Virus record (IMG/VR): IMGVR_UViG_3300033144_008177 | Span: 1 to 51,830 of that record | Source: a virus | Direction: 5' to 3' (one strand) | DNA length: 51,830 nucleotides | Part shown: positions 1-51,830 of the stretch, piece after piece | Layout: the number at the start of each line of letters is the position of its first letter | How positions within the stretch are numbered: position 1 is the first letter of the stretch | Program-made: the position numbers and the translations under genes | Notes under the pieces: generated by a model | The model's database searches: none | What the model was told of the DNA's origin: nothing | What the model saw: the letters and a program-made list of their open reading frames with translations, nothing else

Positions 1-545
1 ACTTGAACTCTTAGAACTTGAACTCTTAGAACTTGAACTGCTACTCTTGGAGCTACTTGAAGAACTGCTCTTTGAAGAACTTGAACTGGAACTCTTTGAA
101 CTGCTTGAGCTTTTAGAACTTGAGCTGCTAGAACTCTTAGAACTCGAACTACTTGAACTCTTAGAGCTACTTGATGAACTGCTCTTTGAAGAACTTGAAC
201 TTGAACTCTTGGAGCTACTAGAACTCTTTGAAGAACTTGAAGAACTACTCTTTGAAGAACTTGAACTTGAACTCTTAGAACTACTTGATGAGCTGCTCTT
301 TGAAGAACTTGAACTTGAACTCTTAGAACTAGAACTACTCTTAGAACTGCTTGATGAGCTGCTCTTTGAAGAACTTGAACTTGAACTCTTGGAACTTGAA
401 CTACTCTTTGAGCTTGAACTTGAACTCTTAGAACTCTTAGAACTACTAGAACTACTGCTCTTAGAAGAGCTTGAACTTGAACTCTTAGAGCTTGAACTAC
501 TATTTGACGAACTTGAACTGCTACTCTTCGACGAACTTGAACTTA
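1..545 (-). repeat. Polyserine-coding tandem repeat
   Basis: About 180 codons of S/K repeats. Confidence 0.9.
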
Positions 546-633
546 CTAAAATTATTTCTAACGGAGTAGTAAGAACCTTTACTCCTCCATTATCAATGGT
601 AAGAACCCTTCCATTTAAAAAGTATATCTTCAT
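1..633 (-). CDS. Polyserine-rich protein, partial (runs off the left edge)
   Basis: ATG at 633 gives MKIYFLNGRVLTIDNGGVKVLTTPLEIILVSSSSSKSSSS..., open to base 1. Missing from the ORF track because no stop lies in the window. The + strand LEL-rich ORF 47..670 is its antisense shadow. Confidence 0.8.
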   Translation of the reverse strand, partial: MKIYFLNGRVLTIDNGGVKVLTTPLEIILVSSSSSKSSSSSSSNSSSSSKSSSSSSSKSSSSSSSKSSKSSSSSSKSSSSSKSSSSSSSKSSSSSSSKSSSSSKSSSSSSSKSSSSSSSKSSSSSSSKSSSSSSSKSSSSSKSSSSSSSKSSSSSSSKSSSSSSSKSSSSSSSKSSSSSKSSSSSSSKSSSSSSSKSSSSSSKSSSSKSSS

Positions 634-656
634 TATCTATCTACACTCGATTACAA

Positions 657-1640
657 TTATGATTGATTAGTCCACTTACCTATGCTCCCATTATATTTAA
701 GGGATTGCCCATTAGTAGGATTACTAATTTGGACATCAGTCAAATCTCCTAGATTAAGAACATCTTGCGATAACTGAAATAAACTGGTACAATTCCAATT
801 TACTCCATCATTAAAAACATATATTTCATCGCCTTCTTCTAATCTAGGCACTGCCGAGTTTAAATCTTCATCTGGTATTATAGAAGGATTGCCAGCAGAA
901 GGATCATAAACTAAATTTTGACCAGCTATTTGACATACAACATTAATTAGAGTTCCTCCTATCGTATCTAAATTACATTGTATTATACTACCTTCTGGAG
1001 CATTTTCTGCACAATAAGCCTTTCTAACAATAACATAATCTACATGATCTTTAAGAGTTTCTCCGACATAAACATAACAACCCAACGAAGTAGGTGTATA
1101 AGTAGGAGTAGCTGCTCCAGTATCTTGAGTATCATCTACTATAACAATGAATCCCCTTTCATCTATAATCCAATCCTGACCAGACAAAGGTGGTATCTCA
1201 ACTGGTCCGTTATTATTGCCATATAATTTAGGTCTCCAAGTTGTCCCAAACTTTTTAGGAATAATAGTATTAACTATATCTCCCTCTGCATATCTCCCCC
1301 CTGTATAAGGATTAACCTGTCCAATTAATCCGTGCCCTACTGGAATAGTAACTAAATATGGATGACCCTCTCCTACTGAATCAGGAGCTAAAGTAAGATT
1401 TTGAGACACTTTAAGAAGACTGTCACTATGGCTTGGATTTTCGTTAGTACAATCTATTATTATACCCTCAATAGCCTGTGCAGTAGATGGTATGCTCTCC
1501 GTATAAACATCAGATGCTACAATAGTAATTTGAGAAGCATTAGCTTCATTACCTAATGGAAAATCCTTTACTTCGGTATGAGCTAAACCAAAAAGTTTCT
1601 TAAAAGCTGCTTGTGTTAAACTCTCATTTGAAAAAGCCAT
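657..1640 (-). CDS. Virion structural/tail-associated protein
   Basis: Likely start ATG 1640 (MAFSNESLTQ), overlapping the upstream stop as TAATG. C-terminal LGDLTDVQISNPTNGQSLKYNG..KWTN resembles a motif common in phage fibre and structural proteins. Confidence 0.6.
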   Translation of the reverse strand: MAFSNESLTQAAFKKLFGLAHTEVKDFPLGNEANASQITIVASDVYTESIPSTAQAIEGIIIDCTNENPSHSDSLLKVSQNLTLAPDSVGEGHPYLVTIPVGHGLIGQVNPYTGGRYAEGDIVNTIIPKKFGTTWRPKLYGNNNGPVEIPPLSGQDWIIDERGFIVIVDDTQDTGAATPTYTPTSLGCYVYVGETLKDHVDYVIVRKAYCAENAPEGSIIQCNLDTIGGTLINVVCQIAGQNLVYDPSAGNPSIIPDEDLNSAVPRLEEGDEIYVFNDGVNWNCTSLFQLSQDVLNLGDLTDVQISNPTNGQSLKYNGSIGKWTNQS

Positions 1641-4366
1641 TATGAAGCCACCACTGAAATAGATTCTATATAACCCGTCCATGCATCTGACGCTGTTATT
1701 CTTATAACTATAGCATTGCCACTATCTGCTGTTGATCTTGTCCCTAAAGTACATGCCCAATCGGTCGTATCTATATCTCTTGTTCCAAGAGTATAACAAC
1801 CATCATCCTCAATAGCAGTATGACTTGTATAACAATCTTTAAATTCTATATTGCCAGAAGGAGGCGATCCAGTAGCATCACTAGTAGTATTAGGAGCTAA
1901 TAACTCTAATGTAAGATCCTGCCCATTTGCACCAGTTCCTACATCAGTAAATCCAGTAGCATTAGCTCCACTAATAGTAAATACAAAATTAGATTTCGAT
2001 GCACCTACATAAAAATATCTCAAATATACCCTATCTCCTGATGCTGTGCTGTAATTAGGATTGCCAGCATATCCTTCTTCATATCCTGTCCCTGCTTTGC
2101 TAAAATCTCCATTTGTTACACCACTATCAGGAGTACTCTTTGGATATGATAATTTGCCACCATATTGTAAAAGTCCATCATCGTAATTATTATTTGTTGG
2201 AAGCAAACTCTGTGTGCTATCCCAATCATAGTCACTGGCATTTGTTCCGCTACCATAATTTGTATTTGTCAAAACTATTCCTGTATGCATCCTATATCCC
2301 TCTGCATTAAAACCTTCTTCGGTATCTCCCTCATTACTTGGAGATGCTATCTGATCGTCTATCAATAACCCAACGATAGAGGCAAAAGAAGTTGCTCCGT
2401 CATCATTACCTTCATTAGCATCAAATGTTCTAGCTACACTAGTTTTAACATCTATAGTGGCATCAAGTTTCCTACCACTACTAATTGTAAAAACAGCATT
2501 CGTTACTGCTACTCGAAGTGTTTGGTCCCCTCCGCTATTGCCTAAATCTGCATTAGGTATTGATCCATTAGTACAATTAAAAGTTATTACATTTCCATCT
2601 TGATATGTATTTTTAAAGGCATTATCTATATCTACAGCATAAGCAGCTGTTCCACCTGTATAATAACGAACTCCTGATAAATATTGATCACCAGTCAAAC
2701 TCAAACTATCTAGCACTGGAGTAGAGTAAACAGTATCAGTAGTATCATCGTCAACCACCCATGAAACATAATTAGTTGTTAAGTCAGACTCTCCTTGTAT
2801 TCTGTGAATAACCCTTACATAATTCCAACCATTGTTCATATCACTAGAATCTACCTTCCATGTTCCTGTACGGTAATAAGAAGCAAAATTATCACCATTA
2901 GGAAATTTAATTTGCTGTTGAGCCCCTATATTAAGCCCACTATTTGTACTAGTTGTGGTATCTTGATCAGAAATATTGGTTAAATCTATTGTAGAATCAT
3001 TAGTTGCTCCACCTCCATCAAATTCAACACCATTTACTTCTAAAATAAGAATATTTGTTCCAGATGTACTCCCTTCAGCAAAAGAATTTGCTACATAAGC
3101 AGGAGTAGGAGATCCCGTATCAGCCACAACATCTTCATTTAATTTACCAGTAAAATTAGTAGAGTCATTTATAACTCCTCCACGATCACCAGACTCTGAA
3201 AATGAATCATCAATTCCTTCTGCATCACTGACCTGAACCCAAGCACCAATCCCATCTACATCAACATATGGTAAAAAATCATCACTTTCCCAAGTAAGCA
3301 TAGCCGTTCTACCTGATGTAGTTATTCTATCTATACCTGTGCTTGCTCCCCTATCTCCTAAAAACGATGGAGTCGGTGGAGCAAGAGAAGAAAGAGTAAG
3401 ACCAATCTCTTGCAGAGCAGCTTCTGTTTCTGTACCAGTATAATAACTACCAGCATCTAATATATCAATATTATCAGCGTCATGACCATGTAATAAATCT
3501 GCATTACTAGTAGCACCATCTGTAAGAGTATTTAATTCAGCACCTGTAGCAGTAGTATCACTGTGGCTTACTATTGTATGTGATTCAGCATGTAAAGCAG
3601 CATACTCAACAGCAGTTAAATGTAAATAATCTCCCACATTCAAACCACTTAAATCATTATGCGAACTTGAAACACTCCCTAAAGCAGTATATTCAGCAGC
3701 AGTAAGATGAAGATAATCTCCCTCATTCAAACCTTTTAAATCATTATGCTCCCCACTACCAGAATGAGTATGACAACAATCAGCATTACTACCATTAACT
3801 AATTTTTTATAATTAGTCATAGTAAATGGATATACACCATCTAAATGTTCTAAGATAGTATGATCTTGAGCATGAGATGCAGAAACAGCAGATTCTATTG
3901 CACTTCCCGCCGATGTTATATCATTTAATTGAGATACGTTACCACTCTTAGTCACGTAATCACTTAAATCTACTTTGCCTCCCCATAACCCACCTAAACC
4001 ATTCAAGTCGGATAATTTTGCTAAATTGTTATGAGTATGTAAAAGATCAGCATCAGAAGTTGCTCCTGCTGTTAAAGTACTCAATCCAGTATGAGTATGA
4101 ATAGAATCCGCTAACTCATCATGAGTATGTAAATATTCTCCTAATACAATTTGCTGATTTACTACATATCCTCTTATAATCGCAGAAGCAGAGATATGAG
4201 AAGATGTATTATTAGGATAAGTAGCTGGAAGAAGAACATCAATCTCTTGACCATTAGCAGTGAATATAACTTGATTAGGTATATCACTAATAACTAATCC
4301 TCCAGGAGGAGGATTTACGATACAAGTTATTTTCCAAGAATCTCTTACTGATTGAAAATCTGCCAT
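1640..4366 (-). CDS. Tail fibre/appendage-like structural protein, 908 aa
   Basis: N-terminal third has repeated HxH motifs and duplicated HNDLxGLNxGDYLHLTA and TLTxGATSxADLLHxH units. The C-terminal part is G/S/T/D-rich and beta-prone. Confidence 0.6.
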   Translation of the reverse strand: MADFQSVRDSWKITCIVNPPPGGLVISDIPNQVIFTANGQEIDVLLPATYPNNTSSHISASAIIRGYVVNQQIVLGEYLHTHDELADSIHTHTGLSTLTAGATSDADLLHTHNNLAKLSDLNGLGGLWGGKVDLSDYVTKSGNVSQLNDITSAGSAIESAVSASHAQDHTILEHLDGVYPFTMTNYKKLVNGSNADCCHTHSGSGEHNDLKGLNEGDYLHLTAAEYTALGSVSSSHNDLSGLNVGDYLHLTAVEYAALHAESHTIVSHSDTTATGAELNTLTDGATSNADLLHGHDADNIDILDAGSYYTGTETEAALQEIGLTLSSLAPPTPSFLGDRGASTGIDRITTSGRTAMLTWESDDFLPYVDVDGIGAWVQVSDAEGIDDSFSESGDRGGVINDSTNFTGKLNEDVVADTGSPTPAYVANSFAEGSTSGTNILILEVNGVEFDGGGATNDSTIDLTNISDQDTTTSTNSGLNIGAQQQIKFPNGDNFASYYRTGTWKVDSSDMNNGWNYVRVIHRIQGESDLTTNYVSWVVDDDTTDTVYSTPVLDSLSLTGDQYLSGVRYYTGGTAAYAVDIDNAFKNTYQDGNVITFNCTNGSIPNADLGNSGGDQTLRVAVTNAVFTISSGRKLDATIDVKTSVARTFDANEGNDDGATSFASIVGLLIDDQIASPSNEGDTEEGFNAEGYRMHTGIVLTNTNYGSGTNASDYDWDSTQSLLPTNNNYDDGLLQYGGKLSYPKSTPDSGVTNGDFSKAGTGYEEGYAGNPNYSTASGDRVYLRYFYVGASKSNFVFTISGANATGFTDVGTGANGQDLTLELLAPNTTSDATGSPPSGNIEFKDCYTSHTAIEDDGCYTLGTRDIDTTDWACTLGTRSTADSGNAIVIRITASDAWTGYIESISVVAS

Positions 4367-4412
4367 GAGCTACTCTCTTATATTATTAATTCTTCTTTAT
4401 GCACTGGTATTT

Positions 4413-4439
4413 ATTTTCGTTAAAAAAACAAAAAATCCT
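4413..4439 (-). promoter_or_regulatory. Late-type promoter AGGATT-N15-GAAAAT
   Basis: Matches the recurrent AGGATT-N15/16-GAATAT motif and lies upstream of the 908-aa gene. Confidence 0.55.
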
Positions 4440-4462
4440 TGTTTTATTAAAGAAATGACAAT

Positions 4463-4490
4463 AAAAAAACCGCCACTATGAGTGACGGTT
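4463..4490 (-). terminator. Intrinsic terminator
   Basis: Minus strand AACCGTCAC-TCATA-GTGGCGGTT followed by a T run (one G-U pair). Confidence 0.7.
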
Positions 4491-4575
4491 AAATAGATGA
4501 AAAGGCTCATTATATTTTTTTCTTATATTACCTCGTTCAAAGGCTTTAAAATTGTTAACCTTTTCATCCTTATAA

Positions 4576-4602
4576 ATATTCGACTTTACCCAAAACAATC
4601 CT
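4576..4602 (-). promoter_or_regulatory. Late-type promoter AGGATT-N15-GAATAT
   Basis: Exact match to the recurrent motif consensus with a 15-nt spacer. Confidence 0.6.
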
Positions 4603-4623
4603 TTTTTATTTTTGAAAAAATGT

Positions 4624-4652
4624 TTGAAAAGTGATTATGAATATGGTATAAA
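4624..4652 (+). promoter_or_regulatory. Sigma70/SigA-type promoter TTGAAA-N17-TATAAA with extended -10 TG
   Basis: 17-nt spacer. Shares TTGAAAAGTGA with the promoters at 14754-14782 and 15893-15921. Confidence 0.6.
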
Positions 4653-4682
4653 AAAAGCATATATAATCTTACTCCTTTCTTT

Positions 4683-4717
4683 AGCCAACATAGTTCGTTG
4701 CTGTGTTGGCTTTTTTT
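4683..4717 (+). terminator. Intrinsic terminator on + strand
   Basis: AGCCAACATAG-TTCGTTG-CTGTGTTGGCT, an 11-bp stem with one wobble, followed by a T run. Confidence 0.75.
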
Positions 4718-4809
4718 ACACCCTCTACAGCCCCCATTTCAATTAACTCCGTATTTATGGGCACTGACACCTTATATTAAAAAATGATTATATGAGAGCA
4801 TTCTAACAT

Positions 4810-4846
4810 AAAAAATGCACAGTAACAATGTTAATGTTACTGTGCA
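4810..4846 (-). terminator. Intrinsic terminator closing the CRISPR transcript
   Basis: Perfect 12-bp stem TGCACAGTAACA/TGTTACTGTGCA with a 7-nt loop, then TTTTTT on the minus strand. Confidence 0.8.
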
Positions 4847-4999
4847 AAAACAGGGTTTATATAAAAGTATAAAAGTATAAAAATTTATTCGTGGTCGCGC
4901 CCACCGGATCTTAAACGACTGTCTATTTCCTCTACCTCCTGAACATCTACTTGAACTTGGTCTTCCGCTACGAGGAAGATCAGGAACATCAGATTCTTC

Positions 5000-6683
5000 A
5001 TTATAATCCACTCTCATATCGCTATAAGAGAATCAACAGAATTACCTAAACTACATAAAACTACGTTGTAATCCACTCTCATATTACTATGAGAGACATC
5101 CATCAGATTTGCAGTCTCTGGCAATTATTGGTTGTAATCCACTCTCATATTACTATGAAAGACATCAGCCTATCAGGCAGCAATAGATTTTGTTGTTGTA
5201 ATCCACTCTCATATTACTATGAGAGACATCATACTTTTGTTTTAGTGTAGGGAATCTTCTGTTGTAATCCACTCTCATATTACTATGAGAGACATCAGCA
5301 TTAGTAACGGACAGACTCATTATTATGTTGTAATCCACTCTCATATTACTATGAGAGACATCAGGGGTTGCCCATTTATCTGTCTTACTGCTGTTGTAAT
5401 CCACTCTCATATTACTATATGAGAGACATCAATATTGATGCTTGTCGCATCGGGAGTGAGGGTTGTAATCCACTCTCATATTACTATGAGAGACATCTAT
5501 TGCTATGGCCACTATGTTAAATGCTTTGTTGTAATCCACTCTCATATTACTATGAGAGACATCTGCCCAGAGTCGGGGTCTTTGACAGTTCCCGTTGTAA
5601 TCCACTCTCATATTACTATGAGAGACATCTCCGCTTGTAGACTTGGTTCGTGGTCGTCAGTTGTAATCCACTCTCATATTACTATGAGAGACATCAAATA
5701 TAGCGAGAGTGTCCTGCACGTCTTTGTTGTAATCCACTCTCATATTACTATGAGAGACATCCTGGTCTGTTTAGTGGAAGATCTAGGGTAGTTGTAATCC
5801 ACTCTCATATTACTATGAGAGACATCCGGCTTGAGTGAATATCAGCGAAGAGTTGTGTTGTAATCCACTCTCATATTACTATGAGAGACATCTTGTTTCA
5901 TAAATCGACTGTATCTACCAAGTTGTAATCCACTCTCATATTACTATGAGAGACATCTTCATCAACATCTTGCCCTGATCTTTGCAGTTGTAATCCACTC
6001 TCATATTACTATGAGAGACATCATCGTGTGATGACCTTATAAGGATAGACAAGTTGTAATCCACTCTCATATTACTATGAGAGACATCAAAACAAGAGAG
6101 AGACAGATAATGACTTGTGTTGTAATCCACTCTCATATTACTATGAGAGACATCTCGATGGGTGAGGAACCACAAACTTCCTATGTTGTAATCCACTCTC
6201 ATATTACTATGAGAGACATCATTGAAATAAATCTTGACGTAATAATGTTAGTTGTAATCCACTCTCATATTACTATGAGAGACATCTAAAGCTATATATT
6301 CCATCCCCTAATATCTGTTGTAATCCACTCTCATATTACTATGAGAGACATCGTTTATAGTAAAGTATCTGTCCTGCTGTCCGTTGTAATCCACTCTCAT
6401 ATTACTATGAGAGACATCAAATATTTTGACACATAGCCAGTTCTCCTTGTTGTAATCCACTCTCATATTACTATGAGAGACATCAAGGTGACAAAGGTGA
6501 AAAAGGCGAGCAGGGTTGTAATCCACTCTCATATTACTATGAGAGACATCAAAGTATAAGAACAGCAGGAACAAACTATGGTTGTAATCCACTCTCATAT
6601 TACTATGAGAGACATCAATAGAATATAACATGACCTGGAAAGAGTTCGTTGTAATCCACTCTCATATTACTATGAGAGACATC
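5000..6683 (-). CRISPR. CRISPR array: 25 near-identical 36-nt repeats plus 1 degenerate terminal repeat, 25 spacers of 28-31 nt
   Basis: Repeat on minus strand GATGTCTCTCATAGTAATATGAGAGTGGATTACAAC, with an 8-bp stem, GTAA loop and 11-nt 3' tail TGGATTACAAC like I-C. Repeats start at + 5065, 5131, 5195 ... 6581, 6648. Variants at 5131 (1 substitution), 5393 (2-nt insertion) and 5000 (degenerate) place the trailer at left and the leader at right. Confidence 0.98.
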
Positions 6684-6813
6684 TGTAGATTCATAACTAT
6701 ATTATCTACAGATGTTTATATTAAAAATATCAATTAAAAAATGCTTATTTCTGCACATTAAACTCCCCTGTACTTCCATTTTTCTATATTTAATTATAAA
6801 AGAACTCACTATA
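6684..6813 (-). promoter_or_regulatory. CRISPR leader
   Basis: AT-rich noncoding stretch between the cas3 stop and the first intact repeat. Degenerate repeats are at the opposite end. Confidence 0.7.
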
Positions 6814-9327
6814 TTACTCGACACTATGCCCCATTCTGATTAATATTTCTTTCATATATCCTAAGAAATCAGGATCATATTCTCCTGTCCAAACATTAAA
6901 TTCTTTAGGAGCCTTTATTTTTGCTTCTTTATACTTATCATTAGGAATTCTATCTTCATTCACAAAATCAATATTATCCTGGTAATCAGCTCTATCTAAC
7001 TTAGTAAAAAACATCTGAATACTATTCTCTGTCAACTCACGATATCTAACTATATCTTCATTGTCAATCTTAGCTATCACTTCTGGATCAACTACAATTG
7101 ATTTATATGAACGAGGAATAATTTTATATAAATCAGCGACTGAGCCAAAACAAAGTTGTTCTTCTTCAAATTCTATCTCTGTAAAATACTCTAGATCTTT
7201 ATTACGTTCTACTATCTCTCTTCTAATAGATTCAGTACAATATCCGTACCCAATACGATCAACATCGAAAAGATCATTATGTACTTTAATAGAAGCATTA
7301 AATGCAGGATTATTAGTAGTGCCCATTGCTTCATGATCCATATTAAATACAAACACATCGCAACATTCAATGTATTCATTTCCACGATTCACTCGACCAC
7401 CAAGTTGCAATAAACTTAAATGACAATTATTTTCTCTAAAACCAGTTCTGAATGAAAAATTAACTCCAGTTTCAATACATGATGTAGATACTAAAACCCA
7501 GTCATCATCAGTTCTATCTTTAAGTCTATTTTTAATAACTTTATATTTTGTCTTTCTATTTTTCGGTGTAAGAGCGGTAGATATATGTTCTACTTTTTCT
7601 CTTCCATATTGTAACCTTATATAATTAGCAAAAATAGCTGCCGATAAAACAGTATTAAATACTACAACTCTTGGTCCAGGTCTACTCATTACTACTTCTG
7701 CTAATTGTTGAAAACTATTAAACTGTTCCTCTATTCTTGAATAACTAACCCTACCAACCTCTAACTCGTTCATAACATGATTAGACTCACAAGATAAAAC
7801 TTCTTTTACTTCAATTTCGCATGATTTTAGTTGCTCTATTTCCCAAAATTTTACAGAAGATCCAGACATAAGAATAACTTTACATCCACAGTTATCTACC
7901 AAATATTTCAACCACCTCAAAGTTTGACGTAACATTTTTATAGGAACAGCAATATGAAACTCATCAATAATAATAACTCTACCAGTAAGTTGATGAAGTT
8001 TTCTTATTTTAGATGGATAATTACTAGCCATAGTCTCAAAAAACTGGACAACCGATACAACTTCAAAAGGACAATTCCATAAAGTACTGTAATGCTTTAA
8101 CAACTTATAATTAATACCTTCCTTTTGAGACCTTTCCCAATGTCTAGCGTCTTGGTAATGTTCCCCTATAACTTCTCCACTTTTTTCTCCAGGCAACATT
8201 AAAAAATCTTTGCTCTCTCTTATATTTTGTGTTAAAATATCATTGTATGGAGCCATCTTCACAACTCCTCTTAAACCATGCTCTCTACATAGTCTTAAAG
8301 CTAAATAATCACCAGAATGATTTTTTCCATAACCTGGAAAAGCATAAATTCCATAAAAATTGTGACCCAAACTTACTTCTTCACAATCTTTGTGTATAAG
8401 GCTTCTTACTCTATTTTTTTCTCTTTCTTTTTCTGTCTCAGCCAAAGGAAAATTATCGTACATCATCATATGATGTGTTAATCTTTCGTCTGCTCTTAAT
8501 GGAAATGTTATTACATTAGGAGCAATCCCACCATAATGACGAGAGGTATCCCCATGATCGCCCTCTACTAAACACGATAACATAAATCTTAAAAGCATAG
8601 AATGATCAAGTATTGGAATGTATAATGATTCTATACTTTTTTTACTGTTTTCAAAACATTTATAATGTCTTTCTAATAATTCAGATAATGTTTCATCTAC
8701 ATACTCTTTTACTGTTTTGTTTTTATCATCTACAACATGCTTATAATATGGATATTTTTTTAACATTTTGACATCGCTTCTGAGAATATCAATATTAGCA
8801 ACAATACTACCCAATGATGGATATAATTTCGCATCTCGTTCTTCTCTGTTCTCATTTAAAATTTTATTCAATATCCCAATATGATGTGCATCAATCAATA
8901 CAGCTGCAATAAGATAATTAATCCGAAGAGCAAGACTAAGACCTGATTTTTTTATCTCACTATATTTTTGAAGAAGAAAAGCAGAACCAGCATCAACATG
9001 ATTAAGCATACTTATTTTACTACCATTCTCATTATGATGCCTCTTCTTTATAATTTCTTGAGATACTAAATCCAATTTACCAAGATCATGATATTCCGCT
9101 GCTATTTCTAATACTTCCCTCGCTGCAGATATAACGCTACTATCCAATGACATATATTTTACCATTTCATCAAAACATCGCAAAGCTCTGTCTCTCACTT
9201 CGCTAGCATGTGAATAATAAGACTGAGTAAAATTAATCCCATTCTCTGGATCGTCTGAATGAGCAACATAATCAAACAACGTGTCCTCCGAAGAGGACAC
9301 GCTGTTGTTATTAATATGTTCTGACAT
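6814..9327 (-). CDS. cas3: Cas3 HD nuclease-helicase
   Basis: YVAHS..SH, HDLGK, AHH and SCLVEGDHGDT (HD domain); PGYGKN, IIIDEFH, MSGS, STSCIETGVN and QLGGRVNR (SF2 motifs). TAATG overlap with cas7. Confidence 0.93.
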   Translation of the reverse strand: MSEHINNNSVSSSEDTLFDYVAHSDDPENGINFTQSYYSHASEVRDRALRCFDEMVKYMSLDSSVISAAREVLEIAAEYHDLGKLDLVSQEIIKKRHHNENGSKISMLNHVDAGSAFLLQKYSEIKKSGLSLALRINYLIAAVLIDAHHIGILNKILNENREERDAKLYPSLGSIVANIDILRSDVKMLKKYPYYKHVVDDKNKTVKEYVDETLSELLERHYKCFENSKKSIESLYIPILDHSMLLRFMLSCLVEGDHGDTSRHYGGIAPNVITFPLRADERLTHHMMMYDNFPLAETEKEREKNRVRSLIHKDCEEVSLGHNFYGIYAFPGYGKNHSGDYLALRLCREHGLRGVVKMAPYNDILTQNIRESKDFLMLPGEKSGEVIGEHYQDARHWERSQKEGINYKLLKHYSTLWNCPFEVVSVVQFFETMASNYPSKIRKLHQLTGRVIIIDEFHIAVPIKMLRQTLRWLKYLVDNCGCKVILMSGSSVKFWEIEQLKSCEIEVKEVLSCESNHVMNELEVGRVSYSRIEEQFNSFQQLAEVVMSRPGPRVVVFNTVLSAAIFANYIRLQYGREKVEHISTALTPKNRKTKYKVIKNRLKDRTDDDWVLVSTSCIETGVNFSFRTGFRENNCHLSLLQLGGRVNRGNEYIECCDVFVFNMDHEAMGTTNNPAFNASIKVHNDLFDVDRIGYGYCTESIRREIVERNKDLEYFTEIEFEEEQLCFGSVADLYKIIPRSYKSIVVDPEVIAKIDNEDIVRYRELTENSIQMFFTKLDRADYQDNIDFVNEDRIPNDKYKEAKIKAPKEFNVWTGEYDPDFLGYMKEILIRMGHSVE

Positions 9328-10250
9328 TATACTAATGCCTCCGAATAAGTATTGCTTAACATCTCTACCTTAATATCTGGAAAAGCTTTCTTAATATCAT
9401 CTAAAGATTTCAAGTTATAATCATCCATAGAGATTGATGGAAGTGTAAGATCCGTTGAAGGTTTACAAAACTCAAATAATGTTGACTCATTAAATGAACC
9501 AAGAGGATTATCATGTTCAGCATGTACAATCTGAACTACTCTCACTCCGGACCTTGATGCAGCCGTAGAATTACTGAATGAATGCTTGATTAATTCCTTG
9601 AAGACATCAATATCCTGTTCAGTTGTACCAGTATAATGAGCTTTCGAAGGATTAATAACATATACACCTATGTACAGCCCATGCCTTACAACCTTATATC
9701 CAAAAGGAGCTATTGTCCCTTGACCTTGAGCCATAAGCTTTGATTCAAGAGGATTCCCCTTTGTGATTGTCTGATTAATAACCTCAATCGGAAGTAAAGA
9801 TACAAGAGGAGAAACAGAAACACAACCTGTCCTCTTAAAGTTTAAAGAATCTTTGCCTTTTGTTTCAAGAGCAGTAGTACCAAATACCCTCATATCCCAA
9901 AAACGCTTCAAAAGAGATTCTTCTCCCTCTTCCTTAACCATCTTAGACCAATGTTCTTTAGCCTCTATTGGCGAATTAACATCGTATCCTTTACAAGCAG
10001 ATTCCCAGATATGGAAACTATCATCGTCAAGACCCAACTTGCCTTGCAAATATTCCCAGGTAACTCCCTCATGATCCTCCAACAATTCCCTTGTACGATG
10101 CTTAAAACAAACTGGTGTAATAAGACCACACTCATCATTGGTAAGACGAGGCATATCATCCTCATCGGGATTACCATTAGGATTAGACAAAACTACTTCA
10201 ACTGCTACGATACCAAATGCTCGTTTGGCTAATTTTTTACTTTTCTTCAT
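9327..10250 (-). CDS. cas7: Cas7 (Csd2/Cas7c-like)
   Basis: SNPNGNPDEDDMPR, ITPVCFKHRTR and FWDMRVFG match the I-C Cas7 signatures NPNGDP..PR, DVCLKRKIR and FDVRTFG. Confidence 0.93.
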   Translation of the reverse strand: MKKSKKLAKRAFGIVAVEVVLSNPNGNPDEDDMPRLTNDECGLITPVCFKHRTRELLEDHEGVTWEYLQGKLGLDDDSFHIWESACKGYDVNSPIEAKEHWSKMVKEEGEESLLKRFWDMRVFGTTALETKGKDSLNFKRTGCVSVSPLVSLLPIEVINQTITKGNPLESKLMAQGQGTIAPFGYKVVRHGLYIGVYVINPSKAHYTGTTEQDIDVFKELIKHSFSNSTAASRSGVRVVQIVHAEHDNPLGSFNESTLFEFCKPSTDLTLPSISMDDYNLKSLDDIKKAFPDIKVEMLSNTYSEALV

Positions 10251-10251
10251 T

Positions 10252-10629
10252 TTAAATCTCCATTAAATATTCTAAAATAATTATATTTTTAGAAGAAGTG
10301 CTAACACAGCAATCTTCTTCACTATCCACTCTTTCGAGAACGTCATTAAGAAGTTTTGTAAACAACATCATTCTACCATAAGCAATTCTCCAATCATTAC
10401 TTCGTTTTTTTCTTTTGGCATCACAAAAACGAGCAAATGGATCTGCTAATTTTTGTAAAAATAATATACCATCTTTGGGTCTATTTAATACCATAGATAA
10501 TGACTTTCCCCCAATTAATTCTTTAGGAATATCATTAAGTTTATTGTGTGACTCATAATAATACATTTGCATATTATCAGCCTTTTTTAATAACTGTCCA
10601 ATTTTTCCACAAAATTCTTTATCAAACAT
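10252..10629 (-). CDS. cas11: Stand-alone Cas11-like small subunit
   Basis: Own RBS (AAAGAGGT-tatt-ATG), 125 aa and helical. Aligns by eye to the Cas8c C-terminus: GQLL/GQML, IPKELIGGK/MPTELTGTK, VLNRP/ALSNP. Confidence 0.75.
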   Translation of the reverse strand: MFDKEFCGKIGQLLKKADNMQMYYYESHNKLNDIPKELIGGKSLSMVLNRPKDGILFLQKLADPFARFCDAKRKKRSNDWRIAYGRMMLFTKLLNDVLERVDSEEDCCVSTSSKNIIILEYLMEI

Positions 10630-10658
10630 AATAACCTCTTTCTATATTATAATAACTT

Positions 10659-12617
10659 TTACTTATTTTGAAAATATCCTAATGCAATTAACATCCTATC
10701 GGTATCACTCCAATAATCAGAAAACTCATTATCTAAAATAACTCTAGATGCTTGTGCAAATAAATAATAATGATAATGACTCTTAGATTTTCCAGAAAGA
10801 CGATATTCAGCCACTCTCTTCGCTTTTGCTTTTGCTAAATATATTCTAGCATTAGTAAGAGCCAAATTCATAGCTCTCTCAGGATTAGATAAGGCTAAAT
10901 AAATATGTTTTGTACCTGTAAGCTCAGTAGGCATATTTTTGTCATCTCTTCCTTCAGATTTTAAAACACTTCTCTGTACTTTGCTAATACATGCCAACAT
11001 TTGACCAACCATATAAGGAACATTTTTTTCATAATCTTCCTTATAAATACCAAGTTGATACAGAACTTCTCCAAATGCTACGGGTAAACCAAAGATATCT
11101 AAACGAGAACTCTTTAAATTATACAACTTCCTATTCATAATTCTATTTGTTATATCAATCAATAAATTTATTTGATATTTCCCGAAAACATGAGCAATTT
11201 TTTTAGTTTCATTCTTATCACCCATAAACATTCTCACTATATTTTCTGTATTGATAAAATCACGAACCAATTCTTTACCAGCATCACAAGATGCACTTCT
11301 ATTCCATCTTTTGTTGGTAATTCTACGCATACTTTCAATGCTTATCTTTGAATACAAATTTTTCTTAACACCTTTTTTAACATAGATGCCAGTATATTCA
11401 CCATCATCATAATTATCCCATCCCTCTATCCATCGTTTAGAAAAAGTTACCAAATCTTTAATATTGATCATATCTGATAAAACCAAGCTCGAAGGTCCAT
11501 TTGATGGCACTCTAAAAATTAGAATATGAACTTTTTCATTATTAGCATAAGCACTACTACCTCTAATATTAGATATGATGCCAGAAGATTTCTCCTTAAC
11601 CTTTTCATCAATTTCTTTGTTAACCCTTTCTTGAGTTCCACCAATCTCTAACAACTCCTGCAAATCAGATAAAATTGTTTCTTTTATAGGAGCAAAAACA
11701 ATTGTTGCTGTTCTAGTACCATCCTTATTAGAATGTGAATCCCAATATAACCCCTTATTCTTACCTTTAGTTAGATATTGCATCTTTCCAAAAATAAATG
11801 CTTTTGAAGCTGGAGAAATTGGACAGGCATCATTCCCAGCAACATTGTAACTTCTATAACACTTAGAAAATGGATTCCTACTATACGAGTAAAATTTAGT
11901 TCTGTCTAAACTTAACTGCGGAAGAGATGTAGATTCTGAAAAACTATTACCAAAAATATCCGTTTTATCTCCTGAGCCACTCTCAGATACTACATCTTCT
12001 TCTATTTGATTCAAAGCATCACTAATAATTGTTATAATTTCAGTACTATTCACAGGATGTATATTAAGATCACTGTATTCTGTAATCTCTAAAGTGATAT
12101 ACATTTCATTAAGAGCATCCTTCTTGGTAAATTTTTTACTATCTTCTGACTCATCTGGTAGAATCTCTAATGATTTCTCTATAATTTCTTTTAAGAATTT
12201 TTCATGATTTTCTACTTCATTAATTCTCTCTGAAAGCAAAAAAAGTGATTCAGTTTCACTATCTCTAGTTAACAATTCTTGCAACATTGTATCCATTCTA
12301 TTAAATTTGCCAATAAATTTTACAACATCCTTTTCTTTTATTGTACCATCATCACCTAAAATATTTTTTATTTTAATAATTGGGTACTGATTATGTGCAT
12401 CCTTGTAGATATATGAATAAGTATTCCAAACTTCTGGGGCAACGAGATTTACCGAACTAATATTTCCATCAGCACCAATACACACTTTAAACTTAGGAGT
12501 CTTTGGTGATCTTGGACTAGGCGATATCATAGAATGCATCTGAACCTCACCTATGCCTAATTCTTCCATTTTATCTGCAATTAATTTCATTTCATTTAAC
12601 ATAACATAATTCTCCAT
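10659..12617 (-). CDS. cas8c: Cas8c (Csd1-like) large subunit
   Basis: Position after cas5 and size 652 aa. The C-terminal domain YMVGQMLA...ALSNP...RMLIALGYFQ resembles the I-C YxxGRLFA...AxxxP...FxLGYYxQ. The start may instead be Met6 (GGAG RBS). Confidence 0.8.
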   Translation of the reverse strand: MENYVMLNEMKLIADKMEELGIGEVQMHSMISPSPRSPKTPKFKVCIGADGNISSVNLVAPEVWNTYSYIYKDAHNQYPIIKIKNILGDDGTIKEKDVVKFIGKFNRMDTMLQELLTRDSETESLFLLSERINEVENHEKFLKEIIEKSLEILPDESEDSKKFTKKDALNEMYITLEITEYSDLNIHPVNSTEIITIISDALNQIEEDVVSESGSGDKTDIFGNSFSESTSLPQLSLDRTKFYSYSRNPFSKCYRSYNVAGNDACPISPASKAFIFGKMQYLTKGKNKGLYWDSHSNKDGTRTATIVFAPIKETILSDLQELLEIGGTQERVNKEIDEKVKEKSSGIISNIRGSSAYANNEKVHILIFRVPSNGPSSLVLSDMINIKDLVTFSKRWIEGWDNYDDGEYTGIYVKKGVKKNLYSKISIESMRRITNKRWNRSASCDAGKELVRDFINTENIVRMFMGDKNETKKIAHVFGKYQINLLIDITNRIMNRKLYNLKSSRLDIFGLPVAFGEVLYQLGIYKEDYEKNVPYMVGQMLACISKVQRSVLKSEGRDDKNMPTELTGTKHIYLALSNPERAMNLALTNARIYLAKAKAKRVAEYRLSGKSKSHYHYYLFAQASRVILDNEFSDYWSDTDRMLIALGYFQNK

Positions 12618-13257
12618 TTTCGATTTTCACATTTTGAACTGATGAGGGATTGTACTCACCTCTGTTAAGAGAATCAAAACAACATAGTGTCATTGAGGCT
12701 ATAATAAAATTAATATGCTCTTGAACTTTTGTATCTTCTCTGAATATGCCGACATAAGAAGCTAAAAATTCAGACAAACCTAAACATGGTGTTCTATAAT
12801 TTCTACTATTTTTTAGACGACGATTGAATTGTGCCTGATATGCATGGGCATGATTAATACCTTTATATCTTTTAGGGGTTGAAACAATCTCATCCGCCTT
12901 TATTACTTTTGCAAAAAGCCTATAACAAGGATTTACAAGAATTGTACTTTTTATTTGACAAGTATTATTTTTCTTAATTAATTCTGATTTACGAAGTTCC
13001 CCTCTATAATTAAATGCATAAGACTGATATCTTATTGGATTACAAATTTGAACTTTTACAGGAACAACAATAGCATTAGGCATATATAATATAGATTCAA
13101 ATATACCTTTTGCTGCTGAAAAAGTTGGGAAAGGATAACTCGTCTTCTCGCTCCCAGTATCAGGTCTAGCAAACATTGCAAATGGACCTGATATTTCCAT
13201 CGAAATAGAATAATGAACCCTACTACCTAATAACTTAATAATTTCTTCTGACTTCAT
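12592..13257 (-). CDS. cas5: Cas5 (Cas5d/Cas5c-like, likely pre-crRNA processing nuclease)
   Basis: ISGPFAMFARPD..EKTSYPFPTFSAAKGIFESI and PCLGLSEF match the I-C Cas5 signatures. RBS GGAGG. Confidence 0.93.
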   Translation of the reverse strand: MKSEEIIKLLGSRVHYSISMEISGPFAMFARPDTGSEKTSYPFPTFSAAKGIFESILYMPNAIVVPVKVQICNPIRYQSYAFNYRGELRKSELIKKNNTCQIKSTILVNPCYRLFAKVIKADEIVSTPKRYKGINHAHAYQAQFNRRLKNSRNYRTPCLGLSEFLASYVGIFREDTKVQEHINFIIASMTLCCFDSLNRGEYNPSSVQNVKIENGELCYVK

Positions 13258-13321
13258 TTTATGCCTCCAATAAATAAAATTTTAATATCTCTGTAGTATT
13301 TTGCAGTTCACTATAGAAGAT

Positions 13322-13350
13322 ATTATATCATATCCCACAACAAAAGTCAA
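13322..13350 (-). promoter_or_regulatory. cas operon promoter TTGACT-N17-TATAAT with extended -10
   Basis: Near-consensus SigA promoter about 65 nt upstream of the cas5 ATG. Confidence 0.8.
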
Positions 13351-13430
13351 AACCTTTTTTAAATATTATTTTTTTTGATAAATAAAAATGCTACCTATAC
13401 CCAGTTAGAAATTTTTTTCTCCCATTAAAT

Positions 13431-13481
13431 AAAAAAAGCGGGTCGTTAAACCCGCTTCTTAGCCTATTAACCCGCTTTTTT
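13431..13481 (-). terminator. Intrinsic terminator after the methyltransferase, possibly bidirectional
   Basis: AAAAAAAGCGGG pairs with either of two CCCGCTT arms (13451, 13471). A and T runs lie on both flanks. Confidence 0.7.
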
Positions 13482-13529
13482 GCTATTTTACAACATCTGT
13501 GACATAATAATTAATATGATTCAATAAAA

Positions 13530-14723
13530 TCATTTCTTCTTCCACACAAATATTGGTTCAGTATGAAACATCTTATCACCCTTACGATTAAATTCATTAT
13601 TACTTAATCTCATATGATATGTAGTTTCTAACTCCCAATCCTTTTCACAATACTTACACAAATCATCTGCTATCTTTTTCTTCTGTAAATTCTTTACATT
13701 CAATACTAATTTTCCATCATCTTTTAAAATTCTTTTACTCTCATCAACTATAACATATAAAAAATTCCTCAACCAATTCTCATACTCTTTGTGCTTACTA
13801 GAACTTTGAGAAATATTATCTGAATATATTTCCTGAGAATGATACGGAGGACTCGTAAACACTAAATCATACCTCTCTTTTATATTAGGCATAACCTCCT
13901 CAGCACACTCCTGATCGAATCTAAAGCGATAATTATAAACTCGACCCATAAACACATCATATTGTTTTGAAAAAAATGAAGCTATCCTGGAGTTCCCTAC
14001 AGCCGTTTCTCCAACAGGATCTATTCCATGATAAAATATATTCTTATTAGATGCGATACAACCAACTAATCTACCACCATATCCAGCACAAGGATCTAAA
14101 ACCTTACCATTCTCTGGACAATATCTATCATAAATAAATTTAGCTATCGTGGGTTTGTAATTAACTACACCTTTAGTTCCATTCCTCGTTTTTAAAATTC
14201 TTCTCATCCCCGCATGATTAGGAACTTTTTCCAACTCTAACCACCTATTTATACAATCTTTCAACTTTTCATCATCATTAAAAGTCTCAAAAGGAGAATT
14301 TGTTCCAATACTATAATATGCTTCCATCATATGAGGATGAAAATGATTCGCCAAATCTATTCCTTGAGGATTCATCTGTAAATGATTGTCTTCTAATAAT
14401 ACATTTTTACTATTTATTACTCTCTTCAATCTATTTTCTTTTTGAATATCATTTAATTTATTATGAGGAAATCCATTCTCCCTATAATAATGAAATAAAA
14501 GTTCCACAACTTCATCTTTTATTTCTTTATCCCCCTCTTTGTACATTCTCAGTAATTCCTTAAAATGAGAAGTACTTTCAAGATTTTCCCAATGAGAAAA
14601 AACACAATGACGAATATAATTACTTTTGCTCTTACCAAATAACTTCGATTTAATTCGAATTGAATTATGATCAGAAGATGTTACCCGCAAAATAATGTTA
14701 TCTGTTTTTTTTATTTTTGGCAT
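13530..14723 (-). CDS. DNA amino-methyltransferase (m4C/m6A) with N-terminal ribbon-helix-helix domain
   Basis: Motif I VLDPCAGYGGR and motif IV FTSPPY. The N-terminal IILRVTSSDHNSIRIKSKLFGKSKSNYIRHCV has an RHH pattern. Confidence 0.85.
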   Translation of the reverse strand: MPKIKKTDNIILRVTSSDHNSIRIKSKLFGKSKSNYIRHCVFSHWENLESTSHFKELLRMYKEGDKEIKDEVVELLFHYYRENGFPHNKLNDIQKENRLKRVINSKNVLLEDNHLQMNPQGIDLANHFHPHMMEAYYSIGTNSPFETFNDDEKLKDCINRWLELEKVPNHAGMRRILKTRNGTKGVVNYKPTIAKFIYDRYCPENGKVLDPCAGYGGRLVGCIASNKNIFYHGIDPVGETAVGNSRIASFFSKQYDVFMGRVYNYRFRFDQECAEEVMPNIKERYDLVFTSPPYHSQEIYSDNISQSSSKHKEYENWLRNFLYVIVDESKRILKDDGKLVLNVKNLQKKKIADDLCKYCEKDWELETTYHMRLSNNEFNRKGDKMFHTEPIFVWKKK

Positions 14724-14753
14724 CTAAATATTCCTTATATTAAACGTATATAT

Positions 14754-14782
14754 ATTTTATAATATTTATTTTCACTTTTCAA
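14754..14782 (-). promoter_or_regulatory. SigA-type promoter TTGAAA-N17-TAAAAT (methyltransferase)
   Basis: 17-nt spacer. 30/34 nt identical to 15888-15921. Confidence 0.65.
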
Positions 14783-15789
14783 GAAAGTTTTCCAGATTCT
14801 ACCATTTTTTTAATCTTAACAATATGGTTTGGTAAAAATCTAGGTCTACCCTTCTCACTCAATCTAAAACAAGGTATTTTGCCTATTTTAACCATATATG
14901 CTAATTTTTGATAATTTATATCTAATTCTTCTGCGACTTCTTTCATCCTCTTGCTCTCAAATCTCCAAAATGGTATTTTATCAAATTTATAATTATAACA
15001 TTTGATAGGACTTTTTTCCCCAATAAGATTATAGAAGGCAGGAATACCCCTTGAATTAATTCTAATACGATTCTCATTATTCCTATAGCATTTGATACCA
15101 ATTTGTTGTAATTTATCTACTAACATCTCAACCTTAACCTTTGAAAACCCGTCTGTAGATAATCGAGTAGCAATCGTATTATTTTTTACGACCACAGATC
15201 CATCACCAAGATACCACATAAGAACAGAATTTTTAGTTATTCTTACATCTTCTGGAGGCTGTTTAATTCTTTGCCCATTTTTATTTTCTGGATACCATCT
15301 TAAATATTGTTTATAAATATCTGGATGATTACTAGTACTACCGCTAAACATAAATCCTTGCTTCATACTTTTTGCCTTATGTTTTTTTACACTTGAACTC
15401 AATTTCTTAAAAGGTTCCATTAAATAACTACAAAATTCTTCATATTCTACACCACAACGGAATCTGGCTATAAGATTATTTATACTTCTTTTATCAAAAT
15501 TTATTCCCCCATCTCCTAATAAGAAACCATCAATAAATTCTATCATATCATCTTGTATATAATTTACTTTATAATCTAAAGAACATGGAAATAAATTTCT
15601 TCTTGCTTCTGAACGATCTCTTCCAATTCCTAATCTTTCAGCATACTTATGCAAAGTCCCATTATGAATATTGTATCCTTGCTCTAATAACATTTTTCTT
15701 ATTTTAGGATAAGACATTTTTTGGTTAATATAATATTCTTCAAAAAATTCTTTTGTTAACAGATTAGTGTAATGTGGCTCTTCTCTCAT
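14779..15789 (-). mobile_element. Free-standing double-motif LAGLIDADG homing endonuclease with HTH-like ends
   Basis: FIDGFLLGDGGI and LMWYLGDGSV motifs. C-terminal MKEVAEELDINYQKLAYMVKIGKIPCFR is an excisionase/MerR-type HTH. RBS AGGAG. Confidence 0.85.
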
Positions 15790-15825
15790 ATTAAAATCTC
15801 CTGAACAAATATAAGCTCTATTATA

Positions 15826-15853
15826 ATATTCCTTCTACATGACCTAAACTCCT
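15826..15853 (-). promoter_or_regulatory. Late-type promoter AGGAGT-N16-GAATAT
   Basis: Recurrent motif, upstream of the endonuclease. Confidence 0.5.
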
Positions 15854-15892
15854 TTTTTATTTTTTCACATTTAATAAAAAAATAATATATAC

Positions 15893-15921
15893 ATTTTATA
15901 ATATTATCTTTCACTTTTCAA
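15893..15921 (-). promoter_or_regulatory. SigA-type promoter TTGAAA-N17-TAAAAT (endonuclease)
   Basis: Duplicate of 14754-14782. Confidence 0.65.
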
Positions 15922-16046
15922 CTATTTTATAAATAAATATAAAATCTATTATGAAAAATTATAAAACATATATACAACTTTAACTAAAAGTTGTTATGCT
16001 TTTTTAAACGTATATACAAAAAAAGTATATACAACTATTTTATAAC

Positions 16047-16079
16047 AAAAAAGGTGAACCAATTTCTTGGCTCACCTTT
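16047..16079 (-). terminator. Intrinsic terminator after the major capsid gene
   Basis: Minus strand AAAGGTGAGCCAA-GAAA-TTGGTTCACCTTT followed by TTT. Confidence 0.8.
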
Positions 16080-16109
16080 AATTTTATACTACTGCTATAA
16101 CCCCTTTGT

Positions 16110-16982
16110 TTAAGAGGCGTTAGCATCTTCCATATTAATACGAGAGATAGCATAATCGTTAATAACGACAATTCCTACCTCTTCATATATTACCCATCCT
16201 AATCTAAGTTTCTTAGGATCATCAGCTGGAAGAACTGTTATGTCCTGTCTGATTGGGAAAGCACCCACTGTCTCAGGCGAAGAAACAAGAAGGACTACAG
16301 TGCTGGTCATTCTTGAGCTAACATGTATGTCAGCTGTCCAAAGATGACCATAAAGACCAGTTGTGATGATTTCTCTCTGAGTTGCCTCATCGAAGAAATC
16401 CTTACCAAAAGTTCTAATGCTAGCATACTGGAAAGCATGAGTAACGATCTTAGCTGTAACTAGATCATGTTGCTCAATCTGCTTAAATGCTTCATTAAGA
16501 GCCTGGACTGTAAGAGTTCCATAGTTAGTAATTGTTTGTGCTGATTGACAAGCTGTCAAAAGAGCATTAAAAATATTACTATCTTCCTCTTTCTGGATAG
16601 CTTCTTTAGCTTTGATCTGTGCTCTGTCTACAATGTAGAATCTACGAGCCTTGATCTCACTAAGACGTACTGTTGGATTTGCTGCGATTTCAAAAGTAGG
16701 AACCAACACTTCCTCCCCTTCCTGAATTTGATCAGGTACAGCGCCACGACGAGAAATGATCCAAGCAATTGCTGCAACATCTCTCTCGTAACGAGCAAGA
16801 GCACCTTGAGGTAACTCATCAACCATGAGAAGCTTTCTTCCTACTGCCTGATACTCAAGTGACCTACGAATTGGCTCTACCATTGCCTGAGCAAGGGCAG
16901 TACGACCTTCGTCTGTTTCAAGAGCTTGCGCGATTATCATTTCTTTATCTTGATCTGAAAGACCTGTTTTATTAAGAGCCAT
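16110..16982 (-). CDS. Major capsid protein (HK97-like fold)
   Basis: Follows the protease/scaffold and decoration-like gene, has a strong RBS AAGGAG and its own terminator. N-terminal AMVEPIRRSLEY and C-terminal GWVIYEEVGIVV are compatible with HK97-type capsids. Confidence 0.8.
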   Translation of the reverse strand: MALNKTGLSDQDKEMIIAQALETDEGRTALAQAMVEPIRRSLEYQAVGRKLLMVDELPQGALARYERDVAAIAWIISRRGAVPDQIQEGEEVLVPTFEIAANPTVRLSEIKARRFYIVDRAQIKAKEAIQKEEDSNIFNALLTACQSAQTITNYGTLTVQALNEAFKQIEQHDLVTAKIVTHAFQYASIRTFGKDFFDEATQREIITTGLYGHLWTADIHVSSRMTSTVVLLVSSPETVGAFPIRQDITVLPADDPKKLRLGWVIYEEVGIVVINDYAISRINMEDANAS

Positions 16983-17060
16983 AATATTCTCCTTATTTCT
17001 ATTTTTAGGTATCTCTTAAAATCCTAAAATATAGCTTTGTTAATATTTTTTTAACTAATA

Positions 17061-17603
17061 TTACATTCTCAAAATGAGTGAAATGTAATTACCAAGAGTA
17101 ATACTACCATCAGTAGTATCTGTTCCAGGAACTCCACTTGGATATGCTGTGGTAGAACTTGCTGCGATAGCAATAAAATCGTTAGCATTGTTACCAGCAG
17201 AACCTGCCCAGTAACCAACACCTGTACCAGCCTGCATCAAATTACCAGCAGTAACACCAGCTGGGGCATCGAACAAGTCAGTACTGACCCAGAATTTTCC
17301 GCCACCAGTGTAAACTGTAATTCTCTGTGATGCTGCTGTCTCATTGTAAAAGTCACTAACTCTATTCTCTGTCCAACGATTTGCTGCACCATTAGCACCA
17401 ATTACAACCTGTGCTGAGTAAGCTGTTGTTTGACCTTCAGCTGAGAGAAAAGAATCACCGGCAATACCGATAGCAGCTTCGCTTGTAGTTACAGCTGGGA
17501 CAACTAATCCTGCTGCAAATTCCACGCACATACCAGCTGTGATAGATGTTCCACCTACTGGATAATGATCAGCAACTACATGCTGTTCAACTATAATAGC
17601 CAT
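17061..17603 (-). CDS. Capsid decoration/cement-like protein
   Basis: 180 aa, small-residue-rich, located between protease and capsid genes. RBS AGGAG. Confidence 0.55.
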   Translation of the reverse strand: MAIIVEQHVVADHYPVGGTSITAGMCVEFAAGLVVPAVTTSEAAIGIAGDSFLSAEGQTTAYSAQVVIGANGAANRWTENRVSDFYNETAASQRITVYTGGGKFWVSTDLFDAPAGVTAGNLMQAGTGVGYWAGSAGNNANDFIAIAASSTTAYPSGVPGTDTTDGSITLGNYISLILRM

Positions 17604-17623
17604 AATAATCTCCTATTTTTTAA

Positions 17624-20600
17624 TTATTTACTAAAAACTTTTCTTAATTGAGTTGTAGTATCATCACTTGCTATTTTATTCTGTTTTTCAAGAGTAAATA
17701 ATCCTTGCAACTTATCTGACAACTCTTCATTAGCATTTCTCATGCTACTATTCTCATTTATTTGCACGGCTTGAGATATACCGTCTGAAACAGTGTCAAG
17801 TCCTTTTTGACCAGCGAAAATCGCTTTTTCAAAATCTCTTATTTGAGCAGGCTTATAAGTTTTGAGTTCATTAACTTTACTCTGTAGCTCTGATGCATCT
17901 ATTTTATTAGCTGCTATCATTTTTCCAGCTACCCTATAAGCTTCGGACTCAGAATCGCTATTTGCGATTACTGTACCTTTATCTTTTGTTGTTTTTTCTG
18001 AATCTAATTCTTCTTTACCCATTTGGGCATTACCTGTGAACACTTCTGGTTGATCTGCTGGCTCTTTTGGAGCTGAACCAACTGTCTCACTTTCATGTCC
18101 GATAAGTGACTCAGTTGCTCCGCCTTCTACACTATTAGGTTCGTCAGCAGTGAACTTATCTTCTTTTCCTATTGTGCTTCCATCTCCAGCATCAATTGGC
18201 TGAATATCTGGATCATCCGCTACAGGCTTCTTTGGTTCCATTTTTTTAGCAATTCTATCTGCAAGAGCAGATAAACTGTCTTTAGAGGTTCCAAAACCCT
18301 TCATATGATAAAGATCATCATCTGTTGAAGCCAACTCTGTTTTACCTTGTCCATCGGTTCCACCAGTAAATCTATTATCTCCACCACCCAATCCAACTTC
18401 TTTCTCATGACCCATTGTAGCATCATCAGAAGGAACAACTGGAAGAGGTTTATCTTGTGGATTAAGATCACTTGGTTCTTGACCCATTGTAGCATTGTCT
18501 CTTGGTACACTTGGTTTTTGTGGAGTTCTAATGGTTTCACTTTCATGACCCATTTCACTTCCACCTTCACCAGCTGTATAAGTTCCTATATCGGGACTGT
18601 CTTGTGCTTTCTCTTGTGAAATTTCTTTTTCTCCCGCAGTTTTATTAATAGCTGCGATAACAGAAGAAAGATCCATTTGAGGCTTTCCAACTTGTCCAAT
18701 TGCTCCACTCATAATTAAGGCTTCCTTATAATCCATACCATCATTATCATTTACATTTCCAGCTTCTTTTTCAAAATCCTCTTTTTTTTCTGCAAAAGCT
18801 GATCCGCCACCTGTTGGTTCTCCATTAACTGTAATCTTAACAGATCCGCCCCCGCCATAAGAATCATCACAAGGCTCTCCAATACCGCCCATGCCTTCTG
18901 GTGTTTCGCTATCAAACATTGTCATATCTTTACCTTCTTCTATAGGGGCTTCTTCGCCTTCCACAGGCACTTCTCCACCTTCCATAGAATTCATATCTCC
19001 ACCATCTAAATCACCTGGCGCAACTTCTTCTATTGGAGCTTCATCACTTATTCCGCCTTCATCACCTATTCCGCCTTCATCACCTATTCCGCCTTCATCT
19101 ATTCCTTCTTCTCCGATTCCACCCGTTGCTTCATCCACTGCAGAACCAAGTTGTTCAGCAACATCTGATGGAAGCTCGATTGTTACAGTACCACCATCAA
19201 TGCCTTCATCAATATTTTCGAATGGATCTTCTTCTTCTCCCATTCCTATATCATCAACAGGTTCTCCCATAGAATCTTGCTCTTCATCAATAATCTGTGA
19301 TGTAACACTAAGTTGATCTGCAAAAATATAATCAGATTGAACCATGGCAGATTTCAATGTTGTACAAATTACTGCTGATTCTCTTAATGAATAACCATTT
19401 CTAACTTGATCTGTAATACACTCTTCATCTCCATCACAATCTGACCAAATCGAAGCAACTTTTGTTGCTAATTTAGTAGTATAAACATCAGCCTTTTTAA
19501 GTCTATTACATACAGACTCAGCAAGATTTTCACCTTCATCTGGTCCGCTCAAACAGATAGCATCTTTTCCAAATCTACGTGCTAATTTCTCAATACAAGA
19601 TTCGACTGGGAATTTATCTCCATAGTTGCCATAAGCAAGTTTATAATCTTCTACTACTGAACCTTCTTTAGCAGCAACTTTCATCAGTGCTCCAGACTTA
19701 TTCATTTTTACAATAATATCAACTTTATCTTTAAGCTCTAACTCATTAAATTTAGCTTCTGTAAGTTCTACAGAAGAAAGAGCTTTAATAAATCTTTGTT
19801 TTGCTCTCGAACAAGATGGGCATTCTACTCCAGCGACTTTTGGTTTCCATTCCCACTGTGCATAGGCCTTGTTGCCATCTTTAGAAACAATGCAAGAAAC
19901 TTTATATTTTGTACCAGTGTCTAAACATACATACTGCTCATCATCCATTTTAAGAGTATTTATAGTTCCAGTTATTGGACTGACTGATCCAAGTATAATA
20001 TTTTGACTTCCAATTTTCTTAAGTGCTTCTGGAAGTAAACGAGTATAAGCAGCCATAGCTGGCATTCCAGCTTCTCCTGCCATTCCTCCACCCATACCTG
20101 GCTCTTCTGCTCCAAGCTCTGGCTCTTCAGTAGGCATTTCAAAACCTTCTCCCTCTCCAAGTCCACCAAGCTCTTCAGCCTCATCACCAGTAGGAGTTAC
20201 ACCTTCCCACTTAGTAACATTAACTTCAACTTTATATGTCATTTCTGAACCACAGTTATTACATTTTCCTTTTCCAGAAATGATATCAACATCATCACTT
20301 CCACAAACTGGGCAAATAGATCCTGGAGGTTTTGCCTCAAGATTTTCTTCATCGAAGCCACCCTCTTCATCCGCCATTGGATCTTCTGTGAAATTCTCCA
20401 TTGGAGGAACTTCTGCTCCAGGCGATCCTGGTAATGCTGCTCCTGCTCCAGGTGCTTGTGCTGCTCCACCTTGACCACCCATTTCTCCACCCATCATTTG
20501 AGCTTGTTTAATCTCAGACTTTGCTGCTGCTATAGGGTTCATTGAAGGTCTATTCTGATCTTGTCCTTGACCCATTCCCATTCCTGCTTGATCTCCACCT

Positions 20601-23600
20601 TCCATAGGTTTCATATCATTTGTTTCTTCACCGTTATTATCAGCTTCGATATCTTCAACTGGTCCTTCAATAATATCTCCTATATCATCAGGACAAACAG
20701 TTTCTTCTGCTCCTTCTTGGATATCAATAAGCAGTTCTCCACCATCACCAACTTCTATCTTAATAATAGCAGAAGCGTCTACACCGTCATCGTCAATCAT
20801 TTCTTGTGCGAGTTTTTTAACTCCTGCTAAGAAAGCAACTTTATCTGTAATAGGGGCATCAACATCACTTACAGATGCTCTGATCTGATATTTGCCATCT
20901 TCTGGTCTATCCATTATTTTAAGAGCTTTATCAAAACCATCTGCTTTAGACATAATAGTTTTAGTACTATCATCTTCCATTCTTTTAGCAACTTTTTCTT
21001 GTACTTTCTTATATGCTGTTTTGTTATTTGTAGCATGATAAATAGAATCAAAAAGATCTTCTGCTCTCATGGCAAACTGACCATTGTCAGAAGCTGCCAA
21101 TATAAGAGCATCTATTCCTGAGATTTTATTATGAGTAGCTGCTGTCTTGCAGAAATAAGCTATATTTTGAGTTAACGCTTCTTTGTCATCTGCCTTTTGA
21201 GGAAGAGAATTAACAACAGCCAAAAAAGCTGCTTTATCTTTTGTAGCACTATCGTCATTAATAATAGTAGCTGCCTTCACTATCTCATTAGGAGATTTTT
21301 TATATTTAACAACAGCATCAACAATTGTATTAATTGCTGTTTTCATAAGAGATACGGAATAATCTGAACTAGCCCATCTCTTAAGTCCATCAGTCATAGT
21401 CATATTTCTAAGTTGATCTTCAGTAATAGTTTCAACATTACCAATAAATTTATGTTTACTAAGAAGGTCTCTTATTTGAGCTTGAGTTATAGATTCAGTA
21501 TAATCTTCTGGCAAATCACCAGCAATATCTCGGCTAAAATCATCCCATTGTTTTTCTGTAATAACATCTGGGTATTCAACAAAATGAGTTATAGCACTAC
21601 CCAGAGCACTTTCTGATTTAAGTTGATCTTCGGTAGTTGTCTCATATGTTCCAAGTCGAACTTGAGGACTATCACTAGTAGTATCGTTAGATTGCTCTGT
21701 TCCGCCAATCTGTTCTTTACTTTCAGTAATACTTTCATAAACGGTTTCTGTTCTGGGGTGAAGATTTTCCTGTTTCTTCTCCAATTGCTTCTCCGTAATC
21801 ACTTCTAGATTTTCAGTTCCCGCTGCTGTTTTTGTGGTTTTATCAGTAGCCATAATTGCTCCTATTTCATTATTATTTTGTTTTTCTTGTATTTTATGCA
21901 CTCTTTGCTTCAAAGACGATACCTTATTACTTACATTTTCACTTATTTTAGAAAAATCCTCTTTTTTATTTGAAGATTTCTGAGGAAGAGTTACATTTCC
22001 TAGCCCTCCAAGGTCCTCTTGGGAGCTAGATCCACCTCCTGGAGCAACCATTTGCGGCTCAGGGGTTTGTACTGGTTCTGGGAATGGTGCTGGCACTTCA
22101 GTCTCTTCACCTGCCGTTACTGGTGGAGATGGCAACGCTGCATAGCCCATCTCAACAAGCTCATCTAAAATTCCCTGAACATCTGCCATAGCCTTAACTA
22201 GATCAGAAACATATTCCATTGAAACATTATCTTTTTGTTTCAACATACTTTTAACAACCATTTCCATCTCATTCATGCTACTCTTAAGAGAGTTAATTTC
22301 ATTAACCCCTCCTAATTTCTCAATAGCTTTAGCAGTTGCTGATTCTTTAGTAAATTCGCTACTAGCGTCTTTAACTAATCTATTTATAACTTTAGAAAAC
22401 TCAGCAACCTTTTTCTGAAGCTCTGGAACATGAAGAACACAAGTAACCCCGCACTCATGACATGCTGGGTTGACAACAAATGAATTTTCAATAAATTTCA
22501 ATCCATAATTATGTTCATAAATCATCTGTTCTGCATGTTTTATACTTTTACTTTCTTCTTTCTCACATCCACACAATGGGCATTTTTCATCTGTATCTGT
22601 TTTGCTCTGATGATAAGAACAGTTTATACTGCCATTATATTTTCTATTTTTTCTATTAGAAACGTGAGTACAATACTCATCTGATGTATTTGCCATATTG
22701 TGACAAACTGAACAGAGGCTATATTCTACAGAACAATTTTTTACAACAACACCTTCTACGATATAAGAATGATCTTCCTCTACTTCTATATTGTAAACAG
22801 GTTCTGTATTATATTCTTTCTCAATTTTTTTAATAGGCATTACAATATAATCATCTGCTTGCCTAAACCAAGAATCTCTATATTCTCCCTCTACTATTCT
22901 ATCAATACCTAATACTTCGTTTAATTTTTGAGATTCCTTACACCCAAAAACTAAAATCCAATATGGTTTTTTCCCATTTTTTATCGCTCTTTCTTTTATA
23001 TATTCAGTCGTCGAATATATCCCTAATCTAGATGTAATAAATTTCATTTGATTATGTAGGGTCTCAGAACAAGTTGTCCCACTAATATTTTGATATAATT
23101 TTCCATTCTGAGCATAAATATTTCTACAAGTTCCATCTCCATTTATCCACGCAGCTAAAATATGTTTTTGAATTTCTGGATCCCAAAATAAACATTTTTT
23201 ATTTAATGTTTTTGTATGAGAATATTCCCCACAATAATTAAAGAACCACTGAGCGACATCTCTACCATATAAACGGATCATAAGAATATCTCTATCGGGT
23301 CTTTCTTGTATTTTTGGTTCTAATGTCCCATCAAAGACTTTTCTTAATAAACCTATAACTTCTTTTCCTAAAGTATCTTTTTCTTTTGATAAACAAAAAT
23401 TAAATTCTACAGCAACTCTATTACCCTTATATTTAAGATAACTACCTTCTGCTAAAAAATAACCTATTAACCTCGCTTTGTCAGATGTAGCATCGGAATC
23501 TTCAACAATTTCTTTAGAAATGGGAAAAGAAACCATATCTCCTTCTTTGAGGTCTTCTGATTTTTTCCATTCAAAATCGAACTGATCTAATTCACCATTT

Positions 23601-24409
23601 TTTAAAGCAATTTTATATTCTTCTTGTTGGTAAACTCCTCCCTTAGTCCTTCTTCTATATCTATTTCTCATAGACTTAGGAACACCGATATCTTGTCCTG
23701 TAATATAACATTTAGTTTGTTCTTGTAGGACATAAAATGGATGTTCTTTTGTAGCACAAATCTCATTAGACAAACCTTCAACTTTTATTTTATAAATCAA
23801 ATCATTAGTTTTGTCTTCATGTCTTTGAAGATTTTTAACTTTTCTCACTCTGCCCTTATGAGTTATAACTTCATCACCTTTTTTAATATCGTATATATAC
23901 TTATAACTAGAATCTGCCATTAAGACCCTATTATGCCCCAAAAAACACCCCATACTAGTTCCTGATATATATCCCTCTTCTATTCCTCTTGCCAATTTTG
24001 GATAAGCTACTTTATCTACTCTACCGATAATATAGATACCACCTTCTTCTTTATCATACCAAGAATGGACACACTCCCCTCTTGATTTTTCAACATCATC
24101 ATTTTGGTGATTAGTAAAGAGTGGTACTCCAACAAAGGTAGGAGCAGCTTTCTTTAATTGAGTCGCATCAAATGCATCTCCATTATCATTTGGCTCATCT
24201 TTCTTAATTGCAAAGATTTTTATATACAAATGATCTGGGTGTTTAGATGTAGCTTCTTTTAAATCAAATCCACCTAAGTCTTCACTATTAGAAGTTTTAG
24301 ATGCTGTTTTAATTTTGTTAGGTAGATTATAGATTTCCCAACCTTTCGGCTTATTTAAAGCTTCTACTGAGCATCGATATGAAAATGTTGCTATTTTATG
24401 TATTGCCAT
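17624..24409 (-). CDS. Prohead protease/scaffold polyprotein with intein, 2261 aa
   Basis: N-terminal NDNGDAF..FTNH..GxSMG is a prohead-protease-like domain, followed by CxxC clusters and a long acidic low-complexity scaffold region. Lies between portal and capsid genes. Confidence 0.75.
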   Translation of the reverse strand: MAIHKIATFSYRCSVEALNKPKGWEIYNLPNKIKTASKTSNSEDLGGFDLKEATSKHPDHLYIKIFAIKKDEPNDNGDAFDATQLKKAAPTFVGVPLFTNHQNDDVEKSRGECVHSWYDKEEGGIYIIGRVDKVAYPKLARGIEEGYISGTSMGCFLGHNRVLMADSSYKYIYDIKKGDEVITHKGRVRKVKNLQRHEDKTNDLIYKIKVEGLSNEICATKEHPFYVLQEQTKCYITGQDIGVPKSMRNRYRRRTKGGVYQQEEYKIALKNGELDQFDFEWKKSEDLKEGDMVSFPISKEIVEDSDATSDKARLIGYFLAEGSYLKYKGNRVAVEFNFCLSKEKDTLGKEVIGLLRKVFDGTLEPKIQERPDRDILMIRLYGRDVAQWFFNYCGEYSHTKTLNKKCLFWDPEIQKHILAAWINGDGTCRNIYAQNGKLYQNISGTTCSETLHNQMKFITSRLGIYSTTEYIKERAIKNGKKPYWILVFGCKESQKLNEVLGIDRIVEGEYRDSWFRQADDYIVMPIKKIEKEYNTEPVYNIEVEEDHSYIVEGVVVKNCSVEYSLCSVCHNMANTSDEYCTHVSNRKNRKYNGSINCSYHQSKTDTDEKCPLCGCEKEESKSIKHAEQMIYEHNYGLKFIENSFVVNPACHECGVTCVLHVPELQKKVAEFSKVINRLVKDASSEFTKESATAKAIEKLGGVNEINSLKSSMNEMEMVVKSMLKQKDNVSMEYVSDLVKAMADVQGILDELVEMGYAALPSPPVTAGEETEVPAPFPEPVQTPEPQMVAPGGGSSSQEDLGGLGNVTLPQKSSNKKEDFSKISENVSNKVSSLKQRVHKIQEKQNNNEIGAIMATDKTTKTAAGTENLEVITEKQLEKKQENLHPRTETVYESITESKEQIGGTEQSNDTTSDSPQVRLGTYETTTEDQLKSESALGSAITHFVEYPDVITEKQWDDFSRDIAGDLPEDYTESITQAQIRDLLSKHKFIGNVETITEDQLRNMTMTDGLKRWASSDYSVSLMKTAINTIVDAVVKYKKSPNEIVKAATIINDDSATKDKAAFLAVVNSLPQKADDKEALTQNIAYFCKTAATHNKISGIDALILAASDNGQFAMRAEDLFDSIYHATNNKTAYKKVQEKVAKRMEDDSTKTIMSKADGFDKALKIMDRPEDGKYQIRASVSDVDAPITDKVAFLAGVKKLAQEMIDDDGVDASAIIKIEVGDGGELLIDIQEGAEETVCPDDIGDIIEGPVEDIEADNNGEETNDMKPMEGGDQAGMGMGQGQDQNRPSMNPIAAAKSEIKQAQMMGGEMGGQGGAAQAPGAGAALPGSPGAEVPPMENFTEDPMADEEGGFDEENLEAKPPGSICPVCGSDDVDIISGKGKCNNCGSEMTYKVEVNVTKWEGVTPTGDEAEELGGLGEGEGFEMPTEEPELGAEEPGMGGGMAGEAGMPAMAAYTRLLPEALKKIGSQNIILGSVSPITGTINTLKMDDEQYVCLDTGTKYKVSCIVSKDGNKAYAQWEWKPKVAGVECPSCSRAKQRFIKALSSVELTEAKFNELELKDKVDIIVKMNKSGALMKVAAKEGSVVEDYKLAYGNYGDKFPVESCIEKLARRFGKDAICLSGPDEGENLAESVCNRLKKADVYTTKLATKVASIWSDCDGDEECITDQVRNGYSLRESAVICTTLKSAMVQSDYIFADQLSVTSQIIDEEQDSMGEPVDDIGMGEEEDPFENIDEGIDGGTVTIELPSDVAEQLGSAVDEATGGIGEEGIDEGGIGDEGGIGDEGGISDEAPIEEVAPGDLDGGDMNSMEGGEVPVEGEEAPIEEGKDMTMFDSETPEGMGGIGEPCDDSYGGGGSVKITVNGEPTGGGSAFAEKKEDFEKEAGNVNDNDGMDYKEALIMSGAIGQVGKPQMDLSSVIAAINKTAGEKEISQEKAQDSPDIGTYTAGEGGSEMGHESETIRTPQKPSVPRDNATMGQEPSDLNPQDKPLPVVPSDDATMGHEKEVGLGGGDNRFTGGTDGQGKTELASTDDDLYHMKGFGTSKDSLSALADRIAKKMEPKKPVADDPDIQPIDAGDGSTIGKEDKFTADEPNSVEGGATESLIGHESETVGSAPKEPADQPEVFTGNAQMGKEELDSEKTTKDKGTVIANSDSESEAYRVAGKMIAANKIDASELQSKVNELKTYKPAQIRDFEKAIFAGQKGLDTVSDGISQAVQINENSSMRNANEELSDKLQGLFTLEKQNKIASDDTTTQLRKVFSK
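22736..23947 (-). mobile_element. Intein (404 aa) with LAGLIDADG endonuclease in the protease gene
   Basis: TSMG|CFLGHNRVLMAD...YNIEVEEDHSYIVEGVVVKN|CSVE. Block B ATKEHPF; endonuclease motifs LIGYFLAEGS and AAWINGDG. Confidence 0.93.
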
Positions 24410-24433
24410 TTTATTTTCCTTATCAAATTATTT

Positions 24434-24781
24434 TTAAAAAGCTCCAAGTGTAGCATCTCCAAGTTCAGGATAATCTGTGGTAGGCGTAGAATCTCTCATT
24501 GGTTTTGTATGGAGACTTGGAATTTTTTCTAATCTTTTATCTTGCTCTTCGGGAGAATATCCTCTTCTAGTTAATTCTGCTCTATAAACAGATGCTTGGT
24601 CGTAATATTTTCCCTCATTAGCACTAGGGGTTTTAATAGCTTCAATAGCATCACTTAAAGCATTAAACAAAGAATCTGTATCTGTTACTTTTGCTTTTGC
24701 TCTTTCTTTAGTAAAATCAACGGTATAAGGATCATATCCTTCAAATGTATTAGCATATTTTGCTGTTCTTATAATTTTCAC
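24434..24781 (-). CDS. Hypothetical head-associated protein
   Basis: Likely GTG start at 24781 with GGGGAGG RBS (MKIIRTAKYA...), rather than the track start at 24853. Confidence 0.6.
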   Translation of the reverse strand: MKIIRTAKYANTFEGYDPYTVDFTKERAKAKVTDTDSLFNALSDAIEAIKTPSANEGKYYDQASVYRAELTRRGYSPEEQDKRLEKIPSLHTKPMRDSTPTTDYPELGDATLGAF

Positions 24782-24951
24782 TATAATTCCTCCCCACAGC
24801 GAGAGCAGTATTTGGAATTTCCAATAACAATCATTTTTCCGCAGCAAGGACAAAAAGCTGTTTTTATATCTTTAATAGCTTCTTTTACTTGCTCAGTTCT
24901 CACACCAAAAGTATAATTTTTATTATCTTTTTGTCCACATTTAAGTATCAT
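24781..24951 (-). CDS. Small zinc-ribbon protein, 56 aa (not in ORF track)
   Basis: GGAG RBS; MILKCGQKD...FCPCCGKMIVIGNSKYCSRCGEEL. The TAG overlaps the next gene's GTG. Confidence 0.7.
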   Translation of the reverse strand: MILKCGQKDNKNYTFGVRTEQVKEAIKDIKTAFCPCCGKMIVIGNSKYCSRCGEEL

Positions 24952-24979
24952 GATATATCTCCAAAAACACTATCTTTTT

Positions 24980-25006
24980 ATATTCAGAATAGGGATAAAA
25001 AATCCT
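24980..25006 (-). promoter_or_regulatory. Late-type promoter AGGATT-N15-GAATAT
   Basis: Exact consensus, located in the intergenic gap. Confidence 0.65.
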
Positions 25007-25016
25007 CTATTTATAT

Positions 25017-25427
25017 TTAACCCTTTACGTGCCTAGGTATTTCAACATCAGCCAAATCGTCTAGGGTATAATTAGGAGCACCTCTTGGAAACTTTATTCC
25101 CCACTTCTCAACAGCATGACTGAGAGCGGCTACTGAGCTAAAAAAATATTCTCCAGCAGGAGCATAAACTTTAGCTTTTGGATCATCTGGTAATTTTTTA
25201 ATTCCCGCAAAAAATCTTTTCTTCATTTCTTTAGTAAGAGATGGCCCAACTATAATAAAATAATCAGAATCAGTTGTATAATCATGACCTTCCCATCTTA
25301 TATAAGCCAAAGGTCCTATTGTTTTATTAAAACGTTCTCTTAATTTCTCAGATCTTTCATGGAATCTTTGTTCCCATTTTATTCCTCGATCTTTAATTCT
25401 TTTTCTACCTGCTGTTTTAATCTCCAT
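25017..25427 (-). CDS. Hypothetical protein
   Basis: 136-aa ORF overlapping the portal stop. Confidence 0.6.
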   Translation of the reverse strand: MEIKTAGRKRIKDRGIKWEQRFHERSEKLRERFNKTIGPLAYIRWEGHDYTTDSDYFIIVGPSLTKEMKKRFFAGIKKLPDDPKAKVYAPAGEYFFSSVAALSHAVEKWGIKFPRGAPNYTLDDLADVEIPRHVKG

Positions 25428-28400
25428 TTTCGATATTCCCTATATAAAGAACTTGAATACTATTAGAAATATTTTTTCTATTACACCCGATACCTTCACC
25501 GTTATTTATTATAAAATCATGTGTAAAGTTTCTACTGATATCAGTAGAAGCATATTTTATGATACTATCATCTTCAGCAGATTTTTTCGTAGTTTTTTCT
25601 GCTTCAATAAGATTTTTATAAATAACATCTCTCACAGCATCTATTTGTTCTTCAACAGCATCTTCTCTAAATCTTAATATTCTCCATCCAACATTAGCCA
25701 ACTTTTGATCTCTGTTCATATCTCTCTGTTGAAAATCTTCTCTTTGATGCCAGATAGCTCCATCAACTTCAATTCCAACACCTACCTTTGGATAAGCAAA
25801 ATCTAAAGAAAATGGCCTTTCTTCTCCCGGTAAATTAACAGAATATTGCCCAAATAATGCATAAGGTATTTTCATAGACAATAATGTTTTATACATTTTT
25901 TGTTCTAACTTTGTAAGTTTTATCATTTGAGGTGGTGGAGTTTCCTCTTCTTGCTGTTCAGCTACTGATTTAGATCCTCTCTTCCCTATTATAGGCATTC
26001 CACCAGCAGCAGCACCCATTCCTCCACCTGGAGCTGGAGCGCCCATTCCTCCACCTGGAGCTGGAGCACCCATTCCTCCACCTGGAGCTGGAGCACCCAT
26101 TCCTGGAGCACCCATCCCTTCACCAGCTACATCAGGAGGACCGCCACCTGGAGGAGGCATAGGCCCACCCATTCCCATTGTCCCTAGATTTCCTGCTCCC
26201 CCCATTGGTCCGCCAAGTTGACCCTGAGCGGTTGCCATCACTTGTTCACTTCTTATTTTCTCGACTTCTGAATCATAATCCAAATCAAGTTCTTCTAATA
26301 CTGTCTGAGCAGATACTAATTGTTTATCATACATCTGCATAAGAGTTTGTATCCTATTTGTCTTATCTCTTAACTGTAAATCATTCCATATAAGTTGAGG
26401 ATATAAATAAACAGTATATCCCATCTCCTCAGTTTCTTGTTCATCAACAAAACCTTGCATCATAGCAACTGGTTCAAATATATTTTTCTCCACCCAATCT
26501 TTTAATTTATTTCTCCAGTTATCCAATCTTCTAATCAGAACTTCAATACCAACCTGAGCCGATGTATTTCCTTGAATAGTAACTATACCATTTCTCATAG
26601 TTACAAATTTTTCATAAGGAACAGAAAAACAATAAATCTTGCCATCGTAAGATTCTCTTATTATTTCTTTCCCTGCATATTTTTTAGATTTAGAACAAAG
26701 AGTAGGAGTTCTTCCCTTAAATCCCTTAGAAATATATACAACATATTGTTGATGATTAGTTTTATATTGATGTCCTCTTTTGTTAAAATAAACTTTATCT
26801 TTTGATTCTTTTTTATTATATTCTCTAATCTTTACAACATAACCACATTTGAATGCTATCTCTGCAAAATCTTGTGCTAACTGATAGCTAGAAGTATAAT
26901 AAGATTTATTCCCATTCTTTCTTCCTAAATATTCTCTATCACAACCATCTCCATTTACCATAGCGTCTAAAACTATTTCTAAACATTCTGTAGAAAGATT
27001 TTTTACAAAAGGTGAAAGTTTTTTGTTAACACAACCTCTACCAAAATTATTCCTCAAATAATCTGCTAATTCTGGCTTATGAACACATACTTGGTTTTCT
27101 TCCTTCCAATGTGTATTAAACATATTGTCAAAAATATTTTCAATATCTTCTCTGGCTTTACCATCTTTTGATTGACTTATGCCAACAGTCGTAAATCTAT
27201 TTGCCCTAATTTTTCTCTTTTCTTCTCTAACCCATCCTTCAGAAACATAATACCCAGCTAATTTACAAAAATCATAAATATTATATTGTTCTGCTCCTAT
27301 TTGAACATAAGGGCAATATTCTCCCTCATACCCATCAACAGCACCTACAAATTTTGCTCTTGACTTAACGTCCTCTGCTCTTATAATTTCAAACTTATCA
27401 GAACCTCTCTTAGCACTCCACATCCTATGATTAGGAGATACTAAGATATCAATCTTATCAGTATTAAAATGAATCATCTCTCCTTCATAATCATAAACGA
27501 CTTTCTCATAAGGAAGATGATATTCTATTTTTTTAGTTTGGTCATTGTAACAAGCAATTTTATCTTTTGTTTCATCTATCTCCCAATAATGCTTAAAACC
27601 AGAATCGGTAAGAGTGAGAGTATCTTCACTCATACAATATCCAGCCATTTCGCCATTAAGAATAGCTTGATTCAACATTAAACCATCTAAAATTTCTTTC
27701 CCAATTTCTTCTAACTCTTGTGTTATATTATGAATTTTTCCACTAGCTCCATGCCATTCATAGTCAAATGCGTGGTGAGTTACAACAGTTAAATTAGGAT
27801 CATTAGCTACTGCCGATAATTGAGTAACAACATCTTGCAAATCAGCTTCTGTAGCTGGTCTGTCTTTATCTCCTACCTTTACAACACGAATAGGAAGAAT
27901 TAATCTCTCAGCTATAATCCAATTGGCTGTCATGATTTTAGTTTTATATGCCAAAATAGTAAATAATCTTTGAAGCATAGAGATTCCATATGTACCATAA
28001 TCACTAGCATTATGTTTTAAATGACTTATGCTTCTACTAGATAATGGAATTGGCTGTCCCGATGAAACTAAATCTATAAATCTTTGTGGAAGACTTTCAT
28101 ATATCTTTCTTGGTTCTCTTCTTTGAATAATTAATTTTAATTCTTCATCCGGAATTAAATAATATTCTGGGTTGCTAGCAATAGGATTGTCTTTAACTTC
28201 GATATAATCTGGATTCATAACTTTAATAGATTTAAAATTACCATCTGGATGATTACAAATTTTTCCATCAGAAGTAAAACCTTTATTTTGGCAATGAGGG
28301 CATGTTATTTCTAAGAAAGGAAAAACATCTCCCAACAAAAAATACTCATGACTAATACTATTTAATTTCTCAACAATATCTATATCTTTAACTAATTTTT

Positions 28401-28803
28401 CATAAAACTTTAAAACTTTTTTATTTTTACATTCTAACTTAAATCCATTCATAGAAAAATTAGCATAAAAATCTACGCCCGCCGCGACCTTAGGCTCATT
28501 CATGTAATAAAATCTTGCCCATTGCATTATCTCTCTTCTTCTACTAGCTATCTGCCAGTTTTGAGGAGTATGCAGTGGTGAGAAAAACATAGGTTGAGTC
28601 ATTGCTACATTTGCCCCAGACCCAGCATATTGTGCATTCTTTGTGATAGGCATACTTACTGATTGCGCACCAGCATAAAATCTATTTTGATATCCTAATC
28701 CTTTATACATCTTTTGATCTTCAACCGTATAAGCTCCAGATGCTGCTACCATTCTTCTTTTATTTTCTGGTGAGTCATCTGAAATTTTCATTTTAATAGC
28801 CAT
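25417..28803 (-). CDS. Portal protein with intein and C-terminal DUF559-type nuclease domain
   Basis: RFYYMNEPKVAAGVDFY, ISHLKH..YGTYGISML and PIRVVKVG are portal-like. An intein follows, then a G/P/M linker, then SLDFAYP..GIEVDG..WH..RD..RDQKL..GWRILRF. Confidence 0.8.
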   Translation of the reverse strand: MAIKMKISDDSPENKRRMVAASGAYTVEDQKMYKGLGYQNRFYAGAQSVSMPITKNAQYAGSGANVAMTQPMFFSPLHTPQNWQIASRRREIMQWARFYYMNEPKVAAGVDFYANFSMNGFKLECKNKKVLKFYEKLVKDIDIVEKLNSISHEYFLLGDVFPFLEITCPHCQNKGFTSDGKICNHPDGNFKSIKVMNPDYIEVKDNPIASNPEYYLIPDEELKLIIQRREPRKIYESLPQRFIDLVSSGQPIPLSSRSISHLKHNASDYGTYGISMLQRLFTILAYKTKIMTANWIIAERLILPIRVVKVGDKDRPATEADLQDVVTQLSAVANDPNLTVVTHHAFDYEWHGASGKIHNITQELEEIGKEILDGLMLNQAILNGEMAGYCMSEDTLTLTDSGFKHYWEIDETKDKIACYNDQTKKIEYHLPYEKVVYDYEGEMIHFNTDKIDILVSPNHRMWSAKRGSDKFEIIRAEDVKSRAKFVGAVDGYEGEYCPYVQIGAEQYNIYDFCKLAGYYVSEGWVREEKRKIRANRFTTVGISQSKDGKAREDIENIFDNMFNTHWKEENQVCVHKPELADYLRNNFGRGCVNKKLSPFVKNLSTECLEIVLDAMVNGDGCDREYLGRKNGNKSYYTSSYQLAQDFAEIAFKCGYVVKIREYNKKESKDKVYFNKRGHQYKTNHQQYVVYISKGFKGRTPTLCSKSKKYAGKEIIRESYDGKIYCFSVPYEKFVTMRNGIVTIQGNTSAQVGIEVLIRRLDNWRNKLKDWVEKNIFEPVAMMQGFVDEQETEEMGYTVYLYPQLIWNDLQLRDKTNRIQTLMQMYDKQLVSAQTVLEELDLDYDSEVEKIRSEQVMATAQGQLGGPMGGAGNLGTMGMGGPMPPPGGGPPDVAGEGMGAPGMGAPAPGGGMGAPAPGGGMGAPAPGGGMGAAAGGMPIIGKRGSKSVAEQQEEETPPPQMIKLTKLEQKMYKTLLSMKIPYALFGQYSVNLPGEERPFSLDFAYPKVGVGIEVDGAIWHQREDFQQRDMNRDQKLANVGWRILRFREDAVEEQIDAVRDVIYKNLIEAEKTTKKSAEDDSIIKYASTDISRNFTHDFIINNGEGIGCNRKNISNSIQVLYIGNIENGD
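26566..27636 (-). mobile_element. Intein (357 aa) with LAGLIDADG-like endonuclease in the portal gene
   Basis: MAGY|CMSEDTLTLTDSG...KIYCFSVPYEKFVTMRNGIVTIQGN|TSAQ. Block B VSPNHRM; motifs LAGYYVSEG and DAMVNGDG. Confidence 0.9.
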
Positions 28804-28819
28804 ATTATTTCCTTCCTAC

Positions 28820-29299
28820 TTAACCATCAATTTCTAAATCAAGACAAGATTTCATAACCTCATCTTTTCTATCATCGACATTTAATGTTTTTTTACTTTC
28901 ATCATCTATCCCATTTTCCATTGTACAGGCATCGAATTCAGTTGTATAAACATCTTCATCACCCTCCATATGTATATTTTTTTTCATAGCCTCTTTTGCA
29001 TTATAAGAAGCATTTAAAACAGTCTTAGGTATGAATGTTGGATTAGGTCCTTTATTTGGATTTTTTTCATCCTTACAATGAGGCTTAAGACCTTTTGAAT
29101 ATGTTTGACAATTAGGTGTTCCACAATTAGGACATGTATCTACACCTGATCGAAAAGTATTTTTTAATGTCCCACCACAAATACTACAATGCAACTCGTC
29201 ATCATTTGGTGTCATTGGTTTAGAATTAGAAAAAGGATCCCCTAATTGAAAGGGATCCTTTACAAAATTCGAATTATTATTTGATTCTGGATCAAGCAT
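28820..29299 (-). CDS. Zinc-ribbon-containing hypothetical protein
   Basis: CSICGG...CPNCG motifs. Confidence 0.6.
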   Translation of the reverse strand: MLDPESNNNSNFVKDPFQLGDPFSNSKPMTPNDDELHCSICGGTLKNTFRSGVDTCPNCGTPNCQTYSKGLKPHCKDEKNPNKGPNPTFIPKTVLNASYNAKEAMKKNIHMEGDEDVYTTEFDACTMENGIDDESKKTLNVDDRKDEVMKSCLDLEIDG

Positions 29300-29319
29300 A
29301 TCTCTAGCAGGTTGATATG

Positions 29320-30591
29320 CTACTTTATCAAACTTTTTTTTTTAGATGAAGCTTCTTTCCAATTAAAAGGTTTTGAAATATCATTAGCTCCTGCTATATC
29401 TCCTGCTGCTCTTGCAGCTTGAAGCCTGGATTCTGTATTTCCATATTCAGATAAAATTGGTCTCCTCGTCTGACCTGGTTTTAGTTGTAAATTACTTGAA
29501 GCTGGAATATTTTTATCAACTTCAAATCTTTTTTGAATATATCCACCAACCCAATTACCTTCTTTATCTTTATATGGACGATAATACTTATCCATAATAT
29601 TTTCACGCCAAATTGTTTCATAATCAATATTCCACACATCATCAACTACAAGACCAAAACCCTTATTTCTTTCTACTATATGCCAATCAGAAACTGGTTG
29701 TCTTAAGAATGGATCGACTTTACGAACTTCCTCTGGTCCATACATAATAACATTTTCTTGTGTTTTATGTTGTGCTGTTTTACTCATATTAAAAGATTTT
29801 ACTTCTTTCTTTTTAGTGTTCTTTTCAGCCAATTTTTTAATAGCATCTAGAACCTCTGATCTATTCTTTCTCAACACAACACCTCCACTTGTCAAGTTAT
29901 CTGGCAATAATTTATAAATATCTGAATTAACATAGTCCAAAAGATCTTCAGGAGTAGCAGCTCCTTTTTTAGCATCTTTTTTTATTTTATAATAATATTC
30001 TATAGCTTCTTTTAAATCAGGAACCTTATTATAACTTAAATCTTGTATCACTTCTTTAAAACCCCTTTTCCCTCTTTCCCCTTTCTGATCAAGATAATTT
30101 TTTAATTCATTATGATCAGCAAAATTGAATTGTAATGGTTGATACACCTGTTGTAATTGATCCATCTGCTGATTTCTCTGATCCATTTGCTCTGCCTGAT
30201 AATCAGCTGGATCTGGGAATTGCGGTGGTGGTGGAGCCATTTGTTGCATTGGAATCTGTGCTTGTTTTTTAAGATTAAATGATTTAGTACTAGTTAAAAC
30301 ATCTTCCAACTGATCAGTAACATTCTGAATATTTACAGCTGGCTGTTTAACATTGTCTACTACTTCAGGGTTTGACATATTCGCATACTCTCTATCAATC
30401 CCATCTGCCTCTAACACGCTAGCCATCTCCTGTATACTATTAAATCTTAAATTATTTTGATAAACATTGTTCCATAAATACTGAGCTTTAATAGCATCAA
30501 CGTTAGCAGGAAGACCATAAGTCCCCTGAGTCATTTGATTCAAAAAATCAGCATTTCTAAATTGTGCTCTTTTTTTAAAATTAAAAGCCAT
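29320..30591 (-). CDS. Hypothetical head-associated protein, 423 aa
   Basis: Long ORF in the head block with three FNxxKxAQ motifs. Confidence 0.65.
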   Translation of the reverse strand: MAFNFKKRAQFRNADFLNQMTQGTYGLPANVDAIKAQYLWNNVYQNNLRFNSIQEMASVLEADGIDREYANMSNPEVVDNVKQPAVNIQNVTDQLEDVLTSTKSFNLKKQAQIPMQQMAPPPPQFPDPADYQAEQMDQRNQQMDQLQQVYQPLQFNFADHNELKNYLDQKGERGKRGFKEVIQDLSYNKVPDLKEAIEYYYKIKKDAKKGAATPEDLLDYVNSDIYKLLPDNLTSGGVVLRKNRSEVLDAIKKLAEKNTKKKEVKSFNMSKTAQHKTQENVIMYGPEEVRKVDPFLRQPVSDWHIVERNKGFGLVVDDVWNIDYETIWRENIMDKYYRPYKDKEGNWVGGYIQKRFEVDKNIPASSNLQLKPGQTRRPILSEYGNTESRLQAARAAGDIAGANDISKPFNWKEASSKKKSLIK

Positions 30592-31253
30592 TACTCTTCT
30601 TTCTTAATAGTAAGATTATCAAATAAATTATTAATGACATCTTTAGAAGAAAATGTTTTATCATTACCCTTCCAGGATTCATCTTTTTGAGCATTCCTTT
30701 GAATAGTCTCTTCAGAAACTATTTCACCAGATGTTTTATCAGCAAGTCTCTCAAATTCTTGAGTATCAAAAATACTCATATTATTTTTAGGAGAATAATA
30801 GTTACTACCACTATATCTACTTACTGGCGAAACTGTTGAGTCATTAGCCTGCTCTGTTTTACTCAAAACTTCAGCCAACTGACTCATTCTTTTATTTTCT
30901 GCTATCCTTTTGTTAGAAGCTATCTCTTCTTTTTCATTTTGTACTCTGGTTTTATTATTTATCTCTTGTGCTAACCTATCACTTTTATTAGTATCAAAAA
31001 TAGTATTAGATGATTCGGACTTTGTAAATTTAGTAGGACCACCCTCATTAGAGATATCGCCTGTCCTAGCGGAACTGATATGATGAGATGTCATTAATCC
31101 ATCATCTTTACTAGATAATTTCTTTGCTTTTTGCTCTTCTGCAATTTGTCTCAATGTTGGTTTATTAGTTGCTGAAGGTGCTTTTTTTGTTTCTATTGAT
31201 TTTTTTAATTCTAAGAAATCAATTTTATGTTCATCTGACATTTTTCTAATCAT
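30591..31253 (-). CDS. Hypothetical protein
   Basis: 220 aa, translationally coupled at both ends. Confidence 0.6.
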   Translation of the reverse strand: MIRKMSDEHKIDFLELKKSIETKKAPSATNKPTLRQIAEEQKAKKLSSKDDGLMTSHHISSARTGDISNEGGPTKFTKSESSNTIFDTNKSDRLAQEINNKTRVQNEKEEIASNKRIAENKRMSQLAEVLSKTEQANDSTVSPVSRYSGSNYYSPKNNMSIFDTQEFERLADKTSGEIVSEETIQRNAQKDESWKGNDKTFSSKDVINNLFDNLTIKKEE

Positions 31254-31977
31254 TTTTCTCTCCCATAGATTTACTTAAATCTCTTACTAATCCATTCTTA
31301 CCCTCTTTAATCATCTCTAATAATGTATGAGCTGCAATAGGCTTAGATTCCTGATTCCCTGGATTCCCTGGCTTCGTTGGTTTGCCATAGACCTCATCTA
31401 AATTATCTCTTACCATTCCACCTTCTGCATCAGGATTAGTTATCTTAGCAGATGTAAACTTAATAGTCCATTTCCCATCTGTTCTTTCAGCTCCATTGAA
31501 ATTTAAACCAAACATTTGGTTAATTTCTTTTGAGATAACTCCAAGATCTTCATTTTCAATAGACTCCGTTTGCCCCATTTCGTTAGGATATTTTTTATCA
31601 GGTATTTCAACTTGGATATCCTTAACACCTTCTGGAGAAACAGATTCTCTTACAAACTTAGACTTAAATTCTTGCAACCTTCTACCTGGATAACCAAAAC
31701 TCTCCAATTTCTTAAAAATAAAGTCAGTAAGAGTTTTTCCTTTACTCTCAGACTCCATTGGATCTTCTGGTCCGCCCATTTGATCTTGCTCTTCTTTTAA
31801 TCCGTCAACAGATTCAGGTGATATTTCTGGAGAGATTTCCTCATCCATGCCTTCTTCTGTTTCAAAAGATGGGATATTCTGATCGATAGACGCATGTTCG
31901 CCAAACCCTTGTGATAAAGGGTTGGCAAACTTTTGAGTCTTCATTATATGCATTTTTCCTGATGGGACAATAGCCAT
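31246..31977 (-). CDS. Hypothetical acidic protein
   Basis: 243-aa ORF with GGAG RBS. Confidence 0.6.
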   Translation of the reverse strand: MAIVPSGKMHIMKTQKFANPLSQGFGEHASIDQNIPSFETEEGMDEEISPEISPESVDGLKEEQDQMGGPEDPMESESKGKTLTDFIFKKLESFGYPGRRLQEFKSKFVRESVSPEGVKDIQVEIPDKKYPNEMGQTESIENEDLGVISKEINQMFGLNFNGAERTDGKWTIKFTSAKITNPDAEGGMVRDNLDEVYGKPTKPGNPGNQESKPIAAHTLLEMIKEGKNGLVRDLSKSMGEKND

Positions 31978-32027
31978 ATTGATAGCTCCGTATTAATAAT
32001 CATGTTATTAAGTAAATTTGAAATCTA

Positions 32028-32870
32028 TTACTTATCAGCTAACAATGCGCTAACATAATCTTCGCCATACAACTTTGTCCAATACTCTCTAAGGAAACCT
32101 TTGTTCTTAGCATTAAGGTTAGCGATTTTTACGAATTTAACTGATGAAGCTTCTTTTTTCTCTTCATCTTCTTCTTCTTTTTTATCTTCATCTTTTACTT
32201 CAGACTCTTTCTTCTCTTCATCTTCATCTTTTACTTCAGATTCTTTTTTCTCTTCATCTTCTTTATCTTTTACTTCAGATTCTTTTTTCTCTTCATCTTT
32301 TTTATCTTTATCCTCTTTTTTAGTGAACTTATGTTCTTCTAAAGCTTTTGGAAGCTTACCTTTTTCTTGTGTAGATTTCTCTCCATCTTCGTATTCTCCT
32401 GGGTCAGAGTTACATATGCCATAGCCCCTACCAGTTCTAGGACCTTTTCCTTCAGGGCCAGTACCATCTTGATTACGAGCAACCTTAGCATTAGCACCTG
32501 AGGAACCACCCTTTTCCTCCTTAGAAGGAACTTCTGGGTTATTTGTAAACTTCTCAGAACCTTCCGCTTTTGGTTGACCTGAATCTTTACCTTCTTTTTC
32601 AGGGTCAGTATCTGCCGCTGCCTCTGCCGCTTTTCCCCCATCATCCTTCTTAGCTGATGGACCAGCTTTTGGCATAGTTGTAGATTCACCTTCTTGATGC
32701 AAAGGTTCAACATCTAACTGACCGCTAGAATCAGCTTCATCTTGTTCTGCTGTTTTAACAGTCGCAGTTGAAGATGCTACTTTTACTTCTTTGCTTTTTT
32801 GATATTCTTTAATAATATCTTCAAAAGACTTTGCTTTACCTGTTGAAATTCTATTAGTTACAAACCTCAT
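32028..32870 (-). CDS. Highly charged low-complexity protein with KKESEVKDE repeats
   Basis: Probable start ATG 32870 with AAGGAG RBS (MRFVTNRIS). Tandem KKESEVKD(K)EDEE units at about 32160-32310. Confidence 0.65.
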   Translation of the reverse strand: MRFVTNRISTGKAKSFEDIIKEYQKSKEVKVASSTATVKTAEQDEADSSGQLDVEPLHQEGESTTMPKAGPSAKKDDGGKAAEAAADTDPEKEGKDSGQPKAEGSEKFTNNPEVPSKEEKGGSSGANAKVARNQDGTGPEGKGPRTGRGYGICNSDPGEYEDGEKSTQEKGKLPKALEEHKFTKKEDKDKKDEEKKESEVKDKEDEEKKESEVKDEDEEKKESEVKDEDKKEEEDEEKKEASSVKFVKIANLNAKNKGFLREYWTKLYGEDYVSALLADK

Positions 32871-32926
32871 TATTATTCTCCTTATTGAATAAATCAACTT
32901 TTTATATAAAAACACTAATTTAAATA

Positions 32927-32953
32927 GTATTCATCTTAATTTATTAAAATCCC
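32927..32953 (-). promoter_or_regulatory. Late-type promoter GGGATT-N15-GAATAC
   Basis: Recurrent motif. Confidence 0.55.
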
Positions 32954-35263
32954 TTTATTTTTATTCAAAATATTTCTGAGAAGGGACTTACCATATATCT
33001 CTCTTTTAGGATCTCGACTCATATACACTTGTTGTTGTGGCTGTTGGCCCTTTAAAGAGTTCCTATAATCTGACATTAATTGTTTTCTATTTGCTTCATT
33101 AAACTCAACTCCTGCCTGTTGAAAAGCATTTTGCAAAGCAGTTATCCCTGCTGGATTTGTTCTTCCTTTTCCCGAAAGAGCACTCATCATATTCGACAAA
33201 TTAGGATCTGCACTAATATACTGAAGAAGCAAATTAGTGTCCGCTGCTCCTGGTGCTGGTGCTGCTCCTGGTGTCATAGGGGCTGATTGATCTGGAGATT
33301 GATGCGCTGTTGGCAATCCTCCACCTACTGCTTCATCTTGTTCTACAACGCCACTTCCATCAACATCTCCTGCCACTGGAGTTTCTGCAACATCAGGAAT
33401 ACCATCTCCATCAGAATCCTGTCTTAATGCTGCTAATACCGTATCAATTGCTTCTCTTTTTATATTAGCATTCCAAGTTCTCAAGGCTCGAAGAGCATTA
33501 TCAACTTTTGGATTACCTCTGTATTGTTGTAATTGTGACATTAGACCATTAATCTTAGTAACATTCTCTTGCCATTGACCCTCAATAAATCCTCTAGCCT
33601 GCTCAATAGTGCTAGCAATATTCTCAATCATCTTGTCTATTCTTCTTTCATTCCCTTGCTCTTTATATCCTTGCATCTTATTGCCTACCCAATCTTTAGC
33701 CTTACCAAAACCTTTTGCTATATCTCCTCCAATACCTCTTGCAGCATCACCTACTCCCTGCCAAAACTGCGCCTCTTTTAGAACCTCATTAGAAGCTGCT
33801 GCAACTTTCTTTCCAAGTTTTTTTTGCCCATTATTATTAAGAGCAACTGCCAATTCTGTTAAATTGCTAGCCTGCTCTATAACAGTGTCCACATATTTAT
33901 CAGCTTCTTTATTGAATGTATCATATACAGATTCTGGAAGACTCATTCCCTTCTTCATTTTATTATTAACTTCTTCTGCAAATTTTTTATCCCATTTTTT
34001 ATCTTTTGCTATATCATCAACAGAAGCATATTTATCCCATTTCTTAGAATCTTTCATAGACTCAAGATATTCACCCCAGCATTCAAACCACACTTCCTGA
34101 GCAGATGTTCCTGGTTTAGAAGTTCTTTTATTTCTATAGCAATTATCCCAACAACGTCTATTCCTAATAGCCTGACCCATAAATCCAACATACTGTGATT
34201 CTTTTATTTGGTTTAATACATCATTAACTTCTTTAACGACTTCAGAACTTTTTGACAACCCTTTACTTTCTAATTCTGATGCAATCTTTATTAATGAATT
34301 ATCTGCACTAGATTTATTAGGATTTTGTTGTTGATATCTTTCCTCATTTTCTTCTGCTCTTTGTCTTTTATCAATAAGTTGTCTTCCTCTCTCTCTCGCA
34401 TGTTGACGAGCTTTATCTAAGCTATAAGAAGAATCATCAGGAGGAGTCTCAGCAGGAGGATTAGCATGCTGATATCTATTTTCATTTTCTTGCGATCTCT
34501 GTCTTCTCTTCCCAAGTTCTCTGGATCTATCAACCGCCTGTTGTTGTCTTTTCTTAGACGAGTAACTTCCATTTCCAGCCTTTTTTGTTTTATTCAAATT
34601 AAATCCCTTATCACTATCTTCGGATTCTTTAGACAATATTTTTGTCAACATATTATTTTTATTAGCCATGGTTTTTCCTCTTTCATAACTTGGTAAAACT
34701 CTTTGTCTTTGTTTAAATGGGTTTCTTATAGCTTTCTTCCTGAAAATTATATTCATTATTCTATCAACAATAAAAGCTCTTATCTTACCTACTGATCTGT
34801 CCCATGTTGTCACAACAATATTCCCATTACCAGCTTGGAACATATTATGAGGTTCAATAACTCTTTTAATACTTTTCCCAAAATTTATTTTTCTATTCAT
34901 TCTCCCAGCAGGAGAATATATTATTTCTAAAACTCTTCTATTCTCTATAGCATATTTTAATGCTTCTGTTTTGTTTCCTGTGTCAGGAGCTTTCTCATCT
35001 ATATCTGGTGGCTCCCAAGGTCTATCAACATCTAATTCAAATTGAGCATCATCTTTTTCCTGCTCTAAATTTTCAACTGTTTCCTGATTATCTTGCTCTA
35101 CTCCTTCATACTGCGTTATTCTTCCCTCATCTTCTTCAACATTATAATCAGCCAACATTTGCTCTACATCAGCAGCAACTGGATTCCCATACGCATCTAC
35201 TTTATCATAATCGAAAACAGTTTGTGCTCTTTTATACCAATTTTTAATATAACTTCTCTTCAT
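32936..35263 (-). CDS. 775-aa protein with a WYL domain
   Basis: ALKYAIENRRVLEIIY...RVIEPH....GN..V..WDRSVGKIRAFIVDRI is a WYL pattern. The remainder is coiled-coil or low complexity. Confidence 0.7.
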   Translation of the reverse strand: MKRSYIKNWYKRAQTVFDYDKVDAYGNPVAADVEQMLADYNVEEDEGRITQYEGVEQDNQETVENLEQEKDDAQFELDVDRPWEPPDIDEKAPDTGNKTEALKYAIENRRVLEIIYSPAGRMNRKINFGKSIKRVIEPHNMFQAGNGNIVVTTWDRSVGKIRAFIVDRIMNIIFRKKAIRNPFKQRQRVLPSYERGKTMANKNNMLTKILSKESEDSDKGFNLNKTKKAGNGSYSSKKRQQQAVDRSRELGKRRQRSQENENRYQHANPPAETPPDDSSYSLDKARQHARERGRQLIDKRQRAEENEERYQQQNPNKSSADNSLIKIASELESKGLSKSSEVVKEVNDVLNQIKESQYVGFMGQAIRNRRCWDNCYRNKRTSKPGTSAQEVWFECWGEYLESMKDSKKWDKYASVDDIAKDKKWDKKFAEEVNNKMKKGMSLPESVYDTFNKEADKYVDTVIEQASNLTELAVALNNNGQKKLGKKVAAASNEVLKEAQFWQGVGDAARGIGGDIAKGFGKAKDWVGNKMQGYKEQGNERRIDKMIENIASTIEQARGFIEGQWQENVTKINGLMSQLQQYRGNPKVDNALRALRTWNANIKREAIDTVLAALRQDSDGDGIPDVAETPVAGDVDGSGVVEQDEAVGGGLPTAHQSPDQSAPMTPGAAPAPGAADTNLLLQYISADPNLSNMMSALSGKGRTNPAGITALQNAFQQAGVEFNEANRKQLMSDYRNSLKGQQPQQQVYMSRDPKREIYGKSLLRNILNKNKGILIN

Positions 35264-35269
35264 TATATT

Positions 35270-35297
35270 ATATTTATGAAAAAAAGTATTTAATCCT
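35270..35297 (-). promoter_or_regulatory. Late-type promoter AGGATT-N16-AAATAT, probably giving a leaderless mRNA
   Basis: The -10 box ends 6 nt before the ATG at 35263 and there is no SD sequence. Confidence 0.5.
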
Positions 35298-35670
35298 TGA
35301 TTTTTTCTTCTTCTTCATATATTAATTTATCAAGTCGAATCAAATCAACAGGGTCCAAAGAAATATCCCCTAATTCAGAAAGAGATATAGGTTTACAATC
35401 AAACTCTATTTCTTCTAATAAAAACTCTGAGAATTCGTTTCTAAAATCTTCTTCTTTTTCTTTTAAAACTTCAAAATTACCTGTTTTATCTTTGCCATTA
35501 GAATATTTTTTCACAAGATGAACTCTATATCTCTCAATATAAGATAACTCTTCAGAAACTTTTTTTAAAACTTTACCTACTCTATAAGCTGTTCTAACTG
35601 GCAACTCTTTGCCTGTCAATTTTATTAAACTTCCCCCTAATAATCTAACTTCTGACAACTTAAACTTCAT
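35290..35670 (-). CDS. DUF1617-like phage protein
   Basis: L.KL..KELPVRTAYRVGKVLKKV..EL pattern. AGGAG RBS. Confidence 0.5.
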   Translation of the reverse strand: MKFKLSEVRLLGGSLIKLTGKELPVRTAYRVGKVLKKVSEELSYIERYRVHLVKKYSNGKDKTGNFEVLKEKEEDFRNEFSEFLLEEIEFDCKPISLSELGDISLDPVDLIRLDKLIYEEEEKIKD

Positions 35671-35679
35671 TTACATCTC

Positions 35680-36048
35680 CTAGAATTTTACAAATGTGCT
35701 ATCATCCTCTTCTACAATAGAAATTTTATCACCTATCCATATTTTATTTTTGTCAAAAAAATTATAATTAGCTTCGATAGCCTTATCGCAATCATGATCA
35801 CTACATACTACAGCCTCATCCCCTGGACTTATATATTCTATTTTCTCAATTATATTATCTTTAGAAACAAAAGCTATTGACAATGGTATGTAAGTATTAA
35901 CTCCCCAAAACTTTAAATTTTGAGGATGTTTGAACCTAAATAACATACCATCATCTTCACCCAACTTCTCCCTGAACATCAAACCTTGTTGATGCTTAGA
36001 GGGAGTATCTGCTATTTCAACTTTTAAATTTCTTTTAAACATTTTCAT
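35680..36048 (-). CDS. DUF192 family protein
   Basis: VEIADTP..HQQGLMFR..L..DDGMLF, FWGVNTYIPLSIAF and AIEAN motifs. Confidence 0.85.
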   Translation of the reverse strand: MKMFKRNLKVEIADTPSKHQQGLMFREKLGEDDGMLFRFKHPQNLKFWGVNTYIPLSIAFVSKDNIIEKIEYISPGDEAVVCSDHDCDKAIEANYNFFDKNKIWIGDKISIVEEDDSTFVKF

Positions 36049-36397
36049 CTTTCATATATGGTTTTTGAAAGAACTGATCATCAAGTTCTTGTTGATCTTG
36101 TATCTGATTTAACCAAGCAGGTATTTTTTCTAAAGACTCATAATACCCATCTCCAAATGTTCCTATATGAGATTTTTGCAAATCAGTTATATATTCTATT
36201 TCACTATTGGCGTTTAAAATCATTTCATAATCTATTTTTTCATTTCTATGTGACATATCACCAACTTTATCTAATGCTGGGAATTGTTGATCAAAAGCTC
36301 TTTTAGCAGCCATAGATATTCCAAGAATTGCTGTATCTATTGACTGTTGATTAATTCCTGCTATCTTTACATACTTTGATGTTTTAATAATTTTCAT
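36035..36397 (-). CDS. Hypothetical protein
   Basis: N-terminus MKIIKTSKYVKIA is shared with neighbouring ORFs. Confidence 0.6.
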   Translation of the reverse strand: MKIIKTSKYVKIAGINQQSIDTAILGISMAAKRAFDQQFPALDKVGDMSHRNEKIDYEMILNANSEIEYITDLQKSHIGTFGDGYYESLEKIPAWLNQIQDQQELDDQFFQKPYMKDENV

Positions 36398-36399
36398 TT

Positions 36400-36801
36400 T
36401 TATACTCTCACCTTAAAACTATTTCTCTCACATTCATATATAAACTCTTCTACCTCATTATCTGGCACATCAAATTCTATTCCCATTATACCTTTAGAGA
36501 TTATAACAGAATCACTATTTCTATAATTTTGAAAATCATCAAACCACTTTAAAACATTTTTCTCATTAGAGCTTTGTTTTGACACTGTTATTTCCAAATC
36601 GGCAACTTGTGGCATCATTCTATATGAATTTTCATAACCTAATTTTTCTAACTCTTTATCTTTTTGATATTTAAATTCTAATTTACCACCTTTATAAGTA
36701 TTCATTTTTTTTAGAACAGTATCATACCATTGTAAAGTTTTTTCTACTTTCTCTTTAGCACTTTTATTTTTTGTCGAAAAAGAAATTGTTATGTTCATCA
36801 T
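36400..36801 (-). CDS. Hypothetical protein
   Basis: 133-aa ORF with AAGGA RBS. Confidence 0.6.
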   Translation of the reverse strand: MMNITISFSTKNKSAKEKVEKTLQWYDTVLKKMNTYKGGKLEFKYQKDKELEKLGYENSYRMMPQVADLEITVSKQSSNEKNVLKWFDDFQNYRNSDSVIISKGIMGIEFDVPDNEVEEFIYECERNSFKVRV

Positions 36802-36807
36802 TATTCC

Positions 36808-37203
36808 TTATTTAGTCATTTTTTTAGAAGCAGTTTTAACACCTTTTGTATTATCCAAAGCCTGATTATAATCTATAATAAGATCATTATTTTCAAATGA
36901 AGATCTCTCATCTCCCAAAATCATTATCTTAATAACCTTTTGTCCTTTTTCAGTTATTTCTATATTCTCACCTATTGCTCTTATCAATCCAGCAGATTTC
37001 ATTTTTTGAATATCATCATGAGCTAATGATACTGGTCTCTTAAAAGTTGAATTATTAGAACCAGACTTACCCGTTCTCCACACAGAAAATAAAGAATTAG
37101 CAATAGATGGCTCAACATAGTCTTTGCCTTTAATAATATTAACTCTTAACTGTGGCATAATTTCCAACAGTCTCTCATAAATTGATTGTGCATTTTTTCT
37201 CAT
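36808..37203 (-). CDS. Hypothetical protein, possible winged helix
   Basis: DIQKMKSAGLIRAIGENIEITEKG resembles a wHTH wing. Confidence 0.5.
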   Translation of the reverse strand: MRKNAQSIYERLLEIMPQLRVNIIKGKDYVEPSIANSLFSVWRTGKSGSNNSTFKRPVSLAHDDIQKMKSAGLIRAIGENIEITEKGQKVIKIMILGDERSSFENNDLIIDYNQALDNTKGVKTASKKMTK

Positions 37204-37205
37204 TG

Positions 37206-37640
37206 TTACCCTTTCTTATTAGATGCAGATGCAATTCTGTTTCTACCCATAAGATGTTGTTTACCATCTTCTTGTCTTAAATATTCACTATGAGATCCAG
37301 GTATCGGAGAATTGTGTTTGAAGAAGCCCATAAGACCTTGAGGATCATCTCTTAAAGCCTCTGCTTGAGAGATATGCTGTTCTGCAACACCAGGATCAGC
37401 TGGTCCTTTCCTTAAATCATTCTTAAATTCTTCAAGAATTTGATTTATTCTTTCTGATTCAAACTCGCTAAACTCATCTAAATTCATACCAACCATAGCT
37501 TTGACAAATGCATAATTAACTGCACCTTGTATATCAGTGCCAGCTATCTCTGCTTCTGGACCTTCTAATTTTTCAGGATTATGATATCTTGGTCCAAACT
37601 GTGACAATTTTTTAAATTTTTCTGTTTCAATTATTTTCAT
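37206..37640 (-). CDS. Hypothetical protein
   Basis: Probable start ATG 37640 (MKIIETEKFKKLSQ) with GAGGGG RBS. Confidence 0.6.
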   Translation of the reverse strand: MKIIETEKFKKLSQFGPRYHNPEKLEGPEAEIAGTDIQGAVNYAFVKAMVGMNLDEFSEFESERINQILEEFKNDLRKGPADPGVAEQHISQAEALRDDPQGLMGFFKHNSPIPGSHSEYLRQEDGKQHLMGRNRIASASNKKG

Positions 37641-37743
37641 ATTCAAAAGCCCCTCTAATATCGTTTTCCATATTTTCCATTAACATTCTTCTTCCTTCTT
37701 CTACTGTTTGACTAACAGATATTACCATTTCCATTTCACTCAT
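37627..37743 (-). CDS. 38-aa small protein (not in ORF track)
   Basis: GAGG RBS; MSEMEMVISVSQTVEEGRRMLMENMENDIRGAFEYENN fills the gap and overlaps the next gene. Confidence 0.45.
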   Translation of the reverse strand: MSEMEMVISVSQTVEEGRRMLMENMENDIRGAFEYENN

Positions 37744-37746
37744 AAT

Positions 37747-37989
37747 TTACCTCGTCATTATATTATAAACTTTCTCTGCCCACTCTCTATCCATATCTTT
37801 TTGTTCTTCTGTCAAATCCTTATAAGGTTTAAAACTTTCCTCTTTCCATCTTTTAACTCTTTCTTCTGTTATGTTTTCTGTTTTTAAAATATCTTTCGCC
37901 CACTTCATCCACTGCTCATGCTCTAGCTCCGCTAATTTTTCGATTATCTTATTTTTCTTTTTTCTATTTTCTGATAAAATTATTTTCAT
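37747..37989 (-). CDS. RyR-repeat-like small protein
   Basis: LAELEHEQW...W...PYKDLTEEQKDMDREWA matches the RyR domain pattern. Confidence 0.6.
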   Translation of the reverse strand: MKIILSENRKKKNKIIEKLAELEHEQWMKWAKDILKTENITEERVKRWKEESFKPYKDLTEEQKDMDREWAEKVYNIMTR

Positions 37990-37997
37990 TTTATTCT

Positions 37998-38558
37998 CTA
38001 TTCAAATACTTTTAATAATTTATCAATCAATTTATCTTGCTCTTCAGAAAAACTCCATCTAACATCTTTCACATCATTATACCATTCTCTGGAGGTATTT
38101 GTTTTTAATTCTTCTGACATTGCTTGCCAATCTGCTACCATTTCTGCAACGCTTATATCATCCATCTCATCCGCATCAATGCATTCTATTGATTTGTCTC
38201 TATTAGTGTTGTCTATATTCGCTTTTTCTTTATTGTGATACTCAGGATGATGCTTATTATTTTTTATATGGTGAAGAGTCGCCTCCTCAATATCCTTACC
38301 ACCATCTTCACCCTGATCCTGCTTTTTCAACCAAGTCAATTCAATATATGGAGTCATTTCTGGCTCTTCAAATTTACTAGCATCATGGTTCTTAACTTGT
38401 TCTAAAAGATCACTATATTCACTATGTTTATCTACTATCTTTTTAGCAGCATTTTGGACTCTCTCAATATGTTCATTAGTTCTTTTATGAAAGAAATCTT
38501 CCTTCTCTTTTTGAGTCTCAGCAATCTTAATGTATTTTTTTGTTTCTATAATCTTCAT
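37998..38558 (-). CDS. HD-superfamily-like protein (DUF5662-like)
   Basis: HIERV, HDASK, HHIKNNKHHPEYH and EMVADW motifs. Confidence 0.65.
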   Translation of the reverse strand: MKIIETKKYIKIAETQKEKEDFFHKRTNEHIERVQNAAKKIVDKHSEYSDLLEQVKNHDASKFEEPEMTPYIELTWLKKQDQGEDGGKDIEEATLHHIKNNKHHPEYHNKEKANIDNTNRDKSIECIDADEMDDISVAEMVADWQAMSEELKTNTSREWYNDVKDVRWSFSEEQDKLIDKLLKVFE

Positions 38559-38788
38559 TTATAAATTTCTTTATTATTCAAACACTCTTCCGATAGTTGC
38601 CATCCTTCTATCTCTCTCTCTAAATGATGGAGATGTCCATGACAATTTCTATTTTCTTTTCGCATATCTTATTGACTCTAATTCTTTATACACCTTATTA
38701 ATTGAGCATTCTCCTGTTCTTACTTTTATCCATATTTTTTGTCATTTTTATTTTATTTTGCTCTATTTAGAGCCATTTTTTAAGACTT

Positions 38789-39556
38789 TTACCTATTCAA
38801 TAAATCTCTGTGTGGATATGGATCTTCATATTTTCTATCTTTCCAAGCAAATGGTTCATTCCTTAGCTCTCTCCAATAATGTCCCTCTCCAACTCCAGGA
38901 GCATTATAATTCTCTAATCCTTTCCTATATCTTCTCTGTCTTCTCTTAGCTTTTTCTCTTCTCTGCACCTCTTGCCCAAAAGGGAAAATTCTTTCTTTCA
39001 TAGGGAGGTCGAGATTAGACCATGGACCTGCTATCCCTCTCGCAACTTTTATATCATATTTGGAAATATTCTTTTTTCCAATAGCTGCGAAAGATAATAA
39101 ATTAGAAATGTACATCAACCTACTTATATATCTATGTATCCAATCTACAGATATTTTATAGTCTGGTAATGTATAAATTTGTTCTTTAGTGAATGATTTT
39201 ATATCTTGATTTAATGCATTATCTATTGCTTCTTGATATTCAGATTTATCGAATTCTTCAAAACATAATAAAAACTTTGAAAAATCTTTTAGTGAAAAAA
39301 TAAATAAATCAACCATTCTATCATCTATTGGTCTTCTGCTGCATTCTTCAATTTGTAAAGTTTCTACAACGTCTTTCAACAATGATAATAAAACTATTTT
39401 TTGTTTCTTAATAGATTGATTGAGTTCTCTTATTGTTCTTATAATACCTTGTTTTTTGGATTGTCCAGTATCGTTATATATTTCACATTTTCTATCATTA
39501 ATTAAACGGACACCGTAATAGCTAAGTTCTTTCTTTAATAATAACCATGTATCCAT
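38789..39556 (-). CDS. Hypothetical protein
   Basis: Probable start ATG 39556 (MDTWLLL), just after the upstream stop. Confidence 0.55.
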   Translation of the reverse strand: MDTWLLLKKELSYYGVRLINDRKCEIYNDTGQSKKQGIIRTIRELNQSIKKQKIVLLSLLKDVVETLQIEECSRRPIDDRMVDLFIFSLKDFSKFLLCFEEFDKSEYQEAIDNALNQDIKSFTKEQIYTLPDYKISVDWIHRYISRLMYISNLLSFAAIGKKNISKYDIKVARGIAGPWSNLDLPMKERIFPFGQEVQRREKAKRRQRRYRKGLENYNAPGVGEGHYWRELRNEPFAWKDRKYEDPYPHRDLLNR

Positions 39557-39572
39557 ATAATTTTCTCGTTTC

Positions 39573-40523
39573 TTATAAATCCTCCCAGTCCCAATCATCT
39601 GATATTTCTCTCTTCTGTTTTCTTTCTTGTTTTTGCTCTTCATCGGCAAAAGAAATATCATCTGGAGTATGCTCATCAATCAAGCTCTCCAATACATCAG
39701 ATGGTTTTTCTCCTAGCGGATTTCCCCGACTATCTAGAGGAAAAACCACATCTGAAGGCTCTTTAATTTCTCCGACTGGTTTTATTTCTTTTACTTTCTT
39801 ACTTTTTGATGATTTCCCTTTTTTTTTTGCTGATTTCTTAGCTGAAGCTTTTTTCTTAGTAAATTTCTTTTTGGCAGCTTTTTTCTTAGCAACTTTTTTC
39901 TTTGTCACTTTCTTCTTAATAGATTTTTTCTTATCATCAACCATATCAACATCTTCAGCTTCCTCAGTCTCTACTTCCACAATATCAGAAACCTTATTAA
40001 CTAACACAGCATCTTCAGTTTCCCCTTTTTGAAAGTCCCAAACTTTAGCAACTGGTTTCTGCTCTTCGATATGATCTTCAATTGGTTCTACATATTCAAC
40101 AGCTTCTTTTTTCTTAGATTCCTTTTTTTTTGTTTTTGCTTTTTTCTCTGGTTTATTACCTAAAACAGCAGATTCAGTAATAATACTAATAAGTCCATCA
40201 CTTTCAGCTCCTTGAATTATACCAGATTCTGCTTTATCTCTACTTACGATAGCAGACTTTCCTGGCTTAATAACAATATCATCAAGCACTAAACTTCTAT
40301 CCGTTCTATTGATAATCACAACTTCACTATGAATATCTTCCATCTCATCATATTCACCTTCTATGAATGGAACTAAAATACCCCTTTTAACAGCTGCCTT
40401 AATATCTGAAGAATATAAATCATTCCCAGTAATTGATATCTGCATCTTTGCCCACAACGCCTTCTGCAACGAACTTAATACAAAACTCCCTTTAAAATCA
40501 TCCGGAACTTTAAAAATCATCAT
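39573..40523 (-). CDS. Protein with a histone-H1-like Lys/Ala tract
   Basis: KKKSIKKKVTKKKVAKKKAAKKKFTKKKASAKKSAKKKGKSSKSKK flanked by acidic segments. AAGGAG RBS. Confidence 0.65.
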   Translation of the reverse strand: MMIFKVPDDFKGSFVLSSLQKALWAKMQISITGNDLYSSDIKAAVKRGILVPFIEGEYDEMEDIHSEVVIINRTDRSLVLDDIVIKPGKSAIVSRDKAESGIIQGAESDGLISIITESAVLGNKPEKKAKTKKKESKKKEAVEYVEPIEDHIEEQKPVAKVWDFQKGETEDAVLVNKVSDIVEVETEEAEDVDMVDDKKKSIKKKVTKKKVAKKKAAKKKFTKKKASAKKSAKKKGKSSKSKKVKEIKPVGEIKEPSDVVFPLDSRGNPLGEKPSDVLESLIDEHTPDDISFADEEQKQERKQKREISDDWDWEDL

Positions 40524-40593
40524 GTTCTCCTTTAAAAAATTAATTATCTACATTTCTATCGACATTTTGTGTAATTATCTATAAATTGGAAGG

Positions 40594-41022
40594 TTATATT
40601 CTATTGATTGGTCTAAATAAAGCCTCTTCCCTGAGCTTCTTATAAATATTTCTTCTAGTAGGTGATACCCCTCTGTCTAACATTTTTGAAATTCCACCCA
40701 TTGGCTTTTTATCTTCTTCTGGAACAAATTGTTCCTTATTAACACCTTCTCCAGTTGGAGGATCTTGATCCATCAATATTGGTTCGCTAGGAATTTGTCT
40801 AATCTGTTGTTTATCTTCATCAGGTTCTAATCGACTAGTACCTCTGTGATGATCTATTCCTCTTATATTAGTTCCTAAAAATGGATTAGCAGTTACTTTG
40901 CCATTAAATTCTTCTTTATGATTTGTGCTAGGTGGCTTATGACCTTTGTCATATTTGTCCATGACAGGTTCCATTCCACCTGGAGTATATGCTATTTTAG
41001 TATTTTTTTTATACCAATTCAT
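40594..41022 (-). CDS. Hypothetical protein
   Basis: Probable start ATG 41022 (MNWYKKNTKIA). Confidence 0.55.
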   Translation of the reverse strand: MNWYKKNTKIAYTPGGMEPVMDKYDKGHKPPSTNHKEEFNGKVTANPFLGTNIRGIDHHRGTSRLEPDEDKQQIRQIPSEPILMDQDPPTGEGVNKEQFVPEEDKKPMGGISKMLDRGVSPTRRNIYKKLREEALFRPINRI

Positions 41023-41029
41023 AATCCGC

Positions 41030-41248
41030 CTAGACTTGCTCAATGCCTTCAACAGTAATATTAGCATTTATACCTGGGGTATCGATTTCTGATGGACCAG
41101 ACATCCTTTTCAATCTTTCTTTCAATACATTCCATCCTTCTTCTTGTCCTGTACCCTCTGGAACCCAAACGGCGACACTAATATTGTAAAAAAATCTATC
41201 ATGCGTTCTGTACATGCTTTGTGCTTTTTTATACCAATTATTCATCAA
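41030..41248 (-). CDS. Hypothetical protein
   Basis: AAGGAG RBS; MNNWYKKAQ N-terminus. Confidence 0.55.
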   Translation of the reverse strand: MMNNWYKKAQSMYRTHDRFFYNISVAVWVPEGTGQEEGWNVLKERLKRMSGPSEIDTPGINANITVEGIEQV

Positions 41249-41260
41249 TCTTTCTCCTTA

Positions 41261-41902
41261 TTATCTTTTAACTGGCTCAATCATCTTAGATGCCATAAAT
41301 CTTGCTTTTCCACTCTCTATATCTATGATCTGTTGCTTTTCCTCATCTTTCAAATCTCTATCTTGAGAATGAGCTGTAGCATAAATGTGATAAATCATGG
41401 CATCAGCATCTTTTAATACTGCCTCTATTTCTGCTGCATCTTTGTTAGGTAATTGAGTATCGCTATCTGGAATATTTTTAGTTACTTTTGTTTTTTCACC
41501 TTCTAAATTAACTCCAACATATTTATCCCAAAATGCAGTATCTGATTTTGCACCCTTCTCTGCTGCTTTAAAATCTGCTTCTTTTTTATCAACATATTTT
41601 TTAGTTTCTTCATTAATATCCATCATAGAATCTTTTTGTGTTCCAAACGCAACCTCTTTATCATCCATTTTAGCTTCTATAATCTGCCTCTCAATCTTGT
41701 TCTTCCTTGCAGCATCTAATTGAACATTAAATGGAACAGTATTATCTTTGTTTTTTATCGGAAGACTTAGATTGATATTCTTCTCTGTTGTTCCTAGTTT
41801 TTCATTAGAGATATCCATTTCATTTCTATTTTTTTTAATAGTCTTATCCGTAATACTCTCTGTGTCCGATGCCTTCTTTTTCAAATTATATTTTTTTGTC
41901 AT
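41261..41902 (-). CDS. Hypothetical protein
   Basis: Probable start ATG 41902 (MTKKYNLKKKAS) with GAGGGG RBS. Confidence 0.6.
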   Translation of the reverse strand: MTKKYNLKKKASDTESITDKTIKKNRNEMDISNEKLGTTEKNINLSLPIKNKDNTVPFNVQLDAARKNKIERQIIEAKMDDKEVAFGTQKDSMMDINEETKKYVDKKEADFKAAEKGAKSDTAFWDKYVGVNLEGEKTKVTKNIPDSDTQLPNKDAAEIEAVLKDADAMIYHIYATAHSQDRDLKDEEKQQIIDIESGKARFMASKMIEPVKR

Positions 41903-41940
41903 TATGAGACCCCTCAATATTATATCAGTATAATATTATT

Positions 41941-41967
41941 ATATTATTTTTTATCTGCAAAAAACCT
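41941..41967 (-). promoter_or_regulatory. Late-type promoter AGGTTT-N15-TAATAT
   Basis: Variant of the recurrent motif in the gap after the terminase gene. Confidence 0.45.
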
Positions 41968-41975
41968 TTTATTTT

Positions 41976-43889
41976 TTATCTACGACCATACCACAACATA
42001 TTCTCTCTTCTCTCAATATCTCTAGCCACCTTAGTACCGTTTCCAATTCCTACGATATTATTCCCTCTTTTCCATACTTGACCACCTCCTCCAGGATTCC
42101 CACATTCTACCACCATAACATTAGGCAATCTACTCACCTGTTTTTCAATAGCAATATATGCTGCGCCAGCTACACAATCTACTATATCATCACTCTTAAC
42201 TCCATCTCCATCAGTTTTTGGCATAATTTTAAAACCATTAGCAGTAAATTTTCTTTGAAGCTCAAGCATTTCACTTCTAAGTAATGTTGTGCCATCAGAG
42301 TCTACCAATGGGATTTTAATTCTTCCACTAATAACTAAACTCTCAAGCTCTCTATAAATTTTTATTTTATATACTCCAGTAAATTTAGTTTCTTTATTAG
42401 GTATACCTGCTTTTCTCATTAATCTAATACTCTCTTGAGAAGCCCAGCTATCATACGTTAAGAGACCAATGCGAAATCTTCGTTTCAAACTAATAATATA
42501 AGCTGTAACTTCTTCTGGATTTATAGGACCTTTAGCTGGAGACCAATGCTTTATATGATCTACTACTATTGCGAATTGTGCTTTTTTTGTTGTAGGATCC
42601 ATAAAATATTCTTTATGCAAAACAACTAATGCATAATTATGACTAGAAGATGCTGGGTCTATATGAATAAAATATACATTTCCCGCCGAACCTATTTCTG
42701 TATCTCTGAAATTATGCCCATTAAAACAGCTATTAACTAAATCTTCTGTGAAAAAACTTTCCAAACCCATACCGCTAAATTCTGCACCAAATTCCATATT
42801 GAAATCAGTTTCGCCTAAAGGACTTTCTTTTCTTAATGCTTCTCTAGTATGCTGAGTGTTAACGTCCCAAGTGGGAAGTCTCATAGCTAATCTTTGAGAT
42901 ACTTGATGAGCATCTCTAAACATCTCATAAAATATTCCCTCTTGTGCTCTAGGAGATGAAATGCTTATTATTTTTCCATCATAAACTCTACTTTGAACTA
43001 TTTTTTGACCATGTTCATCATAAACAAAATTATTATCTCCATCTTTAAGATATGTTTTTCTGTTGTAAGTTGAAACAGTAGGAGTCAAAGCTGTGTAAAT
43101 TCTATCTCCAGATGAAGATCCTCCAGATGTTTTATAAGAAGCAACCTCATCAAGTATTAGAACAATACAACCCATTCCCAAAAGAGAGTCTGAGTTACTG
43201 TGACCAACAACTATTCCGATAGATCCTTTTTTCTGCGGCAAACCTTTTTCTCTAAATTCTTTATTATATTTTTTATCTTGCGGAGTTAATAAATAAATGG
43301 AACTAGATGTCATTCCATCTTTTGTGAATTTATCTCTAAAATACTCCGAATATAATAATTTTTCTTTTATCTCATCAAAAGCGATTTTTGCCTGTGGTTT
43401 AGCATTAGCTACTGTTAATATATTTATTGGAGTAGCAGAAGACAATTCATACATAGCATAAGGATCTCCACCAGGACATTCTAAAAGCTTCATAGCTTCA
43501 TAAAGAGCTATAATAGAAACTATAAAATCTTTTCCTGATCTTCTTCCCCACACAAGAACTAATTCTCTGAACAATTCTCCACTATTATATTTTCCGACAA
43601 CATCTCCTCTGTTATCATCACTTAATCCAAGATCTTCACACATTTTTATTTCTTCTTCTGTTAGGGTTAAATCTTCATTCCCCAAAGAGCCTCTATAAAA
43701 AGTTTTTAACATAATTCTTTGCATATTGAATAATGTAATAGGATTTGTTGGATGTGTTGGCAATCCAAGCCATTCCTTATCATTAACAAAAGTCATAATA
43801 TCTGGTATTATTTTTTCTGATGTTCCAATACTTATATCATCAGTGAAATCATCTATTAGATCTCCTACATTTAATTTCTTTTTTGCCAT
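41976..43889 (-). CDS. terL: Terminase large subunit
   Basis: Walker A VWGRRSGKD, Walker B LILDEVA, motif III ISSPR, and RNase H-like HIDPA and SDDIVDCVAGA. Confidence 0.92.
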   Translation of the reverse strand: MAKKKLNVGDLIDDFTDDISIGTSEKIIPDIMTFVNDKEWLGLPTHPTNPITLFNMQRIMLKTFYRGSLGNEDLTLTEEEIKMCEDLGLSDDNRGDVVGKYNSGELFRELVLVWGRRSGKDFIVSIIALYEAMKLLECPGGDPYAMYELSSATPINILTVANAKPQAKIAFDEIKEKLLYSEYFRDKFTKDGMTSSSIYLLTPQDKKYNKEFREKGLPQKKGSIGIVVGHSNSDSLLGMGCIVLILDEVASYKTSGGSSSGDRIYTALTPTVSTYNRKTYLKDGDNNFVYDEHGQKIVQSRVYDGKIISISSPRAQEGIFYEMFRDAHQVSQRLAMRLPTWDVNTQHTREALRKESPLGETDFNMEFGAEFSGMGLESFFTEDLVNSCFNGHNFRDTEIGSAGNVYFIHIDPASSSHNYALVVLHKEYFMDPTTKKAQFAIVVDHIKHWSPAKGPINPEEVTAYIISLKRRFRIGLLTYDSWASQESIRLMRKAGIPNKETKFTGVYKIKIYRELESLVISGRIKIPLVDSDGTTLLRSEMLELQRKFTANGFKIMPKTDGDGVKSDDIVDCVAGAAYIAIEKQVSRLPNVMVVECGNPGGGGQVWKRGNNIVGIGNGTKVARDIERRENMLWYGRR

Positions 43890-43916
43890 CTTTTCCTCAA
43901 AATTTAATATAATTTA

Positions 43917-44288
43917 TTATTCAATATTTCCCGCATCTATTGAATAACCAGCAGCTTCAGAAATATCAGCAAATGTTTGCGGAACTTGAATACCATTATC
44001 TTCTAGGTAACTATCGACAGATCCATATTCTTCTGTTACATGTTCTTGCAGATCAGCAACAAACAGAAGAATATCACTACTATCATTATGTTTTTGATCT
44101 GCATCTTTATATGTGTCATCTATTCCTTCAAACAACCATTTTTTGTCTATATCTGCACTAATAACTTCTGAATTTTCCAAGTCTCTTCTCATCTTGCATA
44201 AGGCAAGAGAAATATCTACTCCTCTATCTTGAGCAGACGCAATTAAATCAGCAACGCTTTCATAGAAGATTGTAAACTCTATTTTCAT
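43917..44288 (-). CDS. Hypothetical protein, paralog of the C-terminal domain of the upstream ORF
   Basis: FYESVADLIASAQDRG..RDLENSEVIS..VPQTFA is nearly identical to the neighbour. Confidence 0.7.
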   Translation of the reverse strand: MKIEFTIFYESVADLIASAQDRGVDISLALCKMRRDLENSEVISADIDKKWLFEGIDDTYKDADQKHNDSSDILLFVADLQEHVTEEYGSVDSYLEDNGIQVPQTFADISEAAGYSIDAGNIE

Positions 44289-44310
44289 ATTTTTCCTTTT
44301 TCAAATTTTA

Positions 44311-45270
44311 TTATTCAATATATGCAGCACCTATAGTAAATCCAATAAGTTCAGAAATAATAGCAAACGTTTGCGGAACTTGAATATTATTATCTTCCAA
44401 ATAACTATCGACAGATCCATATGTAGTAGTTATATGTATTTGCAGCCTAAAAACAAAATCAAGAACAACTCTACTATAAGTATTATGTTTCAAATCTGCT
44501 TTTTTATAAGTTGCATTAACTCCTTCAAATAGCCACTGTTTATCTATATTTTGACTAATAACCTCTGAATTTTCCAAATCTCTTTTCATATTACACAAAG
44601 CGGTAGATATATTTTCTCCCCTATCTTGAGAGGTACTGATTAAATCAGAAACACTTTCATAAAAAGTTGTAAACTCTATAGAGAATAATAGGCTACCAGT
44701 CCCATCATATGTTATCTTAATATAATGATTTCCTACTCTTCTTGTTATATATTCGCCAATAATTGTAAATATCTTTTTATTTATAGAAGAGTTATTATCC
44801 CACAGGAACAACCCTCCTTCATTTTTTATTATAAAACTAACACCATCTATAACCATAGTGGCTATATCTCCTGCTGCTGAAGCAAAAATATAACAAGCAT
44901 CTCCAGCAACATATGTTGTACTTCCAGGAGTTACATAAAGGCATTCACCAACACTTGAGCTACTACTGCTAATGCTTGAGCTACTGCTGCTAATGCTTGA
45001 GCTACTACTAATTGAGCTGCTAGAACTCTTTGAAGAGCTTGAACTTGAACTTTTTGAACTTGAACTGCTTGAACTTTTTGAACTTGAACTGCTTGAACTT
45101 TTTGAACTTGAACTACTTGAACTTTTTAAACTTGAGCTGCTAGAACTCTTAGAGCTTGAGCTGCTAGAACTCTTTGAACTTGAACTACTGCTCTTAGATG
45201 AGCTGCTAGAACTCTTTGAACTTGAACTACTAGATGAAGCTTCAAGAATAGAATTCCATAAATCTATTAA
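44311..45270 (-). CDS. Polyserine linker + beta-domain + duplicated domain protein; start unresolved, possible frameshift
   Basis: The frame of track ORF 44311..44856 stays open through the Ser tract to 45270 (LIDLWNSILEASSSS...) with no in-frame ATG upstream of 44856. Confidence 0.6.
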   Translation of the reverse strand, partial: LIDLWNSILEASSSSSSSKSSSSSSKSSSSSSKSSSSSSSKSSSSSSLKSSSSSSSKSSSSSSSKSSSSSSSKSSSSSSSKSSSSSISSSSSISSSSSSISSSSSSVGECLYVTPGSTTYVAGDACYIFASAAGDIATMVIDGVSFIIKNEGGLFLWDNNSSINKKIFTIIGEYITRRVGNHYIKITYDGTGSLLFSIEFTTFYESVSDLISTSQDRGENISTALCNMKRDLENSEVISQNIDKQWLFEGVNATYKKADLKHNTYSRVVLDFVFRLQIHITTTYGSVDSYLEDNNIQVPQTFAIISELIGFTIGAAYIE

Positions 45271-45400
45271 CTACTTGAACTTCTTGAACTTGAGCTGCTT
45301 GAACTTTTTGAAGAACTTGAACTACTTGGATTACTTGAACTACTAGATCTTGAACTACTAGAACTTGAACTTTTTGAACTACTGCTTGATGTTCCTTGAT
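44955..45400 (-). repeat. Polyserine-coding tandem repeat, split by a frame change near 45268
   Basis: SSSSKS units on both sides of a TAA TAG. Confidence 0.9.
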
Positions 45401-48400
45401 ACTCAAATGGCCCAATATCTACTACATCTCCCGCTATTCTAGGTTGCCCTCCTAAATCTAATTCTCCAGTATCATAAGGATCATACCAAAAAACACTAGG
45501 ATTTCTTTGAGTTAAATCTCCCCCTCCATCTACAAACCCTGCTTCAATAACAGGAGAATTACTAGTTGGCATATAATCTGTTGCAGAATAATTATTTGGA
45601 TCAGCCTGATCACTAACGAATAAAGGTTCATCATTAATTGTTCCTACTTCTAAACTATTGCCATTCATATATGAAAGATAATCCGCAAAAGCAGTATAAT
45701 CTGTTCCATCTACTTTAAATTTTTCGGAACCATAATAAATGTTATTGCTAAAAATATAACTAGTAGAACTATTCCCATTCCAAAGAACAGATCTATTGTC
45801 ACTATTTAAAACTACAACAATATTATTCCTAAATTCTAAATACTCATTGTCATCATTCTCTGTAAGAGCACGAACTCCGCTATACCCTAAAAATAAATTA
45901 TTATAGACTTGACAATTATATGGAGCATAGGTAGTGAAAGAAGCCCATGTGGTTAAACTATCTGTATCATCTAAAACAATGTTATTATGTATAATATTTC
46001 CGTCACCAGAAAGAACAAATTGCCCTTTTATAAAATTATTTCTTATAATTGTATTTGCGGGAAGCGTTGTTGTAGAACCAGACCACGGATGCATCTCTTG
46101 CCCATATGACTTTTCTAAAAAATTACCATCTATTATCCCATTTGTTCCTGTGAAATAGATACAATGATCTTGATCGTTTCTCTCAAAAAATGGAGCAGAA
46201 GGATCTGTTAAAATATCATACTTTAATGGTCTTCCGCAATAACTAATTGTATTGTTATAGTAATATCCATTATCTCTACCTGCCAATATTCCTTGATAGT
46301 TTATATATTTAATAGTGTTGTTTAATATTCTTACATTGTCTGCTGAATTATTTCCTATTCCATCTCCAGCGGTTGTGACTTTTATTCCATCATAACTATA
46401 TTTTATTATAAGTCCATTAACCTCTACATTGGGAGATACAATTAAAATTCTATCATAGGTTCCTCCTATGTGAATATCAGTTTGAGTATTTGGATTAGTT
46501 CCATCAGCTAAGTACAAATAAACATCAATGTCATTTCCGTTTTCTTCAGAGTAAAATAAATCATATGTACTATTAAAAGACGGATCTGAATCTACCCCTT
46601 CTATAAGCGGATAATCTAATTCTTCTATTGTATTAACTCTACTTATTCCTCCTACATTTTCTCTTACTAAAAATGGATACCATAATATAAGATCCGAAGA
46701 AACAAAAAATACATAATTATCATCTTTAGATACAGAATTAGACCACTTGTTCCCACCAATATTAACCCATCCAGTAGATGCTGCTCTAGGTATTAAAATA
46801 GGAGTCTCACCAGGATATGCCTGTACAGTTAAATATTCTTGACCAACTTCTCCCTGAGTGATTTTTAATCCTTCGTTATATGTTCCTCCTCTCACAGAGA
46901 TAATATCTCCTGGACCAGACTGAGTAAGAGCATATGATATCGTGAGCCATGGATAACTAAAACTTCCATCTCCAAAATCATCACTTCCATCAGTGGCTAC
47001 ATAATAACCTAGTTTAGGAGACGATGGAGGCCATTCTGTTGAAGGATTATCTATTGATGGATTATCATACTCAAGCCAAATATGATTTTCAGTTAATACA
47101 TTAAGAGATGTATCTCCTAAATCATCAAATACTATAGTCGCTCTTTGATACTCTCTTCTCCATACCCCCCTATCAGCATCATAATAAGCAACAGGATCAA
47201 TAGGATTTCCCATTGGATATTCAAAAATAATACTATTAAAACTTGAAGATTCATAATTTGGTGCAATATAGAAATAAGTATTATCCTGAGCTATTAAATT
47301 GAAAAATAAGAACATTCGATAAACATAAGGATCATCATAAGTAGCTCCTGGACCGTCCGGAGGATCTGCAGAAATGTCTCCCAAATTATACAGATAGCAC
47401 ATCCTTCTGCCGTTTTCAGCAAAATTATCAATTCTACTTATATGCTTCTCTATTAAATTACAAAATATTGCTGATTCACAAGTTCCTCCATTTAAATAGC
47501 TTCCTGCATAAGCATATAGTTCTTCAAGAAAATAATTTCTATATTGGGAGTCAATGTCAAAATATAATCCATTTTGCATAATATCCATATACTCATTATT
47601 TATGGTATAATATCTTTCTTGGGCTTCTATTATGATAGATGCCCATAATCTAGCAAAATGTCTTACTGTATTTGCTCTTTGAACCTCTTGCGTTTGTGTC
47701 CAGTCTCTTTTATAATTATATTCATGTTCTATTCCTCTGTAATTTACATAACTATAATCTACATTAACATTATCAATATATATTCTATTCCCATTGTCAA
47801 TTCCTGGCCAAGTTCCTGTCGCAACTAACATCTGAACAAAATATTCTCTAACAGCTGGAGAATTAAAATTAAAAGCTGCACCATTAACATATCCTGTAGC
47901 AGGTCTAAATACTGTTAACCCTCTTTGATAATCTTTAACAGGATTTGTATCAATATAATAACCACCCTCATCAGTTTTTTTTACACCAACTATTGAATAT
48001 GTGTTTTCTCCAATAGTTTTATCCTCAGGATTCCAATTAATATCTAATCCATAATCTAGTTCTGTTCCATAAGGAAATAACGAATCATCAAGATTAGAAG
48101 GATCTGTAAAATTTGATGGATTATAAAAACTTGGATCTAAATGATAACCAGTATAACCTTTAGATGGATCATCTTCATTACCTACATTTGCTACCATATC
48201 TGCATGTATTTTTTGTACTATTTCATATTGCAAAAGTTCATAAGTTACTCTATTGGGTCGTGATGGCAAGGGAGGAATATCAAGTGTACTTCCATAGTAT
48301 TTAAACATTATATCTTCTATCTCTGCCCATGTTAAAAATGCACCAATATAAGGGTGCATTGAACCGCCCCAATCAACAGATGAATTATAAAGATAAAAAT

Positions 48401-48572
48401 CAATTTCACTCTGTGTAGCCTGAGATGGATTAACATAAACATAATGATTATAATTAGGAATCCATCCAGACCTTCCGCCTAAAGCAAATGCACAATCAAG
48501 CGGGAATGGACCTCCCCCAGCTGCGCTAAATCTCATATCAAAAAAGTTTAGATATTGATTATACTCAGTCAT
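45267..48572 (-). CDS. Putative glycoside-hydrolase-like + right-handed beta-helix (pectin-lyase-like) protein, 1101 aa
   Basis: FNFNSPAVREYF..IYIDNV..GVWRREY (GH-like barrel); YYVATDGSD..GDGS..PW.TI..A....PGD.I.VRGGTY; Asn-ladder repeats; DLGGQPR....VDIGPFEY anchor motif; Ser tail. Confidence 0.65.
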   Translation of the reverse strand: MTEYNQYLNFFDMRFSAAGGGPFPLDCAFALGGRSGWIPNYNHYVYVNPSQATQSEIDFYLYNSSVDWGGSMHPYIGAFLTWAEIEDIMFKYYGSTLDIPPLPSRPNRVTYELLQYEIVQKIHADMVANVGNEDDPSKGYTGYHLDPSFYNPSNFTDPSNLDDSLFPYGTELDYGLDINWNPEDKTIGENTYSIVGVKKTDEGGYYIDTNPVKDYQRGLTVFRPATGYVNGAAFNFNSPAVREYFVQMLVATGTWPGIDNGNRIYIDNVNVDYSYVNYRGIEHEYNYKRDWTQTQEVQRANTVRHFARLWASIIIEAQERYYTINNEYMDIMQNGLYFDIDSQYRNYFLEELYAYAGSYLNGGTCESAIFCNLIEKHISRIDNFAENGRRMCYLYNLGDISADPPDGPGATYDDPYVYRMFLFFNLIAQDNTYFYIAPNYESSSFNSIIFEYPMGNPIDPVAYYDADRGVWRREYQRATIVFDDLGDTSLNVLTENHIWLEYDNPSIDNPSTEWPPSSPKLGYYVATDGSDDFGDGSFSYPWLTISYALTQSGPGDIISVRGGTYNEGLKITQGEVGQEYLTVQAYPGETPILIPRAASTGWVNIGGNKWSNSVSKDDNYVFFVSSDLILWYPFLVRENVGGISRVNTIEELDYPLIEGVDSDPSFNSTYDLFYSEENGNDIDVYLYLADGTNPNTQTDIHIGGTYDRILIVSPNVEVNGLIIKYSYDGIKVTTAGDGIGNNSADNVRILNNTIKYINYQGILAGRDNGYYYNNTISYCGRPLKYDILTDPSAPFFERNDQDHCIYFTGTNGIIDGNFLEKSYGQEMHPWSGSTTTLPANTIIRNNFIKGQFVLSGDGNIIHNNIVLDDTDSLTTWASFTTYAPYNCQVYNNLFLGYSGVRALTENDDNEYLEFRNNIVVVLNSDNRSVLWNGNSSTSYIFSNNIYYGSEKFKVDGTDYTAFADYLSYMNGNSLEVGTINDEPLFVSDQADPNNYSATDYMPTSNSPVIEAGFVDGGGDLTQRNPSVFWYDPYDTGELDLGGQPRIAGDVVDIGPFEYQGTSSSSSKSSSSSSSRSSSSSNPSSSSSSKSSSSSSSRSSSS

Positions 48573-48580
48573 ATTTTTCT

Positions 48581-51500
48581 TTAGGTATATATAATATCAG
48601 AATATTGCCTTGTAGAATATTCAGTATCTGTTTCAACATTATATTGAGTAATTTCAAAATAGTAAGTTTCTCCACTAATCAAATATTCATCAATACTTAT
48701 TAATGGATCTAATCTACTTTCATATCTGACTCTTCTACCAATATAACTAGAAGAAACACCACTAGGTATTATAGGATAGAAAACATCTCTTTCTCTTTCA
48801 TAAGTCCAACTAGTCATTGAACTACTATTTATCTCATATGGTATAGCAAGAGTAGCATAAGTGCTATCGGTATAAACATTTAATTTGAAATGATAATGAA
48901 CAAAATTAGTATCATCGTCAGCTACCAAAAATTCAAATCTCCACCATCCCTCATCTAATAGATTATCATCTGTGATGATTCCTGCTCCTGTTATATCTCT
49001 CAATAACCTACTCACCTTAAATTCTTGTTGTGTTAAATAGCTATCTATACTGTTTATACTATTAAATCTTTTTTGAGGATACATAAACAATCTTTCAGTA
49101 ACAGAAGTTAATTCTGACAACCTTTGTATTTCATTATTTTGTTCATATAAAGTATTAGCAGAATTAAGTAGAACAAGTTCTGTAGATTTATTAATAGAAG
49201 TTAAATCAACAACATCTGTAAGAACATTATATAATTCACTATCTTTCTTCTTAAGATGAGCCGCTGCCCTTGCTAATTCTTTAGACATTCTATCCCATGA
49301 TTCATTTTCTTCTATTGTAGCTTCATCTTCTTCCTGATCTATAGGAAATCCAACTACAACAAGAGGATCTCCAAATAAAGTCACTGTCCAATCTAAGAAA
49401 GGAAGACTGAACAAATATGCTTCTCCCATAGTGCTTCCATTTTTTAATGCTCTGAAAAATGCTATTGGATTTAAAAATCCCTCATAAGTAGGATTAGACA
49501 TAGAACCAGCATTTCCTATATAACCATTATTTAAAGATAATAATGACCATGTTTTAGATCCTCTTCTTCTTACAGTAGAAGCACTCTCATAATCAGCATT
49601 ATAGAAAAAAACTCTTATAGTATTAGAATTTTGAAAGAAAGAATTATTTCCTCTACTTGTGAACCAAGACCATACAAAACTATCATCTGTTACATAAGGT
49701 ATCGCAGCATCTATATATGGATCTATAAAGGAAGTTGACCATGTATCTAGATTAAGTGTTGGTGCTAAATTATTATAAAAATCTAAAATACTATCTCTAT
49801 AAGCATCAGCAGTAGGACCAGCACGATCAGAATATGGATCTATATAAATAGTTCCATTAACAAAGTGTTGTCTATTCAAAACTTGTGCATTGTCAATATA
49901 TTGTTTAGCTAGTGCTAAAGTTGGAGCATCAATTCTGGAACAAATCAGAGCATCAGCAGCATCCGTAGCATCAAATCTCTTGAATATAGATTTGTTATAT
50001 AATTTATTTCCTATTTGCTTGGAAAATGTTTTATTAACTCTTGATACCCTAGAAGTAGAAGAAACAATATCAACTCCTCCACTACGAAACCCACCTGGAA
50101 CATTTAATCCTAAAATTATTCCCCAAATCGTCATCGATAACAAATCAACAGAATTACTTAACGCATCTTCTATTGGAGTCAATACATTATCATTAAATTC
50201 AGATTCAGATGATAATATTTCAACATTCGTACAATCTATTCCTAATAACTGGCCTCTTACTTCCCAATCTATTCCTCCAATATTTCCAGAATTGCCAGAT
50301 GGATCTCCAAGAGTAGTAGACATATTATAATAAGATGCATAATAATCGGCAAGAGCTAAGCTATCAGAATCATTTAACCTATACACAAAAATAAAATTAT
50401 CTTTAGAAATAGGATCTATAAAAGTTATTGAGAATAAAGGATCATCCGTTCCCTCATAAACAACTTTAAAAATAACATCTCCAATAGTTACCGTTACTTC
50501 CTCTCCAACAGTTACAAATACTTTTTTATCTGTAATAGAATCATAATCCCATGCAAAAGAACACCCCTCATTTTTTATTGTAAAACTAGTGCCATTTACA
50601 ATGATAGTTGCTGTATCATTTGTATTAGAATCAAATAAATAAATATTATCTTGAGAAACAGTCACTGTATCTCCACTATTTATAATAATATAACTACCTG
50701 AGCTTGAACTACTTTGAGAGCTTGAACTGCTTTGAGAGCTTGAGCTACTACTTTGAGAGCTTGAACTACTACTTTGAGAGCTTGAGCTACTACTTTGAGA
50801 GCTTGAGCTACTACTTTCAGAACTTGAACTGCTACTTTCTGAAGAACTTGATATACTACTACTTTCAGAACTTGAACTGCTACTTTCTGAAGAACTTGAG
50901 CTACTACTTTGAGAACTTGAGCTACTACTTTGAGAACTTGAGCTACTACTTTGAGAACTTGAGCTACTACTTTCAGAACTTGAGCTACTGCTTTCAGAAC
51001 TTGAGCTACTGCTTGGCTCAAATACAGATGGATTAATTTCAAAATCACTAAAATAAATAGTATAAGATGGTTTAGAATATTCATTATCAAATGTATCAGT
51101 GAAAAGAGGTGGTGTTCCTAATATGTCATCACTTCTCCTGAAAGTTAATACAATCCTATCATCATAAACATCTCCTCTACCCCAAGAGTGTTCCCAATAA
51201 GGTCCATCCTCTGGGCTATCACCTTGACCTGTATCATTACCAATATTTCCTATATCTATGTGAAGAGTTTTGTTTGGTGGGAAATTAGCGTCTTTTGGTT
51301 CATGTCCGAAATCTCCTGTATCATCAACAACAGCAGAAGGATAAAAAGTTTTAAACACATGAGTATGACCGTAAAAATAAGCTAATACTCCATAATCTTC
51401 CATCATCTGACAGAATAAATCTCTTGTCGCCCTATCTCTATCTAAACAGTTATCAGGTTTACGAGACCAATCTGGGTCAAAAGCTGGTTCATGAGCCATC

Positions 51501-51830
51501 ACTATTATTTGCTTACCTTCTTCTGCAGCTTGCTGTAATACTGCTTCTAACCATACAAGATTAGCAGCAGTAATTCTGCCATCATCGGTGTCATCATCAG
51601 CTGTGTTATCAACATTAGCATATATGTTAAGATTAATAAATCTTATAACGCCCCAATCCCAAGAATATTGTGTTTCTTCTATATTTCCAGATGTAGCTTC
51701 ATTAACTCCTCCAGGTCCATCTTCATTAGTGTAATCTTTTAACGGAGTTCTAGGAGGATTACCCTTTGCAGCCTGAACAGCAGCGTTTCCATTATTATAT
51801 TCATCTCTTGCCCAAGCTATAGCATCTCCG
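48581..51830 (-). CDS. Metallophosphoesterase + polyserine linker + TIGR03790-like domain protein, 5'-partial
   Basis: The frame is open to the right edge (YSWDWGVIRFINLN..LVWLE..IIVMAHEP..YFYGHTH is calcineurin-like). RIDAPTL..AKQYID and FFRALKNG.TMGEAYL.S..FLDW...FGDPL are TIGR03790-like. Confidence 0.7.
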   Translation of the reverse strand, partial: GDAIAWARDEYNNGNAAVQAAKGNPPRTPLKDYTNEDGPGGVNEATSGNIEETQYSWDWGVIRFINLNIYANVDNTADDDTDDGRITAANLVWLEAVLQQAAEEGKQIIVMAHEPAFDPDWSRKPDNCLDRDRATRDLFCQMMEDYGVLAYFYGHTHVFKTFYPSAVVDDTGDFGHEPKDANFPPNKTLHIDIGNIGNDTGQGDSPEDGPYWEHSWGRGDVYDDRIVLTFRRSDDILGTPPLFTDTFDNEYSKPSYTIYFSDFEINPSVFEPSSSSSSESSSSSSESSSSSSQSSSSSSQSSSSSSQSSSSSSSESSSSSSESSSISSSSESSSSSSESSSSSSQSSSSSSQSSSSSSQSSSSSSQSSSSSQSSSSSGSYIIINSGDTVTVSQDNIYLFDSNTNDTATIIVNGTSFTIKNEGCSFAWDYDSITDKKVFVTVGEEVTVTIGDVIFKVVYEGTDDPLFSITFIDPISKDNFIFVYRLNDSDSLALADYYASYYNMSTTLGDPSGNSGNIGGIDWEVRGQLLGIDCTNVEILSSESEFNDNVLTPIEDALSNSVDLLSMTIWGIILGLNVPGGFRSGGVDIVSSTSRVSRVNKTFSKQIGNKLYNKSIFKRFDATDAADALICSRIDAPTLALAKQYIDNAQVLNRQHFVNGTIYIDPYSDRAGPTADAYRDSILDFYNNLAPTLNLDTWSTSFIDPYIDAAIPYVTDDSFVWSWFTSRGNNSFFQNSNTIRVFFYNADYESASTVRRRGSKTWSLLSLNNGYIGNAGSMSNPTYEGFLNPIAFFRALKNGSTMGEAYLFSLPFLDWTVTLFGDPLVVVGFPIDQEEDEATIEENESWDRMSKELARAAAHLKKKDSELYNVLTDVVDLTSINKSTELVLLNSANTLYEQNNEIQRLSELTSVTERLFMYPQKRFNSINSIDSYLTQQEFKVSRLLRDITGAGIITDDNLLDEGWWRFEFLVADDDTNFVHYHFKLNVYTDSTYATLAIPYEINSSSMTSWTYERERDVFYPIIPSGVSSSYIGRRVRYESRLDPLISIDEYLISGETYYFEITQYNVETDTEYSTRQYSDIIYT
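50700..51015 (-). repeat. Polyserine-coding tandem repeat
   Basis: SSSSSQ/SSSSSE units, with 21-nt tandem repeats visible in the DNA. Confidence 0.9.

What the first reader, a model, noticed from the sequence alone, without database searches (positions are those of the whole stretch)
5065..6683. Hybrid repeat: type I-C processing elements in type II-like 36/30 geometry
Seen: the repeat is 36 nt (GATGT + 8-bp stem with GTAA loop + TGGATTACAAC) and spacers are mostly 30 nt. The repeat ends are quasi-palindromic (GATGT...ACAAC; GTTGTA... on the other strand). No cas1/2/4 is in the window. Established: I-C arrays usually have ~32-nt repeats, ~34-nt spacers and an 11-nt handle TGGATTGAAA(C/T); 36-nt repeats with 30-nt spacers and GTT...AAC ends typify type II and VI-B. 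The 66-nt unit length is unchanged. Inference: the array may be expanded by a host type II Cas1-Cas2 while being processed by phage Cas5. The fixed extra repeat bases would fill the PAM-distal Cas7 register, giving a shorter-guide Cascade.
Basis: partly seen in the sequence, partly recalled or inferred. Interest (0 to 1): 0.8.

Follow-up and report, generated by a model that had tools for sequence, protein, structure and literature searches.

The report
Phage I-C array in 36/30 format
A fragment of a giant phage carries a real CRISPR array whose repeats keep the type I-C cutting signals but use a 36-base repeat and 30-base spacer format that type I-C normally lacks. This suggests that an unlinked, non-I-C enzyme writes the array, but which enzyme is not shown.

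Summary
There are 25 repeats of 36 nt at 5065-6683, plus a decayed 26th at 5000-5035. Eighteen of the 24 spacers between intact repeats are 30 nt.

The array lies just downstream of a minus-strand cas5-cas8c-cas11-cas7-cas3 operon. The record is 51.8 kb, about 12% of a jumbo phage related to Bacillus phage G. It holds no Cas1, Cas2, Cas4, Cas6 or Cas9.

The format is not a one-off. At least six related phage loci share the 36/30 format, the hairpin and the UGG-led 11-nt tail. They sit in one moderately supported Cas7 group, nested among phage lineages that keep 32-nt repeats.

Two sibling arrays share 18 spacers in order but differ at the leader end, so spacers are still being added. Spacer length is sharp (69% exactly 30). 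That resembles a type II-C array and a type III-A array in a genome with no type III Cas1, found in one bacterial MAG. It differs from 12 canonical I-C arrays (mean 34.3, broad).

No cellular I-C array with this repeat was found in 185,579 species genomes. So the "hybrid format written by a non-I-C integrase" reading is reasonably supported. The specific claim of a host type II Cas1-Cas2 is untested. No protospacer or PAM was found, and 88% of the phage genome is unseen.

This is a new variant of a known kind, of moderate interest.

The parts
12592..13257 (-). cas5, Cas5c-like; the presumed pre-crRNA endonuclease
   Evidence: Hits are NCBIfam Cas5c at 54 bits (below the cut-off of 85), PADLOC Cas5c at 83 bits, and solved I-C Cas5 structures 3VZI and 8G9T. 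The canonical Lys-His pair is not conserved at the aligned positions; a Tyr is invariant there.
10659..12617 (-). cas8c-like large subunit
   Evidence: PADLOC gives Cas8c at 156 bits. There is no Pfam hit. The 36%-identical homologue in L006 carries Pfam Cas_Csd1.
10252..10629 (-). Separate small-subunit gene, cas11-like
   Evidence: It matches only the C-terminal part (positions 533-618 of 658) of a Cas8c model. It is conserved in the same position in relatives.
9327..10250 (-). cas7
   Evidence: Pfam gives Cas_Cas7 at 129 bits. NCBIfam gives Cas7c/Csd2 at 98 bits, below the cut-off of 182.
6814..9327 (-). cas3 (HD nuclease plus helicase)
   Evidence: PADLOC gives Cas3c at 251 bits. NCBIfam gives cas3_HD and cas3_core hits.
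6684..6813 (-). AT-rich leader with a promoter-like site at 6696-6724. A 12-bp palindrome spans the leader-repeat junction (about 6678-6716).
   Evidence: The leader layout (T-run, -10-like element, TTATGAA near the junction) recurs in L004, L006 and L023.
5065..6683 (-). CRISPR array of 25 repeats of 36 nt and 24 spacers, mostly 30 nt
5000..5064 (-). Decayed terminal repeat (5000-5035) and the oldest spacer (5036-5064). Together they mark the leader-distal end.
4816..4846 (-). Terminator-like hairpin with a T-run, downstream of the array

Best explanation
This is a working-format CRISPR array of a phage-borne, I-C-derived Cascade-Cas3 system that lacks adaptation genes. The system sits in a fragment of a jumbo phage related to Bacillus phage G.

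**Transcription and processing.** The array is read on the minus strand, from the leader next to the cas3 stop codon to a terminator past the decayed last repeat. The Cas5c-like protein most likely cuts each repeat at the 3' base of the 8-bp hairpin (inferred). This gives a 66-nt crRNA made of an 11-nt 5' handle starting with UGG, a 30-nt guide and a 25-nt 3' hairpin tail. The total length equals that of canonical I-C crRNA. The handle-to-hairpin distance (30+5 = 35 nt) also matches (33-34+2), so the Cascade backbone can stay the same length with a guide about 4 nt shorter (inferred).

**Origin of the format.** The 36/30 format is a derived, conserved trait of one subgroup of phage I-C-like systems. 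Arrays in that subgroup are still gaining spacers at the leader end. Their sharp 30-nt spacer length is unlike the broad 33-37 nt of canonical I-C arrays. The arrays are therefore most likely written by a Cas1-Cas2 integrase with a 36/30 ruler that is not of the I-C (Cas4-Cas1-Cas2) kind. That integrase is encoded away from the locus, either elsewhere in the large phage genome or in the host. A host type II integrase is one candidate among several.
For: **Array and orientation.** A decayed repeat at the low-coordinate end, a leader promoter-like site and a distal terminator all fit the cas strand.

**I-C-type effector.** Cas5c-, Cas8c-, Cas7- and Cas3c-like genes are present, with no Cas6.

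**Processing signals.** The hairpin at repeat positions 6-13/18-25 covaries across 66 distinct repeats. Six of 8 pairs show double changes; 0-2 of 500 shuffles matched four of the five measures and 29 of 500 the fifth, though sliding the 3' partners by +2 columns scored as well (79.2% paired, covariation 0.326). The U-G-G that follows the stem is at least 90% conserved to invariant. [quoted passage not shown]

**Family trait.** Arrays in L004, L006/L039, L023/L069, L045, L063 and L067 have the same 36/30 format and tail, and several have the same cas order. All confirmed 36/30 arrays fall in one Cas7 group (support 86/86). It is nested among phage lineages with 32-nt repeats, L088 and L146.

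**Ongoing acquisition.** Spacers 2-19 of L023 equal spacers 6-23 of L069. The leader-proximal spacers differ, and the newest repeats are identical to each other.

**Spacer ruler.** In the phage family, mean spacer length is 29.9 nt and 84 of 121 spacers are exactly 30 nt. In canonical I-C arrays the mean is 34.3 nt, SD 1.19, and the modal length holds only 27-52% of spacers. A type II-C array and a type III-A array in a genome with no type III Cas1, both from bacterial MAG G001, are 29.9 nt with 75-88% at the mode.

**No adjacent adaptation genes.** None is in the window or on the contigs of L004 and L023.
Against: - The record is only about 12% of the estimated phage genome, so 'unlinked' could simply mean a phage cas1-cas2 a few tens of kb away.
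- The canonical Cas5c catalytic Tyr/Lys/His are not conserved at the aligned positions. Cas5 processing is therefore inferred, not shown.
- No protospacer was found for about 150 family spacers. PAM, targets and activity are unknown.
- Support for the 36/30 group in the Cas7 tree is moderate, and L085 (partial repeat, 36-like) lies in an unresolved fork.
- Repeats of 37 nt occur beside canonical cas7c in 2 of 16 control arrays. A long repeat alone is therefore not foreign to I-C.
Confidence: 0.6

Rival explanations
1. One reading: the host's type II (II-A or II-C) Cas1-Cas2 extends the phage array in trans during infection, and the phage Cas5 and Cascade then use the spacers.
For: The 36-nt repeat and sharp 30-nt spacers equal those of a cas9-cas1-cas2 array in bacterial MAG G001. 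In that genome the only Cas1 found is the type II one. A type III-A array there shares the phage repeat's frame: 36/30, a similar 5' pentamer, and the same 10-nt 3' end. In-trans use of II-C Cas1-Cas2 by cas1-less arrays has been shown for VI-B in Flavobacterium, where the repeats share a GTTGT end (PMC8092290). It has also been shown for VI-A in Listeria, a Bacillota (bioRxiv 10.1101/2024.10.25.620265).
Against: The host is unidentified. G001 is an analogy, not the host, and none of about 100 sampled genomes of its family had such an array. The leaders of the phage arrays and of the G001 arrays share no obvious junction motif. A Cascade effector needs a PAM next to the protospacer. The known in-trans cases involve RNA-targeting VI-A and VI-B effectors, and the VI-B study found that PAMs do not appear to affect VI-B function. 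No PAM could be derived here. No Cas9 or anti-repeat is in the window.
Confidence: 0.2
2. The phage encodes its own cas1-cas2 (with or without cas4) elsewhere in its roughly 430-500 kb genome, and the 36/30 format is that cognate module's ruler.
For: Only about 12% of the genome is in the record. Active leader-end turnover in relatives shows that an integrase is available. A lytic phage benefits from carrying its own integrase, as Vibrio phage ICP1 does (from my own knowledge).
Against: No adaptation gene lies within 38 kb on one side or 5 kb on the other side of the array here, nor on the 22.9-kb L004 contig. Almost all huge-phage CRISPR systems lack Cas1, Cas2 and Cas4 (PMC7162821). A 99%-complete 346-kb phage with a distant I-C variant has no Cas1. 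Type II-like Cas1 hits only 4 of 50,697 phage records.
Confidence: 0.25
3. A host integrase of another type writes the array, for example one associated with a type III-A, V or I-B system.
For: The only cellular array with this tail is type III-A with Cas6. A huge-phage array next to a TnpB/Cas12f-like gene has the same repeat frame. So the frame occurs with several effector types.
Against: No such integrase was identified, and in G001 the only Cas1 is type II.
Confidence: 0.15
4. Nothing writes this particular array any more. The format is inherited, and the array changes only by mutation, duplication and recombination.
For: Relatives such as L004 (30 distinct repeats out of 36, plus a duplicated spacer) and L067 look old and decayed.
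Against: The window's own array has 23 of 26 identical repeats, as expected after recent repeat duplication. L023 and L069 show leader-end turnover.
Confidence: 0.1

Closest known systems
Canonical type I-C (Dvulg) CRISPR-Cas, e.g. D. vulgaris, B. halodurans, S. mutans CRISPR2
   Same: It has Cas5c-, Cas8c-, Cas7- and Cas3-like proteins and no Cas6. The repeat has a hairpin followed directly by an 11-nt tail starting with UGG. The crRNA is about 66 nt.
   Different: The repeat is 36 nt, not 32 (overhang 5 nt against 2, stem 8 bp against 7, loop 4 nt against 5). Spacers are a sharp 30 nt, not a broad 33-37. The tail reads ...ATTACAAC, not ...ATTGAAAC. The gene order is cas5-cas8-cas11-cas7-cas3, with a separate cas11 and no cas4-cas1-cas2. 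Protein scores fall below NCBIfam subtype cut-offs.
Huge-phage type I-C variants without adaptation genes (Al-Shayeb et al. 2020, PMC7162821)
   Same: They are phage-borne and Cas5d-like without Cas6. They lack Cas1, Cas2 and Cas4, and the Cas5 active-site residues differ.
   Different: The variant described there has a helicase in place of Cas3. The distant phage I-C variants I fetched (L081, L083/L084, L088, L146) have short arrays of 3-13 repeats, each 32-34 nt. This locus has a full Cas3, a 25-repeat array and the 36/30 format.
In-trans adaptation between CRISPR types (II-C Cas1-Cas2 serving VI-B or VI-A arrays; I-E serving plasmid IV-A3)
   Same: An effector locus without cas1 still has turning-over spacers. 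Its array format matches that of a different type's integrase, and the repeat ends are shared.
   Different: The recipient here would be a PAM-dependent, DNA-targeting Cascade on a lytic phage genome. The donor is unknown and nothing has been shown experimentally.
Type II-C and VI-B array format
   Same: The repeat is 36 nt, spacers are a sharp 30 nt, and the ends are GTTGT-like and ACAAC.
   Different: The repeat interior carries a Cas5c-type hairpin and handle. No Cas9, tracrRNA anti-repeat or Cas13b is in the record.

Membership tests
Type I-C CRISPR-Cas (effector module) | Cas5c, Cas8c, Cas7c and Cas3 present, with no Cas6 | tested here: met
   PADLOC gives Cas5c 83 bits, Cas8c 156, Cas7b/c 133 and Cas3c 251. 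No Cas6 family hit is found in the record. NCBIfam I-C models score below their cut-offs (Cas7c 98 against 182; Cas5c 54 against 85), so this is a divergent member.
Type I-C CRISPR-Cas (effector module) | Operon cas3-cas5-cas8c-cas7-cas4-cas1-cas2, with Cas11 made from an internal start in cas8c | tested here: not met
   The order is cas5-cas8-cas11-cas7-cas3 followed by the array. The separate 125-aa gene matches only the Cas8c C-terminus. No Cas1, Cas2 or Cas4 is present.
Type I-C CRISPR-Cas (array) | 32-nt repeat (2-nt overhang, 7-bp stem, 5-nt loop, 11-nt tail) with spacers of about 33-37 nt | tested here: not met
   Here the format is 36 nt (5/8/4/11) with 30-nt spacers. Controls were 14 of 16 at 32-33/33-35 and 2 of 16 at 37/35. 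The canonical anatomy comes from PMC8524198.
Type I-C CRISPR-Cas (array) | Hairpin whose 3' base abuts an 11-nt tail beginning with UGG (the Cas5c cut site and recognition element) | tested here: met
   Searches show the covarying stem and the conserved U26, G27 and G28.
Type I-C CRISPR-Cas (Cas5c enzyme) | Catalytic Tyr/Lys/His triad | tested here: inconclusive
   In the alignment to 3VZI, the Lys-His pair aligns with Ala-Tyr. The Tyr is invariant in six family members, while the neighbouring His residues vary. The alignment has low identity, and a similar deviation was noted for huge-phage Cas5.
Type II / VI-B array class | 36-nt repeat, sharp 30-nt spacers, GTTG...CAAC ends | tested here: met
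   The ends are G(G/A)TGT and TACAAC, so they match only partly.
Type II / VI-B array class | Cas9 with a tracrRNA anti-repeat, or Cas13b, beside the array | tested here: not met
   No Cas9 family hit is found. The best repeat-like match outside the array is 24 of 36 bases, inside the capsid gene. Cas13b was not searched by a profile.
In-trans adaptation systems | A donor integrase present in the same cell whose own array shares leader and repeat features | not testable with these tools
   The host is unknown and 88% of the phage genome is unseen. Only an analogy is available, the G001 II-C and III-A pair.

The most novel reading that the evidence does not exclude
A DNA-targeting, PAM-dependent Cascade-Cas3 system on a lytic jumbo phage has re-tooled its repeat. 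The ends and length now fit a heterologous, class-2-type (II-C-like) host Cas1-Cas2, while the interior keeps the Cas5c hairpin and handle. The phage would then have its immune memory written by the host's integrase. That would be cross-class in-trans adaptation onto a viral genome, with the crRNA length held constant by trading guide bases for repeat bases.
Probability: 0.2. Interest if true: 0.8.

Novelty: new variant of a known kind. Interest (0 to 1): 0.55.

Why it matters
Repeats must satisfy two machines: the integrase that copies them and the nuclease that cuts them. This phage subgroup looks like a natural case in which the two requirements have different origins. I-C cutting signals sit inside a 36/30 frame with the sharp spacer ruler seen in type II-C arrays.

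If the writer is a host integrase, it would extend in-trans adaptation from RNA-targeting VI-A and VI-B effectors and type IV plasmid systems to a type I Cascade on a phage. It would also raise a concrete question about how PAM selection is matched between the two systems. Finally, it offers a natural Cascade with a 30-nt guide and an unchanged crRNA length, which is useful for studying what sets Cas7 filament length.

Tried and rejected
**Searches for the repeat.**
- The exact 36-mer and a 16-mer of the repeat were scanned in IMG/VR. They gave no array hits.
- A paired-tail pattern was scanned in IMG/VR, GTDB genomes and JGI metagenomes. Most single hits were 60-72-nt coding tandem repeats and were discarded.

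**Protospacer and PAM search.** All of the following gave nothing usable:
- The window array against 50,697 phage records. The only hits were collagen-like low-complexity matches to tail fibres.
- The L004 and L023 arrays against the same set.
- 151 family spacers against all fetched DNA.
- Two 22-mers of the newest spacers against IMG/VR.

**Other attempts.**
- The search for related loci with the single Cas7 protein found nothing. With an alignment it found only distant I-C variants with canonical repeats.
- The leaders of the phage arrays and the G001 arrays were compared by eye. No shared junction motif was seen.
- A scan of about 100 genomes of G001's family for the same array frame found only G001.
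- The genome search 'relatives' is not available for a virus record, so the host could not be approached that way.
It was redone with repeats derived from the data.

**Readings rejected.**
- A chance or coding tandem repeat was rejected because the spacers are unique, the hairpin covaries and cas genes are adjacent.
- Cas6 processing by a gene in this record was rejected because no Cas6 was found.

Full report
**1. What is there**

The window is a whole IMG/VR virus record of 51,830 nt. CheckV rates it about 12% complete. Its major capsid protein is 54% identical to that of the 497-kb Bacillus phage G, and its GC content is about 33%. It is therefore a fragment of a G-like jumbo phage. The host is probably a Bacillota, but that is an inference.

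At 5065-6683 there are 25 copies of a 36-nt repeat. Of these, 23 are identical, one has a single substitution and one has a 2-nt insertion. They separate 24 unique spacers of 30 nt (18), 29 nt (3), 31 nt (2) and 28 nt (1). A decayed 26th repeat lies at 5000-5035, after a 29-nt spacer.

The decayed end is at low coordinates. The other end adjoins a 130-nt AT-rich leader with a minus-strand promoter-like site (6696-6724). A minus-strand terminator-like hairpin follows the array at 4816-4846. The array is therefore read on the minus strand, the same strand as the adjoining genes.

**2. The genes beside it**

Directly upstream on the minus strand lie five genes:
- cas5 (12592-13257)
- a cas8c-like gene (10659-12617)
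- a 125-aa gene that matches only the C-terminal part of Cas8c models, i.e. cas11-like (10252-10629)
- cas7 (9327-10250)
- cas3 (6814-9327)

The Cas5 protein's best solved relatives are I-C Cas5 proteins, annotated as pre-crRNA endonucleases (3VZI, 8G9T). Scores against NCBI's I-C models are well below their cut-offs, so the system is I-C-like but divergent.

The record has no Cas1, Cas2, Cas4, Cas6 or Cas9. It also has no anti-repeat.

**3. Repeat anatomy**

On the transcribed strand the repeat has a 5-nt overhang, an 8-bp stem, a 4-nt loop and an 11-nt tail beginning with UGG.

Across 66 distinct repeats from seven arrays of the family, the stem covaries. Six of 8 pairs show changes on both sides. 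Between 0 and 2 of 500 shuffles reached the observed values on four of the five measures, and 29 of 500 did on the fifth; sliding every 3' partner by two columns paired as many cells and covaried more. The U, G, G after the stem are at least 90% conserved to invariant.

According to PMC8524198, canonical I-C repeats have a 2-nt overhang, a 7-bp stem, a 5-nt loop and an 11-nt tail. [quoted passage not shown] It recognises mainly the U-G-G just downstream, not the loop or the 5' overhang.

So the elements Cas5c needs are kept. The extra 4 nt sit where Cas5c is tolerant: +3 in the overhang and +1 net in the hairpin. The predicted crRNA is 11+30+25 = 66 nt, against 11+33/34+21 in canonical I-C. 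The distance from handle to hairpin is 35 nt in both. It is consistent but untested.

One caution applies. The catalytic Lys-His of Cas5c aligns with Ala-Tyr here. The Tyr is invariant in six family members. Al-Shayeb et al. noted a similar deviation in a huge-phage Cas5. Processing by Cas5 is therefore inferred.

**4. It is a family trait, and a derived one**

Cas7 homologues led to contigs with the same cas5-cas8-cas11-cas7-cas3 order (L004, L006, L007, L085). A scan of JGI metagenomes for the paired tail gave further arrays.

Seven independent arrays share the 36-nt repeat, about 30-nt spacers, the hairpin and the tail. They are the window, L004, L006/L039, L023/L069, L045, L063 and L067.

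More distant phage-type relatives keep canonical repeats:
- L088: 32/35
- L146/L147: 32 nt
- L081, L083 and L084: 32-34 nt

In a Cas7 tree, the phage-type proteins form a strongly supported clade (100/99). Within it, all confirmed 36/30 arrays fall in one group (86/86), nested among the 32-nt lineages. The 36/30 format therefore arose within this lineage.

**5. Is it unusual for I-C?**

I fetched 20 regions downstream of canonical cas7c genes, drawn from a 300-genome sample of one bacterial phylum. They contained 16 arrays: 14 with 32-33-nt repeats and modal 33-35-nt spacers, two with 37/35, and none with 36/30.

A scan of one genome for each of 185,579 species for the paired 11-nt tail at a 59-73-nt period found only one real array. 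That array is not I-C. It is a type III-A (Csm) locus with Cas6.

The 37-nt examples do show that a longer repeat alone is not foreign to I-C.

**6. Are spacers still being added, and by what kind of ruler?**

L023 and L069 come from sibling metagenomes. They share 18 spacers in the same order. L023 has one leader-proximal spacer that L069 lacks, and L069 has at least five that L023 lacks. The newest repeats are identical to each other, while older ones have diverged. This is the usual signature of polarised acquisition, so an integrase acts on arrays of this family.

| Array set | Mean spacer length | Spread |
|---|---|---|
| Phage 36/30 family (121 spacers) | 29.9 nt | 84 of 121 exactly 30 nt |
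| Canonical I-C (524 spacers, 11 arrays with 32-33-nt repeats) | 34.3 nt | SD 1.19; modal length holds 27-52% |
| G001 type II-C array | 29.9 nt | 75% at the mode |
| G001 type III-A array | 29.9 nt | 88% at the mode |

The ruler that built the phage arrays behaves like the second kind, not like canonical I-C.

**7. The analogy in bacterial MAG G001**

G001 holds the type III-A array. The only Cas1 found in it lies in a cas9-cas1-cas2 locus and scores 295 bits on the type II Cas1 model. That locus has a 36/30 array whose ends (GTTGT... and ...TACAAC) resemble those of the III-A array and of the phage repeats.

This is the same pattern as the experimentally shown use of II-C Cas1-Cas2 by arrays that lack cas1. 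That has been shown for VI-B in Flavobacterium, where the repeats share GTTGT at the leader-distal end (PMC8092290). It has also been shown for VI-A in Listeria (bioRxiv 10.1101/2024.10.25.620265).

A third effector type shows the same repeat frame. It is a TnpB/Cas12f-like 503-aa gene next to an 8-repeat array in a huge-phage contig.

But G001 is not the host, and no relative of G001 among about 100 sampled had such an array. The leaders also show no shared junction motif.

**8. What remains open**

- No protospacer was found, so there is no PAM. This matters. A Cascade needs an adjacent PAM, whereas the known recipients of type II integrases are RNA-targeting VI-A and VI-B effectors; the VI-B study found that PAMs do not appear to affect VI-B function. 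The spacer end that would face a type II PAM is the same end that faces a type I PAM. Compatibility is therefore possible but would need matching motifs.
- About 88% of the phage genome is unseen. The literature says nearly all huge-phage CRISPR systems lack adaptation genes. A complete 346-kb phage with a distant I-C variant has no Cas1. Type II-like Cas1 is nearly absent from phage records. Even so, a phage-encoded module is not excluded.

**9. Verdict**

The description as a hybrid is fair: I-C processing elements sit in a frame whose length and ruler are not I-C-like.

The best-supported mechanism is an I-C-derived phage Cascade whose array is written by an unlinked, non-I-C-type integrase (confidence about 0.6). 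The candidates for that integrase are:
- a host type II enzyme, about 0.2
- a phage-encoded module elsewhere in the genome, about 0.25
- another host type, about 0.15
- none at present, about 0.1

This is a new variant of a known kind. Phage I-C variants without adaptation genes, and in-trans adaptation, are both known. This 36/30 subgroup, its constant crRNA length and its active turnover are not described in the papers I could search.

Earlier notes of this scan on the same window (e1-5819510, e1-5819508) agree on the I-C-like locus without adaptation genes and on the separate cas11.

Noticed in passing
window:6678-6716: A 12-bp perfect palindrome spans the leader-repeat junction, and its 3' arm includes the first 5 nt of the first repeat. 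L006 has a 6-bp analogue at the same place. It could be the cas3 terminator, a leader structure for integration, or a block on processing of the first repeat.
   Followed up: partly
L004:13560-15900; L023:3632-5289; L067:11-642: Several arrays of the family have very heterogeneous repeats: 30 distinct of 36, 21 of 25, and 10 of 10. They still keep the hairpin through compensatory changes and keep the UGG tail. Leader-proximal repeats are uniform and older ones have diverged. L004 also has a duplicated spacer.
   Followed up: partly
L072:2585-8490 and L013:3573-4210 (bacterial MAG G001): One genome holds a cas9-cas1-cas2 locus and a type III-A/Cas6 locus. Both have 36/30 arrays with similar repeat ends, and the genome has only one Cas1 (the type II one). 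It is a candidate natural case of II-C to III-A in-trans adaptation.
   Followed up: partly
L009:5074-7082 (same array in L068, from a 366-kb contig): A huge-phage array of 8 repeats has the same 36-nt frame and the same 10-nt 3' end. It lies directly upstream of a 503-aa TnpB/Cas12f-like gene. The spacers shrink from 30 nt to 17 nt towards the gene.
   Followed up: no
L004:4442-5593 and 17256-18341; L023:6530-7759: TnpB/IS605 OrfB-like genes flank the I-C-like loci of relatives on one or both sides. This hints that the locus moves with, or attracts, these elements.
   Followed up: no
L146:9550-17108 (same in L147): A more distant phage relative has the order small gene-cas7-cas5-cas8-array-cas3. 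Its 32-nt-repeat array sits between cas8 and cas3.
   Followed up: no
L067:11-1287: In one relative, a 10-repeat array lies directly upstream of cas5. Some members may therefore carry arrays on both sides of the operon.
   Followed up: no
window:13530-15789: A DNA methyltransferase with an N-terminal NikA-like domain and a LAGLIDADG homing endonuclease with a MerR-type HTH lie between the capsid gene and the cas operon. L004 also has a methyltransferase just upstream of cas5.
   Followed up: no
window:193-487 and 45043-45378: My array finder also flagged short tandem repeats here.
   Followed up: no

What the first reader, a model, noticed from the sequence alone, without database searches (positions are those of the whole stretch)
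10252..11030. Stand-alone cas11 gene created by duplication of the Cas8c C-terminal domain
Seen: a 125-aa ORF with its own RBS sits between cas8c and cas7 and aligns to the last ~120 aa of Cas8c (IGQLLKKADNMQ..DIPKELIGGKSLSMVLNRP versus VGQMLACISKVQ..NMPTELTGTKHIYLALSNP; both end in a hydrophobic helix with L(E/G)Y). Just before the Cas8c C-terminal domain (LGIYKEDYEKNVPY), the SD-like AAGGAAG is followed by an out-of-frame ATG rather than an in-frame start. Established: in type I-C, Cas11 is made from an internal start inside cas8c and is identical to its C-terminus. Inference: here the internal start was replaced by a diverged separate gene, giving an I-E-like layout and a Cascade whose small subunits can evolve independently, for example to evade anti-CRISPRs or host-subunit mixing.
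Basis: partly seen in the sequence, partly recalled or inferred. Interest (0 to 1): 0.85.

Follow-up and report, generated by a model that had tools for sequence, protein, structure and literature searches.

The report
Separate Cas11 gene, phage type I-C
A phage-borne type I-C-like CRISPR operon makes its small "belly" subunit (Cas11) from its own gene, not from the hidden internal start inside cas8c that all its bacterial relatives keep; the layout appears undescribed for this subtype but is a modest variation on a known theme.

Summary
The 125-aa ORF (10252-10629, minus strand) lies between cas8c and cas7 in a phage operon ordered cas5c-cas8c-ORF-cas7-cas3-CRISPR, and it has its own Shine-Dalgarno (SD) sequence.

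**It is a Cas11c homologue.**
- It matches the PADLOC Cas8c profile at its C-terminal end (E 5e-8).
- Its family profile aligns to the Cas8c C-terminal domains (CTDs) of the same loci (hhalign E 8e-7, 110 columns).
- Its AlphaFold model (pLDDT 94.5) matches only type I-C Cas11c and Cas8c-CTD chains at the top (Z 9.7-11.3; next fold 7.5).

**The layout is conserved.** An exhaustive search found 14 clusters, all stand-alone proteins of 95-142 aa. Every locus I inspected, 11 besides the window, has the same gene order.

**The internal start is lost.**
- All 32 nearest bacterial Cas8c keep the canonical internal start: an invariant (Y/F)M with an embedded AAGGAGG.
- All 11 phage-clade Cas8c lack that Met.
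- Cas8c still keeps its own Cas11-like tail.
- A complex model docks the ORF onto that tail (ipSAE 0.75 against 0.00 in controls).

**Open points.**
- In-lineage duplication is the simplest origin, but the tree neither shows nor rejects it (AU p 0.34).
- The anti-CRISPR and subunit-mixing rationale is untested.

I found no description of a separate cas11 in type I-C. Earlier notes in this scan describe comparable separate cas11 genes in I-B and I-D on other DNA.

The parts
10252..10629 (-). Stand-alone cas11 (125 aa), the small subunit of the phage type I-C-like Cascade
   Evidence: PADLOC Cas8c C-terminal match, E 5e-8. AlphaFold2 pLDDT 94.5, five helices. Best structural matches are type I-C Cas11c 8dex_J (Z 11.3, rmsd 2.6, 105 aligned) and Cas8c CTDs. 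14 homologous clusters, all stand-alone. dN/dS about 0.16 against L001, with dS saturated.
10630..10658 (-). cas8c-cas11 spacer carrying the small gene's own Shine-Dalgarno (AAGAGG, 10635-10640)
   Evidence: Read directly. All 7 loci examined have a purine-rich SD-like motif before the small gene (GGAG-type in most). Mean duplex energy with the anti-SD is -7.8 kcal/mol.
10659..11054 (-). Retained Cas11-like C-terminal domain of Cas8c (residues 522-652 plus the stop codon), paralogue of the small gene
   Evidence: AlphaFold2 pLDDT 87.8. Top 10 structural matches are all type I-C Cas11c or Cas8c CTD, Z 9.1-10.8, next fold 4.3. Profile matches D. vulgaris Cas11c sequences in the PDB at E 3e-5.
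11028..11042 (-). Relic of the canonical internal cas11c start: SD-like AAGGAAG (11036-11042), then TAT-GAA (Y529-E530) where the bacterial relatives have TAT-ATG
   Evidence: Alignment with 32 bacterial Cas8c, which all have (Y/F)M at this site with AAGGAGG about 6 nt upstream. The phage clade has E/K/T/I/R here in 11 of 11.
10659..12617 (-). cas8c (652-aa ORF; real start probably M6 at 12602)
   Evidence: PADLOC Cas8c E 4.5e-46. Pfam Cas_Csd1 only sub-threshold. The database protein and homologues start at MLNEL.
12592..13257 (-). cas5c
   Evidence: PADLOC Cas5c E 6.4e-24; Pfam Cas_Cas5d E 7.7e-7.
9327..10250 (-). cas7 (Csd2-like)
   Evidence: Pfam Cas_Cas7 E 3.4e-37; PADLOC Cas7b/c.
6814..9327 (-). 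cas3 (HD nuclease plus helicase)
   Evidence: PADLOC Cas3c E 7.4e-75; NCBIfam cas3_HD and cas3_core domains.
4986..6716 (-). CRISPR array, about 26 copies of a 36-nt repeat spaced about 66 nt apart; the repeat ends in GTGGATTACAAC on the cas strand
   Evidence: the repeat finder. The same cas3-array arrangement, the same repeat 3' end and differently sequenced self-complementary stems occur in L002 and L006.

Best explanation
The 125-aa ORF is a genuine, separately encoded Cas11 small subunit of a phage-borne, adaptation-less type I-C-like Cascade.

**Origin (inferred).**
- It is an old paralogue of the Cas8c C-terminal domain.
- Most simply, it arose by tandem duplication of the 3' part of cas8c that, in canonical systems, doubles as the nested cas11c gene. 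The duplicated segment would have started at the internal ribosome-binding site.
- After the duplication the internal Met and SD inside cas8c decayed.

**Consequence.**
- Cas8c now supplies only the tethered cap of the minor filament.
- The free subunits, probably two per complex, come from the new gene. It is translated from its own SD within the polycistronic cas5-cas8c-cas11-cas7-cas3 message.
- The free Cas11 stacks on the Cas8c tail along the Cas7 backbone. As in solved type I-C Cascades, it would stabilise the R-loop by holding the non-target strand.

**Shown:** homology, fold, conserved synteny, the gene's own SD, and loss of the canonical internal start.

**Inferred:** assembly into Cascade, stoichiometry, the duplication route, and absence of any internal Cas8c product.
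For: **Homology to the Cas8c CTD.**
- PADLOC Cas8c profile, E 5e-8, at its C-terminal end.
- hhalign of the ORF family against the clade's own CTDs: E 8.1e-7, 110 columns.
- The ORF-family HMM hits the last ~120 residues of bacterial Cas8c over its full length, E down to 1e-13. That E-value applies to a small local ORF set.

**Fold.**
- Model pLDDT 94.5.
- Foldseek's top 9 matches are all type I-C Cascade chains.
- VIA second look: Cas11c 8dex_J at Z 11.3, rmsd 2.6, 105 of 117 residues aligned; the next unrelated fold is at 7.5.
- An unbiased search of 48,161 chains gives Cas8c CTDs as the top 3, Z 9.7-9.9.
- ORF residue 3 aligns to Cas11c residue 7, so the gene starts within a few residues of the canonical internal Met.

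**A real, conserved gene.**
- 14 clusters at 50% identity, all 95-142 aa.
- The order cas5-cas8c-ORF-cas7(-cas3-array) recurs in L001, L002, L003, L005, L006/7, L008/9, L075, L076 and the P0007 contig. L004 and L074 are compatible fragments.
- Each small gene examined has a purine-rich SD-like motif upstream.
- dN/dS is about 0.16.

**Loss of the internal start.**
- 32 of 32 bacterial relatives have an in-frame ATG after Y/F with AAGGAGG upstream; mean anti-SD duplex energy is -10.4 kcal/mol.
- None of the 11 phage-clade Cas8c has Met at that site. Across the 7 with full DNA analysis, none has a canonical start codon there and the mean energy is -4.5.
- L002 has no ATG, GTG or TTG anywhere from 30 codons before to 15 after the site.

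**Cas8c keeps its own tail**.

**Complex model.**
- Full-length Cas8c plus the ORF: ipSAE 0.75, best of 3 controls 0.00.
- That mark was reached by 58 of 80 solved complexes and 2 of 110 mismatched pairs.
- The runs agree in at least 94% of contacts, and the partner's pLDDT is 86.
- Contacts fall on Cas8c 580-632 (its CTD) and ORF 18-48 plus 111-125.
- Solved type I-C Cascades exist, so this pass may partly reflect likeness to them.

**Co-divergence.** The (L006, L008) pair is recovered in both the stand-alone and the CTD subtrees.
Against: - There are no protein or expression data.
- The window and three relatives (L001, L074, L075) have an in-frame Met 6 codons past the canonical site, and the window has another at +10. 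A-rich leaders can sometimes start translation without an SD, so a shorter internal product cannot be excluded.
- L006 keeps a good SD (GGAGAGG) before an ATA codon at the canonical site.
- The ML tree does not place the stand-alone family and the phage CTDs as direct sisters. The separating branch has only 72/79 support.
- The ORF family's profile does not reach the PDB type I-C sequences by sequence alone.
- Helical bundles give middling Z-scores easily. The case rests on the gap to the next fold and the full-length coverage, not on Z alone.
Confidence: 0.85

Rival explanations
1. Dual supply. The stand-alone Cas11 is a real subunit, but in this phage cas8c still also yields an internal Cas11-like product, from M536/M540 or a non-AUG codon. 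The minor filament would then mix two kinds of small subunit.
For: In-frame ATGs at 11010-11012 and 10998-11000. A relic SD, AAGGAAG, lies 23 nt upstream of M536. The equivalent Met is also present in L001, L074 and L075.
Against: There is no SD within 5-10 nt of either ATG. The Met is absent in 7 of 11 clade members, and L002 has no start codon in the whole region. A product from M536 would lack the first ~8 residues of helix 1 relative to the ORF and to canonical Cas11c.
Confidence: 0.08
2. The small protein is not a structural Cascade subunit. It would be a Cas11-derived regulator or decoy, for example an anti-CRISPR-like mimic aimed at a host type I-C Cascade, or a modulator of the phage's own complex.
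For: Cas-derived anti-CRISPRs that mimic Cas8 tails or Cas11 are on record (lead from scan notes e1-5452242 and e1-5794985, not checked here). The element is a phage.
Against: The gene sits inside the effector operon, tightly packed between cas8c and cas7, in every locus inspected, never alone. The internal Cas11 source has been lost from cas8c in 11 of 11 members, and according to a statement in PMC11899642 citing Tan et al. [quoted passage not shown] The family co-diverges with Cas8c.
Confidence: 0.04
3. Same function, different origin. The small gene was captured by recombination from another type I-C lineage's cas8c 3' end or nested cas11c, not duplicated within this lineage.
For: In the ML tree the stand-alone clade attaches on the other side of a branch from the phage CTDs. 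The ORF family is nearer to bacterial CTDs (18.9% identity) than to the CTDs of its own loci (14-15%). Its HMM scores some bacterial CTDs higher than the phage CTD HMM does.
Against: The separating branch is weak (72/79). Forcing sisterhood costs only 1.67 lnL units, AU p 0.34. Two paralogues that both diverged from one ancestor are expected to be further from each other than either is from the outgroup. Both stems are very long (2.78 and 3.86), so placement is unreliable.
Confidence: 0.3

Closest known systems
Cas11c of canonical type I-C (D. vulgaris, N. lactamica; PDB 7KHA, 8DEX, 8G9S), made by internal in-frame translation of cas8c from M489 (bioRxiv 10.1101/2020.04.18.045682; PMC7684278)
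   Same: Same fold over the whole length (Z 9.7-11.3). Same size. The N-terminus lies within a few residues of the canonical internal Met. Detectable sequence homology to Cas8c tails. Predicted to stack on the Cas8c CTD.
   Different: It is encoded by its own gene with its own SD. It is only about 14% identical to the Cas8c tail of its own locus, not 100%. The nested start inside cas8c is gone.
Cse2/Cas11e of type I-E and Csa5/Cas11a of type I-A: small subunits encoded by separate genes
   Same: Separate small-subunit gene placed between the large-subunit gene and cas7. The role is presumably the same, in the minor filament.
   Different: No Pfam or NCBIfam Cse2 or Csa5 match at E up to 0.1. 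The structural neighbours are type I-C chains, not I-E; T. fusca Cse1 CTD reaches only Z 5.6. Here the large subunit also keeps a full Cas11-like tail.
Separate cas11 genes in some type I-B and I-D loci
   Same: The same evolutionary theme: a subtype that normally nests cas11 inside the large-subunit gene has lineages with a stand-alone copy. One I-B case was likewise read as a copy of the Cas8 tail, not a split.
   Different: Different subtype and an unrelated sequence family. Here the loss of the nested start is documented against 32 bacterial relatives that retain it.
Phage 'type I-C variant' loci lacking Cas1/Cas2 in huge phages (Al-Shayeb et al. 2020, PMC7162821)
   Same: Phage-borne and adaptation-less, with Cas5d-like processing and no Cas6.
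   Different: Those loci are described as having a helicase in place of Cas3, and no small-subunit gene is mentioned. This locus has an HD-helicase Cas3. I could not compare sequences.

Membership tests
Cas11c (type I-C small subunit) | Helical bundle of about 120 aa superposable on solved Cas11c | tested here: met
   pLDDT 94.5. 8dex_J at Z 11.3, rmsd 2.6, 105 of 117 aligned, covering model residues 3-125. An unbiased search puts type I-C Cas8c CTDs first.
Cas11c (type I-C small subunit) | Sequence homology to the C-terminal domain of Cas8c | tested here: met
   PADLOC Cas8c E 5e-8; hhalign E 8.1e-7; HMM hits on 32 bacterial Cas8c tails.
Cas11c (type I-C small subunit) | Produced by internal in-frame translation of cas8c and identical to its C-terminus | tested here: not met
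   It is a separate gene, about 14% identical to its own Cas8c tail. The canonical Met and SD are absent from cas8c. This is the point of difference: it works like Cas11c and is homologous to it, but it is not the nested-gene product.
Cas11c (type I-C small subunit) | Assembles in about two copies into the Cascade minor filament next to the Cas8c CTD | not testable with these tools
   Only a prediction is available: ipSAE 0.75 against a best control of 0.00, with contacts on Cas8c 580-632. Stoichiometry was not addressed.
Type I-C CRISPR-Cas | Effector genes cas5c, cas8c and cas7 (Csd2) with no cas6, plus an HD-helicase cas3 | tested here: met
   PADLOC Cas5c 6.4e-24, Cas8c 4.5e-46, Cas7 3.5e-39, Cas3c 7.4e-75. 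All NCBIfam type I-C equivalog scores fall below their curated cut-offs, so this is a divergent lineage.
Type I-C CRISPR-Cas | Canonical order cas3-cas5-cas8c-cas7-cas4-cas1-cas2 | tested here: not met
   The order here is cas5-cas8c-cas11-cas7-cas3-array. The ORFs adjoining the operon and array give no sign of cas1, cas2 or cas4, but the rest of the window was not profile-searched. The record is a fragment, CheckV 12% complete.
Type I-C CRISPR-Cas | Repeat with a 3' hairpin and an 11-nt handle ending in ATTGAAAC-like sequence | tested here: inconclusive
   The 36-nt repeat ends in GTGGATTACAAC on the cas strand and contains a hairpin. The likeness to the canonical handle rests on my own recall, not on a tool comparison.
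Cse2 / Cas11e (type I-E) | Match to Cse2 family profiles or fold | tested here: inconclusive
   No Pfam or NCBIfam hit at E up to 0.1. No Cse2 chain appears among the listed structural matches. Absence from the lists does not exclude distant kinship.
Cas-derived anti-CRISPR (Cas11 or Cas8-tail mimic) | Orphan gene outside a cas operon, usually in an acr/aca context | tested here: not met
   The gene is always embedded between cas8c and cas7 in the loci inspected, 11 besides the window.

The most novel reading that the evidence does not exclude
This clade would be a distinct type I-C variant in which duplication freed the tethered Cas8c tail and the free small subunit from having to share one sequence. 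The two then specialised, falling to about 14% identity, and now form an obligate hetero-filament. That would make the phage's Cascade unable to exchange small subunits with a host type I-C Cascade. It would also give the phage independent control of Cas11 dosage. This is a natural experiment that separates the two roles of the Cas8c C-terminus.
Probability: 0.3. Interest if true: 0.6.

Novelty: new variant of a known kind. Interest (0 to 1): 0.5.

Why it matters
**Evolutionary point.**
- Type I-C is the textbook minimal Cascade. Its small subunit is hidden inside cas8c and is, by construction, identical to the Cas8c tail.
- This phage clade shows the other solution within the same subtype: a duplicated, separately translated and strongly diverged cas11, with the nested start lost.
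- It gives a concrete example for the question raised by McBride et al. of whether large-small subunit fusions can revert to two genes.

**What it allows experimentally.**
- It separates the requirements of the tethered cap from those of the free subunits.

**Practical points.**
- Annotation pipelines will call these loci 'I-C without Cas11' and label the small gene hypothetical. Pfam and NCBIfam find nothing in it.
- Anyone moving such compact phage systems into other hosts must include this gene.

It does not change how Cascade is thought to work.

Tried and rejected
**Searches that found nothing.**
- Sequence searches of the ORF and of Cas8c against PDB chains.
- The ORF-family profile against the PDB. 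The Cas8c-tail profile, by contrast, reached D. vulgaris Cas11c at E 3e-5.
- Scans of IMG/VR viral contigs with Cas8c and with the ORF alignment found no relatives.
- tblastn of Cas8c against GenBank phages gave no match.
- The word-indexed protein search found only one relative each for the ORF and for Cas8c. The exhaustive HMMER search was needed to find the family.
- The PF09709 genome search found only the window's own sub-threshold hit and nothing in the 14 control genomes, so I could not fetch D. vulgaris-type Cas8c that way.

**Analyses that were uninformative.**
- The phylogeny could not settle duplication against capture.
- Net charge and pI give no sign of specialisation: stand-alone mean +5.6, phage CTD +8.4, bacterial CTD +4.0.
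- Identity comparisons show no extra acceleration of either paralogue beyond the general phage-bacterium divergence of Cas8c.
- dS is saturated for most locus pairs.

**Rejected readings.**
- Spurious ORF: rejected by conservation, the gene's own SD and the confident fold.
- Gene fission of cas8c: rejected because Cas8c keeps a complete tail.
- L074, which first looked like a locus without cas8c, is a scaffold gap. Its 5' 287 codons match the Cas8c profile at E 5.5e-94.
Full report
**Setting.**
- The window is a fragment of a phage genome: an IMG/VR virus record, estimated by CheckV to be 12% complete.
- PHROGs profiles identify a major head protein (E 7.7e-62), a portal protein and a large terminase subunit.
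- The minus strand, between the head and tail-fibre-like genes, carries a compact CRISPR-Cas unit:

| Element | Coordinates |
|---|---|
| cas5c | 12592-13257 |
| cas8c | 10659-12617 |
| 125-aa ORF | 10252-10629 |
| cas7 | 9327-10250 |
| cas3 | 6814-9327 |
| CRISPR array, about 26 copies of a 36-nt repeat | about 4986-6716 |

- Profile searches assign the four large genes to a divergent type I-C lineage. PADLOC gives Cas5c 6.4e-24, Cas8c 4.5e-46, Cas7 3.5e-39 and Cas3c 7.4e-75.
- All NCBIfam type I-C models score below their curated cut-offs.
- The ORFs adjoining the operon and array give no sign of cas1, cas2 or cas4; the rest of the window was not profile-searched.

**The observation.**
- It has its own AAGAGG 5 nt before the ATG, and it ends 1 nt before the cas7 start.
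- Pfam and NCBIfam find nothing in it.
- The PADLOC Cas8c profile matches ORF residues 8-97 to profile positions 533-618 of 658, E 5e-8.
- BLASTP against the window's own Cas8c aligns it to residues 529-608: 27% identity over 84 aa, E 4e-4.
- The AAGGAAG motif (11036-11042) and the out-of-frame ATG (11030-11032, spanning codons Y529/E530) are as described.

**Is the ORF a real gene?**
- An exhaustive HMMER search of 1.84 billion representatives returned 14 clusters. All are 95-142 aa stand-alone proteins, and none is a long Cas8c.
- I looked up the contigs for eleven of the fourteen clusters.
- The order cas5-cas8c(626-696 aa)-small gene-cas7(-cas3) recurs in L001, L002, L003, L005, L006/L007, L008/L009, L075, L076 and the contig carrying P0007.
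- L004 and L074 are fragments compatible with that order. In L074 the apparent absence of cas8c is a scaffold gap.
- In the seven loci analysed for this, the small gene has a purine-rich SD-like motif upstream, GGAG-type in most.
- L002 and L006 also carry an array right after cas3. It has the same repeat 3' end (GTGGATTACAAC) and self-complementary stems of different sequence.
- Against L001 the small gene has dN/dS of about 0.16, no higher than cas5 or cas8c, although dS is saturated.

**What is it?**
- With the 14-sequence alignment, AlphaFold2 gives a five-helix bundle at pLDDT 94.5.
- Foldseek's nine best PDB matches are all chains of type I-C Cascade. E-values are weak (0.12-1.2) but probabilities are 0.72-1.0.
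- The VIA second look gives Cas11c 8dex_J at Z 11.3 (rmsd 2.6, 105 of 117 aligned, model residues 3-125). Cas8c C-terminal domains score Z 9.7-11.0. The first unrelated bundle scores 7.5.
- A search that does not depend on Foldseek, over 48,161 representative chains, again puts three type I-C Cas8c tails first, at Z 9.7-9.9 and full length. Generic four-helix bundles follow at 7.6 or below and cover only residues 1-107.
- The ORF's residue 3 aligns with Cas11c residue 7, so the gene begins within a few residues of the canonical internal Met.
- The family profile aligns to the Cas8c tails of the same loci over 110 columns (hhalign probability 91.6, E 8.1e-7), including the terminal LEY/LGY helix.
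- Cas8c keeps its own tail. The model of residues 522-652 (pLDDT 87.8) matches only type I-C Cas11c or Cas8c CTD chains at Z 9.1-10.8, with the next fold at 4.3.
- The tail's profile also reaches D. vulgaris Cas11c by sequence, E 3e-5.
- The small gene is therefore an additional paralogue, not the result of splitting cas8c.

- A scan of one genome per species with the Cas7 alignment gave 63 bacterial and archaeal loci. Their Cas7 is at most 35% identical to the window's.
- In those loci cas8c (about 670-770 aa) runs up to cas7 with no small gene between. Both the stand-alone profile and the tail profile hit the last ~120-150 residues of Cas8c.
- All 32 Cas8c with a usable match carry an invariant (Y/F)M at the start of that domain.
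- At the DNA level the ATG is preceded by AAGGAGG-like sequence about 6 nt upstream, formed by conserved K-E codons. Mean anti-SD duplex energy is -10.4 kcal/mol.
- This is the internal Cas11c start that McBride et al. describe as the highly conserved M489 of D. vulgaris (bioRxiv 10.1101/2020.04.18.045682).
- At the aligned site the phage-clade Cas8c have E, K, T, E, E, I, R and, in four further loci, E, E, K, E. That is 0 of 11 with Met.
- In the seven analysed at DNA level the SD has decayed to a mean of -4.5 kcal/mol.
- In the window the site reads K-E-D-Y-E, which explains the surviving AAGGAAG and the out-of-frame ATG.
- A Met 6 codons downstream occurs in only 4 of 11 members and has no SD.
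- L002 has no ATG, GTG or TTG anywhere from 30 codons before to 15 after the site.
- So the clade has lost the canonical nested start. A weak, lineage-specific internal product in this particular phage is not excluded.

**Does it join the complex?**
- A complex model of full-length Cas8c with the ORF scored ipSAE 0.75, against 0.00 for the best of three controls.
- In the tool's calibration that mark was reached by 58 of 80 solved complexes and 2 of 110 mismatched pairs.
- The runs agree in at least 94% of contacts, and the partner's pLDDT is 86.
- The contacts lie on Cas8c 580-632, within its Cas11-like tail, and on ORF residues 18-48 and 111-125.
- This is what a Cas8c-tail/Cas11 minor filament would look like. 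But type I-C Cascades have been solved, so the pass may partly reflect that likeness. It is a model, not a measurement.

**Origin.**
- In a tree of 53 tails and stand-alone proteins, the stand-alone family (14) and the phage tails (7) are each monophyletic at 100/100, on very long stems (2.78 and 3.86).
- They attach close together but not as direct sisters. The separating branch has 72/79 support.
- Forcing them together costs 1.67 lnL units, AU p 0.34.
- Mean identities:

| Comparison | Mean identity |
|---|---|
| Stand-alone vs bacterial tails | 18.9% |
| Phage tails vs bacterial tails | 19.2% |
| Stand-alone vs phage tails | 14-15% |

- This pattern is expected if both copies diverged from one ancestor. 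It is also compatible with capture from another lineage.
- The (L006, L008) pair appears in both subtrees, so the two genes have co-diverged since before the clade radiated.
- Tandem duplication from the nested ribosome-binding site to the stop codon is the simplest route. It fits the very short junctions, in which the cas8c stop is followed almost at once by GGAG. It remains an inference.
- Neither paralogue shows acceleration beyond that of the Cas8c N-terminal part. Charge does not distinguish them either.

**Comparison with what is known.**
- The papers I could search state that I-A and I-E encode Cas11 separately, whereas I-B, I-C and I-D make it by internal translation.
- The 2025 classification update mentions no type I-C variant with a separate cas11.
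- The huge-phage paper describes a phage type I-C variant without mentioning a small subunit.
- Earlier notes of this scan report stand-alone cas11 genes in I-B and I-D loci of other genomes, one described as already catalogued. The general phenomenon is therefore not new.
- For type I-C I found no precedent.

**Verdict.**
- This is a new variant of a known kind. It is well documented by comparison and of moderate interest to CRISPR specialists.
- Its mechanism is fully expected from canonical Cascade biology.
- The proposed selective advantages remain untested.

Noticed in passing
window 12602-12617: The longest cas8c ORF starts at 12617 (MENYVM...). The database copy is 647 aa and all homologues start at the MLNEL that corresponds to M6 (12602), so the true start is probably 12602.
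   Followed up: partly
window 13530-14723 (-); L006 305-1384; L007 388-1467: An N6/N4 DNA methyltransferase gene lies directly upstream of cas5 in the window, where it has a NikA/RHH-like N-terminus. The same arrangement occurs in the related loci L006 and L007, so the methylase-cas block may travel together.
   Followed up: no
window 14779-15789 (-): A LAGLIDADG homing endonuclease with a C-terminal MerR-type HTH sits between the major head gene and the methylase/cas block (Pfam E 4.3e-14).
   Followed up: no
window 17624-24409 (-) and 25417-28803 (-): The 2261-aa protein next to the head gene appears, from reading the translation only, to contain an intein-like insert. The 1128-aa portal protein has an internal stretch (residues 387-527) that matches a PHROG labelled thymidylate synthase, which may also be an inserted element.
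   Followed up: no
L002 7610-8105; L006 8044-8875; window 4986-6716: The repeats of the three arrays share the ends (GRTGT... and ...GAGTGGATTACAAC), but their self-complementary stems differ in sequence. Spacing is 65-66 nt in all three, so spacers are about 30 nt, shorter than I recall for canonical type I-C.
   Followed up: partly
L022, L035, L050, L034, L023 (bacterial cas8c): The stand-alone Cas11 profile gives a second, partial hit (profile positions ~52-92) about 60 residues upstream of the true C-terminal domain in many bacterial Cas8c. This could be a degenerate internal repeat of part of the bundle.
   Followed up: no
L038 and L044: A MAG labelled Heimdallarchaeota carries this bacterial-type I-C cas8c-cas7 on two contigs. 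One has a full 725-aa Cas8c. The other has only a 172-aa open frame covering the Cas11 part, which could be an assembly variant, a pseudogene or a second case of a short form.
   Followed up: no
L006 cas8c codon 557: At the lost internal-start site this relative keeps a strong SD (GGAGAGG) followed by ATA. This could be a recent loss or a rare non-canonical start.
   Followed up: no
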